Shown here: one piece after another, positions 1 through 64,000 of the stretch
Numbering within the stretch: the first letter of the stretch is position 1
Layout: each line of letters begins with the position of its first letter
Assembly: GCA_002720275.1 (NCBI GenBank)
Contig: PBHR01000001.1
Coordinates: 10,126-74,125 of the forward strand
From: Methanobacteriota archaeon
Lineage (GTDB): Archaea; Thermoplasmatota; Poseidoniia; Poseidoniales; Poseidoniaceae
Direction of reading: 5' to 3'
Length of the DNA: 64,000 nt
Position numbers and translations under genes: made by a program
The notes under the pieces: generated by a model
Seen by the model: only the letters and a program-made list of their open reading frames with translations
Databases searched by the model: none
Told to the model about the DNA's origin: nothing

Positions 1-655
1 TTTGAGATCTTTCTTTTTTCAATTGACCAATCTTACGTTTGTGTGATGCGATTTTCTTATTTATTTTAAATATTTTAAAACCGATTGGGTTTTTACTATC
101 TATTTTTTTGGATACATTAATTTTTGAGTTACCACTTTTTTTCCTTATTTTGTTTAATTTTTCAATTGTTGAAAATTGTTCATTCATTAATTCTTGAAAC
201 TCATTGTGGTATTGTGTGCTTTTTACTTTTTGAATGAACATTTGTTGTAATTCTAAAAATCTACTAAACATTTCTGCTTCCTTTTTTAGACTAGGATATC
301 TTAAATCTGATTCTTCACCAGTTAATCTGTAATAATACAGGTATAAATTTTCTAAAATAGCCTGTTCTGGAAGAATAATGTTTGAATTTATTTCGTCTCT
401 CATACTTCTTAATTCATTTGCTTCCTTCTGTCTATTTTGAACTTCAACTAGTATTTCTTGCTGTTCTTCTGGTAACCCCTTGATGTTTTCTAAGTGGTTA
501 TTCATTGCTAAGCTCATCAAATTTAATGATTTTCTTTCATCATATAATTTATTGATGTCTTGTGAAATATTTGTTATTGAAACATTTAAATCTGAAAGTT
601 TAGATTCTAATTTTTCTTTATCTTTATTTTCTTTTTTGCTGGATTTGGGAGTCAT
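1..655 (-). CDS. Partial (N-terminal 218 codons) Lys/Glu-rich coiled-coil protein, runs off window start
   Basis: ATG at 655..653 overlaps TGA of upstream ORF (ATGA). Manual minus-strand translation gives MTPKSSKKENKDKEKLESKLSDLNVSITNISQDINKLYDERKSLNLMSLAMNNHLENIKGLPEEQQEI... with no stop down to about 450. Absent from the closed-ORF track, consistent with an open-ended ORF. Confidence 0.35.
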   Translation of the reverse strand, partial: MTPKSSKKENKDKEKLESKLSDLNVSITNISQDINKLYDERKSLNLMSLAMNNHLENIKGLPEEQQEILVEVQNRQKEANELRSMRDEINSNIILPEQAILENLYLYYYRLTGEESDLRYPSLKKEAEMFSRFLELQQMFIQKVKSTQYHNEFQELMNEQFSTIEKLNKIRKKSGNSKINVSKKIDSKNPIGFKIFKINKKIASHKRKIGQLKKERSQ

Positions 656-1140
656 TCTTCTTCACCACCCTCGTCACTATTTGCTGATTTTTTCCTTAGT
701 GCCCAACTGCTTGCACCTCCGTTTTCAACTCTTTTACTATCCTCCAAAAGTTCTTCAAAACCAAACTCTAATTTTCCTTCCCAAAATGAAATAATTTCTT
801 CAGAGTTTTTGAAAATATTTTCTGCTCTATTTAATCTACCTATGGCTGAATTAAATTCTTCACGTAATTTTTTGAGTTCATTTAAGTTTCCTACAGTTTT
901 ATTTTGGTTTCCAGATGTAAGGTTTTCATGGTATTTTATCGCATCTTCTGCTTCCCTGACTTCTTTATTGGCCTTTTTGATTATTTCTGGCAATTGGTCC
1001 ATTAAATGTTGTCTTCGATGAATAATTGCTTTAGCCAATAATTCTGGCTTTAATTGTAATAGCGTCTTCGGCTCCATCTCTAACGTTCGCTCGACTTTGA
1101 TTTCTTCAATAAATGTTAGTAATCCTTGAAAGTTACACAA
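652..1140 (-). CDS. Hypothetical coiled-coil protein with acidic C-terminus
   Basis: 162-aa ORF with heptad-like charged repeats and a ...SDEGGEEE tail. Overlaps the downstream ORF start by ATGA (operon-like). Confidence 0.4.
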   Translation of the reverse strand: MCNFQGLLTFIEEIKVERTLEMEPKTLLQLKPELLAKAIIHRRQHLMDQLPEIIKKANKEVREAEDAIKYHENLTSGNQNKTVGNLNELKKLREEFNSAIGRLNRAENIFKNSEEIISFWEGKLEFGFEELLEDSKRVENGGASSWALRKKSANSDEGGEEE

Positions 1141-1174
1141 TGTATCTTAATTAGTCATTGATTCCGCTATGTGA

Positions 1175-2638
1175 ATGAGGACCAAAAGGGCACTTCCAAT
1201 TGTTGTTTTAACTGTGTTATTAATCTCAATAATTCCTGCTAATTCCGCGGATTCAGTTTCTCAATCAGGAGATCTGATATTAAGAAATGGACCTTGGCAC
1301 GTAGGTGATGAAATTGAGTTTTCAATCTTAGTTCATAATGGTGGTTCCGAACCAATAAGTAATTTTTTACAAGTGGAAATTAATGGAGATTATTCTAATG
1401 GTTCAATTGTAAGTATTGATTCAGGAAATAGTATGGAGTTAAAGTCAAATTTTATAGCGCAAACCTCTGGAACATTTGTAGTCAATTGGACTGTTTACAA
1501 CGAAAATGGCTCTTCCGAAAGTTTTTCTGGAACTTCTGAAGTACTCATATCAGATCAACAATCTTTGTTTGCAGAAATATATTCGTTATCTTATGACTAT
1601 GAGGATGGTTACTCGATTAATTGGGGTGCTAACCTTACAGAGGGGAATTCTAGATTGGTAGTTTCTAAAATATATTTTGTAACTAATGAAGAAGCGATTA
1701 TTGCAAGTGAATTAGAAATTCATTTAGAACCAGGATTAAGGACTACAAATACAATGATAGGGATTGCACCAAAAGGAACTTACAAGGTTGAATTGATTTT
1801 ACAGCCATTAGATTGGATACCCTCGAATTCCGCAGCAGATGAACAAAATGTAGATTCTGGTATCGCAAATTTATTTTTACAAATAGTTTCAGGACCATCT
1901 CCAGAAAATCCTACTTTGGATGATACAGTTACGATTTTATTGGAATTGCAGAATAATGGCCCTCTAGATACAGGTACAGGTAAATTAATTGCAGTTGACG
2001 GCCAAAAAAGATTGTTAGCAGAGAAGGACGTTCCAGGGGTTAATGCAGAATCAGAAAAACAAATTGAATTAAAAATTAATGAATGGATGTCCACATCAAC
2101 AACAACTTTAGAACTTATTTGGATTATGGACGAATACATCGCTAAAACAAATGTAGAGGTGGTTTCTAGTAATGCAGAAATAATATTGGAAGAATCAGAT
2201 TTTTCTATAAATTGGGCTGGTTTAATTGTAGGTGTTATGATTGCTTTGTTGATAATTTTTGGTGTCAGAATCGTTTCAGCCAAGAATCAAATTGAAAATT
2301 TAGAAACTCGGACTTTCAGTGAAAAAAATAAGAAGGTGGAAGAAAAACCTGAAACAGAAAAGAGAACTATTGATTGTCCTTCTTGTCCAAAACAATTACA
2401 AGTGCCTTTAGGATATTCAGGCCAAGTAAAATGCCCCTCTTGTTTAACTCAATTTAGTGCTAATGGGGAGTCTGAAAAAGATGATGAAGAAATAGAAGAG
2501 GAATTATTTGCAAGTTCGGATGATGATGTAATTGGTTGCCCAAAATGCGACCAAGTTTTGAGAGTTCCTTACGAAAAGAGACCAGCTAAAGCGAGATGTC
2601 CAGCTTGTAAATGTATTTTCAATGCGATAGCAGATTAA
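1175..2638 (+). CDS. Type-I-like membrane protein: signal/TM, about 330-aa extracellular domain, TM, cytoplasmic tandem zinc ribbons
   Basis: N-terminal hydrophobic segment LPIVVLTVLLISIIPANSA and a TM WAGLIVGVMIALLIIFGV. C-terminal CPSCPKQLQVP...KCPSCLTQF and CPKCDQVLRVP...CPACKCIF form two Cx2C...Cx2C ribbons. Confidence 0.55.
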   Translation: MRTKRALPIVVLTVLLISIIPANSADSVSQSGDLILRNGPWHVGDEIEFSILVHNGGSEPISNFLQVEINGDYSNGSIVSIDSGNSMELKSNFIAQTSGTFVVNWTVYNENGSSESFSGTSEVLISDQQSLFAEIYSLSYDYEDGYSINWGANLTEGNSRLVVSKIYFVTNEEAIIASELEIHLEPGLRTTNTMIGIAPKGTYKVELILQPLDWIPSNSAADEQNVDSGIANLFLQIVSGPSPENPTLDDTVTILLELQNNGPLDTGTGKLIAVDGQKRLLAEKDVPGVNAESEKQIELKINEWMSTSTTTLELIWIMDEYIAKTNVEVVSSNAEIILEESDFSINWAGLIVGVMIALLIIFGVRIVSAKNQIENLETRTFSEKNKKVEEKPETEKRTIDCPSCPKQLQVPLGYSGQVKCPSCLTQFSANGESEKDDEEIEEELFASSDDDVIGCPKCDQVLRVPYEKRPAKARCPACKCIFNAIAD

Positions 2639-2651
2639 TGGAGAGATAACT

Positions 2652-4151
2652 TTGTCAGACGAGGAAGATGAATTTTCAATAGACATCGATAAAATTTCAG
2701 AGCGTTTAAAAATTTTTAGAATTATTGAAGATTTACTATCTAAATTTGATAAGTTATTGCTTAGTAAAGGAGCAAGTTTAATGCTAGTTTTACCACCATT
2801 AATTGCCTTAGTCGTTGGTATTGGAGTTTGGAAAGAACATAGAACACCAGAATGGTGGGGCGCATTTAGCCCGGTCGTTTTTGATTTGGAATTAACGCCA
2901 TTTATGGATTGGCTTAGCATTATGTTTTTGTTGGCAATGCTTCTAATGTTAACAGCAAATACTGCACAGGCAATGATCTCTAGAATGATTGTGAGATATA
3001 ATGCATTAATTCATTTGCATTCAGGCTACAATATTGAAAAATCACACGGTTTTGAACAAATAACTCAAATGGCTAATGATGCAATTAATAAAAGATTAGT
3101 CTCAACAATGATTACATTATTAGCTTTATTATTGCAGATTATAATAATTTCATTAGGTAGTTTTAGTGAGGTTTCAGAAATATTAAGGGAGTTTTCTTTA
3201 TCTTGTGTATTGATTAATTTTAGTTTTCTAATTAAAAGGAAAAATGTTGAATTTAATACATCAGAAGAATGGGGATTAGTGGGCGCGTATAAACCAGTGT
3301 TTCATCCATCAATACTTAATTATCCATTAACAGAAATACTATTGACAATCTGTGATCCATTTTTAAGATATAAAATCGAACAGATTATTGAAGAGATTAA
3401 TACGAAAAGAAGGGTAAAATTAGATAATTATAAATTTTTTGAAAAAATAGTATTACTTCATTATCTTCATGATGAAGGGCGTATGACAACTACAGACTTA
3501 ATTAAAAAAATTGAATCTGAGTATAAGATTAAACAACCATCTATAATTTATGATCTTCAGTTGTGGTCTGAATTAATAAGGCATCTTCACAATACTTGTG
3601 ACCCTTTTAATAGATTAATGACTAGAACATTACAGAAAAATATTGAAGATTTGGAAAAAATTAGAAAAACTGGTTATTATTTTGATGTAGATATTGACGA
3701 TATTTTTGATGAAAAAGGCTCAATGTTTGTTCAATTGATAAATGCATCTCATAAAAAAAGAACAGTATTGTTAAAGACTCAGTCTGCGCATACTGATCCT
3801 GAGATAATTACACATTCTATTGAATTAAATCCACAAGGTAAGGCGATGATGGAATTAGGTAACAGGCCATGGGATTCTGATTTAGAAAGAAGAGAAGTAA
3901 TTTTAGCGGCTGCAGATGAATCTTCTGCTTGGATTTGGATGAACCCTAAATCTAAATCAAGCGGTGAATTAGTAATTAATGTAAGATTGGAAGATTCAGA
4001 AGGACATTTAATTGATGGAAGAACATTGATTTCATTAAGCAGGACACCAATGTTGAGAAGGTTTAGTTTAATGACCAGTAGATTTGCCTTTTCATTAGGA
4101 ATAATTATTCCAACAATTAGATTAAGTTGGTGGATTTTTTCACTAATTTGA
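2652..4151 (+). CDS. Polytopic membrane protein with cytoplasmic winged-helix-like segment (TTG start)
   Basis: Several hydrophobic helices in the N-terminal half and at the C-terminus. Central KFFEKIVLLHYLHDEGRMTTTDLIKKIESEY resembles a wHTH. Starts 14 nt after the preceding gene. Confidence 0.45.
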   Translation: MSDEEDEFSIDIDKISERLKIFRIIEDLLSKFDKLLLSKGASLMLVLPPLIALVVGIGVWKEHRTPEWWGAFSPVVFDLELTPFMDWLSIMFLLAMLLMLTANTAQAMISRMIVRYNALIHLHSGYNIEKSHGFEQITQMANDAINKRLVSTMITLLALLLQIIIISLGSFSEVSEILREFSLSCVLINFSFLIKRKNVEFNTSEEWGLVGAYKPVFHPSILNYPLTEILLTICDPFLRYKIEQIIEEINTKRRVKLDNYKFFEKIVLLHYLHDEGRMTTTDLIKKIESEYKIKQPSIIYDLQLWSELIRHLHNTCDPFNRLMTRTLQKNIEDLEKIRKTGYYFDVDIDDIFDEKGSMFVQLINASHKKRTVLLKTQSAHTDPEIITHSIELNPQGKAMMELGNRPWDSDLERREVILAAADESSAWIWMNPKSKSSGELVINVRLEDSEGHLIDGRTLISLSRTPMLRRFSLMTSRFAFSLGIIIPTIRLSWWIFSLI

Positions 4152-4172
4152 AATGGTGGGTTTCAAATCCTA

Positions 4173-5207
4173 TTGGGTCTACCCATTACTGTGGCCGGAT
4201 TAAATGAGCGTCAACCCGACGCCGAAAAAGACGATCTTAAAGATACGTTAAACACAATGGAGTCAAAGATAAGACGTATGCGTGATCAAAGATCTAATCA
4301 TAATAAATCCGCAAGAAGATTTGCAGATCAAAGAGATACAATTCAGGCAGAATATAAAGAGTTGAAATCAAAACTAGATGAAGGCTTGAATAAAATCAAA
4401 GCAAAGAAAAAAGAAGCAAATTCATTTAGAGTTCGTAGGGATACTGCACAAGAACAGTTGAGAGTATTATTTGCTAGAGCTAAGAGTGGGCATAGCGATA
4501 AGCGAAAATCAAAAAGTGTTACCGCCGAATTTAATAAATTAAATAGCACCATTGCTGAACTAGAAAAACAAATTGAAACAAAATATCATCCATTAGACAA
4601 AGAAAATAAAATATTAAAACAAATTAAATCTCACAAAGAAAACATTCAAGATTTAGAACCATTAATTGATGAAAATGCTAAATTAGAAGTAGATTTGTCT
4701 AATACGGAATCAGCGATTACAGAACTAAAATCAGTTGCAGATGAGTCACATAAATTAATGGTTGATGCTTTGAAAGAAGCTAGGAAGATGTCTGAAGAAT
4801 TAAACTCATTATTTAAAGAAAGAAATTTCCTTAAATCTGAAGGAGACAGGTTTCATAATTCATTTGTCGAAGAGAAAAAGAAGGCTGATGAAGTACACAA
4901 AGAAATAGGTGAGTTGATGAAAAAGATTACCGAAGTAAAGGATCAAATCAAGTCTTTAGTGAAAGAAAGAAAATCTTGGGTTTCAGATCATAATGATTCG
5001 GTTAGAAATGAATTAAAATCTCCCCACGATGACGAGACTCTTGCAGATTCTTTAATTGATCATTTATTAGAAAGCGGAAGTTTGGAATTTGGTGGGACGT
5101 TAGGAAAAGATTCTGATGGAAGAGGCCAAAATAAAAAGAAAAGGTCTGTGAGGAAAAAATCAGTTTCAACAGCTAGAGGAAGAAGATCTAGTACAAAGAG
5201 AGAATAA
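4173..5207 (+). CDS. Archaeal coiled-coil protein (COG1340-like)
   Basis: 344 aa, almost entirely charged heptad repeats with a basic RS-rich tail. Pattern ESHKLMVDALKEARKMSEELNSLFKERN...FHNSFVEEKKKADEVHKEI recalls the conserved archaeal coiled-coil family. Confidence 0.45.
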   Translation: MGLPITVAGLNERQPDAEKDDLKDTLNTMESKIRRMRDQRSNHNKSARRFADQRDTIQAEYKELKSKLDEGLNKIKAKKKEANSFRVRRDTAQEQLRVLFARAKSGHSDKRKSKSVTAEFNKLNSTIAELEKQIETKYHPLDKENKILKQIKSHKENIQDLEPLIDENAKLEVDLSNTESAITELKSVADESHKLMVDALKEARKMSEELNSLFKERNFLKSEGDRFHNSFVEEKKKADEVHKEIGELMKKITEVKDQIKSLVKERKSWVSDHNDSVRNELKSPHDDETLADSLIDHLLESGSLEFGGTLGKDSDGRGQNKKKRSVRKKSVSTARGRRSSTKRE

Positions 5208-5208
5208 T

Positions 5209-6222
5209 TTACCATCCTCTATTTTCTAATTTAACATCTAATTTTTCAATTTCTAAGCCTGGCATTGCTTCACCTACCATTGATGAAGCTTCGGCAACCT
5301 TTTCTGCATCATCAAAATGGTGTGTAGAATAAACGATTGCTTCGGCTGTTTGAGTTGGATTTTCACTTTTGAAAATTCCTGAACCCACAAATATTCCATC
5401 CATTCCCATATTCATCATTAATGCAGCATCTGCAGGAGTTGCAATTCCACCTGCTGAAAATGTAACAACAGGCAACCTTCCTAATTTCATAATTTCCTTT
5501 GCCACATTATGCACACCTTCCCTACAATCATCCATACTGCCAAATGGAATTTTACTAATCCCACTGCTTAATTCAGATGTATTGCCTAAATTCATAAATC
5601 TCTCAGAAATTAATTTTATGGAATTATTAAATGTGTCGTCATCAGCATCTTGTAAAAATTTAATTTCATCATCAATTAGTCTTGCATGTTTTACAGCAGA
5701 AACAATGTTCCCCGTTCCTGCTTCACCTTTTGTACGAATCATTGCAGCACCTTCAAAGATTCTTCGAACGGCTTCACCTAAATTCGTTGCACCACAAACA
5801 AAGGGAATAGTAAACTCATTTTTTGGAATGTGGTAAAATGGATCTGCGGGAGTTAATACTTCACTTTCATCTACCATATCAACACCTAATGTTTCTAGTA
5901 CACGAGCTTCTTGTGAATGTCCAATTCTAGCCTTAGCCATTACAGGTATAGATGTAGTTTCAATAATTTCCTTAATTAGGTCTGGATGACTCATTCTTGC
6001 AACACCACCATCTTTACGAATGTCTGCAGGGACTCTTTCAAGTGCCATTACGGAACAAGCACCAGCATCCTCTGCGATATGTGCTTGTTCTGCATTAACT
6101 ACATCCATGACAACACCTCCTTGTTGCATTCTTGCAAAACCGCGTTTTAACAATTCAGTGCCGTAGCGCATAGAACTTAAATCAAATTTTTGAACCAAAT
6201 AATCACCTTTTATATCACTCAT
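5209..6222 (-). CDS. pdxS: Pyridoxal 5'-phosphate synthase lyase subunit PdxS
   Basis: Motifs [87 protein letters not shown] and C-terminal ENRGW. About 25-aa insertion relative to the canonical length. Confidence 0.9.
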
Positions 6223-6493
6223 CTGCCAGAATTGGGGACTCTCCAGTTGCCACTTCTAATCTAGAGGCTTCATTTTCATTTCTCTCAATCCAGTATTCTT
6301 CTATTTCTGGAACATCGTAGTCTGCATAAATCGCATCAACAGGACATTCAGGGACACAAGCAGCACAATCAATGCATTCATCGGGATCAATTACGAGATA
6401 TGTTTCAGCTTCCCTAAACGCTTCCACAGGACAAACTGAGACACATTCCTGATACTTGCAACTGACGCATCCACTTACTACAACATGTGTCAT
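6215..6493 (-). CDS. fdx: Ferredoxin, 2x[Fe-S] (7Fe/8Fe type)
   Basis: [18 protein letters not shown] and [16 protein letters not shown] cysteine clusters. 8-nt overlap with pdxS. Confidence 0.8.
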
Positions 6494-6518
6494 ATTATTA
6501 CATCTCCAAAATTATGTT

Positions 6519-6528
6519 TATTATAAAT
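6519..6528 (-). promoter_or_regulatory. Putative archaeal TATA box (TTTATAATAA) for fdx-pdxS; implied near-leaderless transcript
   Basis: Minus-strand TTTATAATAA centred about 30 nt upstream of the fdx ATG at 6493, in an AT-rich intergenic region. Confidence 0.3.
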
Positions 6529-6566
6529 AGTTGTATTTTAATCTGCTATTTTTTAATTTTTAATTT

Positions 6567-7046
6567 TTAAATTATTGTTGAGGGTGGAGAATCTAACCAA
6601 CCTCTTCTACTACATCTTTCTAAAGATTCATTTAGTAATTTTAATAAAACGTCTTGAGGTTTTTCACCGGGATAAACTTCAATTTTAGCAACCATCTTGA
6701 TAATGTCTTCATTATTGTTTCCTAAAACAATCTTACCTTTAACAAGTTCATTCTGACTCAATCTGAAATGTAATCTATTTTCATCATCAAGCCTTTCATT
6801 TTTTTCATTAATTAATAAATTAAGCAAATCTCCACCTAATCTTGAAAATGTTAATCTTGATTGACTTCTTGTTAGTTTAACCTTGATTAAAGTTATTGGT
6901 GATCCAAAAAAGGAGGTGCTTTTTTCTAAGTAAACTATATCCTTTTTGTCACACAACCATTCTAAACTTTTTGTGATTAAATCAACATCATGTAATCCTG
7001 ATGCAGTAGTGGAACATGACAATGAATGTATGGGCATGTTGTCCAC
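6567..7046 (-). CDS. Hypothetical protein (possible small RNA-binding-type domain)
   Basis: 159-aa ORF, no diagnostic motif recognised. Confidence 0.35.
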   Translation of the reverse strand: MDNMPIHSLSCSTTASGLHDVDLITKSLEWLCDKKDIVYLEKSTSFFGSPITLIKVKLTRSQSRLTFSRLGGDLLNLLINEKNERLDDENRLHFRLSQNELVKGKIVLGNNNEDIIKMVAKIEVYPGEKPQDVLLKLLNESLERCSRRGWLDSPPSTII

Positions 7047-7179
7047 TAGGAGGTGCAGTGAATATATGATTCTATTTTAGTTTGGAGCCACATTTTTTAA
7101 TAATTTATGTAATTCAATATACCATGCAATTCATATATGCGTCTTAGGTCGCAGAGGCGCTACACTGAGTGAGATACCT

Positions 7180-8136
7180 ATGGCTGTAAGAACTAGCGCA
7201 CAATCTCGAAATCTGGCTAGAAAGCAGAGAGATAAGTGGAAAGCAAAAAGAATTTTTTCAATTAGGGCACCAAGAAACCCTTGGCAGTATAAGAAAATTG
7301 GAGAAACTTTTGGTGAAAGTGAGCAATTTATTGAAGGTAGAATTTTTCAAACAACACAACAAGAGTTTGATGGTGATTTTACTAAAATGCACGTCAAATT
7401 AAATTTCAGGATTGTTGAAGTGATTAATCAGGATGCAATTACAGAATTTGTAGGACACGCTCATCAAAATGATCACATCAGAAGGCAAATAAGACGCTAT
7501 AGAGGAAAAGTAGATGGTGTAGTTGACGTAGTTACTAATGATGGTTATTTGGTTCGATTGAAACCATTGATTGTAACAGAAGGAAGAGTTACAAGCAGTA
7601 TGAAGAAAGTAATGAGGAGAACAGTTTCCGAAATTATTACTACATTTGGTTCATCGTGTACATATCCAAATTTGCAAAAAGCAATTTTAGGTTCTGATAT
7701 TGAAACAAGCATGGTTAAAGCATTAAATCCAATTGCAAAAGTTCGTTCTGCGGTAATTGCAAAAAGCCAATTATTAAAATCAGGAGTAGTGAGTTCAGAA
7801 GGTCCAACATTGGATGAAATTCATGCTGCGGAAGTTAAAGCTGAAGCAGAATTGAAGGCTAAAAAGCAGGCAACAGAATCTGAAGTTGACGAAGCACCTA
7901 CGATTCTTGAAGCAGCAGAGGCTATGGAATCAATCAGTGAAAAAGTTTCACAAACATCCTCTGAAGAAATTTCAGATGAGAAAGAAGGAATTGCTAACCC
8001 AGAAGAAGGAACAGTAAGTGAAGATGTTGATTATCAATCTATGACAGTACCTCAATTAAAAGAATTATTAAAGGCTGCAGGAAAACCTGTTTCTGGCAAG
8101 AAGTCGGATTTGATTGAAAGACTTACTGGAGAGTGA
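7180..8136 (+). CDS. rps3ae: 30S ribosomal protein S3Ae (eS1) with C-terminal acidic linker and SAP motif
   Basis: N-terminus RNLARKQRDKWKAKRIFSIRAPRNPWQYKKIGETF is typical S3Ae. The 318-aa length is about 100 aa longer than usual. C-terminus MTVPQLKELLKAAGKPVSGKKSDLIERL matches the SAP consensus. Confidence 0.8.
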   Translation: MAVRTSAQSRNLARKQRDKWKAKRIFSIRAPRNPWQYKKIGETFGESEQFIEGRIFQTTQQEFDGDFTKMHVKLNFRIVEVINQDAITEFVGHAHQNDHIRRQIRRYRGKVDGVVDVVTNDGYLVRLKPLIVTEGRVTSSMKKVMRRTVSEIITTFGSSCTYPNLQKAILGSDIETSMVKALNPIAKVRSAVIAKSQLLKSGVVSSEGPTLDEIHAAEVKAEAELKAKKQATESEVDEAPTILEAAEAMESISEKVSQTSSEEISDEKEGIANPEEGTVSEDVDYQSMTVPQLKELLKAAGKPVSGKKSDLIERLTGE

Positions 8137-8159
8137 GTAAGTATCTGAGGGGGGACCTC

Positions 8160-8945
8160 ATGAAGAGAATTGGATTAATTGGTGGAACCGGTCTATTTGG
8201 TTTAAATTCAGAATTAATATCTTCTTGGAATTTAATTGATACTACAGATTTGGCTGTAGAAACACCTTACGGGGAAGTTCCAATAACTGTTTTTGATTTT
8301 CAAAAAGAAGATCAAAATTGTAAGATATTTTTTCTTCAAAGACACCATAATATTGGTGGAAAAACAAAAACACCCCACAAAATAAATCATCTTGCAAATA
8401 TTTCTGCAATTTTATCTTGTAATGTTGAATTCACAGTAGCAGTTTGCTCTGTAGGGGCAATTAATGAGGATTTTGTTCCAGGAATGGTTGGTTTAGCTGA
8501 ACAATATATTGATTTTAGCGGCATCCCAATTAGTTTTCAAAATAATGATGCTGAATTTACTTCTATGACATCTCCTTTTGATGCAGATTTAAATGATAAG
8601 TTGTTGAAGTCTTTAAGAGAATCACAGCCTCAATTTTCTGATTTGGGAGATGAAAAATTCCGATTTACATATTGGTTTAGTCCTGGTCCACAATTTGAAA
8701 CACCTGCTGAAATTAGAGCAATTTCAAAATTAGGAGGGGATTGTGTTGGAATGACTTTAGCCCCAGAAGCAAAATTAATGGCAGAAAAAGGACATAAATT
8801 TTCAGCAATTTTAATTGCTGGAAATTATGCTGCTGGATTAGATCCTTCAAATCCACTTGCAAAATTAGATCATGAAAAAATTTCATCAAAGGCAACATCA
8901 CGCTCGGACCCTGTTTTATTTTCCTTGAGTAAATTATTTGGTTAA
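8160..8945 (+). CDS. mtnP: 5'-methylthioadenosine/purine nucleoside phosphorylase family
   Basis: MKRIGLIGGTGLFG glycine loop and FLQRHHNIGG...PHKINHLANI match PNP/MTAP. GAGGGGGG Shine-Dalgarno-like motif lies 8 nt upstream of this ATG (the track's GTG start at 8133 is less likely). Confidence 0.7.
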   Translation: MKRIGLIGGTGLFGLNSELISSWNLIDTTDLAVETPYGEVPITVFDFQKEDQNCKIFFLQRHHNIGGKTKTPHKINHLANISAILSCNVEFTVAVCSVGAINEDFVPGMVGLAEQYIDFSGIPISFQNNDAEFTSMTSPFDADLNDKLLKSLRESQPQFSDLGDEKFRFTYWFSPGPQFETPAEIRAISKLGGDCVGMTLAPEAKLMAEKGHKFSAILIAGNYAAGLDPSNPLAKLDHEKISSKATSRSDPVLFSLSKLFG

Positions 8946-9428
8946 TTTTTCAAAAGTCTTAATTTTATATGAAAAGTCATCATTTTCTTCTTTAATACTC
9001 TTGGTAGTATCTATTATTTTCCAACATTCTTTGTCAAATTCAGGAAAAAATGCATCAGCAGAATTAACCTCTGTTTCGACAAAACTTAGAATCATTTTAG
9101 TTGCAATTTTCAAAAAGGACTTATAAATTTCTGCACCCCCTATTATGAAAATTTCATTTTCATTAATACAAATAGAATTAATATCATTAGGATCGTTAAT
9201 TGTTATAACTCCTTCTTTTTCCCAATTTTTATTTCTAGTTAGCACTACATTTTTCCTATTAGGGAGTGCCTTGCCAATAGAATCAAAGGTTTTTCTACCC
9301 ATTACAATCGTACTTCCTGTTGTAATTTTTTTGAAATGTTTCAAATCCGAACTTAGGTGCCATGGTAAATCGCCTTGTTTACCAATTGCTTGGTTTTTAT
9401 CAAAGGCTGCTATCAAAGTAATATCCAT
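8934..9428 (-). CDS. folA: Dihydrofolate reductase
   Basis: ITLIAAFDKNQAIGKQGDLPWHLSSDLKHFKKITTGSTIVMGRKTFDSIG. 12-nt convergent overlap with mtnP. Confidence 0.85.
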   Translation of the reverse strand: MDITLIAAFDKNQAIGKQGDLPWHLSSDLKHFKKITTGSTIVMGRKTFDSIGKALPNRKNVVLTRNKNWEKEGVITINDPNDINSICINENEIFIIGGAEIYKSFLKIATKMILSFVETEVNSADAFFPEFDKECWKIIDTTKSIKEENDDFSYKIKTFEKLTK

Positions 9429-9436
9429 ATAATCAC

Positions 9437-10231
9437 TTATATCGAGATTGGAGCTTTGATGTGTGGGTGATGTTCATAATCTAAAATTATAAAATCATCA
9501 AATTTAAATTCATCAATATTTGTTATGTTTTTATTAATTTCAATTTTTGGTAATTTCTTTGGAGTTCTACTTAATTGTATCTTAGTTTGTTCTATATGGT
9601 TTTTGTATAGGTGTGCATCTCCAAGAGTATGTACGAATTCTCCAGGCTTTAGATTGGTAATTTGAGCCATCATTAATGTCAATAGACTATATGATGCAAT
9701 ATTGAATGGGACTCCAAGAAAAACATCTGCACTTCTTTGGTAAAGTTGACAAGATAATTTCCCATCAGCGACATAAAACTGGAAAAATGCATGACAAGGC
9801 ATCAAGGCCATTTCATCTAATTCTCCAACATTCCAAGCACTAACAATAATTCTTCTTGAATTTGGATTGTTTTTAATTGCCTCAATTGCATTTTCTACTT
9901 GGTCAATTATTTCACCCTCTTTTGATTCCCATTTCCTCCATTGTTGACCATAAACGGGTCCTAGGTCGCCTTCTTCATCAGCCCATTCATTCCAAATACG
10001 CACGCCATTTTCTTGGAGATATTCAACATTCGTGTCGCCTTTTAGAAACCATAATAATTCATGAATAATCGATTTCAAATGAAGTTTTTTAGTTGTAACC
10101 ATTGGAAATCCTTTTGACAAATCAAACCTCATTTGGTGTCCAAAAACGGAAATAGTCCCCGTCCCTGTACGGTCTTCTTTAGCAATTCCTTCGTCAAGAA
10201 TACGCTGCATTAGTTCGAGATACTGCTCCAT
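9437..10231 (-). CDS. thyA: Thymidylate synthase ThyA
   Basis: [29 protein letters not shown], active-site region [15 protein letters not shown]-terminal [11 protein letters not shown]-like tail. Confidence 0.9.
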
Positions 10232-10273
10232 GTTCTTGCAGTGTTAGTTGTCCGAAGTCAATTAAGTATTTCG

Positions 10274-11059
10274 TCAAACGGCACCCATATTTTTCAAAGT
10301 ATTCATGAATTGATCTGTAAATCTTCTATACAAACCGCTTAATTTTTGTTTCTGCTTTTCAGGACTTTGATTCACTAGTTCATTTAGTTCATCTTCATTT
10401 AAATTACCACCTTTTTCGTGAAAAATCCATTCTTTCCATGTAATTCCTTTTCCAAAGTGAAATGTTACAGGTTTCCAAAATCTAGGGAATTTATGTGCTT
10501 TAGGTTGCATAAAATCTCTTGTGCCCTCACAAACTACGGGCACAATTAATACATCTGGGTAAGATGCTGCTAATCTCGCAATTCCTGTTTTTCCTTTTCC
10601 TAGAAATGGTGGCTCAGTATTTCTAGATCTTGTTCCTTCTGGGAAAATACCCATACATTTCCCTCTTTCTAGAATACCACTTGCTGTAGATAATGCTTCA
10701 CCTCCACCTTTTTCTCTAACAGTCTTTATTTGTCCTGTTGAAGATACTACAAAACGAGTTAGGAATCTTTCAAAATGTTCATGCTTAGCTAAAAAATGAA
10801 GTTTTCTTCTTGAGCCCGCAATCATGAAAAGAGGGTCAACATGTGAGAGGTGATTTGAAGCAAAAATAACAGGGCCCTTTTTTGGAATATTATTAATTCC
10901 AGTAAAATTTGCAGGGAAGAGTGAACGAAATACTTGACCTAAAACTAATCTTAGAAATGAGTATATTGGCGTGCTTAGGTTTTTGAAATTATAGGGTTTT
11001 ATTTTTATCATTTTTGTTAATTTTTTTAATGCTGAATTCTCGATATTTTCAGAACCCAT
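10274..11059 (-). CDS. plsC: 1-acyl-sn-glycerol-3-phosphate acyltransferase family (PlsC-like)
   Basis: HX4D motif FASNHLSHVDP and FPEGTRS motif. Confidence 0.75.
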   Translation of the reverse strand: MGSENIENSALKKLTKMIKIKPYNFKNLSTPIYSFLRLVLGQVFRSLFPANFTGINNIPKKGPVIFASNHLSHVDPLFMIAGSRRKLHFLAKHEHFERFLTRFVVSSTGQIKTVREKGGGEALSTASGILERGKCMGIFPEGTRSRNTEPPFLGKGKTGIARLAASYPDVLIVPVVCEGTRDFMQPKAHKFPRFWKPVTFHFGKGITWKEWIFHEKGGNLNEDELNELVNQSPEKQKQKLSGLYRRFTDQFMNTLKNMGAV

Positions 11060-11146
11060 ATTTGTTCTTTATAATCATAGGTTTTTACCTTTTTTGTGAT
11101 TGTCATACATAGATACAATTTTCATACTATTTTCAGTAGAAGGCAC

Positions 11147-12415
11147 ATGGCAGAATCATCACAACCTTCCCGGGTGGTTGCAATTGTTGTTTTATGCCTA
11201 TTATTGTTACCAATTACCTTACCTTTGGCGGGCGCTTCCTCTGAATGGGAAGAAGATGGATGGTTAGATGCAGATTGGTTTACTAAAGATGGAAGGATTG
11301 CTTCTGGAGATGAATTAGGTTGTCAAGGTATGCCCGCATTAAATCTTGAATTAATGCCAAAAACTACTGCAATGGAATGTAGGCAATACTTGATGGAAAG
11401 AACAAATGCATCACGTTGGGGAGATTCACCACTTTCTTTTGGCGTAGATATGCTTGAGAATCCAAATTTTGATTCAAGCGATCATGAGGCCTTATTTGAA
11501 GAAGGTTTTGCAGTACACGGTTTGGATACTAATTTTGAAAATACAGTTTGGCATCATGCAACAGATTTCCCTAAGAATAATTCAGACTGGTGGAATTTAG
11601 GTTCGAGTGGTAGTTTGGAGCAAAAAATCACTCCATTAGATGAGATTATTGAATTGGCAAATCAGGGTGCTATGGTAAATTTACAATGGCAGGCACAAAT
11701 TGCTGATTTGAAAGTGCGTACAAATGGTGAACTTGTATCTTGGCTAGAATCTCAAAATGCTTGGTATACTGCCTGGGGAGAAGCATATTCGTATGAATTT
11801 CATAGGATGAATGATGATTTTAAGTTATTTTCTAGCACAGCAAAAGAATGGAATGTTGTTAATGAGGGCAGTTTGATTGAAACAGCGGCTTGGGATGTTC
11901 CTATTACTAGAGGGGTAGACATTAGGAATAATTCGGTAGAGGAAATAACGATTGACGGTTTTGAATTAAAAGAGTTAAGTCTGATTAACAAGACACTTGA
12001 ACAAGGTTGGAGACAAGAGGAAGGGATTTTATGGATTACTTTACAAAGTGGTCAAAATGCTACAATATTAATGGAGAATGACTCTGAAATAGATCTATTC
12101 GGGTTTAATGTATGTGAAAATGGTGCGAATTTTGATTTTGACGATTGTGCTTTACTGGTAAAGCCAAGATATTTCAATAATCATTCATGGGCTTTAACAA
12201 TTTCAGGACATCATACAATTGATTTGTTTAAATGGTCAATGAAGTTTGATGAATCACCATTAGTTTTTACTTGGTTAGTAGAACCTCAAGAGGTTGAAGA
12301 TTTTAGTTGGATTTTGATTGTTATCGCTGCTGGGGCGGGAATTGGAGCAGTAACATATTCTCGACATTTAATTTTAAGAGATCAAAGTGAACAAAATTTA
12401 GAAGAATCAGAATGA
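11147..12415 (+). CDS. Secreted protein with C-terminal membrane anchor, hypothetical
   Basis: Signal peptide VVAIVVLCLLLLPITLPLAGASS after the internal ATG. C-terminal TM FSWILIVIAAGAGIGAVTYS. Confidence 0.45.
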   Translation: MAESSQPSRVVAIVVLCLLLLPITLPLAGASSEWEEDGWLDADWFTKDGRIASGDELGCQGMPALNLELMPKTTAMECRQYLMERTNASRWGDSPLSFGVDMLENPNFDSSDHEALFEEGFAVHGLDTNFENTVWHHATDFPKNNSDWWNLGSSGSLEQKITPLDEIIELANQGAMVNLQWQAQIADLKVRTNGELVSWLESQNAWYTAWGEAYSYEFHRMNDDFKLFSSTAKEWNVVNEGSLIETAAWDVPITRGVDIRNNSVEEITIDGFELKELSLINKTLEQGWRQEEGILWITLQSGQNATILMENDSEIDLFGFNVCENGANFDFDDCALLVKPRYFNNHSWALTISGHHTIDLFKWSMKFDESPLVFTWLVEPQEVEDFSWILIVIAAGAGIGAVTYSRHLILRDQSEQNLEESE

Positions 12416-13477
12416 TTCAGTAATCTTGACACCTTCGTCAGTTAGCTTTTTTGTGATTCTATTGGTTAATCCCTCTATTTTATGCAATTCTTCAGGGGCA
12501 AAAACACCATCTGGAATATTACCCTCTAGTATTTCATCTATAAAGCCAAGAGTGACTAATCCTGTTGTTCTAGCCATGGATGATGCATTTTTAGATCCAT
12601 TATCAAAAACAATCCATCTCTTTTTTGTTGTATTGTTTTCTGTAATGACGTCCAATATTGTAAACTCAGGTTTTTCTTTAAGATATTTCCATTCAGTAAT
12701 TAGTTTGGAAATCGTCTCAGCACGTTTATCTCCTTTCAACAACCCCTGTTTTTGAATTTCAACAAATTTTTCAATATGTCCAGGCCATCTAAGCGTATAT
12801 TCTGACATGTTTTTACATGATCCATAATCTAACAAACTTCTCAATCCGTCAGTCATAAATGCTTGTAGTGTGGTTATTCCCCCATTAACGATATTTTCGT
12901 AATCGATAGTATGTAGGTCTGAAATTGCAGGAACTTCTACATATCCAAAATTTTTAATTATTCTTGCGGGTCTTTCATATTCCTCAATTACATCTGAAGG
13001 ACTAAATGGCGCCATATAAGACCAATTATCATCAGGTTTAGATGGAATCCCGCCAACTCTAATTTTACAAGTTTCTAAATCCCCTATTTCTTCAATGGCT
13101 TTTGCAATTAATAGATTAGAATAACCTGGGGCAATACCAACGTCATAAACTAACTTACAATTGTTGTTTTTAGCCAAAGTATCATATTTTCTTGGGTCTT
13201 CAATTGTAAATGCCAAATCTACAACATCTAGTTTTTTATTTAGCAAAATTTCTCTAACTGAATTTCCTATTTGGCCAGGTAGCATATTAATAATAAGTGG
13301 ACTTCCTTCAATCTTTTTTACAAATTCTAGAGCATCAGTAATTTTTGTAATACATTTCCCTTGAAGGCTTTCAGGAATTTCTAAACCGATTACGGTTAAA
13401 TCGTGATCATCATCAATTAATTTGGAGATGACGTATTCTCCCACTAAACCACATCCTAGTGCGACGATTTCTGCCAT
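12407..13477 (-). CDS. Saccharopine dehydrogenase-family NAD(P)-binding protein (possibly carboxynorspermidine/homospermidine-type)
   Basis: N-terminal Rossmann AEIVALGCGLVGEYV, overall saccharopine-DH-like layout. Function not resolvable from sequence alone. Confidence 0.5.
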   Translation of the reverse strand: MAEIVALGCGLVGEYVISKLIDDDHDLTVIGLEIPESLQGKCITKITDALEFVKKIEGSPLIINMLPGQIGNSVREILLNKKLDVVDLAFTIEDPRKYDTLAKNNNCKLVYDVGIAPGYSNLLIAKAIEEIGDLETCKIRVGGIPSKPDDNWSYMAPFSPSDVIEEYERPARIIKNFGYVEVPAISDLHTIDYENIVNGGITTLQAFMTDGLRSLLDYGSCKNMSEYTLRWPGHIEKFVEIQKQGLLKGDKRAETISKLITEWKYLKEKPEFTILDVITENNTTKKRWIVFDNGSKNASSMARTTGLVTLGFIDEILEGNIPDGVFAPEELHKIEGLTNRITKKLTDEGVKITESF

Positions 13478-13627
13478 AACAAGAATTGTAAAGCACTTGT
13501 TTATTGACTTATGTATTTTGGAAATTAAATAACTTCTAGAAATTCAAATTTACTACATAATAGTACATTTTATTATTTTTCGCGTAGAAGTCTTGATTTC
13601 CTATAACGTTGGCGGAGGGTTGAGAAT

Positions 13628-14998
13628 ATGGGCGAAAACATTCGAATTGATCCTTGGTCATCATCCCAATCAACGGATTACCAAAGGATAATAGATCAAT
13701 TTGGTTTAGAATCTATTGATTCTAGAAGTCTTCCTAATCCCTCTATGCTTCATCGTAGAAAAATTGTATTTGCTCATAGAGATTTGGATGTAATACTTAG
13801 GGCTAATTCAAAAGGTAATTCTTTTGGAGTTTTGACTGGATTAATGCCTTCTGGGAAGATGCATTTAGGTCACAAAATGGTCATTGATCAAGTTAGATGG
13901 TTTCAAGACTTAGGTGCAGATGTTACAATTGCAGTTGCAGATTTAGAAGCCCATGCAACAAGAGGACTATCGCTTGAAGAGTGTAGGAAAAATGCTTTGG
14001 AAGAATATGTTTCTAATTATGCAGCAATGGGGTTAGATCCCGAGAAAACAAAAATATATTTTCAATCCAAAAGACCCATAGTTCAAAGGATAGGATTTAC
14101 TCTTGGTAAAAAAACAAATTTGTCAGAAATGGAGGCTATTTATGGATTTAATGGAGAAACTAATCTTGCCCATGTTCAAGCACCATTGGTTCAGGTTGGG
14201 GATATTGTTCATCCAATGTTAGATGAGTACGGTGGTTTAAGACCAATTGTTGTTCCAGTTGGAATAGATCAAGACCCACATATTAGATTGACAAGGGGTT
14301 TAACCTCAAAGTCAAATTGGTTTAATCTAAAATATGGAAAAAAAGGAGGAATTAACATCTCTTTATCCATTCAAGATGAAAATTCAGGATTGATGGGTAT
14401 TTCCCCGGACGGTAAATTAAATAGAGGAGTAAGGGAGGAATTATTTTCAGAAATCTCAACAAATTTGTCAGGTATTGGTTTTTCTGATTTAATCAAAAAC
14501 CCAAAACATGGAACTTTAGGAATTCCTTCTGCAACAATAGCTGACTACGATGATGTAAAATCAGTATTACTAAAATTAGAACGCAAAATGGGGGGTTTGG
14601 GGTTATTGCAGCCTGCTAGCACATATCACAAATTTGCAGTTGGTATGACTGGGGATAAAATGAGTTCAAGTAAGCCGAATACTACTATATTCCTTACAGA
14701 TGATTTTAAGACTATTGAAAAGAAAATAAAATCTGCATTTTCAGGAGGCAAATCTACAATTGAAGAACATCGACTACATGGAGGGAATCCAGATATAGAT
14801 GTTGCTTATCAGTATTTGATGTATTTTTTTGAAGAAGACGATGAGACTCTAAAGGAATTAAATGAAGGTTATCGTTCGGGTAAAATTTTGGCAGGAGAAA
14901 TGAAACAAATTTGTGTTGAAAGAGCTACTGAATGGATGAAAGAACATCAAGAATTAAAACAACAAAATGCACATATGGTTGATGCATACTTGTCTTAA
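13628..14998 (+). CDS. trpS: Tryptophanyl-tRNA synthetase (archaeal/eukaryotic type), with long internal insertion
   Basis: HIGH-like PSGKMHLGH and KMSKS-like KMSSSKP. About 100-aa insertion between the catalytic core and KMSSS. Confidence 0.7.
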   Translation: MGENIRIDPWSSSQSTDYQRIIDQFGLESIDSRSLPNPSMLHRRKIVFAHRDLDVILRANSKGNSFGVLTGLMPSGKMHLGHKMVIDQVRWFQDLGADVTIAVADLEAHATRGLSLEECRKNALEEYVSNYAAMGLDPEKTKIYFQSKRPIVQRIGFTLGKKTNLSEMEAIYGFNGETNLAHVQAPLVQVGDIVHPMLDEYGGLRPIVVPVGIDQDPHIRLTRGLTSKSNWFNLKYGKKGGINISLSIQDENSGLMGISPDGKLNRGVREELFSEISTNLSGIGFSDLIKNPKHGTLGIPSATIADYDDVKSVLLKLERKMGGLGLLQPASTYHKFAVGMTGDKMSSSKPNTTIFLTDDFKTIEKKIKSAFSGGKSTIEEHRLHGGNPDIDVAYQYLMYFFEEDDETLKELNEGYRSGKILAGEMKQICVERATEWMKEHQELKQQNAHMVDAYLS

Positions 14999-15042
14999 TT
15001 ACTGTAGATATGATTAAGTCATTCATATAATAACGTGTAACT

Positions 15043-18000
15043 ATGCAAATGAACTATTTACGAAGCAAACACAAAGCAATTTTGATTACGACTCTTTTTG
15101 TATTAGTTAGTCTTTCTACAGTTGTTGGAAGCCACGTTAATTCTGAAGAAAGCCGTTCTATAGGAAATGAGAACATTATGGTGACTGTACTTAGTGATCA
15201 TTATGATGAATTATCCTCAATTACAGTTGGTGCTGCTTTAACAGGATTAAATCCAAGTATTGATTATGATGTTGAATTAACAATTTGTTATGATATGGCA
15301 AATATTGGTAATTGGGAGAGCCCTTCCAATGGATTCACATACGATGATTATGATTGTGATGAACATATGATTGATTCTGAAATATATGATGCTGAAACGG
15401 ATGAATATCAAAATTATTTGTGGGGAGATGTAGTAGATGTTCCTGCAGGAGTTAATAGTTATGTTATTGCTAAAGCAATAGAATTTCAAAGAGATTCAGA
15501 CCTTCATCCTGACGATCTTGGAGAATTTACTTGTAATGATTCTTCAATAATTAATGATTGGTGGATGGTAAATGATGGGAATGCTGATTGTGTAGATGCT
15601 TCAGATGAAGGCTTTGATTATGATAATTGGCCAAGTGAAGTTATAGACGCATCGTATCACTATAATTGCACGGATTGGGAGTATTATGGCTGGGATCAAC
15701 CTTCATTACAATGGACTTGGTATCACTATGATGCTTGTGGAAGAGGTTACTATGTAATCGCCGAATTATTAGTTGGCGATTTCGAATTGGCTGATTCTTA
15801 TTCTAATTCTTTTGCAATCGGATATAGGGGTCACGTTGAATTCGATTCCTTAAGAGAATCAGCAATATTGTCCGGTATGGATTATGAATTTTCATTTGGA
15901 GCTTGTAAGCTGTTTTATTATATCACTGATTTAGTTGAATATGATTTAGATTATAGTGTGCAAAATTTAGATGACATGTCAATAACACATTCAGGAACAC
16001 ATTCACAAATTGACTCAAGATCTAAAACTACAAATTGTGTTTCTGATGAGTCAGTTGTCTTATCGGGACTTTCGGATGGCAACTATAGTTTAACAATTAG
16101 TTTAACACAAGAAGGTGTTTTATTAGAACAGTTTGTTCAGGATTTTTCTGTAGTTGATATTTACATATCTGGAACAGAGGAGTTGAGTATTTCAACACCT
16201 TGGGGACATCATTATAATTCAGAACTTCAGACATGGCCAGGGAGCACTTTTGGAGCGATGATTATACAAATAGATACAGAGAATCTTGAGTATTGGGGGT
16301 CATGGCTTGGTCATCCAATTACTCTTGATTTAAGATTATGTAAATATAGATCTTCATTCAGTTTTCCTTTAGCATCTTCAGGAACTACTTATGATGATTA
16401 TGGGCGATATTGTAATGATGCACAAAGGCCATTAATTTATGATGCTCAAAATGATACTTATGTTGAGGAGCCAGTATTCAATACTTATGAATTAACCGTG
16501 GGTGATATTATTAATGGTTGGTTTTGGTTACCTTTGTATTCAGAATATAATTCCTCCATTCACCCAAATAATCTTGGACAATTTACTTGTGATGATTCTT
16601 CAACAATTAATAATTGGTGGATGGTAAATGATGGGAATGCTGATTGTGTAGATGGTTCAGATGAAGGGTTTGATTATGCTGATTGGCCAAATGAAACAAT
16701 TTCTGCAAATCTCAATACTTATCAATCAGGTTATTGGATAGAAGGAACATTAAAATCAGGACCTTATGTTTTAGTTGATGCATTCTCAAATTCATTTGCA
16801 GTAGGAGATCAAGGTAGTATTCAATATCGTGCTTTACATCCTAATGGAGTCTTAAATGGGATGGATTATGAATTTGATATGAGAGCACGTTGGTTGTTTA
16901 GGTATATCGATACTTTAGTTAATTATGATTTGAACTATAGCGTTACAGATTCTAATTCCAATGTGGTTGCTAATGGAACACATTCTCAAATGGATTCAAG
17001 AGCTCTAACGACATGGGCTTCTGATTGGGAGACTTATTCCATTTCAGGACTAACTCCTGGTGATTATACTCTTGAAATTAATTTGATTGAAGAAGGTGAT
17101 GAAATACATACTTTCGAGCAGGATTTCTCAATAATTGATGAGATGCTTTCCAATGAGGAAGTAATTACCGTTTCAGTAGATTCTAATCATTATGGTGAAA
17201 ATGAGGATATTGAATTGACAGTATCATTGGATAATTTATATCCTGGAACAAATTATGATGTAAATTGGAATGTTTGTAGAGATGCGTTTGAGTTAGATGA
17301 ATTCCCAAATCCTGCTAATGGTACAATATTTGAGAGGTATGATTGTCCTAACTTTATAGGTAGTGGGCCTCAGATATATGATGCTTCAACAGATTCATAT
17401 TCCAATGCATGGGACATTTTACCTCCAGTTCCTGCTGGTTCTACATCTTATTCAGAAACAGTTACGATTCAATCAGAATATATTTCTCAAATTGATCCTT
17501 GGAATTTAGGTGATTATGAGTGTAATTCTGGGGATATGGTATCTATGGGTTGGACTTTAATTAATGATGGCGTTGCTGATTGTGCTGATGGTTCAGATGA
17601 AGGATTTGATTATGCAAATTGGCCAACAGAAAACATCCAAAATCCATTCTCTAATTATATTGAGCAAGAAGGTTTCTACATTGTAGCAGAAATTACTGTT
17701 GCTGGTTTTGAAGTTGTGGATGCATATACAGAATCATTTGCTGTAGGAGATATTGGATATATTGATGTTAGTTCAGATCACGAATCAGGAGTGCTTGCTG
17801 GAATGGATTACAAATTTTACTTCAGAGGTTGTGAGTTATTCCGTTACATCACAGTACCTGTTGATTATAACTTAGATTACTGGGTTTTTGATGATGTGAA
17901 TGGTTTGGTTACATCTGGTTCAAATCAGTTAATTGATTTAAGGTCAATTGATGATTATTGCTCTGATGGTGAATTGATTTCTATTTCAGGTTTAACAGTT

Positions 18001-19182
18001 GATCAAGGTAAAAGAAATAAGCATTATAGTTTGAAAATTATGCTAACCTCTGGAGGTAATGTAATTGATGAATTAAATCATGATTTTACAATTACAGATC
18101 CAATGGCCCCTAATGATGATGCAACATTAGATGTAATGGCTGTTACTGGTTTAAATGGCGTAGGTGTTGTGGATATATTAGTTGACGAAATGACTGCAGG
18201 TCAATTTTATGAGGTAGTTTATACAATTGGAATTGCAGGAGTACAGCCTGAGGTTGGTAATTATATCTTGATAGCTCCACCTACAACAGATGTTGAAACA
18301 ATTTCATTCCCTCATCTCTCTGATGGATATTATTGTATTAACGTAAAATTGATGATAAATAATTGGGAATTAAAATCAACATCTACCTGTTTTAGTCAGC
18401 AATCTACAATTGATTCAGATAATGATGGAATAAGAGATTTAGATGACAATTGCCCTGATGAAGATGCATCAATGGGCCCTGATGTAGATGGCGATGGTTG
18501 TATTGAGCACCCTGATTCAGATTTTGATGGATGGGATGATGTTGATGAGATTGAATGTGGAACAGATCCATTGTGGGAAGAAGAGTATCCATTTGACTTA
18601 GATGGCGATGGTATTTGTGATACTCTTGATACAGACACTGATGGAGACGGCGTTCCAGATTTAATTGAGATTAATGAGGGGACAGATCCTAATGATGACC
18701 AAAGTAAACCAAATGCTCCACCAATTTGTGATATTTATTATGCATTTGAAACATCAGGAATTGTTGTAGCAAACAATAATTTATTGGTTTCCGCAATTCC
18801 TTCAGGGATTCCAACAGTACCAACAAATTTAACAATCACATTACCAGAAGGAAATTATTACCTAATTGCAATGTGTAGTGATCCTGATGGAGATGTTGTT
18901 TCAGTTAACTTAAATGGACAAATGATTAATGCAACAGAGGCTACAGTTGGAGCTTTGGTGATTATGGCTCCAGATACTTCAGAAACTGTTGATTTAATGC
19001 TTTCTTATGGAGATGGTGCTAATTTCTTAGCCGCAATGATTACAGTAAATTTGGATGCGGGTTCTATAGTTCCTACTGTAACTGATGAAACTACAGGACA
19101 AGGAGTCCCTGGATTTACTGGTTTTATTGGAATTATTGCATTAATTGGAGCAACAATTTTTGGTAATCGAAAAAACGAGTAA
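15043..19182 (+). CDS. Giant secreted surface protein: signal peptide, three tandem ~300-aa repeats with LDLa-like Ca-binding motif, TSP3-like Asp repeats, PGF-CTERM anchor
   Basis: Signal peptide AILITTLFVLVSLSTVVGSHV. Motif NDGNADCVD(A/G)SDEGFDY occurs three times. DxDxDGxxDxxDNCP-like run DSDNDGIRDLDDNCPDEDA...DVDGDGC...DLDGDGICDTLDTDTDGDGVPD. C-terminus ...TTGQGVPGFTGFIGIIALIGATIFGNRKNE has PGF, a TM segment and a basic tail. Confidence 0.7.
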   Translation: MQMNYLRSKHKAILITTLFVLVSLSTVVGSHVNSEESRSIGNENIMVTVLSDHYDELSSITVGAALTGLNPSIDYDVELTICYDMANIGNWESPSNGFTYDDYDCDEHMIDSEIYDAETDEYQNYLWGDVVDVPAGVNSYVIAKAIEFQRDSDLHPDDLGEFTCNDSSIINDWWMVNDGNADCVDASDEGFDYDNWPSEVIDASYHYNCTDWEYYGWDQPSLQWTWYHYDACGRGYYVIAELLVGDFELADSYSNSFAIGYRGHVEFDSLRESAILSGMDYEFSFGACKLFYYITDLVEYDLDYSVQNLDDMSITHSGTHSQIDSRSKTTNCVSDESVVLSGLSDGNYSLTISLTQEGVLLEQFVQDFSVVDIYISGTEELSISTPWGHHYNSELQTWPGSTFGAMIIQIDTENLEYWGSWLGHPITLDLRLCKYRSSFSFPLASSGTTYDDYGRYCNDAQRPLIYDAQNDTYVEEPVFNTYELTVGDIINGWFWLPLYSEYNSSIHPNNLGQFTCDDSSTINNWWMVNDGNADCVDGSDEGFDYADWPNETISANLNTYQSGYWIEGTLKSGPYVLVDAFSNSFAVGDQGSIQYRALHPNGVLNGMDYEFDMRARWLFRYIDTLVNYDLNYSVTDSNSNVVANGTHSQMDSRALTTWASDWETYSISGLTPGDYTLEINLIEEGDEIHTFEQDFSIIDEMLSNEEVITVSVDSNHYGENEDIELTVSLDNLYPGTNYDVNWNVCRDAFELDEFPNPANGTIFERYDCPNFIGSGPQIYDASTDSYSNAWDILPPVPAGSTSYSETVTIQSEYISQIDPWNLGDYECNSGDMVSMGWTLINDGVADCADGSDEGFDYANWPTENIQNPFSNYIEQEGFYIVAEITVAGFEVVDAYTESFAVGDIGYIDVSSDHESGVLAGMDYKFYFRGCELFRYITVPVDYNLDYWVFDDVNGLVTSGSNQLIDLRSIDDYCSDGELISISGLTVDQGKRNKHYSLKIMLTSGGNVIDELNHDFTITDPMAPNDDATLDVMAVTGLNGVGVVDILVDEMTAGQFYEVVYTIGIAGVQPEVGNYILIAPPTTDVETISFPHLSDGYYCINVKLMINNWELKSTSTCFSQQSTIDSDNDGIRDLDDNCPDEDASMGPDVDGDGCIEHPDSDFDGWDDVDEIECGTDPLWEEEYPFDLDGDGICDTLDTDTDGDGVPDLIEINEGTDPNDDQSKPNAPPICDIYYAFETSGIVVANNNLLVSAIPSGIPTVPTNLTITLPEGNYYLIAMCSDPDGDVVSVNLNGQMINATEATVGALVIMAPDTSETVDLMLSYGDGANFLAAMITVNLDAGSIVPTVTDETTGQGVPGFTGFIGIIALIGATIFGNRKNE
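15283..18118 (+). repeat. Three tandem intragenic repeats (about 870-1050 nt each) inside the giant surface-protein gene
   Basis: Protein-level repeats begin near aa 80, 433 and 745. The segments around 15561 and 16616 (tggtggatggtaaatgatgggaatgctgattgtgtagatg...) are nearly identical at nucleotide level. Confidence 0.6.
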
Positions 19183-19229
19183 AATAATTGATATTACAGA
19201 TTAAATATTATTAATTTTTAGAATTAATA

Positions 19230-20117
19230 ATGGTGTTCGAATGGCCAATGAATGTTGCCCATTGTGACATTTGTGGAGAAGACAATGTTAGAAAAATTTC
19301 TAAAAAGGGTCAATTCAATGAAGAAGTGAACGTAGTATTGTGTAAAAATGATGGATTTGTTTATCTTTCACCAAGATGGGATGAGGAAGGATATAAGCAA
19401 TATTATAGCCAAAAGTATAGTGCAATATTTCCCCAATTTGACAACCAAGAGGATTTGATCGAGGAGCCGTATAAAAGGGTAGTGAGTCGTATCAGTCCCC
19501 ACTTGAAAAATACACCATCTAATGTATTGAGTATTGGTGCTGGTAAAGGATGTGTACTTCGTTTATTGAAAAGAAAATTTGAGAATATAGACTGTTCTGC
19601 AATTGAGCCATCAGAAGAGTGTAGGAAATATCTTTCTGAAAATTTTGGATATTCTATTTTAGCAGATGATATTGGTAGTAATTGGGAAGATGGACTTGAA
19701 GATTTTTTTGACATAATTGTTATGAGGCATGTTTTAGAACATTTGTTGAATCCTATTGATTCTTTAAAAAAAGTACGTAATTCGTTAAATGATTCAGGAA
19801 TTGCTTACATTGCCGTTCCGGATATGATGTCCCCTAAAGGAAGTTTGAAAAGATATTTTTTTAGAGCACCTCATGTATCTTATTTTTCAAAATCAACTTT
19901 AAGTTATTTTCTTAACAAAGCATGTTTGGAAATTATTGAAATTAAAGAACAAGATGGTGAATTGTGGTGCGTTGTGAAGCCAGGGGACGAAGATAAAACG
20001 AAAACCATCCCTTCTGATAATTTTTCAATACAATTAAATCTAATTAGAAAATATAAAAAAAGTCAAAGAATTCCTGAATTTAAATCCTTTATTGCTAGAT
20101 TAATTGGTAGGGAATAG
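19230..20117 (+). CDS. Class I SAM-dependent methyltransferase with N-terminal zinc ribbon
   Basis: CDICGEDN...VVLCKNDGFVY ribbon and SIGAGKGCVLRLL motif I. Confidence 0.6.
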   Translation: MVFEWPMNVAHCDICGEDNVRKISKKGQFNEEVNVVLCKNDGFVYLSPRWDEEGYKQYYSQKYSAIFPQFDNQEDLIEEPYKRVVSRISPHLKNTPSNVLSIGAGKGCVLRLLKRKFENIDCSAIEPSEECRKYLSENFGYSILADDIGSNWEDGLEDFFDIIVMRHVLEHLLNPIDSLKKVRNSLNDSGIAYIAVPDMMSPKGSLKRYFFRAPHVSYFSKSTLSYFLNKACLEIIEIKEQDGELWCVVKPGDEDKTKTIPSDNFSIQLNLIRKYKKSQRIPEFKSFIARLIGRE

Positions 20118-20180
20118 TAGTTTGGAAAACTTGTATTTAATTTGCGCTAATTCTAAGGCCCTCCTTTATTAGCACAGGTT

Positions 20181-20558
20181 ATGCGCTTTGAATGTGATAT
20201 GCTAGAGGATTTTAATGAAGCATTTGAAATACCCTATTCTCAAACTCCAACTTTGGGTGAAAAAGAATTAGGTGAATTAAGAATAAGACTACTTGAAGAA
20301 GAAGTTCAAGAATATGCTGATGCTGTAAGAAGTGGGGATTTATTGGAAATTTTAGATGCTCTTGGGGACATCGCATATATTTTAGCAGGAAGTGTCTTGA
20401 ATCATGGTTTACAACATGTGATTGATGATGCTTTTACTGAAATACATCGTTCAAATATGGCTAAATTAGTTGACGGGAAAGTTTTGAAAAGAGCTGATGG
20501 AAAGGTTGTAAAACCAGACGATTGGAAACCTCCAAATCTAAAACAGTTTTTAGAGTAA
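20181..20558 (+). CDS. MazG-like nucleotide pyrophosphohydrolase (all-alpha NTP-PPase)
   Basis: EEVQEYADAV...LLEILDALGDIAYILAG...HRSNMAKLVDGKV...WKPP resembles the small MazG/HisE-like fold. Confidence 0.5.
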   Translation: MRFECDMLEDFNEAFEIPYSQTPTLGEKELGELRIRLLEEEVQEYADAVRSGDLLEILDALGDIAYILAGSVLNHGLQHVIDDAFTEIHRSNMAKLVDGKVLKRADGKVVKPDDWKPPNLKQFLE

Positions 20559-21143
20559 ATTTTCAATCTCTTCCTCAGATAATTCTCGGAATGTTGCATT
20601 TTCATGCAATATTTTAGAATGCCCCATGGGGTCTAAAAATTTCAAAGTTAATTTAATCGGAATTTCTCCATTTAGCATTTTGTTTATCTTTTCTAAAAGT
20701 AAATTACATTTTTCTAAATCATCTTTGTCTTCTTCAATTAATTGATTCCTTGTAATATTTATGGCATCAATAAACCTGTTTATTACTCCTTCAACATTTG
20801 AAACATATCCAGAGGAGTGAATTCCTGGATATACTGCTAATTCTAATTCTGGAATTTCTACAGTGCAGTTTGAACCTCTTACAACCCTTGCATTCAATTC
20901 ATCAATAGATTTGATTTCCAATACCCAACTGCCAGGAATTTTACCTTCGGCTGGAATGAAATCTGTTTGTTTTAATCCACAACTAGAGCAGGAAAGTGTA
21001 ATTTGAGTGTGTTCTCCAAAATATGCTATTTGAGTTGTATGTGCAATCATTTTCAAACTATTTTCATCACCACAAACGGGGCAAGAAGTTTCTAGTGGTG
21101 ACTCCATTAATATCGCCTTAGTGTACAAATGCTTCGTCTTCAA
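20550..21143 (-). CDS. ZPR1-type C4 zinc-finger protein (COG1779-like)
   Basis: CPVCGDEN-x25-CSSCGLK with Cx2C-x25-Cx2C spacing, followed by a beta-rich domain. Confidence 0.45.
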   Translation of the reverse strand: MKTKHLYTKAILMESPLETSCPVCGDENSLKMIAHTTQIAYFGEHTQITLSCSSCGLKQTDFIPAEGKIPGSWVLEIKSIDELNARVVRGSNCTVEIPELELAVYPGIHSSGYVSNVEGVINRFIDAINITRNQLIEEDKDDLEKCNLLLEKINKMLNGEIPIKLTLKFLDPMGHSKILHENATFRELSEEEIENLL

Positions 21144-21618
21144 GACCCTTCATGCCTTTACAAGAGGGTGGTAAAATCAGTAATCTAGTTTCAGATAATT
21201 GCAGAATTTCCCCTCCTAGATCTTCAATTATGAATTGATTTAGTTTTATAACAATTTCAGAAAGTATTTCGTCTTCTGATAAAATATCCTTTAAATCTAC
21301 TATACTAACGTCTCCATCAGAGGCCCAATTGAATAATTGAAAAATTCCATTTTTTCCTAATAAATTAGCTCTGTGGATAATAAAACCATCTTTATTTGAA
21401 ACATTTGCATTTGGGTAAAGTAATCCTAAATCATGATAAATGATATTTGTTTTTTTAACGGGTTTAACAACATTGTTTAAACTAGGCATTATAACACCCT
21501 TTAAAGGCTCTTTTGAAAATGGTTTAACACTTCGTTTCTCAGTCACATCTTCAGCATCAAATAGTGCGTTAATGTCTTCTTCACCGAATGGAAGTTTAGT
21601 CTGTTTGTCATCATCCAC
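21118..21618 (-). CDS. Hypothetical protein, weak resemblance to SepF-like C-terminal domain
   Basis: 166 aa. C-terminal ...IVIKLNQFIIEDLGGEILQLSETRLLILPP recalls the SepF core. No firm motif. Confidence 0.3.
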   Translation of the reverse strand: MDDDKQTKLPFGEEDINALFDAEDVTEKRSVKPFSKEPLKGVIMPSLNNVVKPVKKTNIIYHDLGLLYPNANVSNKDGFIIHRANLLGKNGIFQLFNWASDGDVSIVDLKDILSEDEILSEIVIKLNQFIIEDLGGEILQLSETRLLILPPSCKGMKGLEDEAFVH

Positions 21619-21712
21619 GACATGTCTGTTTAATTGTGGGTCTTCAAGTCTTTTGTTGAAATTGGTAATAAATTTGACTTTTTTAGTGTACTTTATTCGT
21701 CGGGTTGATAAA

Positions 21713-21732
21713 CCACCTCTGTACAGGGGTGG
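21713..21732. promoter_or_regulatory. GC-rich dyad-symmetric element (CCACCTCTGTACAGGGGTGG) in divergent promoter region
   Basis: Imperfect palindrome around a TGTACA core, 9 potential base pairs. Lies between divergently transcribed 21118..21618 and psmB. Confidence 0.3.
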
Positions 21733-21765
21733 GTAAGAGCATCCTCATATTAGTGACCCGTTCTG

Positions 21766-22404
21766 GTGATAATAATGGAATCAACAATGGATAAATTGAA
21801 GACAGGAACTAGTACATTGGGAATTTGTTATGATGGTGGTGTAGTTGTTGGTGCAGATCATAGGGCAACTATGGGACATTTTATCGCAAACAAAAGTGTT
21901 CAAAAATTATTCAAAATTGGGCCTAATTTAGCCCTAACTACAGCAGGTCTTGTTGGGCATGCTCAAAGTTTATCTAGGACATTAAATGCTGAAACTACAC
22001 TTTATCAATTGAAAAGAGGCCATTCAATGACAGTAAAGGGAGCAGCAACTTTAACAGCAAATATTTTGCTAGGCAGACCCTATTGGGTTCAATTACTAAT
22101 CGTTGGTGTTGATGATTCGGGACCAAGTGTATACAGTATAGATGGTGCTGGTGGCTCAATTCCTGATGTTTATTGTGCAACTGGTTCCGGTTCTCCATAT
22201 ATGTATGGTGTTTTAGAAGATGGGTTTCGTGAAGGAATGCAAAAAAATGATGCTATTAAATTGGCTGCGAGAGCATTACTTGCATCCGGACAGCGTGATG
22301 CTGCTTCTGGAAACGGAATGGATTTAGCATATATTACGCAATCTGAAGGTTTTGTGTTACTTTCTAATGATGAAGTGGATAAGATAATTGCATCTTTGAA
22401 ATAA
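21766..22404 (+). CDS. psmB: Proteasome beta subunit
   Basis: Propeptide then TGTSTLGICYDGGVVVGADHRATMG matches the Ntn-hydrolase TTTVGI...DxRxT signature. Confidence 0.9.
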   Translation: MIIMESTMDKLKTGTSTLGICYDGGVVVGADHRATMGHFIANKSVQKLFKIGPNLALTTAGLVGHAQSLSRTLNAETTLYQLKRGHSMTVKGAATLTANILLGRPYWVQLLIVGVDDSGPSVYSIDGAGGSIPDVYCATGSGSPYMYGVLEDGFREGMQKNDAIKLAARALLASGQRDAASGNGMDLAYITQSEGFVLLSNDEVDKIIASLK

Positions 22405-22471
22405 TTTTCCCGGCTGGCCCGCCTTTAGGGCAACTCATTGAGTGGGTTTAGATTTGGGAGAAGGTGATGAA

Positions 22472-24376
22472 ATGAGGCTTAGTTTTCATGAAGTAAAAAG
22501 TAAGATATCAAGTATGGTTCCTAAAGATTTGGAATATAAAGTAGATTTAGAGGCTGCAACTGTTGCACTTGTTACCAATCAACCCGAAAGATTTGGTTCT
22601 GGTAGTGGTTTAACTGGTGAGATTGCAAAGGCAATAAAAAGAAGAGTAGTTATTAGACCCGATAAAAGTATTTTATTGTCTGAAAAAGATTCAGTAACTG
22701 AGATAGAATCTATAATTCCCGAGGAGGCTGGACTAAATGATTATTATTTCGATCCTTGTTTTTCTGAATTAACTTTGACATGTGATGACCCTGGAACTGC
22801 AGTTGGTAGAAGAGGGGAAAATATCAATAAACTAAGAGATAAAATCGGTTGGATTGTAAAAGTTGAGAGGACTCCTTCATTGAAGAGTAAAACTGTTGTT
22901 GACATCAGAGGTTTTAGAAAATCTCATGCAGAAGAAAGGAGAAAACTATTACGAGATTTTGGTAGAAATATCTTCAGGCCCAAATTATCAGGTGGTTCGT
23001 GGGCTAGATTGACAGCTTTAGGATCTTATAGGGAAGTTGGAAGGGCATGTCATTTAATTACAACTAATGAGTCTAGAGTTATGATTGATGTTGGAGTTAA
23101 TATTGCTTCGACTACAGACCCGTTGCCTTACTTTAATGCTCCTGAGGCATTACCTTTAGAAAAGATAGATGCAGTGGTGCTTACTCATGCTCACTTAGAT
23201 CATGCAGGCATGTTGCCCGTGTTGTTTAAATATGGTTACAAAGGACCTGTTTATTGTACTCCACCAACTAGAGATATGATGTTGATATTACAATCTGATT
23301 ACCTTAAAGTAGCGGGTGTAGAGGGTAAGTCGCCACCTTATGAGATGGAACATGTTAGAGAAGCTATGAAACATGTCATTGATGTTAATTGGAAAGAAAC
23401 AACAGATATTACACCGGACATAAAAATGACAATGTCTAATTCTGGGCATATTCTAGGTTCATCGGCATGCCATTTCCATATTGGTGAAGGAAAACACAAT
23501 ATTGTTTTTACAGGGGATTCAAAATTCGAAAAGAGTTGGTTGTTTGATGCGGCAAATGTAAAATTCCCAAGGTGTGAAACATTAGTAATTGAATCTACCT
23601 ATGGCGCACAAGGTGATTTTCAACCCTCACGTCTAGAAGCAACTTCGGAATTGCAAGAAATTATTAAAAGAACTATTGGAAGAAATGGAAAAATGATTTT
23701 GCCTGTATTTGCAGTAGGTAGAAGTCAAGAAGTGATGATTGCTATTGATGAATTGTTCCGCAGTGGTGATTTTAAACCTTGCACTGTATATTTGGATGGA
23801 ATGATTCAGGAAGCAACAGCAATCCATGCTTCACATCCTGATTTTTTAACAAGGGATCTGAAAAACTCTATTCAAAAAGACTCTGATAGTAATCCTTTCA
23901 GCGCCCCTTGGTTCCGTAAAGTACAGGGTAGGGAAATGAGAGAATCTATCTTAGTTGATCCAAATCCATGCATTGTTTTAGCAACAAGTGGAATGTTGAA
24001 TGGTGGACCTGTAATGACTTATTTTAGGCATTGGGCTGCAAATGAGAGAAATGCTTTATGTTTTGTTGGCTATCAAGCAGAGGGAACTATTGGAAGGAGA
24101 CTTCAAAAAGGATTTAAACAAGTTCAAATGTTTTATGATGGTGAAACAATAAATTTAGAAGTTAATTGTGAATATATCACAATCGATGGATTTAGTGGTC
24201 ATTCTGATAGGAAACAACTATTGGATTTTGTAGACCAATTAAATCCAAAACCGAATGCGATTATTTGCCATCATGGAGATTATAGGAAATGCAGTGAATT
24301 GGGTAGGGCTCTTAGAGAAAAATACAAGGTTAGGTCTTATTCTCCACAAAATCTTGAAACAATAAGGTTGTTCTAA
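22472..24376 (+). CDS. fttA: aCPSF1/FttA beta-CASP ribonuclease with N-terminal KH domains
   Basis: KH-like N-terminus, metallo-beta-lactamase motif THAHLDHAGMLP, beta-CASP region. GGAGAAGGTGATGA Shine-Dalgarno-like motif upstream of the internal ATG. Confidence 0.85.
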   Translation: MRLSFHEVKSKISSMVPKDLEYKVDLEAATVALVTNQPERFGSGSGLTGEIAKAIKRRVVIRPDKSILLSEKDSVTEIESIIPEEAGLNDYYFDPCFSELTLTCDDPGTAVGRRGENINKLRDKIGWIVKVERTPSLKSKTVVDIRGFRKSHAEERRKLLRDFGRNIFRPKLSGGSWARLTALGSYREVGRACHLITTNESRVMIDVGVNIASTTDPLPYFNAPEALPLEKIDAVVLTHAHLDHAGMLPVLFKYGYKGPVYCTPPTRDMMLILQSDYLKVAGVEGKSPPYEMEHVREAMKHVIDVNWKETTDITPDIKMTMSNSGHILGSSACHFHIGEGKHNIVFTGDSKFEKSWLFDAANVKFPRCETLVIESTYGAQGDFQPSRLEATSELQEIIKRTIGRNGKMILPVFAVGRSQEVMIAIDELFRSGDFKPCTVYLDGMIQEATAIHASHPDFLTRDLKNSIQKDSDSNPFSAPWFRKVQGREMRESILVDPNPCIVLATSGMLNGGPVMTYFRHWAANERNALCFVGYQAEGTIGRRLQKGFKQVQMFYDGETINLEVNCEYITIDGFSGHSDRKQLLDFVDQLNPKPNAIICHHGDYRKCSELGRALREKYKVRSYSPQNLETIRLF

Positions 24377-24742
24377 TTACAAAGGTAAATCCCATCCTTC
24401 TTCTAAAACATCAGGTATATTTTCATTTGAAGACTCATGATTTTTATGTGTGTTTAAATCACTTTTTAAGTTAATAGTCTTTGATTTTTGAGTCATTGTT
24501 GTCTCTGAATTAAGTTGTGGAAATAACTTATTATGATCTGTTTTTTTAGTTGTAAACATAGAGATGATGAAAATGAATATTAAAGATGAGAGTACAATAA
24601 CTAAAACCCAATATTTTTCACTTGGTTCATGAATTATTTTGTATAGTGATACAACGAGGATGAGAATTTGAGTAACTAAAATAAAATATCTTATCTGCGT
24701 TTTTTCAAACTCCATGGATGGTCTGAAGGAGGGTGCATTCAT
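24377..24742 (-). CDS. Small membrane protein, hypothetical
   Basis: Two hydrophobic helices (ILVTQILILVVSLY, WVLVIVLSSLIFIFIISMF). Confidence 0.3.
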   Translation of the reverse strand: MNAPSFRPSMEFEKTQIRYFILVTQILILVVSLYKIIHEPSEKYWVLVIVLSSLIFIFIISMFTTKKTDHNKLFPQLNSETTMTQKSKTINLKSDLNTHKNHESSNENIPDVLEEGWDLPL

Positions 24743-25406
24743 GAACCCCTTACATTACCCGCTATACATGAGGGGTCCACAGATCTCAAGTTGTCCAGGT
24801 TGGTTAATGACTGCTGTAGCACCTTGGGGTGAGAATAAAGAGGATGCTTATGATCAAGGACTTGTTGAATTGGGACTTGGAGATGCAAGATTAATTCGTG
24901 TAGAAGGTGCAATGTTGCCTATGGGTTTTGAACCTATAGCACCAGAATCTCTGCCTATGGGTAGTTTAGTAGAATGTCACTTAGCCATTGCTTATTCATT
25001 TGATAGTGGTATTGCTTCAGCAGGTGTTGCTTGGGCACATTGTAAAACACCAGAAGGAGATGAATGCTCAATTACGGCTTCTATTTCTACACAAAAAGAC
25101 TCAATTACTACTGATGAATTGTTAAGGAAAAATTTTAGAAATAAATTAGCGAGTAGGGATTTAGAAGTAATAGAATTTGACATTGCAGTAGATGAGGTTA
25201 CTGCAGGACCTGGGCATCATGGTGTTGCTTTGGCAGCATTAATATTGCCTGAAACAATGTCTTTTCAACATTCAGATCAATTGGGAAGAGTGCGTAGTGG
25301 TTTGACTAGATCCGTAAATGAGGTTAGAAATTTAAATATGAAAGAATCAAAATCACCGGTTCCAAGAGGGCCTAAAAGGGATGATGAAATAGATTTCAAC
25401 ATATGA
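24741..25406 (+). CDS. pdaD: Pyruvoyl-dependent arginine decarboxylase
   Basis: MNPLHYPLY...SSCPGW...AYDQGLVELGLGDARLIRVEGAMLP...LPMGSLVECHLAIAYS aligns with the PdaD family, including the N-terminal NPLH. Confidence 0.55.
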   Translation: MNPLHYPLYMRGPQISSCPGWLMTAVAPWGENKEDAYDQGLVELGLGDARLIRVEGAMLPMGFEPIAPESLPMGSLVECHLAIAYSFDSGIASAGVAWAHCKTPEGDECSITASISTQKDSITTDELLRKNFRNKLASRDLEVIEFDIAVDEVTAGPGHHGVALAALILPETMSFQHSDQLGRVRSGLTRSVNEVRNLNMKESKSPVPRGPKRDDEIDFNI

Positions 25407-25415
25407 GTTGTAATA

Positions 25416-25865
25416 ATGTCAAAAAAAACACCCTCATATCTTGTAATTCTTTGTAATGAGTGTAATTATTATTTTGGAAAGCATAAAAAATCAAAACTTA
25501 ATTGTCCTAGGTGCGGTTCTTTACAAAATTCACCACAAATCTATGGTAGGGTTGATGATTCAAACTCATTACATGATTTAGTTTCAGAATTGAATATTCC
25601 TGAAGAATTAAGAAGTGATTTTAAAAATTTAAACCAAAATAATGAAGATATAAACGAACCTAATAATTTAATCGATTTAATACCTATGATGTTTAATGAA
25701 ACAACTAATTCTGAAGGAGAATTGACATTAGTTGATGTAGAAAAATATGTTAAAAAAAAGAATCTAAAAATAACCCCGAGAGAACTTTTGGAAGTTTGTG
25801 AATTTGAAGGTTTATTGATTAGGTTACATGGTGAAAAGTGGAAAGTAATATCTGAATCCTTATGA
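25416..25865 (+). CDS. Zinc-ribbon protein, hypothetical
   Basis: CNECNYYFGKHKKSKLNCPRCGS Cx2C-x14-Cx2C. Confidence 0.4.
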   Translation: MSKKTPSYLVILCNECNYYFGKHKKSKLNCPRCGSLQNSPQIYGRVDDSNSLHDLVSELNIPEELRSDFKNLNQNNEDINEPNNLIDLIPMMFNETTNSEGELTLVDVEKYVKKKNLKITPRELLEVCEFEGLLIRLHGEKWKVISESL

Positions 25866-25891
25866 CTGTAAATAATGTCGGCTGTCTGTTA

Positions 25892-25965
25892 GGGCCCGTG
25901 GGTTAGTTTGGCTATGCTTGGAGCTTTGGGAGCTTTAGACCCCGGTTCAAATCCGGGCGGGCCCA
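25892..25965 (+). tRNA. tRNA-Pro (anticodon UGG)
   Basis: Perfect 7-bp acceptor stem GGGCCCG/CGGGCCC with discriminator A. T-arm CCCGG-UUCAAAU-CCGGG. Anticodon stem GGAGC/GCUUU with loop UUUGGGA. Oligo-T immediately downstream. D-stem pairing is weak. Confidence 0.7.
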
Positions 25966-25980
25966 TCTTTTTTCTATTTT
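25966..25980 (+). terminator. Oligo-T tract (tcttttttctatttt) after tRNA-Pro, putative archaeal terminator
   Basis: T-run directly 3' of the tRNA. Confidence 0.35.
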
Positions 25981-26264
25981 CTATCTATAATTCCTTCTCT
26001 TTTAGTAAAACTTATTGAATTTTCTTCCTGCTTATTTTCATTTAAAAAATCATGAGGGTTATTTACAATAATTGTGATTATTAATCCGGATAAAGCGAAA
26101 GACAAGGCAAAAATAGCAATAATTATCGTTCTGTTTCTTTTTTCTTCTTCAGAATCATTGACGTCAGAATTGCTCATCATATTGCCTACAGGAATTAATA
26201 ACGAAAATCCAACTAAAATTATGATTGGTATTAAGAATTTTCTTGGCAGTAATTCAGACTCCAT
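25974..26264 (-). CDS. Small membrane protein, hypothetical
   Basis: Two TM helices. Confidence 0.3.
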   Translation of the reverse strand: MESELLPRKFLIPIIILVGFSLLIPVGNMMSNSDVNDSEEEKRNRTIIIAIFALSFALSGLIITIIVNNPHDFLNENKQEENSISFTKREGIIDRK

Positions 26265-26382
26265 TATTATGCTTCGAAAACAATCTAGCGTTTAAATTAT
26301 GTACATATTTTAGTCTTAATAGTATTTAGAAAGTAATTAAATTACTAAACAAGGTTTGAAATAGAGAACCATTTACAAATGT

Positions 26383-26955
26383 TTGATGGGTGAAATCATT
26401 ATTGCAATTACTGGTGCTTCTGGTGCAGCATATGGTTTAAGATTAATTGAAGTTCTTTCAGAACTTGGAATTGAAATGAGAGTAATAGTTACGGAATCTG
26501 CAAAATTGACATTAAAACATGAATGCGATTTCAATATCGATCAATTTAAATCTATAGAAGGCGTTCTATTAGAGGATAATGAAGACATTGCAGCAAAATC
26601 TGCAAGTGGTTCTGCAAAAATAGATGCCATGGTCATAGTTCCTTGTAGTGGAACAACTTTAGGTAAATTGGCAGCAGGTATTGGAGATAATTTGGTAACT
26701 AGAAGTGCCATAGTTTCAATGAAAGAAAGAAGAAAATTAATCATTGTTCCAAGAGAATCACCTCTGGCAACAGTCCATATAGAAAATATGTTGAAATTAT
26801 CTTCCTGGGATACTGTAATTTTGCCAGCAAGTCCTGGTTTTTACAATCATCCAAAATCTATTGATGATTTAATTGATTTTATTGTTTCAAGAATTTTAGA
26901 TCAATTAAAAATTGAAAATACTATTTCAAAAAGATGGACTGGTAATGAAATCTAA
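26383..26955 (+). CDS. ubiX: Flavin prenyltransferase UbiX/Pad1 family
   Basis: IIIAITGASGAAYGLRLIEVL...MVIVPCSGTTLGKLAAGIGDNLVTR. Confidence 0.8.
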   Translation: MMGEIIIAITGASGAAYGLRLIEVLSELGIEMRVIVTESAKLTLKHECDFNIDQFKSIEGVLLEDNEDIAAKSASGSAKIDAMVIVPCSGTTLGKLAAGIGDNLVTRSAIVSMKERRKLIIVPRESPLATVHIENMLKLSSWDTVILPASPGFYNHPKSIDDLIDFIVSRILDQLKIENTISKRWTGNEI

Positions 26956-27011
26956 ATTTTTCAGTTTAACTTTAGGATGAGTTCTTAATAATGAATTTTT
27001 AGCATCTCTTT

Positions 27012-28739
27012 ATGGCAGAGGATATGGAGTCACTTTCAGTCCCTGAACTCAAAAAAATTTTAAAAAATAAAAATTTACCAGTTTCTGGAAGAAAAAGTGA
27101 TTTGATTAAGAGGCTGGCGGAAGAAAACGCAAAAGATATTCAAATTTCAATACCTTTGTATAGTGAAAATAATCTTTGGAGGAGACTAAGAAATAAGAAA
27201 TGGGAACTTCGTAATGGTTATGTAATTTCAGCCGTTCATGTTTTTGTTAGTTTAATGGTTATTTTATCTACAGCAGGACTTGGTGCATATGCAGTGTCCC
27301 AATTTAATTCAAAAACACCAGATTATAATTTAATTCAATTCGATAGTTCCAAGGCAAGAGAATATACTCAGATGTTAGTTGATTTAGGTCATCCAGAATG
27401 GAACGGTAGGATGAGTGGATCAGTTGAAGAGCAAGCCACAGTAGACGCCATACAACAGAACTTTACAGAAATGGGTCTTATGTTGCAATATGAAACTTTC
27501 AATGTCCCTATGTTTGAAATCCGTTCTGAACCAGAACTTTCTATGTGTATACCAGGGGAGTACCCTTTTAGTCTTCAGAGTCCAACTCCTTGTGGCACCA
27601 CAGATATTAACGCAGAAATTATAAATTTTAATCATTTAACTGATTTTGTTTTACAAGGTTATTCCGGCACTAGAGAAATTCAGTTCTGGCAGGATGAATT
27701 TACAATTGCAAATCTTTCTGATGGAAGCGATGATTCCCTTTGGGATAATGCAAGTGGTCAAGTAGGTATATTGTGGTTAGATTCAGTGGGAGTTACAAGT
27801 AATACTGAATTTTATGCTAAAGCTAGAGATTCAAGTTTAGCGGGATTAATTATTGCAATTAATAAAGGAAATACTTGCAAACTCCCTTCATTAGAGGGAA
27901 CTTGTGTTCCATTTTTCAAAACTGTTGATGTGACTGAGTTAGGGACAATGCCAACAGATATTGCATTTATTATGGTTTCAAATGATGTTGGTAAAACGTT
28001 AAGTGATACTTTTGGAAATAAAGATCAAAATGATGTACGATTGAATTTAGTTACTGATGTTTATAATGATGGAACAATGGATGTTAGAGTACCTTGTGGA
28101 GTTTTACCTGGACAAACAGATGAATTAATCATAATTGGTGGTCATCATGATACAACATATAATGCGCCAGGGGCAGTTGATGATTCAAGTGGAGTTGCTA
28201 ACGTATTAGAATTAGCAAGGCAATTTAGCCTTTTATCAAATGAAATAGGCCCCTCCTATTATACCATTAAGTTTTGTACTTGGGGGGGTGAAGAAGAAGG
28301 TTTACATGGTTCAACAGCGTATGTAGATATGCATTCTATAGAATTATCCGAGATGCTCAGGCTCTATGTTAATTTTGACATGCCTCATGTAGATATTGAT
28401 TTAGAAACTAGAGGTAATAGCATTTCATTTTATGGTAATGGGATAGAAGATTTAGAGCATATATCAAACATTATTGAAGTTTTTAATAAAGAACAACCTG
28501 AAATTTCATCAAAATACGATTTAAGTTATTTCTATCAAAATGATGATGAGATCGCATGTAGTTCAGATCATTGTCCCTTTGTTAAAAAAATAAGTAAAGA
28601 CATTGTTGGTAGTTATGGCGGTGGCTCTTGGGAATATCATACTTACTTAGACGACATGTCTCGTTTTAATGAAGAAAGTTTATTTGTTACTGGAACTATC
28701 TTAGGTTCATATGTATTATATCTGGGATGGGGTGAATGA
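27012..28739 (+). CDS. Membrane-anchored M28-family metallopeptidase with N-terminal cytoplasmic SAP motif
   Basis: SAP: LSVPELKKILKNKNLPVSGRKSDLIKRLAEE. TM VISAVHVFVSLMVILSTAGLGAYAV. M28 metal ligands IIIGGHHDT...VDDSSGVANVLELAR...WGGEEEGLHGS...HCPF. Confidence 0.7.
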   Translation: MAEDMESLSVPELKKILKNKNLPVSGRKSDLIKRLAEENAKDIQISIPLYSENNLWRRLRNKKWELRNGYVISAVHVFVSLMVILSTAGLGAYAVSQFNSKTPDYNLIQFDSSKAREYTQMLVDLGHPEWNGRMSGSVEEQATVDAIQQNFTEMGLMLQYETFNVPMFEIRSEPELSMCIPGEYPFSLQSPTPCGTTDINAEIINFNHLTDFVLQGYSGTREIQFWQDEFTIANLSDGSDDSLWDNASGQVGILWLDSVGVTSNTEFYAKARDSSLAGLIIAINKGNTCKLPSLEGTCVPFFKTVDVTELGTMPTDIAFIMVSNDVGKTLSDTFGNKDQNDVRLNLVTDVYNDGTMDVRVPCGVLPGQTDELIIIGGHHDTTYNAPGAVDDSSGVANVLELARQFSLLSNEIGPSYYTIKFCTWGGEEEGLHGSTAYVDMHSIELSEMLRLYVNFDMPHVDIDLETRGNSISFYGNGIEDLEHISNIIEVFNKEQPEISSKYDLSYFYQNDDEIACSSDHCPFVKKISKDIVGSYGGGSWEYHTYLDDMSRFNEESLFVTGTILGSYVLYLGWGE

Positions 28740-29260
28740 AATTGGATGACATGAAATTTGTATTTGTTCCTTCAATTGTTAATATTGAGGGTGTTCTTGA
28801 AGGGCTTGGAATTTATTCTAAAGAATCTCTTGCTCTTGACAAATTGAAGAAGAAAATAAGTGAAAACTGGTCTTCTGGGTTTAAAGAAGCACAATTAGTT
28901 ATGTGGACTTTAGATTCTGATGAATCAGAGGCGATTCCATTAAAACATATGTATGCTCAAGTTTGCCCCATTTGTGATGAAAGGACTTTTTGGACCGATG
29001 TTGTTGAGATGAATGCATTATGTTATTTGCCTGCATGCCAAGCATGGATTGAAAGTAGTGACATTGAAGAAGGAAAAGTTGATTGTGGTTGGCCTCCAAT
29101 TGGGTTTACATCACAAGTAGATAGTTTAGAAGATGCACTATCTTCATTAAGGAATTATGGAGCAAAAATAAGAGCTTCTACATCTGATGATTCTGATATA
29201 TTTACTCATAGAACTCTTTTGGAAGAATATGAAAAATCTCTTGAAGAAGACTCTACATAG
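28736..29260 (+). CDS. Cys-containing hypothetical protein co-transcribed (ATGA overlap) with the M28 peptidase
   Basis: CPICDERTFW...CYLPACQAW...VDCGWPP. Confidence 0.4.
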   Translation: MKLDDMKFVFVPSIVNIEGVLEGLGIYSKESLALDKLKKKISENWSSGFKEAQLVMWTLDSDESEAIPLKHMYAQVCPICDERTFWTDVVEMNALCYLPACQAWIESSDIEEGKVDCGWPPIGFTSQVDSLEDALSSLRNYGAKIRASTSDDSDIFTHRTLLEEYEKSLEEDST

Positions 29261-31016
29261 ATTCTAGAGGAATTATACCTAAAGCATTACATCCTCTAAA
29301 AAGAAGTTTGCGTGAGTATTCACTTACTTTGTAATTGAACAAATTAATTTTGGAATCATTAATAATTGGGCAATCCCTGTAAAATAAATTATATGCTGTG
29401 GATAATTCAAGCATATAATAGCAGAAATGATTTGGTTTATTTTCTGAAACACTTTTTTCTATTGCTTCTTCGTACCTGAACATTGTTCGTAATAGTTTTG
29501 AAATGGAATTGTTAATTTCTATTTCTGAAAGTTCTAAGAGTTCATCTTTTAATCCTAAACGTTTCACTTTTTCATTTATTGAGCAAGATCTTGCATGTGA
29601 ATACATTATGAATGGGGCGGAATCAGAATCAAAAGATAACGCGTCATCCCATTTGAATGTGAATCCTTTTTCAGGTGAAACTTTTAGTATATTAAATCTA
29701 ATTGCGGATGAGGCAACTGCTTTTGCAATTTTTAATTTTTCTATTTCTTCAATCTTAATTTTTCTTTCAGAAAGAAGTTTTAATGCAATCTCCTCTGCTT
29801 CAAATATTAAATCATCCATGAAAACTACATTTCCTTTACGGGTAGACATTTTACCTTCTGGTAGTTTGATAAATGCGTAAAATACAACATCTGGAGGTTT
29901 TATCTTTAGTTCATTTAATGCTACAGAAACTTGTTTTGATTGTAATCTATGATCTTCTCCGAGTACATTAATTAGTTTCTCAGCTTTCTTCCATTTCCAT
30001 TGGTGGTATGCTAAATCTCTAGTAGCATAAAGGCTTGAACCGTCACCTCTACGGAAGAAAAATTTAGTTGATTTGCCACTGACTCCCTTTTCTGCAAGCT
30101 CTAAATACTTGGCTCCATTTTCGGCTTCTCCATAAAGTTCAGAGTTTTCTAAATCTTTCATTATTTTATTTACGGAACCATCGATGATGAATTGAGATTC
30201 ATTAGTAAATGAATCATAATTAATACCTAATTTCGATAGTGTTTCTAGCATTCCATCAAGAATTGGTTGGAAAGCATTATTGAATTTTGTAAGGACTTCT
30301 TCATCACCTTCTTCTGATTTATTTATTATGTCAGTTAGTTCATTTTCAATTTTTTGATTATCTTTTCTAATAATATTTGCTGCTTGATACCAACGTACTC
30401 TTATGTGGTCTTCTTTATTTTTCCACATCGGGTTTAAATCATCTATTTGGTTGTTTTTTAGTATTCTTTCAACCTCATCTACAGAAATATTTTCAATTGC
30501 CCAAGATAAAATACCTACTTGTTTCCCCATATCGTCTACATAATATTCGGCAATTACTTCATTTCCTAAATCTCTATTTAATCTGACAAGACAATCACCT
30601 AAAATAGCGTTTCTTGCTCTTCCAACGTGAAAAGGGCCATTTGGATTTGCAGATGTATGTTCAATTAAAATATTCTTTTTGTCAACGTTCTCAAAAAATT
30701 CATAGTTTTCTAAAAATAGTTTATTAGCAAGCCATTTGGGATTTGATGAAAAATTTACATAACCATTTAATGATTTTACTTCTATGTCTTCATTACTAAA
30801 TTCATTTATTTTTTTTGAAATATTCTCTGCTATTTTAACTGGGTTTTCTTTCAAAACTTTAGCTAATGAAAAACAGGGTATACAAAGATCACATACACTT
30901 CTATCTCTTGGGTCTTGAATTAAATCTTCATAATTTTCAATTTCTAAACCATAATGTTGGAGCGCTTTCCCAATGATTGGTTTAATTTTCTTTTTTAGAA
31001 CTTTCATTAAAATCAA
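29253..31016 (-). CDS. argS: Arginyl-tRNA synthetase
   Basis: Class I HIGH variant ANPNGPFHVGRARNAILGD and C-terminal KMSTRKG. 587 aa. Confidence 0.85.
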   Translation of the reverse strand: MILMKVLKKKIKPIIGKALQHYGLEIENYEDLIQDPRDRSVCDLCIPCFSLAKVLKENPVKIAENISKKINEFSNEDIEVKSLNGYVNFSSNPKWLANKLFLENYEFFENVDKKNILIEHTSANPNGPFHVGRARNAILGDCLVRLNRDLGNEVIAEYYVDDMGKQVGILSWAIENISVDEVERILKNNQIDDLNPMWKNKEDHIRVRWYQAANIIRKDNQKIENELTDIINKSEEGDEEVLTKFNNAFQPILDGMLETLSKLGINYDSFTNESQFIIDGSVNKIMKDLENSELYGEAENGAKYLELAEKGVSGKSTKFFFRRGDGSSLYATRDLAYHQWKWKKAEKLINVLGEDHRLQSKQVSVALNELKIKPPDVVFYAFIKLPEGKMSTRKGNVVFMDDLIFEAEEIALKLLSERKIKIEEIEKLKIAKAVASSAIRFNILKVSPEKGFTFKWDDALSFDSDSAPFIMYSHARSCSINEKVKRLGLKDELLELSEIEINNSISKLLRTMFRYEEAIEKSVSENKPNHFCYYMLELSTAYNLFYRDCPIINDSKINLFNYKVSEYSRKLLFRGCNALGIIPLESM

Positions 31017-32260
31017 CTCATTGGATATCTTAGCATTGCGGCAATTCCCCCAAAACCTCTATAGAGTGTTGCACCTTCTTCAGTATCTGTTGAAATTAAT
31101 ATTGTTTTCCCAGAAGATCTTGAAGCAATTTCTGTTAATTCATCAACTAGTGATTTAGAACTTATTTCATTAATATTTTCACCATCATTGTTACATGATG
31201 GACATGAGGGAAGTGGTTCCATTCTATTTATGCTGGCTTCCCATTTATGTTTACACTCTTTGCACTCAAGGACTAGTATTTGTTTTCTTAAATTTTCAGA
31301 TAATAATAGGGTATTTACTGCTCCTTGATTTAAAGCCTCAATAACTAATTTTTCTCCATAAGTGGCTTTTGGGTAGGGTTTTATAACTTCCATCAAGAAT
31401 TTTTCAACAACTCTTCTTTCTCCATCAAGTTCAATTTCTTCCATTACTGAGCCAGCATTTTCAACTAGTTCTCTAAGTCCACTTTCATTACTATAACCTA
31501 CATCAAACCTCGTTGAGATAATCTTTTTTTGTATTTCATGATGAAAATAATTCCTATTTACAACATAATCTTTTGTTGCCCCAGGACCACCTACAATAAT
31601 TCCCTTAATGTCTGTGATTAATGGTAACCAGTAATTACAAGCTCTCTCAGCAGATTTCTTGAAAAAATTATGCGCTGCTTCTTCAATTAATCTTTCAAAC
31701 CTTTGTGCAGATTGTCCGCCCCTGCCATGTTTTGAAGGAACTTGTGATGGCAAGTATTCTTGAACGTGTATTTTTTTTCCACTTGCAATCCCATAGCAAG
31801 ATTCAGATCTGTCAATCACAAAAAGTCCATAAGAGGCTTTTTCAATTAACATGTCTTCAAGTTGGTCTAATTCAAATGTAGAATCACACCTATATCTTAC
31901 AGATTGAATTTCATCGGGTGGATCATCAATTGTGATGTTAATCATTCTAGTTTTATTATTTCCAACAATTATTGCACCTACGAAGATAGCTAAACCCCTT
32001 TCACCAGCATTTTTGTAATTATTTAGTGTTGAAAGAGCAGATTCAATAGCACCTTGTACATTTTTTTTAGTGCTTTTTGATTTAATATTGGCAGCTTGAC
32101 CATGCTCATTTTGTAATAATTGTCTAACATCAGAAATTTGTCTGTCAGGGGGAAGGTAAACTGTAACAAGTTCAGTTCCTGAACCTTTCATATTTCTTAG
32201 TTCTTCTAAATTGAACTTTAGTTTTAGGCGTCTATTTTGCTTATCATCATCGTCAGCCAT
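31013..32260 (-). CDS. prf1: Peptide chain release factor aRF1
   Basis: NIKS motif (GQAANIKSKSTKK) and GGQ motif (GRGGQSAQRF). Extra Cys4 ribbon CKECKHKW...CPSCNN in the C-terminal domain. 4-nt overlap with argS. Confidence 0.9.
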   Translation of the reverse strand: MADDDDKQNRRLKLKFNLEELRNMKGSGTELVTVYLPPDRQISDVRQLLQNEHGQAANIKSKSTKKNVQGAIESALSTLNNYKNAGERGLAIFVGAIIVGNNKTRMINITIDDPPDEIQSVRYRCDSTFELDQLEDMLIEKASYGLFVIDRSESCYGIASGKKIHVQEYLPSQVPSKHGRGGQSAQRFERLIEEAAHNFFKKSAERACNYWLPLITDIKGIIVGGPGATKDYVVNRNYFHHEIQKKIISTRFDVGYSNESGLRELVENAGSVMEEIELDGERRVVEKFLMEVIKPYPKATYGEKLVIEALNQGAVNTLLLSENLRKQILVLECKECKHKWEASINRMEPLPSCPSCNNDGENINEISSKSLVDELTEIASRSSGKTILISTDTEEGATLYRGFGGIAAMLRYPMS

Positions 32261-32400
32261 ACTACGCCCTCAACCTTGGTCGTGTAATACCCCTTGTGAA
32301 TATGTCGGCTAAGTGCGACATAATCTATTAATTCGGCTTATAGGGATTAATTAACAGATAAAGCAATAACCTCTATACTAAGTGTTTAAGGTTGAATGTC

Positions 32401-33114
32401 ATGCAGGATACAATTGTAATTGCTTTAGGGGGTAGCCTTCTTTCTAGTGATGAAAGTGATAAAATTGATTTGTGGAAAATTGATTTTGTTAATTTAATTG
32501 GTTCTGTTTTGGATTCAGGTATGAAAATATTTATTGTTGTAGGAGGAGGTAAGTTGGCAAGAATAAATATTTCTAAAGCCAAAAAAGAGGGGGTGGATGA
32601 TGAGTTTAAGTTGGATTTAATTGGGATTGATGCTACTAGAGAAAATGCTAGAGAAATAATAGAATTGTTCCAAAATGTTCAAAATTTAAATAAAAATGTA
32701 CCCCAATCTATTGAGGAGGTCTCAAAGTCTTTTGAAAATTATGATTTGACAATAATGGGCGGTACGGTTCCAGGGCATACCACAGATACTGTTGCAATAA
32801 AATTAGCCAAAGAAATAAAATCTAAATTAGTTGTAATTGCAACTAATGTTAGCCACGTTTATACTGGAGATCCAAGGAAAGATAGAAATGCAACTCCAAT
32901 TGAAAAATTATCACTAAAAGAGTTAGGGGAGCTTTCAGGTGTTGGGAAATCAATACAGCCAGGATCTTCTTTTGCAGTAGATCCTATTGGTGTAAGTTTA
33001 GCAATGGATAATAATTTACCACTTGTTATATTAAATGGTCATGATGTGGAGAATTTGAGAAAAGCAATTTATGGCGAACCTTTCAAAGGTACAATAGTTT
33101 ATGGTGATGATTAA
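32401..33114 (+). CDS. pyrH: Uridylate (UMP) kinase
   Basis: IVIALGGSLL...IFIVVGGGKLAR...IMGGTVPGHTTD amino-acid-kinase fold motifs. Confidence 0.8.
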   Translation: MQDTIVIALGGSLLSSDESDKIDLWKIDFVNLIGSVLDSGMKIFIVVGGGKLARINISKAKKEGVDDEFKLDLIGIDATRENAREIIELFQNVQNLNKNVPQSIEEVSKSFENYDLTIMGGTVPGHTTDTVAIKLAKEIKSKLVVIATNVSHVYTGDPRKDRNATPIEKLSLKELGELSGVGKSIQPGSSFAVDPIGVSLAMDNNLPLVILNGHDVENLRKAIYGEPFKGTIVYGDD

Positions 33115-33434
33115 TGGTAAGTGGTAAAAGTCTAAAGGACGCTGTTAAGAAATCTGCTGATAAATTAGCAAAAAATGCTGCTAAGGGTGCCGAAACAATG
33201 AAAAAAGCAACAGTTGGCAAGTATTCTAATTCTAAAAACTTGAAAGACCATAAACATTGTAGAGAATGTGGGAAAATGATATCTCCATCTACTGACGGTT
33301 TGTTGTGTAAGTCTCAAGAGTGTATTGATAAATTCGAGAAGAATTTGAAAGTTAAGAAGCAGTTAAGGTTGTGGATGATTGTTTTGGTTATAGCAATTCT
33401 TGGTGGAAACCTATTTCAAATGGGGATAATTTAA
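33114..33434 (+). CDS. Small zinc-ribbon protein with C-terminal TM
   Basis: CRECGKMISPSTDGLLCKSQEC, then LWMIVLVIAILGG. Confidence 0.35.
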   Translation: MVSGKSLKDAVKKSADKLAKNAAKGAETMKKATVGKYSNSKNLKDHKHCRECGKMISPSTDGLLCKSQECIDKFEKNLKVKKQLRLWMIVLVIAILGGNLFQMGII

Positions 33435-33442
33435 TTTAAAAG

Positions 33443-33991
33443 GTGAACATTATGAGGATAGCTCCATTAATCATTGGAATCATTTTGATGCTGGTTACGA
33501 TTGCAGGTATAATTGGTTATAGTGGTAATGGTGATCAAGAAATACCTGTAATTCCATGCCCTACAAACCCGCCACAAATGGATAAATGTTATGCTGGAAT
33601 GACTTTGTCTGATTTGGAAATACCTACACAATTCTCAATATTGTCTATAAAAATTTCAATTGAGTGGTCACAATCTGAATCTACTTGGGTTGGAGTTATC
33701 CCAGCAAGTGATGCAGTTGAATGCCCCCCAGATGACATTGGTTTAACTTCCTGTGAAGCAGAACAGTTAAATTTTCAAGCAGGTGGTGCAGATTCTGTTG
33801 GTTCTGATGGGTTAGAATGGGATGTAGACCCTGGAAAATATAGATTAGCAACAGGAAGTATTAGTTCACAAGCAAATCCTTCTGTTGCAAATATAGTAAG
33901 TTATGATTATGATGTTAGATTAAACCTTCTTGTGGCACTTGCTACCTTTTTATTTAGTAGTGCGATGCTGGTTGCTGGCATAGAATTTTAA
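33443..33991 (+). CDS. Membrane/secreted protein, hypothetical
   Basis: N- and C-terminal hydrophobic helices. Confidence 0.35.
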   Translation: MNIMRIAPLIIGIILMLVTIAGIIGYSGNGDQEIPVIPCPTNPPQMDKCYAGMTLSDLEIPTQFSILSIKISIEWSQSESTWVGVIPASDAVECPPDDIGLTSCEAEQLNFQAGGADSVGSDGLEWDVDPGKYRLATGSISSQANPSVANIVSYDYDVRLNLLVALATFLFSSAMLVAGIEF

Positions 33992-35112
33992 TTATCTTTA
34001 TCTGATCTATACCAACCATCTGGTAATTCAAGAGGGTTACTATTTTCAGATTGTTTTATTTTATTGATGATATAATATTTTATTGATTCTAATCCAAAAT
34101 TTTCTTTCGTACTAATCATGATGTTATTGGTTTCTTTGTTTCTTAAAAATGTAATATTTGAATATTCTGCATCTTCAAAATCTATGTTAGTTTCTGCTGA
34201 CTTAAACTCATCTAACTCTTTTTCATCTATTTCAACCAAGTCCGCTTTAGTTTCTATTATTAATATCTCTTTTTGTTTAAGTAATTTTTTAACATCATCT
34301 AATAAATTATTTTGTTCTTTAATCGTGGTTCCACATTCTTCAGTATAATCCATTACAAATAATACAATACTTCCTATATGTTCTAATGCTGCTATTGCTT
34401 GAAGCTCAATATTGTTTCTTTCTTTCATAGGTCTATCTAGTAAACCAGGAGTATCTACAATTTGGTATTTCAATCTCCTATGTTCAAAATGACCTAGGTG
34501 TAATTGTTTGGTAGTAAATGGGTAGGATGCTACTTCTGGTTTTCCTGTTGATAAAGATGAAATTAAAGCAGATTTTCCAACATTAGGAGCACCAGTTACG
34601 ACAATGCAAGGATTATTGTAATCTATAGATGGCAATTTTTTCAAGGTTTCTCTTGCTGAATTAAGCCATTTAAGGCTATTTGAAGTTTGATTAACTATGC
34701 TACTGATTCTGCCATATGCTTCTCTTCTTGTTTTATGCATGAATTCTATATTTCCCGTTTTTGTAATCTTTTCTATGTTCTGTTTTGCTACAGATCTAAT
34801 CTGTTTTGAACACCATTGTAACATGCTTAAATTATGTTTATATTCGTCTAGTCCTACTGCAGCATCAATTAATGCGATATCAAATAGTTCAATATGATCT
34901 AAACTTGGCCAACTTTGAACATGACTCATTAATTGTTCAGCAATTGTGTCAACAGATGCTTGAATCATTCTAGTCATTTGTTTTTTAACTCTAAATGTTT
35001 TATTTGGATCATATACATTCTCTGATGCTTTTCTACCATTTGAAAAACCTTTATCCAAAATTTCTTCTGAGAAAGGAATTGTAGCTAGTTTTTTCCATGG
35101 TATGGCAGTCAT
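33988..35112 (-). CDS. Nog1-family GTPase
   Basis: P-loop GAPNVGKSALIS, DTPGLLD, and NOG1-type N-terminal domain (IPFSEEILDKGF). Confidence 0.7.
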   Translation of the reverse strand: MTAIPWKKLATIPFSEEILDKGFSNGRKASENVYDPNKTFRVKKQMTRMIQASVDTIAEQLMSHVQSWPSLDHIELFDIALIDAAVGLDEYKHNLSMLQWCSKQIRSVAKQNIEKITKTGNIEFMHKTRREAYGRISSIVNQTSNSLKWLNSARETLKKLPSIDYNNPCIVVTGAPNVGKSALISSLSTGKPEVASYPFTTKQLHLGHFEHRRLKYQIVDTPGLLDRPMKERNNIELQAIAALEHIGSIVLFVMDYTEECGTTIKEQNNLLDDVKKLLKQKEILIIETKADLVEIDEKELDEFKSAETNIDFEDAEYSNITFLRNKETNNIMISTKENFGLESIKYYIINKIKQSENSNPLELPDGWYRSDKDN

Positions 35113-35181
35113 TTGCTCCCCTCTTGAACATACGTGGTTGTGCTTTGTTTTTAGCGAGATAGTACAATTTTCAAAATAGAG

Positions 35182-35676
35182 TTGTTTTTACAGGATGAAC
35201 TTTTCCACTGGTTAAGTGATATGGTGACAGGTCGAAGAAAACGTCGTTCAGAAGTGAAATTACCAGATTGGGCTATTCCATTATGGGAAGAATTGGGATG
35301 TCCCGATATCGAAGCAAATTCTGATGTTCTTGAAGGTTCATTATTGAATCGTAGGCATGGATTGAGGATGGATGATATTATTGAAATTGAATTAGATGCA
35401 AGAGCATATCCAAAAGATAGTGAGTTGAAAATTAAGGGTAGATTGATGTCCAGTGGTAAAAATATGATTGAAATTAAAAGTGATGAGGGTGATGTAAGTT
35501 ATGTTGCTAAAGATGTAATCGTTCGAATGAAATTAGTTGCACATATGAGGCCACCATATATTGATGACGAGGAATTAATTGCGTACGAAAAAGAAGATCA
35601 AAAAAGACGTACAAAATTGCATGAACGAATAGAAAAGAAAACACAAGGTGCTAATGACAGTCATTTATGGGGATAA
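35182..35676 (+). CDS. Hypothetical protein
   Basis: 164-aa ORF. Confidence 0.35.
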   Translation: MFLQDELFHWLSDMVTGRRKRRSEVKLPDWAIPLWEELGCPDIEANSDVLEGSLLNRRHGLRMDDIIEIELDARAYPKDSELKIKGRLMSSGKNMIEIKSDEGDVSYVAKDVIVRMKLVAHMRPPYIDDEELIAYEKEDQKRRTKLHERIEKKTQGANDSHLWG

Positions 35677-35677
35677 T

Positions 35678-36010
35678 ATGGGGCTTTACAAAAAAAAATG
35701 CATCCCTTGTGAAGGAAACACTCCTCCTTTAAATGATGATGAAATAAAACCTCTGATGTTAGAGATTGATAGTGATTGGAGAGTATTAAATTCTCATCAT
35801 CTAAAGAGGGAATTTAAATTTGACGATTTTCAAAAAGCATTGGATTTTGTAAATGTTGTTGGGGAAATCTGTGAAAATACGGGTCATCATGCTAATTTTG
35901 AATTTGGTTGGGGTTTTGTAATTATATTAATTTGGACTCATAAGATTGATGGTTTGACAGAGTCAGATTTCATTTTAGCATCAATAATTGACCAATCACT
36001 TAAGGATTGA
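35678..36010 (+). CDS. Pterin-4a-carbinolamine dehydratase (PCD/DCoH)
   Basis: CIPCEG...TPPL...W...REFKF.DF..A..F...V...E...GHHANFEFGWGFV matches the PCD fold. Start taken at the ATG overlapping the upstream stop (TAATATG). Confidence 0.6.
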   Translation: MGLYKKKCIPCEGNTPPLNDDEIKPLMLEIDSDWRVLNSHHLKREFKFDDFQKALDFVNVVGEICENTGHHANFEFGWGFVIILIWTHKIDGLTESDFILASIIDQSLKD

Positions 36011-36016
36011 TTTTTC

Positions 36017-36589
36017 ATGTCTGATGTGCAAAAAAATATTGTCGGTAGGAGAACAATATACCGGTTTATAGAAAAAGAAGTTGAAAATAAACATCTGGAA
36101 ATTGCATTTGAAGCTGCACGCTTTGCACCATCACATAAACATACAAATCCTTGGAAGTTTTATGTAATGGGACCAGAAACTAGAAATTTATTAATGCCCG
36201 TTGTAGAGCAATTATCTAGGAAAAAATGTATTGATAATAATTTGGAAATTAATGATGAAATACTCAAAAGAGCTAGAAATAAAATTCTTAAGGCGCCTGC
36301 TTTAGTTGCGGTAACAACTTCATTATCTCCTAATGATCTATTTAGAGAAGAAGAAGATTATGCTGCAAGTGTGTGTGCAATTCATAATTTCATACTATCT
36401 TTGTGGGGGCAAGGAATTGGGTGTCAATGGAGCACTGGGTCGATTACTAGACATCAAATAATATACGATTCTTTAGGAATTTCTCATGAAAAAGAACGTA
36501 TTATTGGTTTGTTAAAGATTGGTTATCCTGAAAAAATACCTGAACCTAAAAAGAAAGAACTTTCACAAATAAGATTTTATTTAGATTAA
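36017..36589 (+). CDS. Nitroreductase-family protein
   Basis: RRTIYRFIEKEV...AFEAARFAPSHKHTNPWKFYV. Confidence 0.6.
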   Translation: MSDVQKNIVGRRTIYRFIEKEVENKHLEIAFEAARFAPSHKHTNPWKFYVMGPETRNLLMPVVEQLSRKKCIDNNLEINDEILKRARNKILKAPALVAVTTSLSPNDLFREEEDYAASVCAIHNFILSLWGQGIGCQWSTGSITRHQIIYDSLGISHEKERIIGLLKIGYPEKIPEPKKKELSQIRFYLD

Positions 36590-36606
36590 TAATTGTATTT
36601 CAAGTA

Positions 36607-36978
36607 TCAAGGCCCACCTGCTGCAAAAATGATACCATAATATTCGAATAGTCTAATCAGAGAAATTAATGCAGATGTGTACATTATGGTATAGGCCATT
36701 GTTGAAACTGCTTTATCAGTCAACTCTATTTTCAGATACTTCTTTGATAAACCACCAATAAATGTCCCTTCTTTTTCTTCATTATTTCTTAACCTCTTTT
36801 CAATATTTGTAAGTTCACACTTACCATTATTTGTTTTCCAGTGAATATGGAATAGAGGAGCCATTATCACAATTGAGTATAAGATAAATAAGTTGTTTGT
36901 AATCCAACCAAAAGTCATGTATAAAATAAGTAATATGTGTAAAATTTTAACAATTTCGGCCAAAAAATTATTATTCAT
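36607..36978 (-). CDS. Small polytopic membrane protein, hypothetical
   Basis: Three or four hydrophobic helices. Confidence 0.3.
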   Translation of the reverse strand: MNNNFLAEIVKILHILLILYMTFGWITNNLFILYSIVIMAPLFHIHWKTNNGKCELTNIEKRLRNNEEKEGTFIGGLSKKYLKIELTDKAVSTMAYTIMYTSALISLIRLFEYYGIIFAAGGP

Positions 36979-37041
36979 TTATGTAACACTCCTGCCTATA
37001 TTTCTCTTCGTTAACTGATGGTAAAAGGTTGTATGGGTGAT

Positions 37042-38037
37042 TTAACCAATTAATGGTGATTTAGTTTGACTTAATCTTCTTTCTGACTCTTTAACGTCTA
37101 ATTTCCTTACAATTGAAAATCCAATTATTGAATAAATCAACAAAAACATCCAATATTTCCCAAATAAAAATATGCAAGCAAATGTGGATATTGAACTAAA
37201 CCAAAATGCACTTACGGTGATTCTCAATGCATTCGATTCAATTCCTTTACCTAAAACATACCATTGCCAACCCCTTTTCCATAGTTTTTTAAAAATTAGT
37301 AATGAAACATTCGGCAAAAATTTCCGTATCTTTAATTTTGATTTTTCTCCTTTGTAAATGCTTTTGACAGGCACCTCTTTTAATTTGAAACTTCGCCTTC
37401 CTGATTCTAATAGCCACCAATTGGTATATCCATAATCATCCCATGTATTACTAAAATCCCAAAGTTTAATCATTTCTAAATCAATTGCTCTATAGCCGCA
37501 TTGAGTATCATTTATGAATGGGTATCCACTTGCAAGTCTCATTAATTTCTTAAGTAAATAACTTCCGAATTTTCTTATTTTAGGCATTCCTTCTAGTCCA
37601 ATTCGATTTCCTTTAACGTGGTCTGCAGTGTTATTAATAATTGGTTTTGTTAGATTAGGAATGTCATTTGGATCCATTTGGCCATCAGAATCCATAATTA
37701 GGACAACCCATTTTTCTTTATCTGGGAAGTATTTTTCTAATTTTTTATTTTTTTCAAGTATTATTAGTTCTTTTAATCCATTAAATACCGCAGATCCAAC
37801 TCCAAGGTTTTCTTGATTTAAAATTTTGAAACTTAATTTAGATTTTGAATTTCCTAGTTCTTTTCTTCCACTTTTAATTAAACATTTTTGGGCAATTTTT
37901 AATGTTGAGTCCGTAGAACCATCATTTATGAATAAAACAAAGTCTATTGCGTTAGGTATTGATGAAATTGTATCTTCTACATAACGTTCTTCGTTATGGG
38001 CAGGCATTATTAATGCTATTCCGTGTTGTTCTGACAC
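37042..38037 (-). CDS. Family 2 glycosyltransferase (polyprenyl-phosphate sugar synthase-like) with C-terminal TM helices
   Basis: IALIMPAHNEERYV...DGSTDST...DSDGQMDP (DxD) and hydrophobic C-terminus. Confidence 0.75.
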   Translation of the reverse strand: MSEQHGIALIMPAHNEERYVEDTISSIPNAIDFVLFINDGSTDSTLKIAQKCLIKSGRKELGNSKSKLSFKILNQENLGVGSAVFNGLKELIILEKNKKLEKYFPDKEKWVVLIMDSDGQMDPNDIPNLTKPIINNTADHVKGNRIGLEGMPKIRKFGSYLLKKLMRLASGYPFINDTQCGYRAIDLEMIKLWDFSNTWDDYGYTNWWLLESGRRSFKLKEVPVKSIYKGEKSKLKIRKFLPNVSLLIFKKLWKRGWQWYVLGKGIESNALRITVSAFWFSSISTFACIFLFGKYWMFLLIYSIIGFSIVRKLDVKESERRLSQTKSPLIG

Positions 38038-38134
38038 AACTTCCGGATTAGTTATTTACTTTCAATTTAGTTGGTAAATGTCACATCTTTTCAAAAATTG
38101 TATAACCATTTACAGTTAGGGTGTAAATATTAGC

Positions 38135-38905
38135 ATGCACGTCTCATTTATTTGCTCAAATCAAATCTTTAAGATAAGTTCATTTGTATTGTATGCAAAA
38201 AAATTTGTTGAGAGTGTTAGTGTAATAGCTTTTGAATCTAGTGAGATATATTCAAAATATTGTGAAAAATTGGGCGTGGATTTTCATTTTTCAAATATTG
38301 AGGATGATTTTTACAGTACAATCTCCTCTAAAAATTCTGATGAAGAATTCATATTTATTAATATAGAAGATATCAGTTTTAAAAAATTAGAGCATATTTT
38401 TAGTTTGGATTTTAAAACTTTCAAAGATGTTGAAGTAAATCTTTCAAACAACAAAAATAATCGAAAAATTATCGGGAATCGAGAAAAATGTTTAAAAAAC
38501 TCAAAAAATTTAAAAAATATTACATGGATTTATTTTAATAAAAACGGTTTAGAAAAATTCGGTTCGGGGGCCACTTTAAACGATCTCCCCTCTATTAATT
38601 TTAATTTAGATTATTTTGAAAATTCTAATTATTCTAAGGTTGCTAAAAAAGTAGAAATCAATATTTTCAAATTAAATAAACCATTGTTATTTTTTGGAGT
38701 TCCAGGAATTTTATTGATTCTTTCATCATTTATTTTAGTTTCAAATGTCGTTTCAAAGTATGAATCTATAGATTCTGTATCTCTTGGAACTGCAATAATT
38801 ACAATTGGTACTACTGTGATTGGAATTTTGTCGTTAATGTCTGCAATAATTTCTTATGTTTTAGGGAAACAAACAGAATTTTTATTGACCAACTATTCCG
38901 AATGA
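38135..38905 (+). CDS. Hypothetical protein with C-terminal TM helices
   Basis: Asn/Lys-rich soluble part, two C-terminal TM segments. Confidence 0.35.
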   Translation: MHVSFICSNQIFKISSFVLYAKKFVESVSVIAFESSEIYSKYCEKLGVDFHFSNIEDDFYSTISSKNSDEEFIFINIEDISFKKLEHIFSLDFKTFKDVEVNLSNNKNNRKIIGNREKCLKNSKNLKNITWIYFNKNGLEKFGSGATLNDLPSINFNLDYFENSNYSKVAKKVEINIFKLNKPLLFFGVPGILLILSSFILVSNVVSKYESIDSVSLGTAIITIGTTVIGILSLMSAIISYVLGKQTEFLLTNYSE

Positions 38906-38914
38906 GGTGAAATA

Positions 38915-39661
38915 ATGTCAAAAGGCTTAGTCTGTTTTGATATGGATGGTGTTTTAGTAGATTATCTTTCTACATGGGAATGGGTATATAATAAATTGAA
39001 TTTATCTAACGAGGAAGCATATGAAGCCTTTCAATTGGGTTTAATTACAGAATGGGATTGGATTAAATATGATTTGAATTTAATTAGGGGTGCTTTAAAA
39101 GAAAAAATGAACAATTTGACATTGTATGAATTATTGCATGATTGTCCTTTAATGAAAAATTTAAAAAAATCCATTCATGAACTTCTTGATTTTGGTTTAG
39201 ATGTATCAATTATTTCTGGTGGCATGCATCCTGTTGCGCATAGGATTGCTTCAAATTTCCTTACTGATGAAAAATGGAGACCTAGATTTGGCGGAATTGA
39301 CAAAGTTAGTTCTGAACTTTTTTGTAATGGTTTTGATACTAAATTATATGTTTTCACGAATGGTTGGAATTATGATTCACGAGGGGAAATACCCGAAAAA
39401 GGCCGATATCAAGTACAACTTATTGCAAAAGGTTCGATAGTAAATATCCTTCAAAGAAGACTTTCTATTGAGAAATCTAGGACTGTTGCAATTGGAGATA
39501 GTAAGCAAGATTCGAGTATGTTTGATTTTTCAGGTTTTAATATTGCATTTAATACTAGGCATGAGGAGTTAATTCAAAAGTCCGATCAAGTAATACAAGA
39601 AAGAGATTTAAAGATAGTAAGTGAAAACATACTTAATTATTTTAAATCATTAGATTCCTAA
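38915..39661 (+). CDS. HAD-superfamily hydrolase (phosphatase)
   Basis: Motif I FDMDGVLVD, motif IV-like IGDSKQDSSM. Confidence 0.65.
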   Translation: MSKGLVCFDMDGVLVDYLSTWEWVYNKLNLSNEEAYEAFQLGLITEWDWIKYDLNLIRGALKEKMNNLTLYELLHDCPLMKNLKKSIHELLDFGLDVSIISGGMHPVAHRIASNFLTDEKWRPRFGGIDKVSSELFCNGFDTKLYVFTNGWNYDSRGEIPEKGRYQVQLIAKGSIVNILQRRLSIEKSRTVAIGDSKQDSSMFDFSGFNIAFNTRHEELIQKSDQVIQERDLKIVSENILNYFKSLDS

Positions 39662-39662
39662 T

Positions 39663-40994
39663 TTAAGGGGTCACTCTTCTAGAATCTCGTGGAAATGGTA
39701 TTACTTCCCTAATGTGATCAGCTCCTGAAAGCCAACTACATACACGTTCAACTCCCATTCCGAAACCACCATGTGGAACTCCGCCATAACGTCTAATGTC
39801 TATGTAAAATTCATATGGTTCTCTCGGAGTTCCTTCTTCGTCTATTCTTTCTAGGATTTCTTTTTCAGACCAAGTTCTTTCTCCACCACCAATGATTTCT
39901 CCATACCCTTCAGGGGCTAATAAGTCATGACAAAGAACATATTTTTCATCATCAGGATCAGGTCTGTGATAAAATGGTTTAGCAATTTTTGGATAGTGTG
40001 TTAAGAAATGAGGAACATCAAAATCTTTTGTAAGTACCTTTTCTTTCGAATAATCTAAATCTTGTCCCCATTCAATCTCTACCCCCATTCCTTGCAGAGT
40101 TTCCACAGCTTCGTCATACCTCATTCTTGGATATGGTGAATCGGCATATCTTGAAATTAAGTTAAGATCTCTTCCTAGACTTTCTAATTCATCACTTCTT
40201 TCATTCAAAATTGTTTTTGCAATAGACCTTACTAGTGCTTCACCATGTTCCATTACTTCTTCATTTCCACCCCATGCTATCTCCATTTCAGCATGCCAAA
40301 ATTCGGTAAGGTGTCTCCTTGTTCTTGATTTCTCTGCTCTGAATGAAGGTGCAATCGTGTAAAGCCTTTCTAATGCGGGCATTGCTGCTTCTGCATATAA
40401 TTGCCATGATTGTGTAAGATACGCCTTTCTTCCAAAATATGGAACTTCAAAAAGTGTTGAACCACCTTCTACAGCCCCTGCGACAAATGATGGTGCTTGA
40501 TATTCAATAAAATCACGTTTTCTGAAATATTCGTGAATAGAACCAAAAATTGTTGAGCGTATTTTTAACATTGTAGTCATTCTACTTGTTCTAAGGTAAA
40601 GATGTCGATTATCTAGTAAGAATTCAGTTTCTCCTCCTTCTGTTTGTTCCATGGCAGATTCTGTAATTGGAAATGGATTTTGGGCATTTACAGCACCTAT
40701 AATCAAACCTGCGCTAATTGTTAATTCATGCCCGCCTGGTGCTCTATCATCAGATTTCACTAATCCTGTTAGTTTTACACTAGATTCAATTAGTGCATTC
40801 TTTAATGAGTCAAAATTTTCTTCATTCATGTCTGCTTTTTTAGCCACGCATTGAATTTCTCCTGTGGAATCTCTAATTGTCATAAATATTATTTTTCCAC
40901 TACTTCTGTGTCTTTTAATCCATCCCTGTAGTTCAATAACTTCACCAGTAAATGAACCTGATTGAATGTCTGAAATCCAAAGAGTCTTTGCCAT
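39663..40994 (-). CDS. asnS: Class IIb aminoacyl-tRNA synthetase, asparaginyl- (or non-discriminating aspartyl-) tRNA synthetase
   Basis: OB-fold N-terminus, motif 2 SFRAEKSRTRRHLTEFWHAEME, motif 3 GGFGMGVERV. RTRRHL resembles AsnRS more than AspRS. Confidence 0.75.
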   Translation of the reverse strand: MAKTLWISDIQSGSFTGEVIELQGWIKRHRSSGKIIFMTIRDSTGEIQCVAKKADMNEENFDSLKNALIESSVKLTGLVKSDDRAPGGHELTISAGLIIGAVNAQNPFPITESAMEQTEGGETEFLLDNRHLYLRTSRMTTMLKIRSTIFGSIHEYFRKRDFIEYQAPSFVAGAVEGGSTLFEVPYFGRKAYLTQSWQLYAEAAMPALERLYTIAPSFRAEKSRTRRHLTEFWHAEMEIAWGGNEEVMEHGEALVRSIAKTILNERSDELESLGRDLNLISRYADSPYPRMRYDEAVETLQGMGVEIEWGQDLDYSKEKVLTKDFDVPHFLTHYPKIAKPFYHRPDPDDEKYVLCHDLLAPEGYGEIIGGGERTWSEKEILERIDEEGTPREPYEFYIDIRRYGGVPHGGFGMGVERVCSWLSGADHIREVIPFPRDSRRVTP

Positions 40995-41126
40995 ACATCC
41001 GGTGCGAACTCAATCATTCATTTGAAACAGACGCATAAATGCTATTGGGACAAATATGCTAAATTTACAAATTAAATAGAAAAAGGTCAAGAGAGACTAT
41101 TCATTGAGGCATTCAAGGTAGAACGT

Positions 41127-42083
41127 ATGGCAGTTGTTGGTGTTGGTTCTGATTATTCTAAAAAATTAGCATTATATTCAATTGGAGGGAATGCGTTAAG
41201 TGATCCTTCAAAACCTAAGCATTTACAAGAAGATAAAGCTTTAAAATTAGTTTTAGAAGATGTAATTGATTTACTTGAGGCAGGCTTTAATGTTGTTTTA
41301 ACTCATGGAAATGGTCCTCAAGTTGGAGATTTATTGGCACTTGAAGAATCGGGAATAAATACGAAAAGAATTCGTACAGACTTGTCTACTTGGGTGGCTG
41401 CAACACAAGGGATGATTGGTCATGAACTATCTATGGAATTAGATTCTTTATTAGATCTAAAGTCTAGGCCCGAAAGAACAGCAGTTGTGTTAACAAGAGT
41501 CCTTGTAGATGAAAATGATTTTGCATTTGTTAAACCAACTAAGCCCGTTGGACCTGTGCTAGATGAAGAAAATATGACGATTAATGAATTAGATGTTGCA
41601 GAAACGGAAAAAGGTTTGCGAAGAGTGGTAGCATCACCTCATCCAATAGAAGTTTTAGACCTTGAAGTAATTTCAAAATTAGTTGAATTAGATGCTGTAG
41701 TAATTTGCGGTGGCGGTGGTGGAATTCCTATTGTAATTGATGGAACTTGGAAAGGAGTTCCTTCTGTAATCGATAAGGATAGATTTTCAGCATTATTGGC
41801 AATTAGTTTGGAGGCAGATGTATTCATAACATCCACTGCAGTAGATCAAATAGAAACAGGATTTGGAACTAAAAATTCAAAAAAACTTTCTGAAATAAAT
41901 TTGAATGAATTAAAAATGTTGCTTAAAAAGGGGGAATTTCCTGAAGGTTCAATGGGCCCTAAAGTTGAAGCAATGTTGTCTGTTGTTGAAAAATTAGAGA
42001 AAACTAAGGTTGTTTTATGTTCCCCGGGAAATGCATTAAAATCTCTTAGAGGAGATTCGGGAACTAATATTATTAGGGGATAA
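41127..42083 (+). CDS. arcC: Carbamate kinase
   Basis: VVLTHGNGPQVGDLLA and overall amino-acid-kinase layout. Confidence 0.8.
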   Translation: MAVVGVGSDYSKKLALYSIGGNALSDPSKPKHLQEDKALKLVLEDVIDLLEAGFNVVLTHGNGPQVGDLLALEESGINTKRIRTDLSTWVAATQGMIGHELSMELDSLLDLKSRPERTAVVLTRVLVDENDFAFVKPTKPVGPVLDEENMTINELDVAETEKGLRRVVASPHPIEVLDLEVISKLVELDAVVICGGGGGIPIVIDGTWKGVPSVIDKDRFSALLAISLEADVFITSTAVDQIETGFGTKNSKKLSEINLNELKMLLKKGEFPEGSMGPKVEAMLSVVEKLEKTKVVLCSPGNALKSLRGDSGTNIIRG

Positions 42084-42112
42084 CCTAAAGAATCGTTTGT
42101 TTACGGATAAAT

Positions 42113-42186
42113 GGGCCTGTAGCTTAGTCAGGTAGAGCGACGGACTCTTAATCCGTAGGCCGCGGGTTCGAACCCCGTCAGGCCCG
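42113..42186 (+). tRNA. tRNA-Lys (anticodon CUU)
   Basis: Acceptor GGGCCUG/CAGGCCC with discriminator G. D-stem GCUU/GAGC. Anticodon stem ACGGA/UCCGU with loop CUCUUAA. T-arm GCGGG-UUCGAAC-CCCGU. Confidence 0.8.
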
Positions 42187-42189
42187 TAT

Positions 42190-42882
42190 TTAATTTTCAA
42201 TAATCTCTAAACCGTTTAAACTCGCTAAAACTACTTTATTTGCGATATTGCAAAAAAGCCCACAATCTAAAACTCCTGCTAAACTATTCAAATTAGATTC
42301 TAATTTTTCTGGTTCTTCTATTTTTTCAAGATGTAAATCTAAAATATAATTACCATTATCTGTGATAAAAGTTTTATCATTTGTAATTCTTTTAATTATT
42401 TTCGATTCTGAGATACCAGTAATTTTTGAAATTTGTCTTCTTGTTTCTTTCCAAGAGAATTGAATTACTTCTACTGGTAGTGGGAATTTCCCTAGTGTGT
42501 CTACTTTTTTTGAATCATCAGCAACAACAATCATTTTTTCTGATGCTTGGGCGATTATCTTTTCACGTACAAGTGCACCGCCACCTCCTTTAATTAAAGT
42601 CAACTCTTTATTAAATTCATCAGCACCGTCAATTACAAGATCTAAACCTTCTAATGAAGACAACTCATAAAGTTTAATACCTTGTTCTATAGATAATTTT
42701 TCAGTAGCGATACTTGTCGGAACACAACTAATTTCCAATTTTTCTTCACGGATTCTTCGCCCTAATTCTAGGATTGTATATTTTACTGTTGAACCCGTCC
42801 CTAATCCCACTTTCATTCCATTTTTTACATAAGTAGAAGCATGGATTCCTGCCGCTTTTTTTAGCTCTTCTTTACTGTTCAC
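42190..42882 (-). CDS. rpiA: Ribose-5-phosphate isomerase A
   Basis: VGLGTGSTVKY...VIDGADE...KGGGGALVREKI. Confidence 0.85.
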   Translation of the reverse strand: MNSKEELKKAAGIHASTYVKNGMKVGLGTGSTVKYTILELGRRIREEKLEISCVPTSIATEKLSIEQGIKLYELSSLEGLDLVIDGADEFNKELTLIKGGGGALVREKIIAQASEKMIVVADDSKKVDTLGKFPLPVEVIQFSWKETRRQISKITGISESKIIKRITNDKTFITDNGNYILDLHLEKIEEPEKLESNLNSLAGVLDCGLFCNIANKVVLASLNGLEIIEN

Positions 42883-42924
42883 AAGTAGTCGGAGTGGAAC
42901 TCAGATGATATTAATTACTAATTT

Positions 42925-42959
42925 CGGCCCCGTAGGGGCCGTGAAAGGTTTGACAAACC
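42925..42959. promoter_or_regulatory. Two adjacent dyad-symmetric elements (CGGCCCCGTAGGGGCCG and GGTTTGACAAACC) in the rpiA/giant-gene divergent intergenic region
   Basis: 7-bp GC stem with 3-nt loop, then a 6-bp dyad, seen directly in the sequence. Confidence 0.3.
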
Positions 42960-42979
42960 TCCATTAATGTCGAGGCATT

Positions 42980-45900
42980 ATGGCGAGGGAGTCATGGACT
43001 AGGAATTTTTTAGCAATCTCCCTTATTTTTTTGGTATTTTTCAGTCCTTTTTCGGGTATTCTTTATTTTGAAGATGAACTAGAATCGGGTTTAAATGTAA
43101 CAAAAAATACATCTGTTGGTAGTAGTGAAGTAGTAAAAATAAATAATTTCCCTAGTGGTTATTCTGAGGATTTTTCAATTTCAATTCCCGAAAATAATGC
43201 ATTGGACCTTTTAGAATTTGATTTAGAGCCACTTGTAGACATTTCCTCAGATCATATTCATTGGGAATCCCAGAATCATTGGACTAATTCATGGGCGGAA
43301 CTTGAAAATGTTGATTATAACAAGTCAGGGTTAAGAATTAATTCACCACCGCCTTCTTGGGATTTTGAATTATTTAACCATGGGTGGACTTTAGATGCTG
43401 CAGGAGGTTGGGCTTGGGGTGTTGATTCTGTTGGTGCTCATGGTGGTTCAAAAGCAATATACACATATTTAGGCCAATACCCAAATCAAATGTCTACAAC
43501 CTATTATGCTACGTCTCCAAGCATAGATTGCTCTTCTTGTAGTGGTGGTTGGAGTGTCAATTTTTGGAAATTATTGGGGGTCGAGAGTAGTTCTTGGGAT
43601 CATGCATATTTTCAAGTGAAGGGTCCTAATGGATGGAATACGATTTGGGAAAATTCTGGTACAATAATTGATAGCAGTTATTCTTTACAGTCCCATAGAG
43701 TTGATTCTTATATTGCAGGAAATAGCGATTTTAAAATTCGTTTTGGATTAGGTCCAACTGATTTTAGTGTTACATATGATGGTTGGAATATTGATGATGT
43801 TTCGATTACTCCAGTACCTGGTTCAGGTAATGGTGCAGCAAAAGTTGAAGGTTCAGGGGATGCTAATTGGACATCACCCACTATTGGCTCAGGGCAATTT
43901 CATTCTACTCGTTCGGGACCCTATGGTTTACTGAATATTTTGGCCGAAACCCCAGAAAATACCGGATTAGATTGGACAATCATTGATTCACAAACAAACC
44001 TTCCAATAACTGGTTACGAAAAAAGAGTTGAATTGTTTTCCGATTTAGGTAGAATTGATTGGTTAAAGCACCCAAGTATTAGAATTAAAGTACACTTGTG
44101 GAGTCAAAATCCTTCTTCACCTATAATTCAATCAATTTCATTAGGTAATCAGTGGGATTTTGACTTTAATCAAGATCCGGGTGAGATGGGTTGGACTGGA
44201 ATTGGAAATTGGATTCCTGGTGAATATCAAGGTTCAGGAGATCTTGAATTCCCTGAAATTCATTCTACAAGGCCGATGCTGTCTGTCGATTTAGAAATAG
44301 ATGTTTCTGGAAACGGTCAATTGCAAATGTCAGAAGGATTTGGAGATTGGAAAAATATTTCACCTATTGGTGTTGTTAATTTGGATAATTATTCAAAAAT
44401 GATTAGATTAAGATGGCTTTCAGATTCTGGCACGTGGTCATTTAGCTCATTAAAAATTGAATTTATGACAGGTATTTTACCACTTCATCCCTCTTTAGAT
44501 ATTCGTAGAGATGGAGAAGAAGAATGGAATTTATCTGAGTCTGAAATAGGTTTTTGGGGTTCTCAGGATAGATGGTCTGACGGTTCTGTTTCCCAACTTG
44601 TTACTTTGTCAACAGGTTCTCCGAAATATATTGATTTTTGGATTCCTTCAAATGTAGTTGAAGGGTTTTGTATGGATTTGACTCCCGAAAACGGTGAAAT
44701 TTCTGAATTAGATGTAGAAATAAGATTAGGATCTACTGCGGTTTATCAAAATTATATTAATGAATTTAATGGAATTTTTAGATTTTGTCTATCCGATGTG
44801 CAGATTGATAATTTAAATGAAAACATTTCAACAAATACGAATGTTTGGAGTAGCAAAGGTCAAAATTTTGTTTCTGCAAAATTAAAATTAACTGGTAGCT
44901 CTCAAAGAATTTTAATTAATGCATTAGACATCTTATATCATCCAAAACTTGAGTTTAGAGAGTATTCAGATTCATCAATTATTTCCGCAATAAATGATTA
45001 TTCATCAAATTCGCCCGTTAATTCTGGAAATTATGACGTGCCTATTCCCTTATTTTCAGTGGTTGAATCTTCTTATCTTGTTACTTTAATCGGTCAACAT
45101 TCAACATCTGGTCTTTTAACAGAAGAAACAATTTTAATTAATTCTACTGAGCCATTAGTTTCATCAGAAAAATGGCTTGAAATAGAATCTAAACATTCAG
45201 TATCTTATGGAGAAATAAAATCTGTAGAATATGAATTTAATTCTGATTTTTCTAAAATTATTTTCAATTTCCCAATCAACAAAGATCCTTATTTTGTTGA
45301 GGGAGATTATGACTTGATAGAATTAAACAACCATCCTTTTGAATATATTGAGGGGGTGGAAAACATTTCAAAATTTAATTTTAGAATTAAACCTATTTGG
45401 GATGATGATTTAAATCTAGAAATTAAGGTTAGACTAGTTAGGGATGATGGTGTAAAAAGTATCCCAGAGATATTAAAAATAGGATTTAATGGGGCTAAAT
45501 CAGTCGAAAATGACGTAGAAATCAAATCCTGGTCAGTACTTAATGACTTAGGAGAAGAAATACCTTTTGGTATGCCCTATCTTAAATCTGGTTCAGATGT
45601 CGTGATTGAAGTGAATGTTGGATTTGAAGATTTTATTACAAACTCTCATTTCCCAAAATCTGGAGATTTAGAAATTATAGTTATGGAAAACGATTTCGAA
45701 ATAGCTAGGAGCAGTAATTTTACCGAGGGTAAAGTTAGTTTTATCCGTTCAATACCTTTTGGACCTGGAAATTTGACTTATGAAATTAAACTCAATCCTT
45801 TGTATTCTCAACTAGATGTTACAGATATTGTTGTAAATAGAACATTTACTGCTGATTCATTAGCGCCACAATTAATTTCAAGTACGCTAGAAAGATATGA

Positions 45901-48091
45901 TCACCGTCACCCCTCTAAAAATCAAATACTTGCCTTTGATGTTTTTGACAGGCCTGTTTTACCAAATGCCTTGAAAATTAATTTATGGAGGGAATGGGTT
46001 GATGATATTGATCAAGATGGCCAACCTTCATTAGAAGAATATTGGTCTAATACGATGTTTAGTCCCGCAAATCTTTCATCCTCTTTTGGAAGGTATACTT
46101 ATGTTTTAGATGATTCTGAAGCTCCAGTTGGAAGTTTAGTTTATGGATTCATAAGTGGTTCTGATTCAGCAGGAAATATATTAGTTGGCGGAGGAGGGGG
46201 GACTTTAGGTGATGAATTATTTGTTTATCAAGTAAAATCTGACGGCTCACCTCAGATTTTACCCGGAGAAATCACATGGAATAATTCAGGGGTGATGTGG
46301 TTAAACCCTGATGTAGAGTATGAATTGAATTTGCCATTTAATGAGCCAAATGGCATTAGTGATATAGATTATGTGATTTTTGATTTGGCAGAATTTACAG
46401 ATGCAGAGGGTATGAGGGTTGTATGGAATTCTTCAGAATCAAGATGTGAATCAAATGGTTACAACTTAGTAATCTTATCTTGTAATATTTATTCCAGAAA
46501 TTCATATTTCGGCCCATTTAATAGTGAATTGGAATTTAGAATTAAATTTAAAATAAAATGGAGTTATTTAGTGGACGAATCATATATACACGAACCTTCT
46601 ATAGAAATTATTGATAGGGCGGGTTATAGTTCAATAATGACTCTTCCACAGTTAAGGTGGAGGTTTTCAAATCAAATCTGGATTGACTCTAATGACTTAG
46701 AATTAACTACTGAAATAGGCTCAAAAATCGACAATAATGTTTATGTTTTACCAGATAATATGATTGGAATAAGAGGATCATTTTCATTTTCAAGGACTGG
46801 AAACCAAGTTTTAACACCCATTAACGTTGAAATGGCAATTGGATTTAATAAACAGACTAATTTTACCACTGAGGGTTACTTTTTCTTTGAATTAAATACA
46901 CCCACATTACCTGGTAATTATCCACTTTCAATAAATTTAGTTGATTTAAATAAAGAAATATTCGATACAAATAATATGTTGACGACTTGGATTGTTGTTG
47001 ATAATCAAGCACCAAAAATAGAGCAAATAAGTTCTCCTCGACCGGATATTTCGTTATCTAGAGAAGAAATCGAAAATTTAGTAATTGATTTTAAAATTAA
47101 AGAAACAATAAAATTAATTCCGGATTCGATAGTTGTTCATTGGTCCATTAATTCAGTAGGTGAAAACCCAGGAGCTTATTTGATTTCTGACGTAATTGAG
47201 GATTTAGATATCGAAGATCCAATTGCTGGTAGCTATTCAATCTCTGTATTATTCCAACTTAATGAGAGACTTAATGACTTACCCATAGATGAGGAATTAA
47301 TCTTCAATATCTGGATTGAAGGTTCTGATGCATCTGGTAATCTTATTTCTGATGAAGATAATAGTGAATATGCCCCATTTGAATCTTGGTTAATTTTACC
47401 TTATCAGCCAATGTTAGTAATTAGTGACATTACATATTCTAAATATGGTGGTATCTCTGTTGGCGATCCAATAAAGGTAGTTGTTACCGTTGAAAATAAT
47501 GGGAATGCAGATGCTGAGACAAATCTAACTGTTTTTATTAAGGCTGCAGATGGAGAATACATGATTTCTAGGGAACCAATAATTGTAAACGTTAATTCTA
47601 AATCATCAGTCGCTCTTGATTGGGCACCTAGTGAAACTGGGGTTCAGTGGATAGAAGTTCGTTGGAATGATGAATACCTTGGGGAAGGATCATTAGTTTC
47701 AGTTTTAGAACCGGAAAGCTCCTTATTTTCCAGTGTGGGTGGTTCTACTACTATTTTTGCTGGAATCTTTATATTAATAATCATCACGATATCTTTGTTA
47801 TTTATCTTGTATAGTGGAGAAGATGAGTATTTTGAAGAATATTATGAAGAAGAAGATGATGAAGAAATTTTAATTCCAGAAACAAAAATAGAAATCTCAA
47901 AACTTCCTCCTTTACCTCCACCTCCAAACATTAATCCTGTACTTAGTAACCCTGAGCCTATAATAAAACCACCTTCAGTAGAAAATAATATTTCAGTTAG
48001 GCAATGGACTGATGAAAAAGGGTATACTTGGAGGATTGAAGGCAATAATCCTGCTAAATGGTGGGATGGTAAAACATGGAAAGAAGTTTAA
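42980..48091 (+). CDS. Giant type-I membrane surface protein: MAM-like N-terminal domain, long beta-rich ectodomain, single TM, acidic/Pro-rich cytoplasmic tail
   Basis: Signal peptide FLAISLIFLVFFSPFSGILY. MAM-like end YDGWNIDDVSITP. TM IFAGIFILIIITISLLFILY. Tail EDEYFEEYYEEEDDEE...LPPLPPPPNINP...GYTWRIEGNNPAKWWDGKTWKEV. Confidence 0.6.
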   Translation: MARESWTRNFLAISLIFLVFFSPFSGILYFEDELESGLNVTKNTSVGSSEVVKINNFPSGYSEDFSISIPENNALDLLEFDLEPLVDISSDHIHWESQNHWTNSWAELENVDYNKSGLRINSPPPSWDFELFNHGWTLDAAGGWAWGVDSVGAHGGSKAIYTYLGQYPNQMSTTYYATSPSIDCSSCSGGWSVNFWKLLGVESSSWDHAYFQVKGPNGWNTIWENSGTIIDSSYSLQSHRVDSYIAGNSDFKIRFGLGPTDFSVTYDGWNIDDVSITPVPGSGNGAAKVEGSGDANWTSPTIGSGQFHSTRSGPYGLLNILAETPENTGLDWTIIDSQTNLPITGYEKRVELFSDLGRIDWLKHPSIRIKVHLWSQNPSSPIIQSISLGNQWDFDFNQDPGEMGWTGIGNWIPGEYQGSGDLEFPEIHSTRPMLSVDLEIDVSGNGQLQMSEGFGDWKNISPIGVVNLDNYSKMIRLRWLSDSGTWSFSSLKIEFMTGILPLHPSLDIRRDGEEEWNLSESEIGFWGSQDRWSDGSVSQLVTLSTGSPKYIDFWIPSNVVEGFCMDLTPENGEISELDVEIRLGSTAVYQNYINEFNGIFRFCLSDVQIDNLNENISTNTNVWSSKGQNFVSAKLKLTGSSQRILINALDILYHPKLEFREYSDSSIISAINDYSSNSPVNSGNYDVPIPLFSVVESSYLVTLIGQHSTSGLLTEETILINSTEPLVSSEKWLEIESKHSVSYGEIKSVEYEFNSDFSKIIFNFPINKDPYFVEGDYDLIELNNHPFEYIEGVENISKFNFRIKPIWDDDLNLEIKVRLVRDDGVKSIPEILKIGFNGAKSVENDVEIKSWSVLNDLGEEIPFGMPYLKSGSDVVIEVNVGFEDFITNSHFPKSGDLEIIVMENDFEIARSSNFTEGKVSFIRSIPFGPGNLTYEIKLNPLYSQLDVTDIVVNRTFTADSLAPQLISSTLERYDHRHPSKNQILAFDVFDRPVLPNALKINLWREWVDDIDQDGQPSLEEYWSNTMFSPANLSSSFGRYTYVLDDSEAPVGSLVYGFISGSDSAGNILVGGGGGTLGDELFVYQVKSDGSPQILPGEITWNNSGVMWLNPDVEYELNLPFNEPNGISDIDYVIFDLAEFTDAEGMRVVWNSSESRCESNGYNLVILSCNIYSRNSYFGPFNSELEFRIKFKIKWSYLVDESYIHEPSIEIIDRAGYSSIMTLPQLRWRFSNQIWIDSNDLELTTEIGSKIDNNVYVLPDNMIGIRGSFSFSRTGNQVLTPINVEMAIGFNKQTNFTTEGYFFFELNTPTLPGNYPLSINLVDLNKEIFDTNNMLTTWIVVDNQAPKIEQISSPRPDISLSREEIENLVIDFKIKETIKLIPDSIVVHWSINSVGENPGAYLISDVIEDLDIEDPIAGSYSISVLFQLNERLNDLPIDEELIFNIWIEGSDASGNLISDEDNSEYAPFESWLILPYQPMLVISDITYSKYGGISVGDPIKVVVTVENNGNADAETNLTVFIKAADGEYMISREPIIVNVNSKSSVALDWAPSETGVQWIEVRWNDEYLGEGSLVSVLEPESSLFSSVGGSTTIFAGIFILIIITISLLFILYSGEDEYFEEYYEEEDDEEILIPETKIEISKLPPLPPPPNINPVLSNPEPIIKPPSVENNISVRQWTDEKGYTWRIEGNNPAKWWDGKTWKEV

Positions 48092-48093
48092 TG

Positions 48094-48394
48094 TTGAGGG
48101 AGTGAAGAGTAAGCCCCTTTTTGTTCACCTTTCGGTTGACCGCATTCAACTATGCGTCCTACCCTTCCCTAAGCGTGCAACCTCTACGGGATTTTTTGGA
48201 CTTGCTCCAATGAGGATATTCGTTTCAGCAATTATTGAGCAATCTCCTCTTTTCAGATTCATCGTTAACACCCATAATCGTTCGTTTCTACTATATTGCC
48301 AGCCATTCCTGACTCCATTTCTGGTCATCTCGCACTATGGAGAGGGGACTTTCCTCAGGGTCTAACCCTGTCAGCGGTCCTTCCACTCCCTCAA
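48094..48394 (-). ncRNA. rnpB: RNase P RNA (archaeal)
   Basis: Minus-strand read shows P1 pairing UUGAGGGAGUG/CACUCCCUCAA at the two ends. P3 hairpin CAGGGUUAGACCCUG. CR-I GAGGAAAGUCCCC. CR-V-like ACAAAAAGGGGCUUAC co-varying with CR-I (CCCC/GGGG). Local GC is higher than the surroundings and no plausible CDS is present. Confidence 0.65.
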
Positions 48395-48454
48395 ATTTCG
48401 TCACAAGTATTACTTTTTGAACTTCACGGTAATGCTTTTTTTAATTCTAATCCT

Positions 48455-51349
48455 TTATTCATTCAATAAAACTGCATCTTTAACAAGATCTTCTGATGTA
48501 TCAATTACAGCATCACCTTCAAATTTAATCCAAGTACCTTTTCCAGAAATTCTAGATTTTGTTTCATACCATGCAGTTATTATTGCAGGCAATAGGAATA
48601 CAGAAGTTATGAATGCGAAACCGATTAGTAGAAACATTAGCATGAAGAAATTTTCTAATCCTGGGAATGCTACAAGGAATCCTGCTGAGATTCCTGCCAT
48701 TGTAGTGGCACTTGTTTCGAAAATAGTCTGACCCGTAGATTCTATAGAACGAGCCAAACCACTCGGTGTTTCACCTTCTTCTCTTATTCTTTCAATCATA
48801 TGAATACAATCATCGACACCAATTCCAAAAACAATACTTCCTACCATTGCCGTAAATACATTTACATTCACATCTCCTCCTCTCATCAGCAATGGCTGCC
48901 ATAAAATAACAATCGCAACTGGAATCATTGTTGTAACTCCAATTCTAAAATTTCTAAAAACAATTACAAGAAAAGCAGTTAATACAAATAGTGTAACTAT
49001 TGTTGTTAATGCTTGTGTGTCATGAATTCCTTTGTTAATGTCCAAAGAAACAGGCAAACCTCCTGTTAATTTACTTGTTCCTGTATTAAGTAATATTGAT
49101 TCTTCAGCTAAAATCACATCAATTTCATCTCTGAGTCCGCCTGCTTTAATCAGGTTCATGTATGGTTGTTCAACATATACTAGGGTTTTTGTTTCATTTT
49201 CATTCATTAGCATTGATCTGACTTCTTCACTTAATGTGTCTAAGGAAACATCTACAAGATCACCTCTTAATTCTGCCCTTGATCCTGAATCTAATTGTTC
49301 CATTGCAAATAATGATACGCATAATGGCAACTCTGTAAGGCCTACATTACTGTCTCCATCCCATTCCCAACATTCACTATGTAATATTCCCCATAGGCTA
49401 TCTGTATATACATTATTTCCGTCCAGTCCTATTGTGACATAAATGCTTTTTAGAAACGTGATTAGGCTTGTTGTCGTAGTATTATCTACATTAGAGACTC
49501 TATTTTCAACTAAATTGATAGTATCAAGTACAGGAAGGTCCCTGATTTGAGTTGTTCCATTAAATGAACTTCGTTCTTCTGCAGAAAATATGAACATACT
49601 TGTTTGTCCAGATTGGAATTCAACAGAATAGTTTGCTAATGTCTCAAGAGATCTTATTCCCTCAGGTGCTTCGGAAGAACCAGCAATAGGCTTGCTCAAT
49701 TCTTCTTGCATATACATTAATCCCCATCCAGAAAATAATGCTGTGATGATTAATATTACAGCAAAATACCTTACTGGCATTTTACCGATATTTCTCCAAG
49801 ATGATGGATTTGCTCTTTTATTAAATCTTAGTAACCAAGCTAAAACTGGAACTAAAATACATGAAAAGAGAAGTGTACATAGAATTCCGAGAACAAGAGT
49901 AATCCCTACAGTTCTCATTGGAACAATCGGAACTAACCCACTAATTGTTAAGACTCCAAAACCAATCATTGTAGTAATTGCAGATAAAAGAACCGCTTTA
50001 CCTGTAGTCCCCATTGTTTCCATTACTGCTTCTCTAAACAAATCTGAATCCCAACTATCAGGTAAAATTTCTTCTGGGTTTCCTAACTGTCTAGATTTGT
50101 AATTTCTTTCTTGAATTTCATCTAAAATCCTTCTTTTTGATTCTTCTATTCGATTCACAAGATGTAATGCATAATCAACACCTAAACCCACAAGGATTGG
50201 TCCTGCAGAAATAATCATTGGAGTTAACATGACATCAAACACTACTGTAGAACCTATTGTGACGGCTAAGGCCATTACTATTGGAATTCCTGAAATAAGC
50301 ACAATTTTCCAACTTCTATGTAATAAAGTAACAATTCCGACAACAAAAACCAAACTCCATGGCATTATTTTTGTTAAATCATCATAAACTGCGTCTGAAA
50401 TGTCTTCTAATACTTTAGTTAAACCAGTAAGTGTCATTGTAGTTTGAGAAAATCCTACAGAACTTCTATTGTCTAGTATATTTTGTACATGAACATGTAT
50501 TTCTGAAAAATCTTTGTGATCTGCAGTCGAAAGATCATGTCTTAACCCAATTAAAATAAATGTTGTATCCCAAATTCCATCATCATTAGAGTCATATACC
50601 ATCCCAGATAATGACCCCTCTAACCTAGAAACAATTTCATCAATTCTATCTTGATCAGGAATGCTATAACTTCCCCATGGGCCTTGATCCGTTTCAGTAC
50701 AAGGAATTGAAAGAGGGACTCTTTCTTCTAATCCATGTTCACAAAGTGATTTTACAAATCGCCCATCACTACTATTTGCTTCTTTAATTATTTGTGAAAT
50801 TGATAGAACCCAAACAATGCCATCTTCTTTGCCTCGATCATCTTTTTTGTAATCGAGACCTCTCCTTGTAGAACTTTCTCCAATGTTTTCATCATCACCT
50901 TCGACCCAACTAATTTCTTTCAATATACTTTCGTCAGTTACATTGAGACCTTCATTTTCATATTTTGCATTACTTGTTTGAATATATATTAGAGAGATGT
51001 CTGTAGACCATTGTTCTCTAACTTCTAGTAGAAGATCGGTTGATTCAGCACCTTCAGGTAGATAGATTTCAACATCTCCAACAATTTGTTCTTCGAAATC
51101 TTTTGCAGAATATGCAAACCACCCCGTAATTAGTATCATGAATGCAAGCGTTACTACTGGAGCTGCAAGAACAGTTTTGTAAGTTTTATCTAGATTTTCA
51201 GTTACTTTCTCTCCAACTTTTTCAATTACTTGATCTATATTTTTATTTGCGACATTTATTTTTCCAGTGCCATAGTTCATGGCTTTTTTATATATGCTAT
51301 TTGAACTATCTTTACTTGTCACATTCACCCCGAGTCGAGTCAATACCAT
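48455..51349 (-). CDS. RND-superfamily exporter (MMPL/SSD-type, 12 TM with two large extracytoplasmic loops)
   Basis: 964 aa with two clusters of 5-6 TM helices, each followed or preceded by a large soluble loop. Typical MMPL/HpnN-like topology. Confidence 0.6.
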   Translation of the reverse strand: MVLTRLGVNVTSKDSSNSIYKKAMNYGTGKINVANKNIDQVIEKVGEKVTENLDKTYKTVLAAPVVTLAFMILITGWFAYSAKDFEEQIVGDVEIYLPEGAESTDLLLEVREQWSTDISLIYIQTSNAKYENEGLNVTDESILKEISWVEGDDENIGESSTRRGLDYKKDDRGKEDGIVWVLSISQIIKEANSSDGRFVKSLCEHGLEERVPLSIPCTETDQGPWGSYSIPDQDRIDEIVSRLEGSLSGMVYDSNDDGIWDTTFILIGLRHDLSTADHKDFSEIHVHVQNILDNRSSVGFSQTTMTLTGLTKVLEDISDAVYDDLTKIMPWSLVFVVGIVTLLHRSWKIVLISGIPIVMALAVTIGSTVVFDVMLTPMIISAGPILVGLGVDYALHLVNRIEESKRRILDEIQERNYKSRQLGNPEEILPDSWDSDLFREAVMETMGTTGKAVLLSAITTMIGFGVLTISGLVPIVPMRTVGITLVLGILCTLLFSCILVPVLAWLLRFNKRANPSSWRNIGKMPVRYFAVILIITALFSGWGLMYMQEELSKPIAGSSEAPEGIRSLETLANYSVEFQSGQTSMFIFSAEERSSFNGTTQIRDLPVLDTINLVENRVSNVDNTTTTSLITFLKSIYVTIGLDGNNVYTDSLWGILHSECWEWDGDSNVGLTELPLCVSLFAMEQLDSGSRAELRGDLVDVSLDTLSEEVRSMLMNENETKTLVYVEQPYMNLIKAGGLRDEIDVILAEESILLNTGTSKLTGGLPVSLDINKGIHDTQALTTIVTLFVLTAFLVIVFRNFRIGVTTMIPVAIVILWQPLLMRGGDVNVNVFTAMVGSIVFGIGVDDCIHMIERIREEGETPSGLARSIESTGQTIFETSATTMAGISAGFLVAFPGLENFFMLMFLLIGFAFITSVFLLPAIITAWYETKSRISGKGTWIKFEGDAVIDTSEDLVKDAVLLNE

Positions 51350-51374
51350 GAATTAAACCCATGAAAATTGATAA

Positions 51375-52388
51375 TTATTGTTGAATTGAATCTTTGAGTA
51401 CTTTACGTGCATATTGTAATACTATTCCAGAGACTAATAGCGGGATTCCAAGAGCCCCAATCCAAACAAAGGTTACTCCTGGGCCTACAGTGACTCCAGT
51501 CCATTCAGAAACATGATTTATGGTCCTTAAACCAAACAAAGCCCCAATTGTTACCATTATTAATCCAGGTAATCCAAATACTAAGAATGGTTTTTTCTGG
51601 GACAGTGTCGATAATGCGTAACTAAATACAGAAATTCCATGGGGGATTGGGTGTAAACTGGATGTGTTCTTTAAATCATATCTAATTGTTGTAGGGACTT
51701 CAAGAATTCTTAACCCTTTTTCTGAAATAGATTCTAGAATTTCTAATGATGATTTCATCCCTTCGTTTTCAAATCTAACTGCATTTATTGCTGCTTTGTT
51801 AAATGCTCTGTAGCCAGATTGTGTGTCTCTTATATGCTGTTTTGAGTGTAATTTACTTACTGTATTTATTAAATTTAAACCAAATTTTCGGTATGTGGGC
51901 ATGTCCTTACTTTTTCCCCCACTAACAAATCTTGAGCCAATTACTAGGTCTGCTTTATTTTCTGATAATGGTTTAATCATTTTTGGTAAATCTCCAGGAT
52001 CATGTTGCCCATCACTATCAATTAGAACAACAATTGATGCATTTTTTTCTTTTGCATAACTAAAAAAAGTCTTGGCAACTCCACCAACTCCACGATTTTT
52101 TTCGTGTGAGATTACTGTTGCACCAGCATCTTTTGAAATTTCTGCGGATTTATCGGATGAACAATCATCTATGCAGACTACTTCATCTGCATATTCTAAG
52201 CATGAAAGAATAATTGATGCAATAGTTTCCTCTGAATTATAGAGAGGTATTCCAATAATGACATAATCGTCAATTGGTTTTTTTCCCTCATCACCTTGCA
52301 TTATTGCTTGCAATGCTAATTTGTATTTGGTCTTGCCTAATGTATTTATGAAAAACATTTGTTTGTAGTTGTCAGTAAATATATTCAA
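51375..52388 (-). CDS. Family 2 glycosyltransferase with C-terminal TM helices
   Basis: YVIIGIPLYNSEETI...IDDCSSDKS...DSDGQHDP. C-terminal hydrophobic region. True start may be the internal Met at 52331. Confidence 0.75.
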   Translation of the reverse strand: MNIFTDNYKQMFFINTLGKTKYKLALQAIMQGDEGKKPIDDYVIIGIPLYNSEETIASIILSCLEYADEVVCIDDCSSDKSAEISKDAGATVISHEKNRGVGGVAKTFFSYAKEKNASIVVLIDSDGQHDPGDLPKMIKPLSENKADLVIGSRFVSGGKSKDMPTYRKFGLNLINTVSKLHSKQHIRDTQSGYRAFNKAAINAVRFENEGMKSSLEILESISEKGLRILEVPTTIRYDLKNTSSLHPIPHGISVFSYALSTLSQKKPFLVFGLPGLIMVTIGALFGLRTINHVSEWTGVTVGPGVTFVWIGALGIPLLVSGIVLQYARKVLKDSIQQ

Positions 52389-52415
52389 AACAGAATGAGT
52401 ACTCCGAAATGCATA

Positions 52416-53369
52416 ATGAGCCGTATACTTGTAACTGGAGGTGCTGGATTTATTGGGTCACATTTAGTTGATGAATTGATTAAAGGTGGAAATGAAGTTG
52501 TTGTTTATGATAATTTTTCTAGCGGAAGGAAAGAATTCTTAGAGAATTCCCTTTCAACAGGTAATGTTGAATTAGTAACTGGAGATTTATTAAATTTGGA
52601 AATGTTAACTAAGGCAATGGAAGGAATAGATTTAGTGTATCATTTAGCAGCTAATCCTGATATTCGTTTGGGCACTTCTGTTACAGATACAGACCTTAAA
52701 CAAGGAACAATTGCAACATATAATGTTTTAGAATCAATGAGAAAAAATGGATGTAAGAATATCGCTTTTTCTTCCTCGTCAGTTGTTTATGGCGAGGCTA
52801 AATTAATGCCAACTCCTGAAGATTACGGCCCTCTATTTCCAATAAGTTTGTATGGCGCATCAAAATTAGGTTCAGAGGGTTTAATTAGTGCATGGGTTGG
52901 AACTTTTGGAATTAAGGCCTGGATCTTTAGATTTGCAAATATAATAGGAACTAGAGGGACTCATGGTGTTATTTTTGATTTTATCCATAAGTTGAAAAAA
53001 GACTCAAGTAGGTTAGAAGTTTTAGGAAATGGGTTACAAGAAAAGTCATATATGGAAGTAATTGACTGTTCTAGAGCAATGATTCACGTGGTGAACAATT
53101 TTGATGAACAGCTAAATTATGTAAATCTTGGCTCCTCTAATACTTGTTCAGTCAGTAGAATTGCTCAACTTGTAATTGAAGAATCTGGATTTTCAGAAGT
53201 AAGTATTGAATTTACAGGTGGAGATAGAGGATGGGCAGGAGATGTTCCAAAAGCAATGTTGGACGTTAAAAAATTAAATGATAGTGGTTTTAAATGTGAA
53301 TTTCAGAGCGATGAGGCTGTAAGGTTCACTGCTAAATCATTAATTAAAGAAATCGGGTTAGGTGTTTAA
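52416..53369 (+). CDS. NAD-dependent epimerase/dehydratase (UDP-sugar 4-epimerase-like)
   Basis: MSRILVTGGAGFIGSHLVDEL Rossmann motif, YxxxK region YGASKLGSE. Confidence 0.8.
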   Translation: MSRILVTGGAGFIGSHLVDELIKGGNEVVVYDNFSSGRKEFLENSLSTGNVELVTGDLLNLEMLTKAMEGIDLVYHLAANPDIRLGTSVTDTDLKQGTIATYNVLESMRKNGCKNIAFSSSSVVYGEAKLMPTPEDYGPLFPISLYGASKLGSEGLISAWVGTFGIKAWIFRFANIIGTRGTHGVIFDFIHKLKKDSSRLEVLGNGLQEKSYMEVIDCSRAMIHVVNNFDEQLNYVNLGSSNTCSVSRIAQLVIEESGFSEVSIEFTGGDRGWAGDVPKAMLDVKKLNDSGFKCEFQSDEAVRFTAKSLIKEIGLGV

Positions 53370-54096
53370 ATTGAGGACCAGTCGTATAGAAAGAAATGAG
53401 TCTGGTGCAGAATGGATGCCTGCAGCAATATTCATGGTAGGTCTTTTGATTGTATCATTTATTTTTGTTTATGCCAATACTAATGGGGTAAAAACAGGGA
53501 TTGAAAAAGGAGATATGGCGCCTGATTTTACGGCCTTAGCTCACCTTCCTGGAAATGACACTTCGGATTGGTTTTCTTATCGCTTGTATGAAAATTTAGA
53601 TTTTAATTGGTCAGGAAATCATTCAGAAGGCGTATTTACAATAATAGAATTTTTAGATACAGATTGCCCTTATTGTTGGGACACTGCTCATAAATTAAGT
53701 TCTTTAGATAGTCAGTTGACTGATTATGGTGTAAGGAATAGAGTACAGTTTGTAATAATCGCCGTTCAATTGCCAATCCCTGGTCATGTTTCATCTATAG
53801 AAGAAATAGTAGCATTCCAAGAAAAACTTCCACACCCCGGGTGTAAAAGTGATGGTGCAGATTGCTCAACTCGACCCGGAGAGGTTCACCCAGGTGTATA
53901 TATTGATGATACTAGCAATGAAATTTTTGAGATATTTGGCCCTAGAGGAACCCCTCATTATATGATTTTAAAACCAAATGGAATTGTTGGTTGGAATGGA
54001 ATGACAGATTCATTAGATGAGATCGGTATTGAATTAGCAAATCTAATTTGTAAAGATGGCGGAGAAAACCAATTGTGTAATGAGATAAATGGGTGA
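53362..54096 (+). CDS. Membrane-anchored thioredoxin-fold thiol:disulfide oxidoreductase (TlpA/ResA-like)
   Basis: N-terminal TM, GDMAPDFTA (redoxin-type), CPYC active site. Confidence 0.5.
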   Translation: MFKLRTSRIERNESGAEWMPAAIFMVGLLIVSFIFVYANTNGVKTGIEKGDMAPDFTALAHLPGNDTSDWFSYRLYENLDFNWSGNHSEGVFTIIEFLDTDCPYCWDTAHKLSSLDSQLTDYGVRNRVQFVIIAVQLPIPGHVSSIEEIVAFQEKLPHPGCKSDGADCSTRPGEVHPGVYIDDTSNEIFEIFGPRGTPHYMILKPNGIVGWNGMTDSLDEIGIELANLICKDGGENQLCNEING

Positions 54097-54686
54097 ATGA
54101 AATGGACTGGCCTCTCTATCTTTATCTTCTTTTTATCTTTTCGGGATTCTTTCTTACAACTCCATTTGGTAAAAAATTCTCTTCAAAATTTAATAATGAC
54201 CAATCAAGGATTATTTCGGGATCATTAATTTTAGCTTTTGGAGGATATTTAGTTAGTACTCATACCTATTATATTCACGAAAAGTTACATGAAGTAGGTG
54301 GAAATTCTGGTTGCTCAGCATTTAGTGTATTTAATTGCGGGGATGTAATTTCTAATGGGTCTTACAACACTGACCCGTTTTTTGGAATTCCATGGGGAGT
54401 TCTAGGAATGTTATCCTTTGCAACAATGTTGTTTATTCTTTTAGTTTTGAGAAATTCACCAGAAGATCCAAAAATTGTTAATTGGATAAATGCCCTATTT
54501 GTAATTCCTGCTTTGGGTATGTTGCCAATCTTATGGCTTATTTATGTTGAAATTTTTAAATTAGGTGTATTTTGTCAATACTGTACTGCTGCTCATATCG
54601 CTAATTTATTTCTTTTAATCTCTTCATATATGATTTATGATCTTCACCACTCAGGTTCTTGGGAAAAAAATAAAAATAGTGATTAA
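54093..54686 (+). CDS. Vitamin K epoxide reductase (VKOR) family membrane protein
   Basis: 4-5 TM helices. Loop cysteine pair C-SAFSVFN-C (7-residue spacing as in VKOR) and intramembrane CQYC (CxxC). Confidence 0.55.
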   Translation: MNEMDWPLYLYLLFIFSGFFLTTPFGKKFSSKFNNDQSRIISGSLILAFGGYLVSTHTYYIHEKLHEVGGNSGCSAFSVFNCGDVISNGSYNTDPFFGIPWGVLGMLSFATMLFILLVLRNSPEDPKIVNWINALFVIPALGMLPILWLIYVEIFKLGVFCQYCTAAHIANLFLLISSYMIYDLHHSGSWEKNKNSD

Positions 54687-54690
54687 TAGT

Positions 54691-54963
54691 TCATGGTGTA
54701 TATTCTTCATGGGTGTTGAATAAATCTATTTCAGCATTATTTTGGACAATTTCTAGCATTAATATTGTGACTTCAATTCTAGCTTCAGAAGGGTATCTTT
54801 CCCTTAGGTGCGAAAAAAGTTTAATTTGAACTTCTTTAATGTCAATTGCTTCAATTACATCAAGATGATGTTCTGATCCATTGCTGGATTCTACTGTATA
54901 TTCTATTAACCATTCATTTAGTATTGGCCATGTTAAACTCTTTTGCTCCAGACGCTCCTTCAT
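54691..54963 (-). CDS. Hypothetical protein
   Basis: 90-aa ORF. Confidence 0.3.
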   Translation of the reverse strand: MKERLEQKSLTWPILNEWLIEYTVESSNGSEHHLDVIEAIDIKEVQIKLFSHLRERYPSEARIEVTILMLEIVQNNAEIDLFNTHEEYTP

Positions 54964-55034
54964 GTTATGTTTACTAGCATACTAGCACATAATACATTCG
55001 CATTAAAACATCATTTTTTATTGATTTTTCAAGC

Positions 55035-55979
55035 TTATTCATTTTCTTCATTTTTTGGATCAGAATTTATTTTTCCTAATGCAGCAAAGACACCTAAAGA
55101 AAAAATCATTATGAATATTGAAATGTAAAGAATATTCTCTTCTTTGGAAAGATCACCTTGGACAATTTTTACAGCACCTAAAACAGAGGTAATATTTTCA
55201 TTTTGTATTTCGTGAGTCGCTAAAAAGCCAAAATTTTCAAAATTCACATTTCCTTTAATGTTATGTGTTGCTAAAATTATTGTTTTATTTTCCGATTGAT
55301 TTGTAATAAAATCCCATTCATTATTTCCTGAAATTATTGTTTTATTCATTAAATCTATACTAATCATCTCTATTAAAACATTATCAAATTTATTCAATTC
55401 GCCAATATGATTGTTTGAAACAACCTCATTTTCAGTAATCATGATATTTGCAGAGCCTGTTAATTCCGAATCAAGGTGCATCTCAAAGTGTATTGAATTA
55501 TTTATTCTTTTAGCAGAAAAATAAATTTCTGTAAAATTTGATTTTTTACTTTGTGTTTGCATTATTTTTGAATTAAGCATGTTTATTTCATTTGCACCTT
55601 CCATTGCCATTTTTCCATCTAATAGGAATGTTGGGGCTTGTATTGAAGGAGAATTATTGAAAAGTTGATTTATTCTTTTTGAACTAGCATAATTTCCAAG
55701 ATCATCAACTCCATCAGCAGGGTGAAGTGCGATTAAGGCAACTCTTTCATTATGCATTAATGCTAAATCTTTAATCTCTGGGTCTATTTCAGCACACACT
55801 TGGCACCATGTTGCTGTGTATTCATCTAAAATTATAGTTGAACCCCCAGTGGTTTCAATTCCTTTAACTAGTTCTTTTGAGAAGGATTCAGAATTAATTA
55901 TGGTACCATTTAATGTAAATATTATTAAAATAAATATTGAAATTAATGCCTTGTTGTTATTTCCCATCATCCGCTTCAA
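55035..55979 (-). CDS. Secreted thioredoxin-fold protein with C-terminal TM anchor
   Basis: Signal peptide, WCQVC active site, cis-Pro region APTFLLDG, C-terminal TM ILYISIFIMIFSLGVFAAL. Confidence 0.5.
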   Translation of the reverse strand: MKRMMGNNNKALISIFILIIFTLNGTIINSESFSKELVKGIETTGGSTIILDEYTATWCQVCAEIDPEIKDLALMHNERVALIALHPADGVDDLGNYASSKRINQLFNNSPSIQAPTFLLDGKMAMEGANEINMLNSKIMQTQSKKSNFTEIYFSAKRINNSIHFEMHLDSELTGSANIMITENEVVSNNHIGELNKFDNVLIEMISIDLMNKTIISGNNEWDFITNQSENKTIILATHNIKGNVNFENFGFLATHEIQNENITSVLGAVKIVQGDLSKEENILYISIFIMIFSLGVFAALGKINSDPKNEENE

Positions 55980-56031
55980 TATGTCCCAAACATTACGGGT
56001 CTTTTATTCGCTTGTCTAACTTCGGAAAGAT

Positions 56032-56748
56032 ATGGCGGACAGATGGGCAGATTCTCATAGGCGTGATGCTTGGAGAAAAAAGGCTAAAAATTCTGGTTAT
56101 CGGGCGAGGTCTGCATTTAAGTTATTACAAATTCAAGAGAAATTTAATGTCATTCGGGAGGGTGATTTGGTTTTGGATGTGGGTGCACATCCCGGCGGTT
56201 GGTCACAGGTTTCAGTTGAATGTGTAGGAGAGAACGGAAAAGTTGTAGGTGTTGATTTAGAACCCTGTGAACCAATTGAATTTTGTACATTTATAGTTGG
56301 AGATATTACTGTTGATGAAACACAAAGCAAGGTTATTGAAGCTTTTTCTGATTCTATGATTAATTCGATTGTTTCAGATATTTCTCCTAACCTTACAGGG
56401 AACTGGTCCAGAGATCAAATAATCTCAATGCAATTAGTTGCTTCAGTTTTTGACTTTTCTTTGCCTTTACTTTGCCCAGGTGGGAATTTTGTGACAAAAA
56501 TATTTCAGGGTGAGGGGATTGAAAATTTAATTAATTTAATTAAACCCCGATTTTCTACAGTAAAAAGGTATTCTCCAGATGCGAGTAGAAATAGTTCATC
56601 TGAAGTATATTTGATATGTAAAAATCATTTGCCTTGGAAAAATAAAGCTACATCCATACTTTCTGACTTGAATTCATTTTATGAAGGTAAAAAAGAAGAT
56701 GAAACAGAAAAAACTGCTATGGGTTTTAGATTACACAAAGCAAAATAA
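56032..56748 (+). CDS. rlmE: 23S rRNA (uridine-2'-O)-methyltransferase RlmE/FtsJ
   Basis: GYRARSAFKLLQIQEKFNVI...DLVLDVGAHPGGWSQV. Confidence 0.85.
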   Translation: MADRWADSHRRDAWRKKAKNSGYRARSAFKLLQIQEKFNVIREGDLVLDVGAHPGGWSQVSVECVGENGKVVGVDLEPCEPIEFCTFIVGDITVDETQSKVIEAFSDSMINSIVSDISPNLTGNWSRDQIISMQLVASVFDFSLPLLCPGGNFVTKIFQGEGIENLINLIKPRFSTVKRYSPDASRNSSSEVYLICKNHLPWKNKATSILSDLNSFYEGKKEDETEKTAMGFRLHKAK

Positions 56749-56797
56749 ATCCCTATATGCTCATATAGTGGAAGTAAGTCGGCGCTTCGAAGATACT

Positions 56798-56965
56798 ATG
56801 GCAAAGAGAGCAGATGTGTGTAATTCCTCAGGAGTCCCATTAGTAGAACCAAATTCAACTTCATTTCCATGTCCAGAGTGTGGGACACATATTGGAAGGA
56901 GTCCTATCTGTAGGAATCAAGGTGTAACTTACATCTGCCCTAGTTGCGGTTTCACGGGTCCTTGA
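56798..56965 (+). CDS. Small zinc-ribbon protein (the type commonly preceding aEF-1beta)
   Basis: 55 aa. CPECGTHIGRSPICRNQGVTYICPSCG. The track ORF from 56681 is an upstream over-extension into rlmE. Confidence 0.5.
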   Translation: MAKRADVCNSSGVPLVEPNSTSFPCPECGTHIGRSPICRNQGVTYICPSCGFTGP

Positions 56966-56974
56966 GGTGTTAAA

Positions 56975-57247
56975 ATGGGTGAGGTTGCTGTACAATATAA
57001 GATAATGCCTGATCCTGATATTGAGGTAAATGTAGATGATTTGATGAATCTTTTACAGAACTTAGATGAATCACTTGGAAAAGTTCATAATGTTGAGAAA
57101 AAGCCTTTGGCGTTTGGTTTGATGTTCATAGAATTACATGCAGTAATTGAGGATGCTGAAGGACTTATTGACAAATTCGAAGCAGAAATGAGTAGTATTG
57201 AAGGTGTTGGTGAAATAGAAGTTCTTGGTATGGGAAGGCTTCTTTGA
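56975..57247 (+). CDS. Elongation factor 1-beta (aEF-1beta)
   Basis: 90 aa. MGEVAVQYKIMPD...LAFGLMFIELHAVIEDAEG matches the archaeal EF1B fold. Confidence 0.85.
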   Translation: MGEVAVQYKIMPDPDIEVNVDDLMNLLQNLDESLGKVHNVEKKPLAFGLMFIELHAVIEDAEGLIDKFEAEMSSIEGVGEIEVLGMGRLL

Positions 57248-57250
57248 TTT

Positions 57251-58654
57251 CTAATAGTGGTTTATTGGTGATCTCATAATTTCTCTTAGGAATACTGTAG
57301 CATAAGATCCAGGCGGAAGATCAAATTTAAATTTAATTGAAGCACCTTCGGGATTCCATCTATCACCTTTTTGTGGCCCTTCGTCCCAAATTTTAGATTC
57401 CTCATTATCTACTTCTTTTGAGCAAACCTCAATTGTAAGGTTTGAATATGTACTTGTTAATGCTCTTCGAGATCCTGAAGATGACAAACGGGGTATTTTT
57501 TCAATTTGCCAACTATCTTTGCTGTAGTTCATTTCTGAAATTATTTCACGTTCAAGTTTTCCAGATTCACCTTCGGCAAGAATTTCAGAAAAGCCCGGCA
57601 GAGGTCCTGTGACTGCCAACCGGCCTAATTTACAGTTATGCTCGATTCTATTTTTCGAATCTTTTTCAACAATTGTTAACGTCTTTAGATCCACATTTCT
57701 TTTTTCTGTTAAATGACCTACTATGTCCCCCTTTAATGGTTTGTTTAAAGATAAATTTGATTTGATTCTCAAGGCCAAATATTTATTGAAAATCTTTGAT
57801 TGTACGGCATGTATAAACATTAATTGTAAATTGTTTGGTAATGTCTTAAATGCTGAAATGTGATTATTTGTTTTTTTTAAATCAAGTAAGATCCTTTTTT
57901 CATAATTCAACCTATTAGGTATTATTTCTAAACATTTTTCAATGTCCTTTGAATCATTCCATAATTTTCTGAATTTAGATACTTCGTCGTTTTCAAATTG
58001 ACTAACCATGCCGATGTAAGTATCAACTGCCTTTCTAAAATCGTTTTCAATTATGTTTTTCCCAACTTCGGCAGTAACTGCTCTTACTCCTCCAAATCTT
58101 TGGGGGCCTATCCAATTTGGAAATATTCCCTTACCTAATTTTTCTTCCATTTTTGAAATGATAGAATTAATGTTTTTCATTGCTTCATCATCTGCCATGG
58201 GACTTCCATCAATTTTTGCACAACCGCGTACAATTACTGTGAATTTATTTGATTGATGATCTCCAAATTTCAATTTTTGATGTGTTCTTCCAATGTATGA
58301 TATTTTAACATCATTTAATTCAACTCTTTCAATTTTATTAATTGGAGCATCTACAATCATTAATTGAGTAGTTACCGCTCTTTTATCTTTTGTTCCTGAA
58401 AACCAAATCCTATTTCTTGATATTTTGAGTTCTCTAGCAAATCTGTTTATGAATCTATTTGTTTCCCAATTTCTAAGTGTTACTTCAATTACTGAAAATC
58501 TTCCTTTGGAGTCTAATCCAATTTTTTTGAACGATTCTTCAACTCTAAAATCAGATATTTTTACTTTAATTATTCCGCCAATGCCTTCATTTTCGACAGT
58601 GTATGTGTCTAGGCCGACCTTTCTTTCAATATCTGAAATTGTGGCTGTTGCCAC
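57251..58654 (-). CDS. truD: tRNA pseudouridine(13) synthase TruD (Pus7-like)
   Basis: Catalytic motif FSGTKDKRAVTTQ and NWIGPQRFGG. Confidence 0.7.
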   Translation of the reverse strand: MATATISDIERKVGLDTYTVENEGIGGIIKVKISDFRVEESFKKIGLDSKGRFSVIEVTLRNWETNRFINRFARELKISRNRIWFSGTKDKRAVTTQLMIVDAPINKIERVELNDVKISYIGRTHQKLKFGDHQSNKFTVIVRGCAKIDGSPMADDEAMKNINSIISKMEEKLGKGIFPNWIGPQRFGGVRAVTAEVGKNIIENDFRKAVDTYIGMVSQFENDEVSKFRKLWNDSKDIEKCLEIIPNRLNYEKRILLDLKKTNNHISAFKTLPNNLQLMFIHAVQSKIFNKYLALRIKSNLSLNKPLKGDIVGHLTEKRNVDLKTLTIVEKDSKNRIEHNCKLGRLAVTGPLPGFSEILAEGESGKLEREIISEMNYSKDSWQIEKIPRLSSSGSRRALTSTYSNLTIEVCSKEVDNEESKIWDEGPQKGDRWNPEGASIKFKFDLPPGSYATVFLREIMRSPINHY

Positions 58655-58658
58655 AGAA

Positions 58659-58922
58659 TCACTCCTTAAGAGTGATTGAACCGAATTCTTTTGATATGTC
58701 TTTACAAACGTCTTGAATTAATTTTACAGGATTTGTTTTACCCTTGGTTCTGATGTATAGTTCCGGGTCATCTAATTCCGGATGGCCTGGGAAGAAGTTT
58801 ACATATTCAACAGACTTATTATCGTCAAGTTTAGCCCGAAATAATTCTAGTGAAGTGTGGCTTTCACCTTCAAATCTTAGTTTCAATTCATTCCCTTCTT
58901 TTTGTAGGACCTTTATTGGCAT
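58659..58922 (-). CDS. rpoL: DNA-directed RNA polymerase subunit L (Rpo11)
   Basis: NELKLRFEGESHTSLELFRAKL...FFPGHPELDDPELYIRTKG matches the RpoL/Rpb11 fold signature. Confidence 0.65.
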   Translation of the reverse strand: MPIKVLQKEGNELKLRFEGESHTSLELFRAKLDDNKSVEYVNFFPGHPELDDPELYIRTKGKTNPVKLIQDVCKDISKEFGSITLKE

Positions 58923-59041
58923 GGAAATCGAGTCTGCGAGAAGAGTCTCTTTATTGAACCTTTGGAGTGATATTATTTTTTAGTTATAGACTCTATTGCT
59001 TATGAAAGATAACTTCTGCCAATTACAAGGGCGGGGATGGA

Positions 59042-61573
59042 ATGGTAGAAGACAAGCATCGTTTTTCATCAGAATTTTCAAAATTTTCATTACCTGTGTT
59101 GGTAATTTCCTTCCTTGTTACATTTGTTTTGGCTTTTCAGCTTTATCCTTTACCTTCGTTTAATACAGAAATAGCAGAATTTGCACCTTCTGATTCAGCA
59201 AGTGAAGCAGCCGATGAGTTTGGAATTGAAATGGGCAACCAAACTAGACAAATTTTAGTAAATGTTGAGATGAAAGATGGAGGTAATGTATTGTCTATAG
59301 AATCTTTGCTTATGCAGCACAATGATTATAATAAATTGTTGTCAAGCACTCCAAATAATGGTACAGAGATTGAGGGCATTATTGCATTATCTGAGATAAT
59401 TAACCTCGCTCTTTATGAAAATGATGATGGAAGCAATCTTTCTTCAGTAACTGATTGGAATAATCTGCTTGAAAGGACAGTTCCAGAAGATCTTGGAATC
59501 TCAGAAATATCTTCAAACGAACAAATATTAGCATATGGGAATTTTGTAAAATCAGCAATAATTAGTAATGATTTAGTTAGCGATGGTCTCGAATCTTGGA
59601 TTGATGATAGAAATACTACAATGGATCCTACACCTTCAGCGACATCTACTTTGTGGATTATTGATATTAATTCTGATTTAAGTCCAGAGCAATCAAAGTC
59701 CACTCAAGTTGAATTAAGGAATATTTTGAATGAAATTTCCGCAAATTCTGATTTAACTTATTCTTCAATATCGATGGATATTATTAGTTATGATGTTGAT
59801 GAAAGTACAATGAAAAGTTTTGCATTATTGATTTTGCTTGCTTTAACAGTGGTTGTAGTAGTTCTATCACTTGCTTTTAAAACTATTACAGGTGTATTAT
59901 TTCCATTGACTGGTTTAATGATGGCATTAACTTGGACTTATGGATTACTTAGTGCCTTCGAGGTGCAATTTACCGCTTTAGATGTAGCAGTAGCACCATT
60001 GGTTTTGGGTTTAGGTATTGATTATTCCATACATTTACAGAAAAGATATGAAATTAATCGTAATAAAGGCCAATCTACAGTAGATGCTTGGCTTAATTCC
60101 GTTCAAAATTTAGCATTGCCTCTTTCATTGGCAGTAATAACTACGGTTGCTGCATTTATGGCAAATTTACTTTCTCCACTACCTCCATTGAAATCTTTTG
60201 GTATCTCTTTATCTTTAGGTGTAGTTAGTGCATTTTTTTGTTCTACTGTGATTGTTGGTTGTATGCATGTTGTTGGAGAGAGAGTTTCAGGAGGAAAATT
60301 GTCTTTGGCATCTACTGGATCACTTGGTGATAAATTAGCGGGTGTAATGACTTTTCAAAAAGAGCAAAAAGCGATTATTATGATTATAACTGGCCTTTTA
60401 ACGGTAAGCTCGGTTTTTGGTGCAATGGTAATTAAAACAGAATTTGATTTGACAGATTTCCTTGATGAGGAAATGCCAGTTATGGAATTAAGAAGTGACT
60501 TACAAGATTCTTATGATTATTCAAGTATCCAGATGGTTTATGTTCTAATAGAACCACTAGGTTCTAAGTATTCAATTGAGAGTGGTGAAAATTTACTTGA
60601 TTCTATGCAATATTTAGATGATACTTTGCCTTTAACTAAAGGAGTTGTTAAATCATCAGATAGTTCAGATAGAACACAATATAATGGGATTTATACCATT
60701 ATTAGGGATGCATTAGAATTGAATCCGAATTGGGGAGAAAATTATAATTTAAAATTATTTGGCGATGAGGTTGGAAAAATAGATCCTAATGAAGAAATAA
60801 ATTTAGGAATTGCTTTGAAAAATCTGTCTCAAAACAATACTGTTGGAGATCCACTTACAGGTTCAACATGGCAAGAAAGAGTTAATGATGCAGCCTTGAT
60901 AGATAGTGATGGTGAAATTACAAAATTAAGAATAAGTATTTATGTAAATTCTGGAACAAATATTGAAAATACTGAAATTGTCAAGGATTTAAGGGATAGA
61001 ATCGATGATGTTTCAAATCAATTAGCTCGTGATGGTGCTGTTGTTCATTTAACGGGTGATATGGTAAAGATAGATACAGTTTTGACAGGTATGACAAATT
61101 CCCAAGTACAATCTACTTCAATTAGTTTGATGGTGTCATTCTTTGTTTTAATGTTGCTAACTCGTAGATTTACACCTGCATTGGTTGTAATTGCTCCTGT
61201 GGGGGTGGCTGCGTTTTGGGTTGTTGGTTCAATGGCTGCTTTAGGATTGCAATGGAATGTTTTGACAATAATGGTTTCAGCACTAACAATTGGTATTGGA
61301 ATTGATTATGCAATACATGTGTGGCGTAGGTTTGAGGAAGAAATTAAAGATTCAGATGACAATTGGGAAGCCGTGAGTAAGATGCATTCATCTACAGGTT
61401 TAGCATTGTTGATGTCTGCAGGAACAACAATTTGTGGATTTGCAGTATTGACACTTTCACCTACGCCCGTAGTAAGGGAGTTTGGTTTAATTACTTCCTT
61501 AACAGTATTTTTCTCTGTGATATTATCTTTGGTTGTATTACCTGTATTGTTGGTTGAATCGAATGAAAATTAG
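59042..61573 (+). CDS. RND-superfamily exporter (MMPL/SSD-type), paralog of 48455..51349
   Basis: 843 aa. TM cluster / large loop / TM cluster / large loop architecture. GxGxDYxIH-like motifs LGLGIDYSIH and IGIGIDYAIH. Confidence 0.6.
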   Translation: MVEDKHRFSSEFSKFSLPVLVISFLVTFVLAFQLYPLPSFNTEIAEFAPSDSASEAADEFGIEMGNQTRQILVNVEMKDGGNVLSIESLLMQHNDYNKLLSSTPNNGTEIEGIIALSEIINLALYENDDGSNLSSVTDWNNLLERTVPEDLGISEISSNEQILAYGNFVKSAIISNDLVSDGLESWIDDRNTTMDPTPSATSTLWIIDINSDLSPEQSKSTQVELRNILNEISANSDLTYSSISMDIISYDVDESTMKSFALLILLALTVVVVVLSLAFKTITGVLFPLTGLMMALTWTYGLLSAFEVQFTALDVAVAPLVLGLGIDYSIHLQKRYEINRNKGQSTVDAWLNSVQNLALPLSLAVITTVAAFMANLLSPLPPLKSFGISLSLGVVSAFFCSTVIVGCMHVVGERVSGGKLSLASTGSLGDKLAGVMTFQKEQKAIIMIITGLLTVSSVFGAMVIKTEFDLTDFLDEEMPVMELRSDLQDSYDYSSIQMVYVLIEPLGSKYSIESGENLLDSMQYLDDTLPLTKGVVKSSDSSDRTQYNGIYTIIRDALELNPNWGENYNLKLFGDEVGKIDPNEEINLGIALKNLSQNNTVGDPLTGSTWQERVNDAALIDSDGEITKLRISIYVNSGTNIENTEIVKDLRDRIDDVSNQLARDGAVVHLTGDMVKIDTVLTGMTNSQVQSTSISLMVSFFVLMLLTRRFTPALVVIAPVGVAAFWVVGSMAALGLQWNVLTIMVSALTIGIGIDYAIHVWRRFEEEIKDSDDNWEAVSKMHSSTGLALLMSAGTTICGFAVLTLSPTPVVREFGLITSLTVFFSVILSLVVLPVLLVESNEN

Positions 61574-62139
61574 GTAGTTTCAATAAACTCTTCCATATCC
61601 ATACCTTGCTCTTTTGCAATTAATAGTAAGCAAAGAGAATTTGTGATTTGGCTCAAACTTCTTTTTTTCCTCTTTGCTCTTCTAGTAATTTCCTCCTTTA
61701 ATATTCCTGTTTTTGCAGAAATATACCTTATCAACCTTTTTTCAGCTCTTGAGAAATCTTCATTTGAATTTTTAAAATTTTCATCTATGTCATCTTTGGT
61801 CGGTGTAACTTTGAAATTATTTTCAGTTTTATTTTTTGGTAATTCAAAGTGTATTGTACTATTAGGCCTCCAGCCAAAAGCGATTTCTTTAGTATTTATT
61901 TTAACATTAGGTGTGAGTTCTTCCCCATTTTCAATTAACCATTCTTTTTCAAGTAGTTCATTAATTAATTTTTCTGCATTTGAAAAATCCATCCATTGAG
62001 TGTCTATACTCCAAAACCTTATTACGAATTTTTTTGAGAGGGTTTCATTAGGTGAATTAATCCACGTGGCATTTAGTAAGTCAATAATTTCATCACCAAT
62101 ACTTTTCATATTATCACCCCTTGAGATGATTTGCACCAC
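61570..62139 (-). CDS. Hypothetical protein
   Basis: 189-aa ORF, basic patch RRAKRKKRS. Confidence 0.3.
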   Translation of the reverse strand: MVQIISRGDNMKSIGDEIIDLLNATWINSPNETLSKKFVIRFWSIDTQWMDFSNAEKLINELLEKEWLIENGEELTPNVKINTKEIAFGWRPNSTIHFELPKNKTENNFKVTPTKDDIDENFKNSNEDFSRAEKRLIRYISAKTGILKEEITRRAKRKKRSLSQITNSLCLLLIAKEQGMDMEEFIETT

Positions 62140-62657
62140 CCAATAATTTTGATATGTGAATTTGAAAGGATTTCATTTGAACTCGAGGGTGCAATATACC
62201 AGTCATAAAATTTAGCTAATTTAGGGGAAATTTTATCAAAAAATTGTTGAATATCTCCTGGCTCTGATCCAATGATTAATACTGGCCTTTGAATTTCATT
62301 TTTTAAATCATTTAAACGCCCAATCGTTTTTTCTATAGATTTATTTAGTGTGAATTTTGTAATTGCACTTTTACATAGTGCATGTGAAATTTTTAATTTC
62401 GAAACATCAATCCATCCGTCTATTGTGACGTAAGTAAATCCTAGCATTATTGAATCTACCAGTGAGCCATAGTCCGCTTTTTCAGGATCCCAAATTGAAT
62501 TTGGGTGTAATTTGGCAATTTTTCTAATTCGATTCATGTTAAAACCATCTCTTTCATGTAACAACATTTTTTTATTTTTTAGTTGAATAGAGTTCGGTTT
62601 TATCGCTCCAGGGTAAAGAAGTCCTTTATTAAAAACAAATCTATCAAAAACTTCCAT
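62106..62657 (-). CDS. Hypothetical protein
   Basis: Start taken at the internal Met (MEVFDRF). The track's longer version would overlap the divergent downstream gene. Confidence 0.3.
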   Translation of the reverse strand: MEVFDRFVFNKGLLYPGAIKPNSIQLKNKKMLLHERDGFNMNRIRKIAKLHPNSIWDPEKADYGSLVDSIMLGFTYVTIDGWIDVSKLKISHALCKSAITKFTLNKSIEKTIGRLNDLKNEIQRPVLIIGSEPGDIQQFFDKISPKLAKFYDWYIAPSSSNEILSNSHIKIIGWCKSSQGVII

Positions 62658-62701
62658 ATTTTCTCCCTGTTTATTGACTGTATTAGTGAGGGTTATTGAA
62701 G

Positions 62702-63919
62702 ATGACACCTTGCGAGGTGTTGAATCGGAACATGTCGAAATACGTAGCAAGGCATCCAAAAACTGGAAAACCTTTGAATTTTGAGAAGGAAGTTGATGTT
62801 GAAACCTCATTAAAACCGCCAGAATCAAAATGGGATGGTTATGAGTTAAGTATTTTTGAATTAAAGGAATTATATGAGAAAATATTGCCTTTAGCAGTTG
62901 GTGAAATACAGGAATATGAATTAGAAGTTGATGGGAAAAAAATTCTCTTAAATAGAGTTGATGGGATTAAAGCATTACCTCGTTTGAATAATAAGAATAA
63001 TGATGAAATTTACGATGCATTAATTTTAGGTTTAAATGATGATTTAGCCGAAAATCGCATGGCTTCTTTACAAATTTTACATATTTGTGCATGTAGAAAA
63101 CCTGATGGTTTATGGGATATTTTAGCTGAATTATTAGACGATGATGATGCTAATGTGCGTAAAACTGCAATAAATTCCCTTATTGCATCTGTGCCAATTT
63201 TCCCTTCTGGTTGTGAAGTTTTACTCTATATTGAATTAAGGCATGAATTAAAATATAGAAGAGACGGTGCTTGGAAAGCATTGAATGAATTATTAAAAAA
63301 ATGGCCAGAAGCTGTAATGAATCATTTAGATGTATTGTCAAGAGATGATGATGTTGATTTGAGAAGGAGGGCTTCAAAATTGCTTTCAAATGTAGCAAAC
63401 AGAAAATCAGCTATTGCCTGGGATTTAGTTGGTTGGGCACTGCAAGATGAAGATGATATCGTAAGGGATAACGCCTCTAAGGCAATCAGGACTGTAACAC
63501 ATCATGAACCTAGGCAAGCATTGATTTTTGCAGAAATGGCTTTATTTGACACATTTAAACCAGTTAGGAAAAGAGCAGTCCAAGCTTTAGAAAGATTGGG
63601 TGCTAGTAGTAGAGTCAATTCCTTAATAATAAGGGGTTGCAGACATTCAGATTTAGAAATAAGAATGAATTGTATAAAAATGCTCCCTAGATTAATGAGT
63701 GAAGATGAACTTAGGGATCTTTCATTTGAGTTATTGAATAGGGAGAAAAATACTGAATTAAAAGAGATCTTAACAGAATATAGTAAGGATGATCAACTAG
63801 AAGGAAATGAAATTCAGAAGAATAAATACCTTGCACCTGCAGAACCTCTAGATCCCTTAGAAAAAGAACTAAAGAAGGACGTAAATATAAAAATTAAAGA
63901 AAAAAAGGAGGAAAGTTAG
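62702..63919 (+). CDS. HEAT/PBS-lyase-type repeat protein
   Basis: Repeated DxxVRxxAxxALxxIG units (DANVRKTAINSL, DVDLRRRASKLL, DIVRDNASKAI, KPVRKRAVQAL, DLEIRMNCIKML). Confidence 0.55.
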   Translation: MTPCEVLNRNMSKYVARHPKTGKPLNFEKEVDVETSLKPPESKWDGYELSIFELKELYEKILPLAVGEIQEYELEVDGKKILLNRVDGIKALPRLNNKNNDEIYDALILGLNDDLAENRMASLQILHICACRKPDGLWDILAELLDDDDANVRKTAINSLIASVPIFPSGCEVLLYIELRHELKYRRDGAWKALNELLKKWPEAVMNHLDVLSRDDDVDLRRRASKLLSNVANRKSAIAWDLVGWALQDEDDIVRDNASKAIRTVTHHEPRQALIFAEMALFDTFKPVRKRAVQALERLGASSRVNSLIIRGCRHSDLEIRMNCIKMLPRLMSEDELRDLSFELLNREKNTELKEILTEYSKDDQLEGNEIQKNKYLAPAEPLDPLEKELKKDVNIKIKEKKEES

Positions 63920-64000
63920 CATTTTATTCATACGTCATTGTTAATATGGAGATGTTAGTCGCCGAGTCATAGGTGTGAGTATGAGCAGTGGTAATATGAA

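What the first reader, a model, noticed from the sequence alone, without database searches (positions are those of the whole stretch)
7180..8136. Ribosomal protein S3Ae carrying a C-terminal acidic linker plus a SAP DNA/RNA-binding motif
The N-terminal ~215 aa are canonical S3Ae. They are followed by an ~70-aa Glu/Ser-rich linker ending in MTVPQLKELLKAAGKPVSGKKSDLIERL, a textbook SAP helix-loop-helix. SAP is mostly a eukaryotic chromatin/RNA-processing module. Fusion to a small-subunit ribosomal protein is unusual and could tether ribosomes to nucleic acid or reflect a moonlighting role.
Basis: partly seen in the sequence, partly recalled or inferred. Interest (0 to 1): 0.6.

Follow-up and report, generated by a model that had tools for sequence, protein, structure and literature searches.

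The report
Ribosomal protein eS1 with DNA-binding tail
In the abundant marine archaea of Marine Group II, the small-subunit ribosomal protein eS1 (S3Ae), which lines the mRNA exit of the ribosome, always carries a long acidic arm ending in a SAP domain, a small DNA-binding module best known from eukaryotic chromatin proteins; this suggests, but does not show, that these ribosomes are loosely tethered to nucleic acid.

Summary
ORF 7180..8136 (+), 318 aa, is uninterrupted. It has a Pfam Ribosomal_S3Ae core (aa 13-200, 150 bits) and a C-terminal SAP (aa 284-316, 46.8 bits against a gathering score of 23.9).

It is not an assembly artefact. Of the 80 best Poseidoniales (MGII) species genomes, 79 encode the same fusion; the other locus is cut by its contig end. 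SAP is the most conserved part of the protein (77% median identity against 59% for the core), and its dN/dS is close to the core's.

The "linker" is structured: a helix (211-236), a near-invariant helical motif ILxAAEAMExxSEK (242-256), then about 27 fast-evolving acidic disordered residues.

A second Poseidoniia lineage (probably MGIII) also has S3Ae+SAP. Other Thermoplasmatota carry HhH (HHH_5), Lys-rich or purely acidic tails at the same position. The eS1 C-terminus is therefore a recurrent attachment point for non-specific nucleic-acid binders.

No solved archaeal eS1 has such a tail, and no paper found describes it. Databases annotate it automatically as "SAP domain-containing protein".

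My best reading is a flexible tether near the mRNA exit that binds nucleic acid, with duplex DNA the likeliest ligand. mRNA capture is the main rival. This is a new variant of a known kind, and its function is untested.

The parts
7130..7179 (+). Putative promoter and 5' leader of the S3Ae gene. It has a TATA-like TTCATATA followed by a leader conserved in the window's clade and an SD-like GAGTGAGAT.
   Evidence: Nucleotide-level conservation with L001, L004 and L006. Poseidoniaceae relatives have TTCAAATA plus an almost invariant GUGGGG-UAGC-CCCCGC hairpin at the equivalent place. The role is inferred and was not tested.
7180..8136 (+). Complete gene for eS1/S3Ae with a C-terminal extension and SAP (318 aa plus stop).
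7216..7779 (+). Ribosomal_S3Ae (eS1) core, aa 13-200.
   Evidence: Pfam 150.4 bits. phmmer to solved archaeal eS1 chains 6skf, 9fhl and 4v6u, E 1e-28 to 1e-24. Foldseek of the model to eS1 chains.
7810..7887 (+). Charged Ala/Glu/Lys-rich helix, aa 211-236, preceded by the invariant GPTLDEIH. A likely rigid spacer leaving the ribosome surface.
   Evidence: AF2 helix with pLDDT about 80-85. Invariant columns. dN/dS 0.04-0.11. The spacer role is inferred.
7903..7947 (+). Near-invariant helical motif ILEAAEAMESISEKV (consensus ILxAAEAMExxSEK), aa 242-256. Partner unknown.
   Evidence: Columns L243, A245, A246, E247, A248, E250 and S253 are invariant in both alignments. E254 and K255 are invariant in 18 sequences and at least 90% conserved in 77 sequences. 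AF2 helix with pLDDT about 76. No Pfam or PDB match.
7948..8028 (+). Variable acidic, disordered linker, aa 257-283.
   Evidence: pLDDT about 48-60. Across 79 sequences (the window plus 78 species loci): length 16-44 aa, median 38% Asp+Glu, median net charge -9, 8% hydrophobic. Median identity 18% and dN/dS 0.2-0.96.
8029..8127 (+). SAP domain (helix-extended loop-helix), aa 284-316, at the extreme C-terminus.
   Evidence: Pfam PF02037 46.8 to 51.2 bits. AF2 pLDDT 91-93, helices 290-300 and 308-316. Foldseek top hits are Tho1, SARNP and MKL1 SAP at rmsd 0.7-1.8 A. Invariant columns D284, V290, L293, K294, L297, K298, G301-K308, L311, I312, R314.

Best explanation
This is the genuine, probably sole, eS1 (S3Ae) protein of a low-GC Marine Group II archaeon (Poseidoniales). 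It is extended at its C-terminus by a four-part arm: a charged helix of about 26 residues, a short invariant helical motif, an acidic disordered leash of about 27 residues, and a terminal SAP domain.

Shown here: the parts exist, they are encoded in one ORF, and they are conserved across the order. SAP is under purifying selection at least as strong as the ribosomal core. The domain has the SAP sequence signature and predicted fold.

From published structures: archaeal eS1 forms one wall of the mRNA exit and Shine-Dalgarno chamber on the platform of the small subunit, so the arm should emerge there into solvent.

Inferred mechanism: the negatively charged leash is repelled by rRNA and holds the SAP away from the ribosome surface. 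By my estimate the reach is roughly 100-200 A. The SAP then makes weak, sequence-independent contacts with nucleic acid. I commit to duplex DNA (the nucleoid) as the preferred ligand. On this reading, small subunits and ribosomes are kept loosely on the chromosome next to nascent transcripts, which would favour co-transcriptional initiation. The acidic leash would also keep the binding transient.
For: Identity of the parts.

Conservation: the best 120 cluster representatives (54-96% identity) nearly all carry PF01015 plus PF02037. 79 of the 80 best Poseidoniales species genomes have SAP, with 0-2 residues after it; the 80th is truncated. SAP shows 77% median identity against 59% for the core. 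dN/dS is 0.05-0.21 for SAP, 0.03-0.11 for the core and 0.2-0.96 for the acidic leash.

The leash keeps its composition but not its sequence: the extension before SAP has net charge -9 to -38 and length 64-114 aa.

Comparative argument for a nucleic-acid ligand: at the same C-terminal position, other archaeal S3Ae carry other modules. These include HHH_5 helix-hairpin-helix domains (9 of 9 tested above Pfam GA; about 60 of the listed clusters in Thermoplasmatota MAGs) and Lys-rich tails. A second Poseidoniia lineage again carries SAP on a 29-49 aa acidic leash.

Argument for DNA specifically: the closest solved relative, Tho1 SAP (42-48% identity, rmsd 1.0-1.7 A), binds dsDNA but not dsRNA (PMC4909252). 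Ku70 has the same layout of core, flexible linker and C-terminal SAP, and its SAP aids DNA binding and loading (PMC11936186). FAN1 and Ku70 SAPs appear bound to DNA among the fold hits. From general knowledge, (HhH)2 modules are classical non-specific dsDNA binders.

Position of eS1 at the mRNA exit and SD chamber: PMC7531240, PMC9932298, PMC7005279.
Against: No binding or localisation data exist; MGII archaea are uncultured. The eS1 site is the mRNA exit, which on its own points to RNA rather than DNA. At least one SAP (3'hExo) contacts an RNA stem-loop (fold hits 4l8r and 1zbh, plus general knowledge). The net charge of the SAP is only about +1, and it hangs on a strongly acidic leash, so affinity for any polyanion may be low. 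Many archaeal S3Ae tails are purely acidic with no binding module (22 of 87 representatives). The acidic tail itself may therefore be the primary functional element. The invariant motif at aa 242-256 is unexplained by this model. Whether the tail survives in mature ribosomes is unknown.
Confidence: 0.4

Rival explanations
1. mRNA-capture arm. The SAP (and the HhH or Lys-rich tails in other lineages) binds the 5' part of mRNAs, or structured RNA emerging from or approaching the exit channel. It would work like bacterial bS1 or eukaryotic eIF3 and eS26 at the same face of the subunit, raising the local mRNA concentration for initiation or holding a stand-by complex.
For: eS1 lines the mRNA exit and SD chamber (PMC7531240, PMC9932298). 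The 3'hExo SAP bound to an RNA stem-loop is among the fold hits. Lys-rich tails at the same position in other archaea would bind RNA as readily as DNA. Only some genes in the window show SD-like signals (GGTGA in 6 of 53 against 0.7 expected), which leaves room for an SD-independent recruitment aid.
Against: The closest characterised SAP (Tho1) did not bind dsRNA (PMC4909252). SAP and (HhH)2 domains are mainly documented as duplex-DNA binders. A leash of about 80 residues seems longer than needed to reach mRNA that exits right next to eS1. A near-identical SAP sits on the cytoplasmic end of a membrane peptidase in the same window, where mRNA capture makes little sense.
Confidence: 0.25
2. Ribosome-internal or inter-ribosome role. 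The SAP docks on an rRNA helix of the same subunit or a neighbouring one. It would act in 30S assembly, in polysome packing, or in subunit dimerisation and hibernation.
For: rRNA helices are the most abundant duplex nucleic acid near the tail. The invariant helical motif (aa 242-256) could be a docking element. Archaeal 30S dimerisation and hibernation factors are an active area (titles retrieved).
Against: The long, fast-evolving and strongly acidic leash with variable length (16-44 aa) argues for a free arm, not a fixed docking geometry. Replacement by unrelated folds (HhH, Lys-rich) in other lineages argues against one specific rRNA site.
Confidence: 0.12
3. Protein-recruitment or extraribosomal (moonlighting) role. 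The SAP or the invariant acidic helix recruits a protein partner (an initiation factor, RNA polymerase, helicase or chaperone), or the free protein acts off the ribosome.
For: Some members of the HeH/SAP/LEM clan bind proteins rather than nucleic acid (the LEM-BAF complex appears among the weak fold hits, 6ghd). The invariant amphipathic acidic motif looks like a short linear interaction motif. The same SAP type occurs on an unrelated membrane peptidase.
Against: No partner can be named. Convergent replacement by HhH and Lys-rich tails is more easily explained by a generic polyanion ligand. Only one S3Ae gene is seen in the window and one per fetched genome locus, so the protein must serve in the ribosome.
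Confidence: 0.1
4. Artefact, or a non-functional appendage: a mis-assembly or frameshift that fuses two genes, or a neutral tail.
For: None found. The idea was considered only because the NCBIfam S3ae equivalog score (154.9) is below its cut-off of 198, and because one relative (P0036) has a degenerate SAP (20.6 bits).
Against: The same ORF occurs in 79 independent species genomes and in hundreds of metagenome clusters. There is purifying selection on SAP. GC3 is uniform. SAP is always terminal.
Confidence: 0.02

Closest known systems
Canonical archaeal eS1 / S3Ae (Pfam PF01015; solved in Thermococcus 6skf, Saccharolobus 9fhl, Pyrococcus 4v6u/6sw9, Methanosarcina 9o17)
   Same: The core at aa 13-200 aligns end to end (E 1e-28 to 1e-21). 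The modelled C-terminal domain superposes on eS1 chains. The expected location is the platform, as one wall of the mRNA exit and SD chamber (PMC7531240).
   Different: All solved archaeal chains are 184-222 aa and end at about query residue 201. This protein has about 117 extra residues. Its core is divergent enough to miss the NCBIfam equivalog cut-off (154.9 against 198), so PGAP names it 'SAP domain-containing protein' or 'hypothetical'.
Ku70 C-terminus (flexible linker plus terminal SAP)
   Same: The same layout: a globular nucleic-acid-handling core, a flexible linker and a roughly 35-aa C-terminal SAP. The Ku70 SAP adds DNA affinity and aids loading (PMC11936186). The Ku70 SAP is a sequence hit (1jjr) and a fold hit (1jeq, 9q80).
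   Different: The core is unrelated (a Ku beta-barrel against a ribosomal protein). Ku acts on DNA ends in eukaryotic nuclei. Here the linker is far more acidic and contains conserved helices.
Yeast Tho1 / human SARNP (Hcc-1) SAP domain
   Same: The closest solved SAP: 42-48% identity over 33-36 residues, rmsd 1.0-1.7 A, including the DYxS[ML]TV preamble. The Tho1 SAP binds dsDNA and not dsRNA (PMC4909252).
   Different: In Tho1 the SAP is N-terminal in a nuclear mRNP factor. There is no ribosomal context.
S3Ae + HHH_5 (helix-hairpin-helix) fusions in other Thermoplasmatota MAGs
   Same: The same host protein and the same C-terminal position. A flexible charged or Ala/Pro-rich linker ends in a small, non-sequence-specific duplex-binding module. 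These proteins are the nearest neighbours of the MGII clade on a crude core tree.
   Different: The fold of the terminal module differs ((HhH)2 against SAP). No description was found in the literature either.
Bacterial proteins at the equivalent ribosome face: bS6/bS18 (positional counterparts of eS1) and bS1
   Same: bS6 and bS18 occupy the place of eS1, and the eS1 C-terminal domain resembles bS6 (PMC9932298). From general knowledge, bS6 ends in an acidic tail that RimK lengthens with extra glutamates, and bS1 is a flexible multi-domain mRNA-catching arm near the exit.
   Different: There is no homology of the tails. bS1 uses OB-fold (S1) domains and binds single-stranded RNA. The analogy is functional and positional only, and is untested.

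Membership tests
Ribosomal protein eS1 / S3Ae (PF01015) | Sequence match to the family model above the curated threshold | tested here: met
   Pfam 150.4 bits against GA 29.3, covering model positions 3-189 of 191.
Ribosomal protein eS1 / S3Ae (PF01015) | NCBIfam equivalog NF003142 (PRK04057) cut-off, used for automatic naming | tested here: not met
   154.9 bits against a cut-off of 198. This reflects a divergent core and explains the database name 'SAP domain-containing protein'. It does not contradict family membership, given the Pfam, PDB and fold matches.
Ribosomal protein eS1 / S3Ae (PF01015) | Fold of the eS1 globular domain | tested here: met
   The Foldseek top 50 are all eS1 chains of archaeal and eukaryotic ribosomes (probability 1.00). 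Only the C-terminal domain (aa about 100-200) was modelled confidently.
Ribosomal protein eS1 / S3Ae (PF01015) | It is the organism's eS1 (no tail-less paralogue) and is incorporated in the 30S subunit | not testable with these tools
   Only one S3Ae ORF is in the 64-kb window, and there is one locus per fetched genome. Whole genomes and ribosomes could not be examined.
SAP domain (PF02037) | Sequence match above the curated threshold | tested here: met
   46.8 bits in the full protein and 51.2 bits in the tail alone, against GA 23.9. Relatives P0121 and P0161 score 51.3 and 58.3 bits.
SAP domain (PF02037) | Helix-extended loop-helix fold of about 35 residues | tested here: met
   AF2 helices 290-300 and 308-316 with pLDDT 91-93. 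The best fold hits are Tho1, SARNP, MKL1 and E1B-AP5 SAP at rmsd 0.7-2.3 A and probability 0.98-1.00. Foldseek E-values are weak (at least 0.17) because the domain is tiny.
SAP domain (PF02037) | Conserved hydrophobic spacing, a loop glycine and basic residues | tested here: met
   Invariant across 77 sequences: V290, L293, K294, L297, K298, G301, K302, P303, V304, S305, G306, K307, K308, L311, I312, R314.
SAP domain (PF02037) | Binds DNA (S/MAR or generic duplex) | not testable with these tools
   Inferred from Tho1 and Ku70 (PMC4909252, PMC11936186).
HeH/LEM (PF12949) and Rho_N (PF07498) branches of the same clan | Match above the curated threshold | tested here: not met
   HeH scores 15.0 to 21.0 bits against GA 28.9. 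Rho_N gives no hit. The domain is therefore a bona fide SAP rather than the generic prokaryotic HeH.

The most novel reading that the evidence does not exclude
Across the phylum Thermoplasmatota, the ribosome is physically tethered to the chromosome through DNA-binding modules grafted onto the C-terminus of eS1: SAP in Poseidoniia (MGII and a second, probably MGIII, lineage), and (HhH)2 or histone-H1-like Lys-rich tails elsewhere. This would be a ribosome-encoded mechanism for coupling translation to transcription and to the nucleoid. It would be distinct from the NusG/Spt5-type bridging known in bacteria, and it would have evolved several times at the same site. A corollary is that a true SAP domain, usually regarded as eukaryotic, is an established multi-use module in these archaea; it is also found on a membrane M28 peptidase in this window.
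Probability: 0.2. Interest if true: 0.8.

Novelty: new variant of a known kind. Interest (0 to 1): 0.55.

Why it matters
Marine Group II archaea are among the most abundant archaea in the surface ocean, and their ribosomes have never been studied. A universally conserved, strongly selected DNA-type binding domain on a leash at the mRNA exit of the small subunit would be an unusual design feature. Parallel HhH and Lys-rich tails in related lineages make it look like a general solution rather than an oddity.

If the arm binds DNA, it offers a directly testable mechanism for how archaea keep translation coupled to transcription. If it binds RNA, it is an archaeal counterpart of bacterial bS1.

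There is also a practical point. These proteins fall below the NCBI equivalog threshold and are named "SAP domain-containing protein" or "hypothetical". MGII genomes can therefore appear to lack S3Ae in automatic annotation and in marker-gene sets.

Tried and rejected
- **Frameshift or assembly chimera.** Rejected: one ORF in 79 species, uniform GC3, and SAP always terminal.
- **Eukaryotic contamination of the window.** Rejected: the window has archaeal RNase P RNA, all close relatives are Poseidoniales MAGs, and the neighbours are ordinary archaeal genes.
- **The region between core and SAP is only a low-complexity linker.** Rejected: it has invariant blocks and confident helices.
- **The tail is a generic HeH, LEM or Rho_N domain rather than SAP.** Rejected on Pfam scores.
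- **Similarity of aa 204-283 to anything solved or curated.** None was found. The phmmer alignments that run into eukaryotic eS1 tails were not supported when the tail was searched alone.
- **The multi-SAP proteins P0175, P0251 and P0260 belong to the same system.** P0175 and P0260 have signal- or transit-like N-termini and look eukaryotic. I set them aside.
- **SAP density in MGII genomes.** The 528 kb of fetched loci gave no further SAP genes. These loci are all the same neighbourhood, so this says little.
- **NJ tree of cores.** It is too weak to decide between one and two SAP acquisitions.
- **Rfam search of the conserved 5' leader.** No hit. The covariation test was uninformative because the hairpin is nearly invariant.
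- **Literature searches.** Searches for S3Ae/eS1 with SAP or HhH, and for SAP with Poseidoniales, MGII or Thermoplasmatota, found no paper making the connection.
Full report
**1. Observation**

The window holds an uninterrupted ORF at 7180..8136 on the + strand: 318 aa, ATG start, TGA stop. Pfam assigns Ribosomal_S3Ae to aa 13-200 (E=5.5e-44, 150.4 bits, GA 29.3). It assigns SAP (PF02037) to aa 284-316 (E=2.1e-12, 46.8 bits, GA 23.9), or 51.2 bits when the last 48 residues are scanned alone. The related HeH/LEM model stays below its threshold, and Rho_N does not hit. The NCBIfam S3ae equivalog scores 154.9 bits, under its cut-off of 198.

**2. Not an artefact, and not a one-off**

A search of 5.8 billion proteins returned 3731 relatives. 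The best 120 cluster representatives (54-96% identity) almost all carry both PF01015 and PF02037. Where they are named, they come from Poseidoniaceae, Poseidoniales or Thermoplasmatota MAGs, usually as "SAP domain-containing protein" or "hypothetical protein".

A scan of one genome per GTDB species found 308 genomes with a relative. The best 80 are all Marine Group II (Poseidoniales), and the match runs to query residue 315-318 in all but the truncated L053. When I re-derived the ORFs, 79 of 80 had the SAP, always with 0-2 residues after it. The exception (L053) is truncated by the end of its contig.

The window itself is archaeal (RNase P RNA at 48098-48390) and has 33.6% GC. GC3 is uniform along the gene. 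Only one S3Ae ORF exists in the window.

**3. Anatomy of the extension**

Alignments of 18 and 77 MGII sequences show invariant blocks after the core: GPTLDEIH (aa 208-215), K226-A232, and ILxAAEAMExxSEK (aa 242-256).

An AlphaFold model of the extension alone (77-sequence alignment) gives these elements (the full-length model agrees):

| Element | Residues | pLDDT |
|---|---|---|
| Helix | 211-236 | about 80-85 |
| Helix (invariant motif) | 242-256 | about 76 |
| Disordered stretch | 257-284 | about 48-60 |
| Helix-loop-helix (SAP) | 290-300 and 308-316 | 91-93 |

Across 79 sequences (the window plus 78 species loci), the variable stretch is 16-44 aa long, with median 38% Asp+Glu, median net charge -9 and only 8% hydrophobic residues. 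The whole extension before SAP is 64-114 aa, with net charge -9 to -38. SAP itself has a net charge of about +1.

Selection by region:

| Region | Median identity to the window protein | dN/dS against six close relatives |
|---|---|---|
| Core | 59% | 0.03-0.11 |
| aa 204-256 | 57% | 0.04-0.11 |
| Acidic stretch | 18% | 0.2-0.96 |
| SAP | 77% | 0.05-0.21 |

dS is near saturation, so the ratios are rough. SAP is the best-conserved part of the protein. The leash conserves its composition, not its sequence.

**4. The SAP is a real SAP**

By sequence, the tail's best solved relatives are the Ku70 SAP (1jjr), the Tho1 SAP (1h1j, 4uzw) and the MKL1 SAP.

By fold, the top hits are:
- Tho1 (rmsd 1.0-1.7 A over 33-36 residues, 42-48% identity);
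- SARNP/Hcc-1, MKL1 and E1B-AP5;
- further down, the SAPs of FAN1 and Ku70 in DNA and nucleosome complexes, and the SAP of 3'hExo on the histone mRNA stem-loop.

Foldseek E-values are weak because the domain is tiny, but probabilities are 0.98-1.00. Invariant residues include the hydrophobic core, the loop glycines, and K294, K298, K302, K307, K308 and R314.

**5.

An exhaustive phmmer search of 1.84 billion representatives found 1469 relatives. Many archaeal S3Ae proteins at 31-36% identity are also long. Their tails fall into classes. Of 87 representatives with a near-complete core:

| Tail class | Count |
|---|---|
| No tail | 30 |
| Purely acidic | 22 |
| Lys/Arg-rich | 10 |
| Helix-hairpin-helix | 9 |
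| SAP | 7 |
| Other | 9 |

All nine HhH tails pass Pfam HHH_5 (29-58 bits, GA 27). A search seeded with one of them listed about 60 further S3Ae+HHH_5 clusters, and the ones that carry an organism name are labelled Thermoplasmatota.

A second SAP-bearing lineage (the P0161 group) has 92 complete clusters. Its acidic leash is 29-49 aa with charge -8 to -22. SAP is again terminal, and a few members add a further acidic tail. This lineage is labelled "Candidatus Poseidoniia archaeon", so it is probably the sister group, MGIII. Its core is only about 32% identical to the window protein, but its SAP is 59-66% identical. I could not decide between one ancient fusion and cassette exchange; the NJ tree is too weak.

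The C-terminus of eS1 is therefore a recurrent graft site for small, sequence-independent nucleic-acid binders on flexible charged linkers, especially in Thermoplasmatota.

**6. Where the arm sits**

All solved archaeal eS1 chains (184-222 aa) end at about query residue 201, so no structure shows such a tail. Published archaeal initiation complexes place eS1, together with uS11 and h26, as one wall of the mRNA exit chamber that holds the SD:anti-SD duplex. Bacterial bS6 and bS18 occupy the same place (PMC7531240, PMC9932298, PMC7005279; eS26 contacts eS1 there in Saccharolobus, PMC11698992).

The arm is a helix of about 40 A plus a leash of roughly 45 residues. I estimate that it could reach on the order of 100-200 A from the platform. 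That figure is my own estimate, not a computed result.

**7. Mechanism**

I take the arm to be a nucleic-acid "fishing line". The ligand I judge most likely is duplex DNA, for three reasons:
- Tho1 SAP, the closest relative, binds dsDNA but not dsRNA (PMC4909252).
- The same core-linker-SAP layout in Ku70 serves DNA binding and loading (PMC11936186).
- The alternative module chosen by sister lineages, (HhH)2, is a classical duplex-DNA binder (general knowledge).

A nearly identical SAP also sits on the cytoplasmic N-terminus of a membrane-anchored M28 peptidase in this same window, where a ubiquitous ligand such as the nucleoid is more plausible than mRNA.

Functionally, this would keep 30S subunits and ribosomes loosely on the chromosome, close to nascent transcripts. 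The acidic leash would keep the contact weak and transient, and would hold the SAP off the rRNA surface.

The main rival is mRNA capture at the exit site, analogous to bS1 or eIF3. The location and the 3'hExo precedent support it. SD-like signals are present but not universal in the window's genes (GGTGA in 6 of 53 upstream regions against 0.7 in shuffles; G enrichment at -11 to -6).

Lesser rivals are docking on rRNA (assembly, dimerisation or hibernation) and protein recruitment. The invariant motif at aa 242-256 is unexplained by any of these models. None of this is experimentally tested.

**8. Comparison with what is known, and novelty**

The protein is a member of the eS1/S3Ae family and carries a bona fide SAP domain (see the membership table). 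The architecture is visible in public databases through automatic annotation.

I found no paper that mentions S3Ae/eS1 together with SAP or HhH, or SAP together with Poseidoniales, MGII or Thermoplasmatota. The searchable library excludes most subscription journals. I therefore rate it a new variant of a known kind: an ordinary ribosomal protein with an undescribed, lineage-wide appended nucleic-acid-binding arm.

Interest is moderate to high (0.55), for three reasons. A specialist would be surprised by a SAP on a ribosomal protein conserved across a globally abundant group. The parallel HhH and Lys-rich tails strengthen the case for real function. And the idea bears on how archaea couple transcription and translation. 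The function is inferred, however, and the organisms are uncultured.

**9. Context and side observations**

Neighbours of the gene:

| Position | Coordinates | Annotation |
|---|---|---|
| Divergent, upstream | 6567-7046 (-) | PF01877 "RNA_binding" protein |
| Upstream | 6215-6493 (-) | Ferredoxin |
| Upstream | 5209-6222 (-) | PdxS |
| Downstream | about 8160-8945 (+) | PNP/MTAP-type phosphorylase |
| Downstream | 8934-9428 (-) | DHFR |
| Downstream | 9437-10231 (-) | ThyA |
| Downstream | 10274-11059 (-) | Acyltransferase |

Upstream of the S3Ae gene, Poseidoniaceae genomes share a TATA-like TTCAAATA. About 25 nt downstream lies an almost invariant GUGGGG-UAGC-CCCCGC hairpin, followed by an SD-like GAGNTGAT. 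The window's own clade lacks the hairpin but has its own conserved leader. Rfam has no match.

Noticed in passing
window 27012..28739 (+): A second SAP-domain protein in the same 64-kb window. It has an N-terminal SAP (aa 4-37, 41.9 bits), a hydrophobic, probably transmembrane segment (about aa 72-95, read from the sequence) and a Peptidase_M28 domain (aa 364-562). Its SAP is about 57% identical to the S3Ae SAP (...PVSGRKSDLIKRL). A cytoplasmic SAP on a membrane peptidase recalls eukaryotic inner-nuclear-membrane HeH/LEM proteins.
   Followed up: partly
L008-L072, about 85 nt upstream of the S3Ae start (e.g. L010:2868-2955); window 7130-7179: A conserved non-coding leader of the S3Ae gene in Poseidoniaceae: a TATA-like TTCAAATA, then a nearly invariant hairpin GUGGGG-UAGC-CCCCGC, then an SD-like GAGNTGAT. 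The window's clade has a 27-nt deletion of the hairpin but its own conserved leader. This is possibly an archaeal r-protein autoregulatory leader. Rfam gives no match, and the hairpin is too invariant for covariation (1 compensatory pair).
   Followed up: partly
proteins P0131, P0133, P0138, P0141, P0148, P0150, P0151, P0156, P0180 and the list: S3Ae fused to a C-terminal helix-hairpin-helix (HHH_5) domain in other Thermoplasmatota MAGs (about 60 of the listed clusters). Other archaeal S3Ae carry Lys-rich tails like those of histone H1 (P0152, P0155, P0163, P0179, P0238) or long, purely acidic tails. No paper was found on these either.
   Followed up: partly
L081 4001-4783 (P0374) and the P0161 group: A second, abundant marine S3Ae+SAP lineage (242-314 aa, labelled Candidatus Poseidoniia; probably MGIII). 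It has a shorter acidic leash and its own conserved motif LMEVPPxEEELExIL. Its SAP is about 60-66% identical to the MGII SAP, although the cores are only about 32% identical.
   Followed up: partly
proteins P0175 (462 aa, 5 SAP), P0260 (407 aa, 4 SAP), P0251 (685 aa, 6 SAP): Multi-SAP proteins from marine metagenomes whose repeats closely resemble the archaeal SAP (SMTVPQLK...SGKKSDLIxRL). P0175 and P0260 have signal- or transit-peptide-like N-termini and look eukaryotic. This raises the possibility of SAP exchange between marine eukaryotes and Poseidoniia.
   Followed up: no
window 7180..8136 and database names: An annotation pitfall. The MGII S3Ae core scores below the NCBIfam equivalog cut-off (154.9 against 198). 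PGAP therefore labels the ribosomal protein 'SAP domain-containing protein' or 'hypothetical protein', and MGII genomes may appear to lack S3Ae.
   Followed up: yes
window 48098..48390 (-); 25892..25965 (+); 42113..42186 (+): Archaeal RNase P RNA (213.9 bits) and two tRNA genes. They are useful as confirmation that the window is archaeal.
   Followed up: no
window 8133..8160: The mechanical ORF call for the downstream phosphorylase starts at a GTG at 8133, overlapping the S3Ae stop. The ATG at 8160, preceded by GAGGGGGGA (an SD-like motif), looks like the more plausible start.
   Followed up: no

What the first reader, a model, noticed from the sequence alone, without database searches (positions are those of the whole stretch)
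27012..29260. SAP motif - TM - M28 metallopeptidase fusion, co-transcribed with a Cys-containing partner
The protein starts with a second SAP motif (LSVPELKKILKNKNLPVSGRKSDLIKRLAEE), nearly the same as the S3Ae tail. It then has one TM helix and an extracytoplasmic M28 aminopeptidase domain with intact metal ligands (HHDT, D, EE, H). A cytoplasmic nucleic-acid-binding module on an ectopeptidase suggests a membrane-tethered regulator or nucleoid/ribosome-anchored enzyme. The next ORF (28736..29260, ATGA overlap) has a CPICDE...C...C...C cluster.
Basis: partly seen in the sequence, partly recalled or inferred. Interest (0 to 1): 0.55.

Follow-up and report, generated by a model that had tools for sequence, protein, structure and literature searches.

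The report
SAP-tailed membrane aminopeptidase of marine archaea
This gene of a Marine Group II archaeon encodes a cell-surface zinc aminopeptidase held in the membrane by one helix, with a small nucleic-acid-binding (SAP) domain on its cytoplasmic tail; the same SAP module also sits on ribosomal proteins and other surface enzymes of this lineage, so it is a lineage-wide add-on of unknown purpose, not a one-off regulator.

Summary
ORF 27012..28739 (575 aa) has a significant SAP domain (Pfam 41.9 bits, cut-off 23.9), one hydrophobic helix (res ~70-96) with a positive-inside N flank, and a PA-domain M28 zinc aminopeptidase ectodomain with every metal ligand invariant.

The closest solved folds are the secreted aminopeptidases 2EK8, BSAP/YwaD and PaAP. 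The architecture is conserved across Poseidoniales (1190 hits, 43-97% identity for the listed full-length ones). Ectodomain relatives in other Thermoplasmatota have only a short tail plus signal anchor, so SAP was added to the cytoplasmic tail. One MGII clade lost it and another carries a degenerate copy.

The "co-transcribed partner" claim is not supported. The 174-aa Cys protein is a real, conserved Zn-ribbon-like gene, but its conserved position is against the 3' end of ArgRS. In other MGII genomes it lies one to five genes away from M28, or is absent.

New context: in Poseidoniia, SAP is also fused to ribosomal proteins S3Ae, L32e and L24, and to the cytoplasmic ends of other membrane-anchored proteins, including an S8 subtilase.

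Best reading: a nutritional ecto-aminopeptidase whose SAP tail tethers it to nucleic acid (inferred). A released transcription regulator is unlikely. It is a new variant of a known kind, of moderate interest.

The parts
27012..28739 (+). Whole gene: SAP - linker - TM signal anchor - PA/M28 aminopeptidase (575 aa, stop TGA 28737-28739)
   Evidence: ORF list. 1190 homologues; the listed full-length ones are 43-97% identical. AF2 model mean pLDDT 83.8.
27021..27122 (+). SAP domain (res 4-37), predicted cytoplasmic
   Evidence: Pfam PF02037 41.9 bits, cut-off 23.9. Model helices 10-19 and 28-42; 10-residue block means of pLDDT 86-96 over res 1-40. Profile matches the SAP domains of MKL1 (2KVU) and Tho1 (1H1J). 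Mean pairwise identity 0.42 against 0.15 for the linker.
27123..27218 (+). Poorly conserved linker (res 38-69), ending in the K/R-rich juxtamembrane stretch WRRLRNKKWELR
   Evidence: pLDDT below 50 at res 43-53. Identity 0.15. 6 K/R in the 15 residues before the TM helix.
27219..27299 (+). Single transmembrane helix / signal anchor (res 70-96), N-in C-out
   Evidence: Hydropathy maximum 2.06. Model helix 74-98. Family-wide K+R is 2.3 on the N flank and 0.46 on the C flank; net charge +1.1 and -3.9.
27309..28736 (+). Extracytoplasmic PA-domain M28 aminopeptidase ectodomain (res 100-575). The PA-like insertion is roughly res 200-350. The Pfam M28 match is res 364-562 (28101-28697).
   Evidence: Pfam PF04389 E 1e-25. 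Foldseek: 2EK8 E 1.4e-27, TMt 0.70; BSAP 6HC6/6HC7 TMt 0.73-0.76; PaAP 8AC7. Invariant ligands H378, D380, D390, E427, E428, D456, H543 and invariant C179, C298, C362, C422.
28736..29260 (+). Downstream 174-aa conserved Zn-ribbon-like protein (CPxC...Cx4C, DCGWP). It overlaps the M28 stop by ATGA. I do not consider it part of the M28 system.
   Evidence: 15 homologue clusters. 46% and 33% identical copies sit next to ArgRS in L001 and L003, separated from M28 by 1 and 5 genes; absent in L002 and L124. No Pfam hit. AF2 model poor, pLDDT 58.6.
26383..26955 (+). Upstream UbiX-type flavoprotein gene, the conserved upstream neighbour of the M28 gene across MGII
   Evidence: Pfam Flavoprotein E 4e-46. 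Same order in L001-L004 and L124.
8029..8127 (+). Second SAP copy in the window: C-terminal tail of ribosomal protein S3Ae (gene 7180..8136)
   Evidence: Pfam Ribosomal_S3Ae 150 bits plus SAP 46.8 bits at res 284-316. phmmer E 2.9e-9 against the M28 SAP.

Best explanation
The gene encodes a type II (N-in, C-out) membrane-anchored, PA-domain-containing M28 di-zinc aminopeptidase of a Poseidoniaceae (Marine Group II) archaeon.

Shown:
- The ectodomain (res ~100-575) has the sequence, ligands and fold of secreted broad-specificity aminopeptidases (Aneurinibacillus AM-1 aminopeptidase, B. subtilis BSAP/YwaD, P. aeruginosa PaAP).
- It is held at the cell surface by one signal-anchor helix.
- The cytoplasmic N-terminal tail carries a bona fide SAP (helix-extended loop-helix) domain.
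- The architecture is conserved across Poseidoniales.
- SAP-less relatives in other Thermoplasmatota have the same anchor plus ectodomain.
- The same SAP module in this lineage is fused to ribosomal proteins S3Ae, L32e and L24, and to the predicted cytoplasmic ends of other membrane proteins (S8 subtilase, two large ectoproteins, Zn-ribbon multi-TM proteins).

Inferred:
- The enzyme trims N-terminal residues from extracellular peptides, feeding the protein-based heterotrophy described for MGII.
- The SAP tail is not needed for catalysis. It acts as a low-specificity nucleic-acid anchor (nucleoid DNA, or RNA/ribosomes) that links the membrane enzyme, and the other SAP-tagged proteins, to the nucleoid or translation machinery. 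This would fix its position or stabilise its co-translational insertion.
- The downstream 174-aa Zn-ribbon gene is an independent gene that merely abuts M28 in this genome.
For: Domains: SAP 41.9 bits and M28 91 bits.

Topology:
- Single hydrophobic segment.
- Positive-inside bias across 35 homologues: K+R 2.3 against 0.46, net charge +1.1 against -3.9.
- Invariant cysteines in the ectodomain.
- All structural relatives are secreted enzymes or ecto-enzymes.

Active site: H378, D380, D390, E427, E428, D456 and H543 are invariant and align with the 2EK8 motifs.

Fold: 2EK8 E 1.4e-27, TMt 0.70; 6HC7 TMt 0.76. Model pLDDT 83.8.

Conservation and origin:
- 1190 homologues, most of the best 120 carrying PF02037+PF04389.
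- About 6 clusters at 50% identity match from the SAP onward. About 25 full-length clusters of 445-546 aa match only from profile position ~65-105 and begin with a TM anchor. The four that carry a source name are called Ca. Thermoplasmatota archaeon.

SAP under selection: identity 0.42 against 0.15 for the linker.

SAP promiscuity:
- A motif scan gave 119 stretches, the large majority in Poseidoniia MAGs.
- ORF classes: S3Ae 46, L32e 34, M28 4, 730-aa ectoprotein 4, S8 2, and others. Pfam confirmed the fusions.
- In every membrane protein examined, SAP lies at the end where positive residues or a preceding signal peptide imply the cytoplasm (N-terminal to a signal anchor, or C-terminal to a stop-transfer helix).

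Literature: MGII surveys list M28 among the predicted extracellular peptidases (PMC6864105, PMC6336850).
Against: - No experiment or computation here shows that this SAP binds DNA or RNA. SAP domains can also mediate protein contacts.
- SAP net charge in the family ranges from -3 to +5. A clade of MGII proteins has lost the conserved Gly, and a 540-aa clade lacks SAP altogether in the same synteny. Whatever SAP does is therefore dispensable.
- Topology rests on hydropathy and charge rules, not on a dedicated predictor or experiment.
- The Pfam PA-domain HMM did not report a hit. The PA insertion is inferred from whole-chain structural alignment.
- Substrate specificity is unknown.
Confidence: 0.55

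Rival explanations
1. SAP is a protein-protein or sorting module, not a nucleic-acid binder. It docks SAP-tagged proteins (ribosomal proteins, tails of ectoenzymes) on a shared cytoplasmic partner. One example would be bringing ribosomes to the insertion site or clustering surface hydrolases.
For: The same module sits on S3Ae, L32e and L24 (uL24 lies at the exit tunnel, from general ribosome knowledge) and on membrane protein tails. Several M28 SAP copies have zero or negative net charge.
Against: The sequences score strongly against the classical SAP model (40-58 bits) and match the MKL1 and Tho1 SAP domains. From prior knowledge, the characterised function of those domains is nucleic-acid binding. 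No candidate partner was identified here.
Confidence: 0.22
2. The SAP tail is a functionally neutral passenger. A mobile mini-domain spread by domain shuffling in Poseidoniales and merely serves as a soluble, charged cytoplasmic cap for the signal anchor.
For: It was lost in the 540-aa clade and is degenerate in another. It is attached to very different proteins. Relatives outside MGII work with a short K/R tail only.
Against: It is retained in the listed homologues named Poseidoniaceae and Thalassarchaeaceae. Identity is 0.42 against 0.15 for the adjacent linker. The hallmark residues (L..L, G, K, R.L) are conserved.
Confidence: 0.13
3. One reading: a membrane-tethered transcription regulator whose SAP domain is released by regulated proteolysis when the ectodomain senses peptides.
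For: A DNA-binding-type domain lies on the cytoplasmic side and a ligand-binding enzyme on the outside.
Against: - All catalytic residues are intact, so it is an enzyme and not a sensor pseudo-enzyme.
- SAP is a ~35-residue module that is generally non-sequence-specific (prior knowledge).
- The same module is on ribosomal proteins and on a subtilase tail.
- SAP is dispensable in whole clades.
- No protease or target genes are conserved in the neighbourhood, which holds UbiX, ArgRS and aRF1.
Confidence: 0.04
4. M28 and the downstream 174-aa Cys protein form a two-gene functional unit, for example a chaperone or inhibitor of the peptidase.
For: There is an ATGA start/stop overlap in the window. 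Both genes are conserved in the nearest relatives.
Against: - In L001 a parvulin gene separates them.
- In L003 five genes separate them, including a minus-strand 1109-aa gene.
- In L002 and L124 the gene is absent and AhpC sits there.
- The 174-aa gene always abuts ArgRS convergently.
- It has no signal peptide or TM helix, whereas the peptidase domain is outside the cell.
Confidence: 0.05

Closest known systems
PA-domain M28 aminopeptidases: Aneurinibacillus sp. AM-1 aminopeptidase (PDB 2EK8), B. subtilis BSAP/YwaD (6HC6), P. aeruginosa PaAP (8AC7)
   Same: Same M28 catalytic core with the same ligand motifs (HxD, DD, EE, D, H). The whole-chain fold matches, including the inserted PA-like domain (Foldseek E 1e-25 to 1e-27, TMt up to 0.76). 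All are extracytoplasmic.
   Different: Those are secreted, soluble bacterial enzymes with cleavable signal peptides or propeptides. This one is permanently anchored by an N-terminal TM helix and carries a cytoplasmic SAP domain. Sequence identity is only 17-19%.
M28B type II membrane proteins: glutamate carboxypeptidase II/PSMA and transferrin receptor 1
   Same: Same overall layout: cytoplasmic N-tail, single TM helix, protease-like domain with inserted PA/apical domain. There, the cytoplasmic tail mediates localisation. Foldseek E ~1e-21.
   Different: This protein has no C-terminal helical dimerisation domain; it ends right after the M28 core. TMt is lower (0.42-0.47). The tail here is a folded SAP domain, not a short sorting motif. 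The host is archaeal.
Eukaryotic SAP domains (SAF-A/B, PIAS, Ku70, Tho1, MKL1)
   Same: Same ~35-residue helix-extended loop-helix motif, above the Pfam gathering score. The profile hits MKL1 (2KVU) and Tho1 (1H1J).
   Different: The host proteins are archaeal ribosomal and membrane proteins rather than nuclear chromatin or RNA-processing factors. Nucleic-acid binding was not tested here.
HeH/LEM inner-nuclear-membrane proteins (yeast Heh1/Src1, Heh2; MAN1, LEM2)
   Same: Works-like analogy only: an N-terminal helix-extension-helix DNA-binding motif followed by a TM segment, tethering DNA to a membrane.
   Different: The Pfam HeH score is below its cut-off (14.6 against 28.9). There is no MSC/winged-helix domain and only one TM helix. 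The other side of the membrane carries a hydrolase. No homology beyond the mini-domain.

Membership tests
Peptidase family M28 (Pfam PF04389) | Sequence match to the family HMM above the curated cut-off | tested here: met
   91 bits against a cut-off of 21.3, res 364-562.
Peptidase family M28 (Pfam PF04389) | Co-catalytic zinc ligands (His, bridging Asp, Glu, Asp, His) and the catalytic Glu | tested here: met
   H378, D390, E428, D456 and H543, plus E427 and D380, are invariant in 35 homologues. The motifs align with 2EK8.
Peptidase family M28 (Pfam PF04389) | Aminopeptidase activity | not testable with these tools
   Needs enzyme assays.
PA-domain-containing M28 aminopeptidases (2EK8 / BSAP / PaAP type) | PA (protease-associated) domain inserted in the N-terminal part of the peptidase domain | tested here: inconclusive
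   Whole-chain Foldseek alignments cover 478-512 columns of 406-486-residue targets that contain the PA domain (TMt 0.50-0.76). However, no Pfam PA hit was reported at E<=1, and I did not inspect the domain alignment separately.
SAP domain (Pfam PF02037) | HMM match above the gathering score and a helix-extended loop-helix structure with conserved Gly and basic residues | tested here: met
   41.9 bits against 23.9. Model helices 10-19 and 28-42; 10-residue block means of pLDDT 86-96 over res 1-40. L13, L17, G26, K28, R34 and L35 are conserved.
SAP domain (Pfam PF02037) | Binding of DNA or RNA | not testable with these tools
   Needs EMSA, anisotropy or NMR.
M28B (GCPII / transferrin receptor) | C-terminal helical dimerisation domain after the protease-like domain | tested here: not met
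   The protein ends at res 575 with the last M28 helix (554-574). Targets are 620-706 residues and TMt is only 0.42-0.47.
HeH/LEM inner-nuclear-membrane proteins | HeH/LEM HMM match and an MSC domain between or after two TM segments | tested here: not met
   HeH scores 14.6 bits against a cut-off of 28.9. There is one TM helix only and no MSC hit.
Membrane-tethered transcription factors released by intramembrane proteolysis | Sequence-specific DNA-binding domain and a cognate site-1/site-2 protease | not tested
   No HTH or other specific DNA-binding domain was found by Pfam. No protease gene is conserved nearby. Cleavage cannot be tested here.

The most novel reading that the evidence does not exclude
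In Poseidoniales, the most abundant planktonic archaea of surface oceans, SAP domains form a lineage-specific cytoplasmic tethering system. Copies sit on three ribosomal proteins (S3Ae, L32e, L24) and on the cytoplasmic tails of membrane-anchored exo-hydrolases (M28 aminopeptidase, S8 subtilase, others). They would bind the nucleoid or RNA and physically couple chromosome, ribosomes and the surface digestive apparatus. That would be a prokaryotic analogue of the HeH/LEM membrane-chromatin tethers of the eukaryotic nuclear envelope.
Probability: 0.2. Interest if true: 0.75.

Novelty: new variant of a known kind. Interest (0 to 1): 0.5.

Why it matters
MGII archaea are uncultured but globally abundant degraders of marine protein, and their surface peptidases are central to that role. 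A conserved cytoplasmic nucleic-acid-binding tail on such an enzyme hints at an unstudied layer of spatial organisation: membrane-nucleoid-ribosome coupling in a small archaeal cell. The same tail occurs on ribosomal proteins and on other predicted membrane-anchored surface proteins, including an S8 subtilase. SAP is usually regarded as a chiefly eukaryotic chromatin and RNA module, so its expansion here also bears on how that domain evolved. If the SAP tail is merely a passenger, the gene is an ordinary nutritional ecto-aminopeptidase.

Tried and rejected
- The SAP-only profile search of the 5.8-billion protein set returned almost only short fragments of 36-79 aa. It gave no architectures and used the last protein search.
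- The search for related loci with the SAP alignment failed because no stretch was conserved enough.
- The AlphaFold model of the 174-aa neighbour was too poor to search (pLDDT 58.6). Pfam and NCBIfam gave nothing for it.
- Literature searches for SAP with MGII, archaeal ribosomal proteins, or prokaryotic membrane proteins found no relevant paper in the held library.
- I considered that the SAP-less 540-aa homologues were mis-called starts. This is rejected: only 62 nt separate UbiX from the start codon in L124.
- I considered an extracellular SAP, ComEA-like. This is rejected on the positive-inside rule, the absence of a preceding signal peptide, and the cytoplasmic ribosomal hosts of the same module.
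- The promoter/terminator scan was not used because it models bacterial sigma-70 signals, not archaeal ones.
Full report
**What is there**

The window is low-GC (about 33%). Its gene content is archaeal: an aCPSF1-type ORF (my reading of its sequence), UbiX (Pfam), and ArgRS and aRF1 (identified through the same-order neighbours in related loci). ORF 27012..28739 on the plus strand encodes 575 aa.

- Pfam finds a SAP domain at res 4-37 (E 6.9e-11, 41.9 bits; gathering score 23.9).
- Pfam finds Peptidase_M28 at res 364-562 (E 1e-25, 91 bits).
- HeH, FANC_SAP and M20 hits are sub-threshold echoes of the same two domains.
- NCBIfam gives only weak aminopeptidase matches.
- A Kyte-Doolittle scan finds one hydrophobic segment, res ~70-96, and none elsewhere.

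**Topology**

The 15 residues before the hydrophobic segment contain 6 K/R (WRRLRNKKWELR). The 15 residues just after it contain 1.

Over 35 homologues the means are 2.3 K+R on the N flank against 0.46 on the C flank. Net charge is +1.1 against -3.9. This is a clear positive-inside pattern for N-in, C-out.

Four further points place the peptidase outside and the SAP in the cytoplasm:
- The ectodomain has four invariant cysteines (C179, C298, C362, C422).
- All structural relatives are secreted or ecto-enzymes.
- There is no signal peptide ahead of the SAP.
- The same SAP module is fused to ribosomal proteins, which are cytoplasmic.

This is inference from rules, not from a dedicated predictor or an experiment.

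**The enzyme**

In an alignment of 35 homologues at 44-81% identity to the window protein, H378, D380, D390 (and D391), E427, E428, D456 and H543 are invariant. They align with the HHD, DD, EE, D and YHT motifs of aminopeptidase 2EK8.

An AlphaFold2 model built on that alignment has mean pLDDT 83.8 and pTM 0.75:
- The SAP helices are at 10-19 and 28-42 (10-residue block means of pLDDT 86-96 over res 1-40).
- A disordered linker follows.
- A TM helix spans 74-98.
- The ectodomain is modelled with mostly high confidence.

Foldseek against the PDB gives:

| Target | Result |
|---|---|
| Aneurinibacillus AM-1 aminopeptidase 2EK8 | E 1.4e-27, TMt 0.70 |
| B. subtilis BSAP/YwaD 6HC6/6HC7 | TMt 0.73-0.76 |
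| P. aeruginosa PaAP 8AC7 | E ~1e-25 |
| GCPII, NAALADL1, transferrin receptor | E ~1e-21, TMt 0.42-0.47 |

The top matches are all M28 enzymes with an inserted PA domain. Their alignments span nearly the whole targets, so residues ~200-350 are most likely a PA-like insertion. The Pfam PA model itself did not fire.

The protein lacks the C-terminal helical domain of the GCPII/TfR subfamily. I therefore read it as an active, surface-anchored, broad-type aminopeptidase. MGII genome surveys already count M28 enzymes among the predicted extracellular peptidases of this group (PMC6864105, PMC6336850). Neither paper's M28 passages mention a SAP domain. Searches combining 'SAP domain' with MGII, archaeal ribosomal proteins or prokaryotic membrane proteins returned no relevant paper in the held library.

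**Distribution and origin of the fusion**

The protein search found 1190 homologues. The best 120 are 43-97% identical, nearly all over the full length, and most carry PF02037+PF04389. The names sources give them are Ca. Poseidoniaceae, Thalassarchaeaceae, Poseidoniales, Thermoplasmatota or Euryarchaeota 'M28 family peptidase' or 'M20/M25/M40 family metallo-hydrolase'.

A profile search of 1.84 billion 50%-identity representatives gave three groups:
- About six clusters matched from the SAP onward.
- One 544-aa cluster matched only from just before the TM helix.
- About 25 full-length clusters of 445-546 aa matched only from profile position ~65-105, that is, from the TM helix or ectodomain.

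Nearly all of these shorter proteins begin with a short K/R tail and a hydrophobic anchor. The four of ten looked up that carry a source name are called Ca. Thermoplasmatota archaeon M28 peptidases. The ancestral form was therefore tail - anchor - PA/M28, and the SAP was grafted onto the cytoplasmic tail in the Poseidoniales lineage.

Within the family, mean pairwise identity by region is:

| Region | Identity |
|---|---|
| SAP | 0.42 |
| Linker | 0.15 |
| TM helix | 0.27 |
| PA-like region | 0.48 |
| M28 core | 0.65 |

So the SAP is maintained by selection. It is not indispensable, though:
- A 540-aa MGII clade lacks it in the same synteny, with only 62 nt between UbiX and the start codon (L124).
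- Another clade has a degenerate copy without the conserved Gly and with net charge from -3 to +2.

**The downstream ORF**

The ATGA overlap is real. The 174-aa product is a genuine conserved protein with invariant C77-P-x-C80, C96, C101 and a DCGWP motif, which looks like a zinc ribbon.

Its conserved location is convergent against the 3' end of ArgRS, not next to M28:
- In L001 (M28 51% identical) a parvulin gene lies between M28 and it.
- In L003 (Thalassarchaeaceae) a parvulin gene, a trypsin-like protease gene, a minus-strand 1109-aa gene and a small ORF lie between M28 and it, while it still abuts ArgRS.
- In L002 and L124 it is absent and an AhpC gene occupies the place.

The stable synteny is UbiX -> M28 ... 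<- ArgRS <- aRF1. The adjacency in this window is best explained by local loss of the intervening genes. Co-transcription here is possible, but it is not evidence of shared function. Its structure model was too poor to use (pLDDT 58.6).

**The SAP module in the lineage**

I scanned 185,579 species genomes with a degenerate DNA pattern for the SAP core V-S-G-[KR]-K-x-[DE]-L-I-x-R-L. My own rough estimate from the pattern's information content is about a dozen chance hits. The large majority are in Poseidoniales or MGIII MAGs, or in marine 'Euryarchaeota/Methanobacteriota' MAGs.

The ORFs that carry it, with Pfam confirmation on representatives:

| Host protein | Count among 118 ORFs |
|---|---|
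| S3Ae with C-terminal SAP (as in this window, 7180..8136) | 46 |
| N-terminal SAP + acidic linker + ribosomal protein L32e | 34 |
| The M28 family | 4 |
| SAP - acidic linker - TM - 730-aa unknown ectodomain | 4 |
| Peptidase_S8 subtilase - TM - C-terminal SAP | 2 |
| SAP + Zn ribbon + 3 TM | 2 |
| 4 TM + SAP + Zn ribbon | 2 |
| SAP + DUF7121 | 2 |
| L24P/L26 with C-terminal SAP | 1 |
| 1178-aa signal-peptide ectoprotein - TM - tail - C-terminal SAP (no Pfam scan; repeat content read from its sequence) | 1 |
| HEAT + SAP | 1 |

In each single-pass membrane protein, the SAP lies at the end that the signal peptide or charge pattern puts in the cytoplasm. The SAP-M28 fusion is thus one instance of a lineage-wide habit of attaching SAP to two groups: ribosomal proteins, and the cytoplasmic tails of surface hydrolases. 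The two SAP copies in this window are about 55% identical, not nearly identical.

**Mechanism**

Shown: the architecture, the intact active site, the fold, the conservation, the origin of the fusion, and the promiscuity of the module.

Inferred:
- The ectodomain trims N-terminal residues of extracellular peptides.
- The SAP tail, by analogy with characterised SAP domains (Tho1, MKL1, SAF-A, Ku70; prior knowledge), binds nucleic acid with low specificity. It thereby ties the membrane enzyme to the nucleoid or to RNA/ribosomes. This could stabilise co-translational insertion or fix the enzyme's position.

Rivals:
- SAP as a protein-docking tag shared with ribosomal proteins.
- SAP as a nearly neutral passenger.
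- A released transcription regulator (unlikely).
- A two-gene unit with the Zn-ribbon protein (unlikely).

**Comparison with known families, and novelty**

The protein is a member of peptidase family M28, and it resembles the PA-domain aminopeptidases in fold. It is not a member of the GCPII/TfR subfamily because it has no C-terminal domain. It shares only a layout analogy with HeH/LEM inner-nuclear-membrane proteins.

The gene family is already annotated in databases as an M28 peptidase, so the enzyme is not new. I found no description of the SAP tail, nor of the wider SAP expansion on ribosomal and membrane proteins of Poseidoniia, in the library searched. I rate it a new variant of a known kind, with moderate interest (0.5). 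The more ambitious reading is a SAP-based nucleoid-ribosome-membrane tethering system. It is not excluded, and I give it about 0.2.

Noticed in passing
window 7180-8136 (+): Ribosomal protein S3Ae carries a ~110-residue acidic extension ending in a C-terminal SAP domain (Pfam 46.8 bits). The same fusion was the commonest class (46 of 118) among SAP-motif ORFs in Poseidoniia genomes.
   Followed up: partly
L045, L038, L006 and about 30 other loci (e.g. the 219-aa ORF in L045): N-terminal SAP + acidic linker + ribosomal protein L32e fusion, widespread in Poseidoniales (34 of 118 motif ORFs). L011 has ribosomal protein L24P/L26 with a C-terminal SAP.
   Followed up: partly
L082 and L068 (ORFs of 678+ and 768+ aa): Subtilase (Peptidase_S8) ectodomain - single TM helix - short tail - C-terminal SAP. 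This is the mirror-image (type I) version of the SAP-TM-M28 layout. L017 is a 1178-aa protein whose sequence reads as signal peptide - large Asp-rich repeat ectodomain - TM - tail - C-terminal SAP (not scanned against Pfam).
   Followed up: partly
L025, L050, L058, L035: A 730-754-aa family: SAP - long acidic linker - TM - large ectodomain with no Pfam match. This is another SAP-tailed type II surface protein, of unknown function.
   Followed up: no
L028 (Bradymonadales MAG), L019/L034/L048 (Oscillospiraceae): Bacterial proteins with the same SAP core motif. One is a 529-aa ORF that reads by eye like trigger factor with a C-terminal SAP (not scanned against Pfam), which would again be a ribosome-associated protein. 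The others are ~400-aa Oscillospiraceae proteins with an internal SAP.
   Followed up: no
window 28736-29260 (+) and 29253-31016 (-): The 174-aa Zn-ribbon-like gene and ArgRS converge and overlap by 8 bp at their 3' ends. The same tight convergent pairing is kept in L001 and L003, so any functional link of this unknown protein is more likely with ArgRS than with M28.
   Followed up: partly
P0017 (715 aa; alignment A1 columns ~90-220): One M28 homologue has a ~140-residue hydrophobic insertion (apparently extra TM segments) between the SAP and the usual anchor. This could be a real variant or an assembly or gene-call artefact.
   Followed up: no
L116 ('Salipiger bermudensis' MAG), L099 ('Acidimicrobiaceae' MAG), L040 ('Deltaproteobacteria' SAG): Contigs in bins labelled as bacteria encode Poseidoniales-type SAP proteins (e.g. 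the archaeal SAP-L32e). This probably reflects mis-binning or contamination of those public assemblies.
   Followed up: no
P0146, P0175, P0217, P0220, P0239; P0370: Very short (37-67 aa) SAP-only ORFs are called inside long contigs (0.15-2 Mb). They are possible stand-alone SAP mini-proteins or mis-called gene ends. P0370 (462 aa) shows five SAP-like stretches.
   Followed up: no
window 24714-25406 (+) and 25416-25865 (+): Two conserved-looking ORFs upstream of UbiX: a 230-aa protein with no significant Pfam match, and a 149-aa N-terminal Zn-ribbon protein with a borderline MRNIP hit (27.1 bits against a cut-off of 27).
   Followed up: no

Follow-up and report, generated by a model that had tools for sequence, protein, structure and literature searches.

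RNase P is the ribozyme that trims the 5' ends of tRNAs. Among the archaeal forms of its RNA, those of type M are without P8 and have a reduced P15-P17 region. The archaeal enzyme consists of an RNA and the proteins Pop5, Rpp30, Rpp21, Rpp29 and L7Ae, a set carried by enzymes of types A and M (PMC13462272). In type T RNAs the specificity domain is drastically reduced, with both CR-II and CR-III missing (PMC13462272; in part general knowledge), while type A is recognised by the presence of P8 together with a P15/P16 internal loop that carries GGU (PMC13462272 and general knowledge). Among the papers covered by a full-text literature search that paired RNase P with Poseidoniales or Marine Group II, none was devoted to the subject.

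We examined a 64-kb stretch of DNA (the window) from a low-GC Poseidoniales (Marine Group II) archaeon, and hold it as virtually certain that positions 48094..48394 of its minus strand, about 301 nt, are a single-copy RNase P RNA gene of archaeal type A-like form. With the type A ('ancestral') RNAs described by RF00373 (Methanothermobacter, Pyrococcus, Thermococcus) it shares the full model, comprising P1-P3, P4 with its bulged U, P5/P7, P8, P9, P10-P12 with CR-II and CR-III, and the P15/P16 GGU loop, at a length of about 300 nt against 288. It differs from them in a P8 of only some 3 bp with a GAAA loop, in its CR-V, which reads ACAAAAAGGGG where ACAGAAGGGGG is the commoner form, and in a low GC content of 47%. 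With RNAs of type M (Methanococcales, Archaeoglobus) and type T (Thermoproteaceae), which belong to the same clan, it has the catalytic core of P1-P4, CR-I and CR-V in common; since it keeps P8, P15/P16, CR-II and CR-III, it is neither of the two. The kind of gene is already known, and this canonical, well-conserved example would be called by any Rfam-based annotation, a standard scan finding it at once. What its description contributes is that a housekeeping ribozyme gene is now correctly annotated in uncultured, globally abundant marine archaea, and nothing more fundamental.

Identity and fold of the RNase P RNA

When the whole window was scanned against Rfam 15 with gathering thresholds, a single RNase P match came out, to RF00373 (RNaseP_arch) at 48098..48390 on the minus strand. 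It scores 213.9 bits, where the gathering score is 84 (E 2e-62), and its alignment spans model positions 1-288 of 288 without truncation. RNaseP_arch was also the sole match from the RNase P clan at E <= 1 in a permissive scan of 47900-48600. The preliminary description had read this minus strand as an RNase P RNA and named the Rfam search as a check, and its reading is borne out. A match to CRISPR-DR26 on the plus strand, inside the RNA gene, reached 22.4 bits, below the gathering score of 39 (E 0.27), and was set aside as noise; the only other structured RNAs that Rfam and ARAGORN located in the window are the tRNA genes Pro-TGG (25892-25965) and Lys-CTT (42112-42187), both on the plus strand. 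Folded as a single sequence, the RNA has a z-score of -2.87, with 0 of 100 shuffles equally stable, and all ten relatives that were run through Rfam match RF00373 over the full model at 213-242 bits.

GC content is 0.42-0.45 over approximately 48000-48450, as opposed to 0.28-0.36 in the flanks and roughly 32% in the genome, so that the GC-richer island of about 300 nt noted beforehand is real. The same holds for the statement that it contains spurious ORFs only: small overlapping ORFs of 117 aa (plus strand), 60 aa (minus strand) and 57 aa run across the island, and gene callers leave it without a protein gene in five independent assemblies of the same locus. The protein of 964 residues encoded upstream is found in identical form on Tara Oceans marine metagenome contigs and on DAGL01000149.1 (MAG GCA_002498135.1), with the gene order of the window; the metagenome run from which the window's contig was assembled is ERR598957.

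The RNA folds into P1-P3, a P4 pseudoknot formed by CR-I and CR-V, P5/P7, a short P8, P9, P10-P12 and P15/P16 with its GGU loop, and the printed Rfam alignment covers P1/P2, P3, CR-I, P5, P7, P8, P9, P10-P12 (including CR-II and CR-III), P15/P16 and CR-V. At the ends of the molecule, the P1 5' strand UUGAGGGAGUG (48384..48394) and the P1 3' strand CACUCCCUCAA (48094..48104) form an exact 11-nt inverted repeat, in agreement with the terminal helix proposed earlier. P1 reaches 3-4 bp past the Rfam core on each side. The P3 hairpin of that proposal was likewise found, as CAGGGUUAGACCCUG at 48356..48370, aligned to the P3 stem of RF00373. P4 was judged by CR-I (GAGGAAAGUCC..) and CR-V (ACAxAAxxGGCUUA) with the bulged U. 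Its 5' strand, CR-I, reads GAGGAAAGUCCCC with the bulged U included (48344..48356) and matches the model consensus; its 3' strand, CR-V, reads ACAAAAAGGGGCUUAC (48109..48124) and is aligned to RF00373; the two strands are fully complementary, AAG-U-CCCC pairing with GGGGCUU. The CCCC/GGGG pairing singled out in the preliminary description is thus present, but it is no special feature of this RNA, as it equals the archaeal consensus (...gUCCcC / ...GGgGGcUU).

In the specificity domain, CR-II AGAAACGA (48282..48289) aligns to the consensus ACAGAAACGA and CR-III UGAAACGA (48220..48227) to the consensus GaUGAAACG, and both are conserved in the alignment of 72 Poseidoniales sequences described below (A1). 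The GGU of the P15/P16 internal loop (48161..48163) is invariant, occurring in 72 of 72 sequences at A1 columns 243-245. By analogy with bacterial type A RNAs, we take this GGU to be the expected docking site for the 3'-CCA of tRNA. P8 (48317-48323) is aligned in RF00373 although two model pairs are deleted, and in the window and its closest relatives it is 5 nt shorter than in other Poseidoniales (A1 columns 76-80). It is the one real structural deviation of this RNA, and a small one.

In concert with protein subunits whose genes would lie elsewhere in the genome, the RNA is predicted to cleave the 5' leader off precursor tRNAs. Genes for Pop5, Rpp30, Rpp21, Rpp29 or L7Ae were found neither among the 36 window ORFs scanned against Pfam nor among the Pfam-marked genes in 38455-61349, a neutral result that is to be expected given that 64 kb is a sample of the genome.

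Homologues and covariation

To collect homologues, one genome per GTDB species was scanned with a pattern consisting of CR-I, 205-235 nt and CR-V, which returned at least 120 loci, most of them in Poseidoniales, others in further Thermoplasmatota and some in methanogens. Among the matches listed, the closest RNAs are those of loci L035 (99.3% identity), L023 (91.9%) and L067 (90%), followed by other Poseidoniaceae at 73-78% and Thalassarchaeaceae at about 70%. The homologues from the related loci among the matches listed are 296-316 nt long when cut by the same rule, and within the Rfam boundaries ten Poseidoniales homologues measure 292-298 nt, where the RF00373 consensus has 288 positions. 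A length of about 300 nt is therefore typical, and the RNA does not stand at the small end of its class, as had been supposed.

Alignment A1 comprises the window RNA and 71 Poseidoniales homologues drawn from the matches listed. The RNAalifold consensus computed on it has compensatory changes in 37 of 61 pairs; for the final structure, the P1 extension and the P4 pseudoknot were added and two spurious local hairpins removed. Across A1, standard pairs occupy 97.4% of 4584 cells, a value that falls to 34-46% when partners are slid by 1-3 columns, double-sided changes occur in 39 of 64 pairs over the 72 sequences, and the observed covariation score was reached by 0 of 500 shuffles. Compensatory substitutions uphold the core helices P1, P2, P3, P5/P7, P9, P10-P12 and P15/P16; they are found in 9 of the 12 pairs of P1, and P3 shows covariation in 2 of 4 counted pairs. 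All 7 pairs of P4 are invariant in 72 of 72 sequences, which is uninformative, because the scan that assembled the collection demanded the CR-I and CR-V bases. The P1 extension could be followed past the Rfam boundary: at columns 2/314, 60 of 71 sequences form a standard pair, the Watson-Crick types GC (38), UA (10) and CG (7) among them, columns 3/313 pair in 65 of 71 and columns 1/315 in only 45 of 71. This places the end of the helix at 48094 or 48095.

These results also bear on the reading that the island is a decayed, non-functional copy of the RNase P RNA, or that it codes for a small protein. The ORFs of 117 aa (plus strand) and 60 aa (minus strand) that overlap the island would be in keeping with it, as would the shortened P8. 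However, the Rfam match extends over the entire model and includes every conserved region, and the covariation that preserves the helices includes the variants of the window's own clade. Three other species-level genomes carry RNAs that are 90-99% identical, where the adjacent giant protein is down to 55-77%, and the gene callers ignore both ORFs. We regard such a reading as extremely improbable.

Gene neighbourhood, promoter-like element and clade-specific flip

The RNA gene lies between two protein genes. Upstream and co-directional with it is the gene of the 964-aa protein, an MMPL/RND-type transporter (48455..51349, minus strand; Pfam MMPL, E 2.1e-22), separated from the RNA 5' end by a spacer of 60 nt. 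On the other side, a convergent gene of 1703 aa (42980..48091, plus strand; TAA at 48089-48091) encodes a putative surface protein with a C-terminal transmembrane helix. It has no Pfam family match, so the term surface protein is taken solely from its size and its hydrophobic N- and C-terminal segments. Behind the transmembrane helix, an acidic stretch and a PPLPPPP run, the giant protein closes with a W-rich tail QWTDEKGYTWRIEGNNPAKWWDGKTWKEV (47957-48088, last 44 codons of the gene). Between the window and L035 the RNA is 99.3% identical, the visible C-terminal 395 residues of the MMPL protein 95% and the giant protein 77%, from which it follows that the giant surface protein evolves rapidly. 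Another very large ORF, of 1379 aa, at 15043-19182 on the plus strand, has weak LDL-receptor class A and PRKCSH-like matches, and its product is probably another secreted or surface protein.

A promoter-like element, ACCGUGAAG-UUCAAAAAG, is found in the spacer at 48412..48430 of the minus strand. Its TTCAAA core (48416-48421) occupies -27 to -22 relative to the 5' end of P1 and is preceded by ACCGTGAAG. Among the matches listed, the motif TT[GC]A[AT][AG] (TTSAWR) starts at -26 to -29 in 58 of 73 Poseidoniales loci, in both orientations of the gene. The distance fits that of an archaeal TATA box with BRE, and a start of transcription at or beside the mature 5' end would follow from this. The element may accordingly be read, from its sequence and spacing, as a candidate TATA box/BRE, and the RNA is probably driven by a promoter of its own, this conserved motif lying in the 60-nt spacer beside the MMPL gene, some 27 nt upstream of P1. 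A scan of 47500-49000 for sigma-70 promoters and intrinsic terminators returned counts at the level expected from shuffles, these bacterial models being inapplicable to an archaeon.

The position of the gene extends across the order. Among the matches listed, homologues of the giant and MMPL proteins flank the RNA gene as a convergent pair in most Poseidoniales loci, and giant-protein homologues stand beside it in 61 of 121 loci from other species. In 42 loci, among the matches listed, that show both neighbours, the RNA has the direction of the giant gene and converges with the MMPL gene. The giant gene stops 36-52 nt before the RNA begins in 42 of 51 loci, again among the matches listed. Other Poseidoniales RNAs (e.g., L119, L036, L012, L059) are 70-78% identical to that of the window, with the same helices and a promoter-like motif at -26 to -29, and in loci such as L119, L036 and L038 the same convergent neighbours are seen, with the RNA 3' end abutting the convergent stop, but the orientation of the RNA is opposite to that in the window's clade.

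Four loci, those of the window, L035, L023 and L067, have the RNA gene together with its promoter-like motif (48092-48430 in the window) inverted between the same neighbours. Here the RNA shares its direction with the MMPL gene, from which 40-60 nt separate it, and converges with the giant gene, leaving gaps of 2-4 nt. As the other orientation occurs in both Poseidoniaceae and Thalassarchaeaceae, that of the window's clade is most simply explained as derived. In the four flipped genomes (that of the window, NZKH01, CAZMJH01 and PBGP02) the C-terminus of the giant protein is a conserved W-rich tail, RQWTDEKGYTWR..G..P..WWDG.(T/S)WK(E/D)(V/I), which was not found in the other giant-protein homologues among the matches listed, many of which end in ...PGENPYQ.

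We considered whether recombination between the two arms of P1, as a perfect inverted repeat of 11 nt, might have produced the inversion. This was rejected, since the promoter-like motif moved together with the gene and the inverted segment must therefore be larger than P1-to-P1. An imperfect inverted repeat of 9 nt, GAAGTTTAA / TTGAACTTC (48083-48091 with 48417-48425), brackets the flipped cassette, one arm lying at the end of the giant gene and the other overlapping the promoter-like motif. As these 600 nt contain seven comparable pairs, this repeat is probably due to chance; it was not seen by eye in the flanks of L023.

One could go further and suppose that Poseidoniales keep the RNA and its promoter as a cassette of about 340 bp between the stop codons of two large convergent genes for membrane or surface proteins, where it would serve in either orientation as a bidirectional terminator or insulator. 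We consider this rather unlikely. If it were true, the window's clade would represent a natural orientation-swap experiment, in which the swap coincides with the new conserved W-rich C-terminal tail of the giant protein. As they stand, the position of the gene and its clade-specific flip are minor comparative curiosities that leave the understanding of RNase P unchanged; together with the TTSAWR element and the frequent overlap or abutment at the 3' ends, the order-wide position and the cassette inversion may be of use for annotation and transcription work in Marine Group II.

Packing of the convergent 3' ends

Only 2 nt separate the TAA of the 1703-aa gene from the last base of the extended P1. 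The RNA had previously been placed 3 nt past this TAA, which the paired P1 extension corroborates, with the end of the helix 2-3 nt from the stop codon. Further along the minus strand, U-rich stretches, CUUCUUUCC and then GUUUU, are found at 48071..48086, that is 8-23 nt past the RNA 3' end and within the last codons of the convergent gene; judged by their composition, they are candidate sites at which the precursor of the RNase P RNA would terminate. Transcription would probably enter the 3' end of the 1703-aa gene by a few to about 25 nt before the transcript is terminated or trimmed. On the plus strand, the antisense of CR-V reads CCCCTTTTTGT and contains at 48118-48122 a T5 run, 27-31 nt beyond the TAA, which might act as the terminator of the convergent gene. 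Were both transcripts to stop at the first T-tract they meet, they would share some tens of nucleotides.

Comparison with the related loci indicates that this packing is not unusual. Of 60 loci with the usual layout among the matches listed, 28 have the MMPL stop codon between -19 and +10 nt from the RNA 3' end, five of these with an overlap of 19 nt into the RNA; the convergent stop codon of each of the 4 flipped loci falls within the same range. Measured from the RNA 3' end to the convergent stop, the gap is -19 to +54 nt in 42 of the 60 loci among the matches listed, and in the remaining 18 further genes are inserted at the 3' side of the RNA. Abutting or overlapping 3' ends are the norm for the RNase P RNA gene in Poseidoniales.

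The tight 3'-to-3' packing is in our opinion likely to be a passive by-product of genome streamlining, with no regulatory meaning, the two transcripts just overlapping or finishing near each other. Intergenic spacers are short throughout the window, and among the matches listed the gap varies freely from -19 to +54 nt, with genes inserted in 18 of 60 loci. The window also encodes, at 22442..24376 on the plus strand, a 644-aa beta-CASP/KH protein that matches the general termination factor FttA (aCPSF1) and could handle closely spaced 3' ends. That the RNA gene has been kept between the same convergent genes in both Poseidoniales families, in either orientation, runs counter to a purely passive origin and leaves some room for a positional role.

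Such a role might consist in the RNase P RNA gene acting at the same time as a terminator or insulator for the convergent gene, either through the T5 run or through collision of transcription complexes, and thereby coupling the expression of both genes. The location of the T5 run within the RNA gene, 27-31 nt past the TAA, would suit this proposal, and so would the proximity of the convergent stop, at -19 to +10 nt from the RNA 3' end in 28 of 60 usual and 4 of 4 flipped loci among the matches listed. However, CR-V in most relatives reads ACAGAAAGGGG, which yields only T3 in antisense, so that the T5 run is not a conserved feature, and a strict requirement is hard to reconcile with gaps that vary and with the genes inserted in them. 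We therefore find a coupling of this kind improbable, and favour streamlining as the explanation for the packing.

In some Poseidoniales loci (L018, L019, L036, L044, L064, L077, L111 and L118), the convergent ORF continues for 19 nt into the 3' strand of the RNA gene before it stops, so that coding sequence truly overlaps P1 in antisense; following the MMPL match to its stop codon confirmed this in five loci.

Follow-up and report, generated by a model that had tools for sequence, protein, structure and literature searches.

The region between positions 48455 and 55979 of the 64,000-nt archaeal sequence analyzed here (the window) raises the question of whether a VKOR homolog and the thioredoxin-like genes around it form an extracytoplasmic disulfide-forming system and whether this system is dedicated to giant surface proteins encoded in the same window, as the initial annotation had proposed. 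The reading that we favor, at a probability of roughly 0.7, is that VKOR and the thioredoxin-fold (Trx-fold) protein encoded directly upstream constitute a general, quinone-linked disulfide-forming pair at the outer face of the cytoplasmic membrane. A positive profile match, an outward predicted topology and a conserved gene order make this the best reading of the locus. The host is archaeal, with an archaeal RNase P RNA encoded at 48098-48390, and its relatives are marine planktonic members of the Poseidoniales (Marine Group II).

The VKOR gene is located at 54102..54686 on the + strand. In a Pfam search, its product matches PF07884 with 72.1 bits (E=6e-20; cut-off 27.5), and its membership of the VKOR family is established. 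The cysteines that had been read from the sequence are present as described, namely the loop pair C74-x7-C82 and the pair C161-Q-Y-C164, which opens the last helix (197-aa ORF numbering). All four are invariant across 17 relatives and 51 species loci, with C-x7-C and CQYC[T/S] found in 51/51 of the latter. The position usually occupied by Ser or Thr in VKOR is Asn in 49 of the 51 species loci and Asp in the others, which counts against the pair model. This Asn and an additional N-terminal helix are specific to a well-separated clade: only 14 of 1057 representatives match at E<=1e-30. The relatives recovered come from a single order, the Poseidoniales, a restriction that also counts against the pair model. 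By sequence, the Synechococcus VKOR structures 3KP9/4NV2 are matched weakly, at 22 bits (E about 1e-3). In bacteria, VKOR takes over the role of DsbB and re-oxidizes DsbA via menaquinone; complementation of E. coli by archaeal VKORs has been described (PMC13486548; PMC11208910).

The gene upstream of VKOR (53371..54096, + strand) encodes a Trx-fold protein of 241 aa, which consists of a positively charged N-terminus, a single TM helix and a domain of roughly 200 aa. It is predicted to be membrane-anchored or to bear a signal peptide, in agreement with the membrane-anchored redoxin of the initial annotation, and the motifs named there were located at residues 50-56 (GDMAPDF) and 102-105 (CPYC, within EFLDTDCPYCW), followed by a cis-Pro motif, G-T-P, at 196-198. 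Further conserved cysteine pairs are found at 161/168 and 230/239; three such closely spaced pairs within one domain are typical of an oxidizing compartment. Matches to DSBA (17.2) and Thioredoxin_2 (17.7) stay below the Pfam gathering scores for the 244-aa form. An AF2 model (pLDDT 65) retrieved DsbE, ResA, TlpA and peroxiredoxin folds as top Foldseek matches, with E about 2e-6. The label “TlpA-like” therefore holds at the level of the fold, in a model of moderate confidence, but not for the active site, whose signature EF-D-x-D-C-P-[YHF]-C plus G-T-P resembles DsbA-like domains, including bacterial ones fused to VKOR (3GYK; P0144, P0221). The protein is a candidate for a DsbA equivalent and partner of VKOR.

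Both reading frames can be extended upstream, as the longest ORFs begin at GTG 53362 (Trx-fold protein, 244 aa) and GTG 54093 (VKOR, 197 aa). These GTG codons lie within GGTG Shine-Dalgarno-like motifs (53361..53364 and 54092..54095, + strand), each situated 6 nt upstream of a likelier start, TTG 53371 and ATG 54102, respectively; the second motif runs into the TGA (54094-54096) that terminates the Trx gene. As the homologs begin with MRR (Trx-fold protein) and MDWPLY (VKOR), the 194-aa VKOR and the 241-aa Trx-fold protein are preferred, and the 4-nt overlap previously taken for translational coupling is an effect of choosing the longest ORFs. The likely gaps, 5 nt from Trx to VKOR and 1 nt from epimerase to Trx, are still operon-like. 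Across loci, the longest-ORF spacing between Trx and VKOR lies mostly between -11 and +2 nt, and upstream extension of ORFs accounts for larger overlaps. Positive gaps beyond this range occur only twice (257 nt in L048, 70 nt in L055), both with an N-terminally truncated VKOR match or ORF. Among the called genes of four divergent clades, the distance ranges from -4 to +2 nt.

The order GT2 / epimerase-Trx-VKOR / 90-aa gene, 314-aa CxxC protein gene / FtsJ is kept at every locus looked at, i.e., in 51 Poseidoniales species genomes (the 90-aa gene in 50 of them) and on 69 metagenome contigs with both flanks, which bears out the proposed conservation of gene order. The Trx gene adjoins VKOR in all 48 genome and 75 metagenome loci reaching that far, the epimerase adjoins the Trx gene wherever that flank is available, and the trio is contiguous in 48/48 genome and 69/69 metagenome loci. 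Tight, operon-like coupling of Trx and VKOR is thus established across the order. Gene gain and loss take place on both sides of the trio: a gene of 82-98 aa can precede the epimerase, one of 182-198 aa can follow VKOR, and the RND exporter is affected in 8/31 loci. No fused Trx-VKOR ORF was found among 131 loci. Equal synteny is seen for housekeeping neighbors (FtsJ, aEF-1beta, TruD and RpoL) and for a second RND gene. The gene order consequently reflects collinearity across the whole order and is by itself no proof of linkage, so that adjacency is weaker evidence for the pair model than it appears.

The same collinearity leaves room for a different role of the 241-aa protein. It might be a reductant of the ResA/CcmG/TlpA type, acting for example in cytochrome or copper-protein maturation, while VKOR uses another partner, be it the DUF1223-like protein described below or a DsbA-like protein encoded elsewhere, and the gene order is simply inherited. 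We consider this unlikely, though it is the strongest of the alternatives. It would agree with the high rank of DsbE-, ResA- and TlpA-like reductants in the fold search, with the N-terminal G-x-x-AP-x-F hairpin motif, which is typical of the ResA/TlpA-type family, and with a weak AhpC-TSA Pfam match in one relative. A paralogous Trx244-like domain also occurs away from any VKOR (L103), an observation that likewise counts against the pair model. However, the CxxC dipeptide is P-Y, P-H, P-F, G-F or T-F across relatives; its second position is always aromatic or His, as in DsbA (CPHC), and unlike the CEPC and CPTC of ResA/CcmG-type proteins. Operon-like spacing to VKOR in every lineage and the lack of a CcdA/DsbD-like gene within the cluster also argue against a reductant. 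Moreover, the TlpA-type fold can act as an oxidase, as in M. tuberculosis DsbE/DsbF, whose structures 1LU4 and 3IOS are among the fold matches.

A second CxxC protein (314 aa) is encoded at 55035..55979 on the - strand. The “secreted thioredoxin” of the initial annotation is indeed exported, carries WCQVC at residues 58-62 and follows after one hypothetical gene, but its architecture is DUF1223-like, with two domains and an anchor at the C-terminus: a signal or anchor sequence precedes a Trx-like domain (W58-C-Q-V-C62, T-P116), a beta-sandwich domain and a C-terminal TM helix. Thioredoxin is matched with 21.6 bits (Pfam cut-off 23.5), and neither Trx-like protein of the window reaches a Pfam gathering score in the suggested Thioredoxin/AhpC-TSA/Redoxin search. 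Among its relatives, 19/19 match Thioredoxin and 13/19, weakly, DUF1223. The top Foldseek match is 2AXO (E=1.5e-5; model pLDDT 61, poor in the Trx part), which is assigned to DUF1223, a family of no known function (PMC3091736). In this family (PF06764; 2AXO is Agrobacterium Atu2684), an N-terminal Trx-like CxxC domain is also followed by a beta-rich domain; the archaeal protein differs in its C-terminal membrane anchor, and its matches lie below family thresholds. That both structure models are of moderate confidence only and both Trx-like proteins score below the Pfam thresholds counts against the pair model. We read the 314-aa protein as a second extracytoplasmic thiol-disulfide oxidoreductase; as relatives carry the CcmG-type motif WCPTC, it could serve as reductant, isomerase or second client of VKOR. 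Downstream of it on the same strand (54691..54963, -) lies the conserved hypothetical 90-aa gene, whose acidic product is devoid of Cys and TM helices, shows the conserved motif KEW-EY...HHL...Q..L.ELR..Y...I[ED]VT and has no match in Pfam, NCBIfam or PDB.

On the other side, the redox genes are flanked, as had been described, by a GT2/epimerase pair and an MMPL-type exporter. The GalE-like NAD-dependent sugar epimerase/dehydratase (52416..53369, + strand; longest ORF from 52359) opens the trio; it matches PF01370 with 144.6 bits and, as best NCBIfam match, GalE below the cut-off, and its homologs measure 315-320 aa. Divergently transcribed from it is a GT2 polyprenyl/dolichyl-phosphate sugar synthase-like gene (AglJ/PpgS-like; 51375..52301, - strand; longest ORF to 52388), the product of which has two C-terminal TM helices and matches PF00535 (99.8 bits); in NCBIfam, AglJ and PpgS score highest (about 129 bits) without reaching their cut-offs, and homologs measure 308-314 aa. 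The most likely product of this pair is a dolichyl-phosphate sugar used in surface glycosylation; what it shares with the redox pair, on present evidence, is transcription. The RND superfamily transporter (MMPL/HAE3-like; 48455..51349, - strand, 964 aa) matches PF03176 (79.9 bits) and, as best NCBIfam match below cut-off, HAE3 (151 bits).

This arrangement had suggested a dedicated surface-protein maturation locus, in which exporter, glycosylation genes and disulfide module jointly serve a 1703-aa giant protein and an LDLa-like protein of 1379 aa. Such a locus is improbable, more so than a reductant role of the 241-aa protein. The resemblance of the GT2 and epimerase genes to surface-glycosylation genes would fit it, and in L007/L008, a distant lineage of the Poseidoniaceae whose VKOR is 33% identical, a homolog of the 1703-aa protein is found beside the cluster together with the RND gene. 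Matches to LDL-receptor class A and 26 Cys arranged in pairs in the LDLa-like protein would also agree with the expected need for disulfides, but the 1703-aa protein is poor in Cys, with only 6 (0.35%). In addition, the LDLa-like protein is encoded 34 kb away, with some 25 unrelated genes in between (tRNA synthetases, FttA and Nog1 among them), and the RNase P RNA gene separates the giant protein from the RND gene. The synteny shared with housekeeping genes is unspecific. Of the 31 genome loci with full flanks, 23 have the RND gene next to the cluster; in the other 8 (it is absent, e.g., in L004-L006/L019), it is replaced by DUF2116 and an amino-acid kinase. The proposal of a dedicated locus is therefore not supported. 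The transporter is best read as a neighbor only, and nothing links the VKOR/Trx-fold pair specifically to the nearby giant proteins.

Five hydropathy peaks correspond to five predicted TM helices in VKOR, with the N-terminus outside. The K+R counts are 5-16 on the predicted inside and 1-4 on the outside, and in 17/17 relatives the positive-inside rule is met only with the cysteine loop outside. In this predicted topology, the loop pair and CxxC of VKOR and both Trx-like domains all face outward, as the initial annotation had expected. Archaeal VKORs can face either side of the membrane, and some crenarchaeal ones face the cytoplasm (PMC13486548); with a topology that is predicted here, this counts against the pair model. 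The extra N-terminal helix of the Poseidoniales clade, absent from the VKOR core, would be one route to inversion. Nevertheless, an inward-facing enzyme for intracellular disulfide formation is very improbable here, given these charge counts and the export or anchor signals that place the CxxC domains of both linked Trx-like proteins outside. The cytoplasmic side is also marked by a K/R-rich loop between helices 0 and 1 and, in some relatives, by long C-terminal tails rich in K and R.

In the model of a VKOR/Trx-fold pair, the Trx-fold protein would be held at the membrane by its N-terminal helix and, with its CPYC outside, oxidize cysteine pairs of proteins leaving the Sec translocon. The reduced CPYC would be re-oxidized by C74/C82 of the VKOR loop, from where electrons would pass to the membrane-embedded C161-x-x-C164, a membrane quinone and finally the respiratory chain. 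We infer that the two proteins are direct partners, that electrons flow in the oxidase and not the reductase direction, and that a quinone accepts them. Calling this a complete oxidative-folding pathway, as the initial annotation did, overstates what a 64-kb window can show.

Among known systems, M. tuberculosis VKOR (Rv2968c), with an adjacent DsbA-like partner, and actinobacterial VKOR/MdbA also combine a stand-alone VKOR with a separate exported Trx-fold protein, and the enzymes share four catalytic cysteines and five TM helices. There, VKOR acts in the role of DsbB and passes electrons to menaquinone (PMC13486548; PMC11208910). The fifth helix of the actinobacterial enzyme is C-terminal (PMC4555120), whereas the extra helix is N-terminal in Poseidoniales, where, in addition, Asn replaces the conserved Ser/Thr, the partner is modeled as a TlpA/ResA-type rather than a classical DsbA fold, and the host is an archaeon. 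By sequence, the Synechococcus VKOR-Trx fusion (3KP9/4NV2) comes closest among solved structures, and C82 and CxxC align with it. As in plant LTO1, the membrane keeps its Trx-like module beside the VKOR loop cysteines; this module is, however, fused C-terminally after the fifth helix, while in Poseidoniales it is a separate upstream gene product with its own anchor. Human VKORC1 has the same C-x7-C loop spacing, and hhalign aligned only the TM3-TM4 region; it reduces vitamin K epoxide for gamma-carboxylation, whereas no epoxide cycle is expected in Poseidoniales. It is likewise paired with membrane-tethered Trx-like proteins of the TMX family, as far as the citation of Schulman et al. (2010) in PMC13486548 conveys. 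VKORs of Aeropyrum pernix and other Crenarchaeota are archaeal homologs implicated in disulfide formation, and that of A. pernix complements E. coli (PMC13486548), but they belong to a different, hyperthermophilic phylum.

The exported proteins of the window contain even numbers of closely spaced cysteines (26, 6, 4, 6) and are likely substrates of the disulfide pair. In Poseidoniales, VKOR and its Trx-fold neighbor would serve exported proteins generally, which is a sound but ordinary annotation.

The gene at 54102–54686 (+) encodes a 194-aa protein that can be assigned to the VKOR family. Its PF07884 match (72.1 bits, E=6.2e-20; gathering score 27.5) spans profile positions 4–133 of 134. The family is defined by two cysteines in the TM1–TM2 loop and by a CxxC that opens the last core helix, and the corresponding set, C74-x7-C82 and C161-Q-Y-C164 (numbered from the 197-aa longest ORF, which begins at GTG 54093), is invariant among 17 aligned relatives; C-x7-C and CQYC were likewise present in 51/51 species-level loci. 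The profile score and the four invariant cysteines bear out the initial annotation, which had named the protein a VKOR homolog and whose listed genes and motifs were all recovered where it had placed them. NCBIfam “VKOR family protein” equivalog models were matched only below their cut-offs, among solved structures the Synechococcus VKOR (3KP9/4NV2) is nearest in sequence, with a weak match of 22 bits, and some relatives are already annotated by NCBI as “vitamin K epoxide reductase family protein.” Together with the thioredoxin-fold protein encoded directly upstream (53371–54096, +; 241 aa, or 244 aa as the longest ORF from 53362), the VKOR protein probably forms an extracytoplasmic oxidative-folding pair, a reading to which we give a probability of roughly 70% and which leaves the core of the pathway proposed in the initial annotation well supported.

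According to PMC4555120, which summarizes Goodstadt and Ponting, VKORs conserve a Ser/Thr six residues past the second loop cysteine (S57 in the human enzyme). In the register set by HMMER alignment to 4NV2/3KP9, this position corresponds to N88 (54354–54356), where 49 of the 51 Poseidoniales species loci have Asn and the other two Asp; S87, one residue before it, shows no conservation among the 17 relatives. An hhalign comparison of the VKOR alignment with human VKORC1 was left out of this assignment because it aligned TM3–TM4 alone, with a probability of 1.6%. As the HMM match and all four cysteines are present, Asn/Asp is regarded as a clade-specific substitution that gives no ground for exclusion from the family.

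The family profile exhibits five hydropathy peaks, centered near residues 14, 47, 110, 143, and 173. In distant VKORs, similarity to the clade profile begins at about position 35, and the first helix is therefore considered a clade-specific addition to the four-helix core. A model with the N-terminus outside yields 5–16 Lys and Arg residues on the cytoplasmic side vs. 1–4 outside in 17/17 relatives, and these positive-inside counts consequently place the loop cysteine pair and the CxxC outside, so that the extracytoplasmic active site expected earlier holds as a prediction. The orientation is of importance because inward-facing VKORs occur among some crenarchaea (PMC13486548). With this predicted topology, the upstream protein would have its C-terminal end, and VKOR its N-terminal end, outside the cell; topologically, the gene pair would then correspond to a Trx-VKOR fusion split in two. 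A fused ORF was not found among 131 loci. N-terminal extensions of VKOR representatives were considered as thioredoxin domains and rejected, as they are low-complexity tails.

In the 241/244-aa partner, positive charges at the N-terminus precede a single hydrophobic helix (residues 18–36) and a domain of about 200 aa. Its order-wide invariant residues include E-F-x-D-T-D-C-x-x-C, the block G-H-x-S-S-x-x-E-I-x-x-F-x-x-K, C161, C168, R171, H176, Y-x-D-D, and G-T-P, and a third cysteine pair (230/239) is conserved inside its own clade. The dipeptide of the CxxC is PY, PH, PF, GF, or TF. Judged from sequence, the active-site signature is DsbA-like: bacterial VKOR-fused DsbA-like domains carry “EFaDleCPaC ... 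GTP,” and the top PDB sequence match is the DsbA-like 3GYK (E=0.026), obtained via “EFfDynCPYC.” A profile comparison with the DsbA-like domains of VKOR fusions gave only a weak local match of weak significance. In Pfam, the 244-aa protein on its own scores 17.7 bits for Thioredoxin_2 and 17.2 bits for DSBA (PF01323), the latter below the 25.6 bits of that family and covering the CxxC region alone, and the helical insertion domain of the DsbA type is absent from its AF2 model (moderate quality, mean pLDDT 65). Foldseek searches with the same pLDDT 65 model returned DsbE (3GL3), ResA, TlpA-like membrane-anchored thioredoxins, M. tuberculosis DsbE/DsbF, Etrx, and peroxiredoxins as best PDB matches, with E about 2e-6 and TM(target) of 0.6–0.69. 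The TlpA/ResA/DsbE fold is recognized by a thioredoxin fold with an N-terminal beta-hairpin, a central insertion, a CxxC, and a cis-Pro. The label “TlpA-like” in the initial annotation thus probably holds at the level of the fold but not at that of the profiles, as neither Redoxin nor AhpC-TSA was matched by the protein in the window; a weak AhpC-TSA match is on record for one distant relative. Peroxiredoxin identity was rejected, since the site reads T-D-C-P-Y-C and not P-x3-T-x2-C, and peroxiredoxins appear among the fold matches because the fold is common to both. The protein is classed as a divergent thioredoxin-fold protein that probably functions in the manner of DsbA, and it belongs to neither the DsbA nor the Redoxin family. 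A homologous domain forms the C-terminal part of a 457-aa protein with a lipobox-like LLLSGC, encoded at 759–2132 (+) of locus L103 and probably also at locus L116. The L103 gene has SDR, dCMP deaminase, and FolC genes as neighbors and no VKOR in its vicinity; it thus represents paralogous use of the same domain.

The initial annotation described a 4-nt overlap between the two genes, which turned out to be a product of choosing the longest ORFs. Homologs start further downstream, with MDWPLY for VKOR and MRR for its partner. The GTGs at 53362 and 54093 lie within GGTG motifs situated exactly 6 nt 5' of TTG 53371 and ATG 54102, and are better read as putative ribosome-binding sites of operon-internal genes. 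With the TTG and ATG starts, the gaps amount to 1 nt between the epimerase and the thioredoxin-fold gene and 5 nt between the latter and VKOR. Called genes from four divergent clades show corresponding spacings of -8 to +10 nt and -4 to +2 nt; at other loci, longest-ORF spacing is mostly -20 to +10 nt, with outliers attributable to extended or truncated ORFs. Between the likely starts of the divergent GT2 (ATG 52301, -) and epimerase (ATG 52416) genes lies an intergenic region of about 114 nt. A scan for bacterial promoters and terminators returned counts equal to those of shuffled sequence, the models being bacterial and not applicable to an archaeal host.

Gene order across the Poseidoniales is strongly conserved. 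GT2 (-), epimerase (+), thioredoxin-fold protein (+), VKOR (+), 90-aa (-), and 314-aa (-) genes are followed immediately to the right by FtsJ/RlmE (+), an HVO_2753-type zinc finger, aEF-1beta, and TruD, and then by RpoL and a second RND gene. This order was found in 51/51 GTDB species loci as far as contigs extend, with VKOR identity down to 30%, and in 69/69 metagenome loci with both flanks, so that the conservation on which the initial annotation had made its proposal depend is present. Both scans, of genomes with the VKOR alignment and of metagenomes with the thioredoxin-fold alignment, used clade-specific patterns and therefore returned Poseidoniales and marine relatives only. As FtsJ, aEF-1beta, and other neighbors are equally conserved, the arrangement reflects order-wide collinearity and is no evidence of a functional island; synteny as decisive proof of function was rejected, the housekeeping genes being equally syntenic in all 51 genomes. 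The trio of epimerase, thioredoxin-fold protein, and VKOR was not interrupted in any locus examined. More is learned from the variable elements, which include a gene of 82–98 aa that may intervene between GT2 and epimerase, and the RND gene, which is replaced in 8/31 full-flank genomes. Poseidoniaceae loci exhibit an extra co-directional gene after VKOR (L007, 8602–9198, +; L004, 8637–9185, +) that is absent from the window. It encodes an exported, N-terminally anchored protein of 182–198 aa with two cysteines and a conserved HTHDDxG motif, and this protein may be a client of the redox pair or an accessory to it.

The 314-aa protein (55035–55979, -) comprises an N-terminal signal or anchor, a thioredoxin-like region, a confidently modeled beta-sandwich, and a C-terminal TM helix. 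Y-T-A-T-W-C-x-x-C is invariant in the thioredoxin-like region, as are W58, C59, C62, and P116, and a T-P cis-Pro motif is present. Thioredoxin PF00085 is scored at 21.6 bits in the window against a gathering score of 23.5; it is on record for many relatives and matched by 19/19 at E<=1 (best 1.6e-6). The CxxC reads WCQVC in the window and WCPTC (18) or WCPSC (14) in most other species. WCPTC is the motif of CcmG/DsbE, which hints that the protein may act as a reductant or isomerase and not as an oxidase. DUF1223 (PF06764) was weakly matched by 13/19 relatives (best E=4.4e-4), and the top fold match of the model, whose thioredoxin part is of low confidence, is the DUF1223 structure 2AXO (E=1.5e-5, TM(target) 0.53; PMC3091736). 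The protein is 100% identical to P0040, which comes from a Tara Oceans “Euryarchaeota archaeon” MAG. More distant relatives bear the names Candidatus Poseidoniales, Poseidoniaceae, or Poseidonia, and the host is accordingly assigned to Marine Group II (Poseidoniales). The adjacent 90-aa protein (54691–54963, -) is acidic, Cys-free, and conserved order-wide with the motif KEW-EY...HHL...ELR..Y...I[ED]VT...TP. Its gene is always located downstream of the DUF1223-like gene on the same strand, and no Pfam, NCBIfam, or PDB match was found.

On the other side of the pair, the Pfam family calls of RND (48455–51349, -), GT2 (51375–52301, -), and epimerase (52416–53369, +) are solid, and NCBIfam matches below cut-offs refine them to an HAE3-type RND protein, an AglJ/PpgS-like polyprenyl-phosphate sugar synthase, and a GalE-like epimerase. 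A second AglJ-like GT2 with two C-terminal TM helices is encoded at 37042–38037 (-), and a second HAE3/MMPL-type RND transporter, syntenic order-wide, at 59042–61573 (+). The archaeal RNase P RNA (48098–48390, -; RF00373, 214 bits) lies between the RND gene and that of the 1703-aa protein, and the ORFs 48012–48365 and 48417–48731 (+) are consequently spurious. The window is archaeal and has a G+C content of about 33%.

The 1703-aa protein (42980–48091, +) has no Pfam domain and six cysteines arranged as three close pairs. Beyond a TM helix near its residue 1581 lies a tail of about 100 aa, first acidic and then proline-rich, with a W-rich motif at its end; a distant Poseidoniaceae lineage (L007) has a homolog in the adjacent position. 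The 1379-aa protein (15043–19182, +), with LDL-receptor class A matches and 26 paired cysteines, is encoded 34 kb away, past housekeeping genes. By eye, its C-terminal end (...VPGFTGFIGIIALIGATIFGNRKNE) resembles the PGF-CTERM type of archaeosortase sorting signal; no NCBIfam model for PGF-CTERM matched. The exported proteins of the window, a small sample, generally have even numbers of closely spaced cysteines, which fits extracytoplasmic disulfide formation. Nothing marks the giant proteins as dedicated clients, and the “dedicated surface-protein maturation locus” of the initial annotation is unsupported. The 487-aa product of a further gene (1175–2638, +) has a signal sequence, a CARDB-like domain, and, near residue 341, a TM helix; four CxxC pairs cluster within residues 401–480. 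It appears to be a surface protein whose zinc-ribbon tail is cytoplasmic.

By analogy, the best-supported model for the pair is the standard VKOR relay, with DsbB-like quinone reduction and re-oxidation of the partner. Electrons would pass from substrate thiols to the thioredoxin-fold oxidase, then to the VKOR loop cysteines, the membrane CxxC, and finally quinone. Such relays are known from M. tuberculosis, cyanobacteria, plants, and A. pernix (PMC11208910, PMC4555120, PMC13486548), and PMC13486548 cites a study reporting that human VKOR prefers membrane-anchored Trx-like partners, which the anchored partner in Poseidoniales parallels. The differences from known systems are modest: the extra helix is N-terminal and not C-terminal, Asn (49/51) or Asp replaces the conserved Ser/Thr, and in the partner a DsbA-type motif is set in a TlpA-type fold. 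A more far-reaching proposal holds that the locus is a co-regulated, “ER-like” unit in which the order-wide co-transcription of epimerase, thioredoxin-fold protein, and VKOR, together with the divergent AglJ/PpgS-like synthase, would couple N-glycosylation to disulfide formation of Marine Group II surface proteins, using the VKOR variant with its additional N-terminal helix and Asn for Ser/Thr and the TlpA-fold oxidase as what is effectively a split Trx-VKOR fusion; we consider this unlikely.

Within the literature searched, no paper linking VKOR with Marine Group II was found, and the oxidative-folding pair represents an annotation-level advance with no new mechanism. Marine Group II, uncultured and the most abundant of the planktonic archaea, depend on large exported proteins for polymer degradation. 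The order-wide VKOR pair would explain how their paired-Cys surface proteins may be stabilized, and it would add mesophilic planktonic Thermoplasmatota to the Crenarchaeota and bacteria in which disulfide formation of the VKOR type is known.
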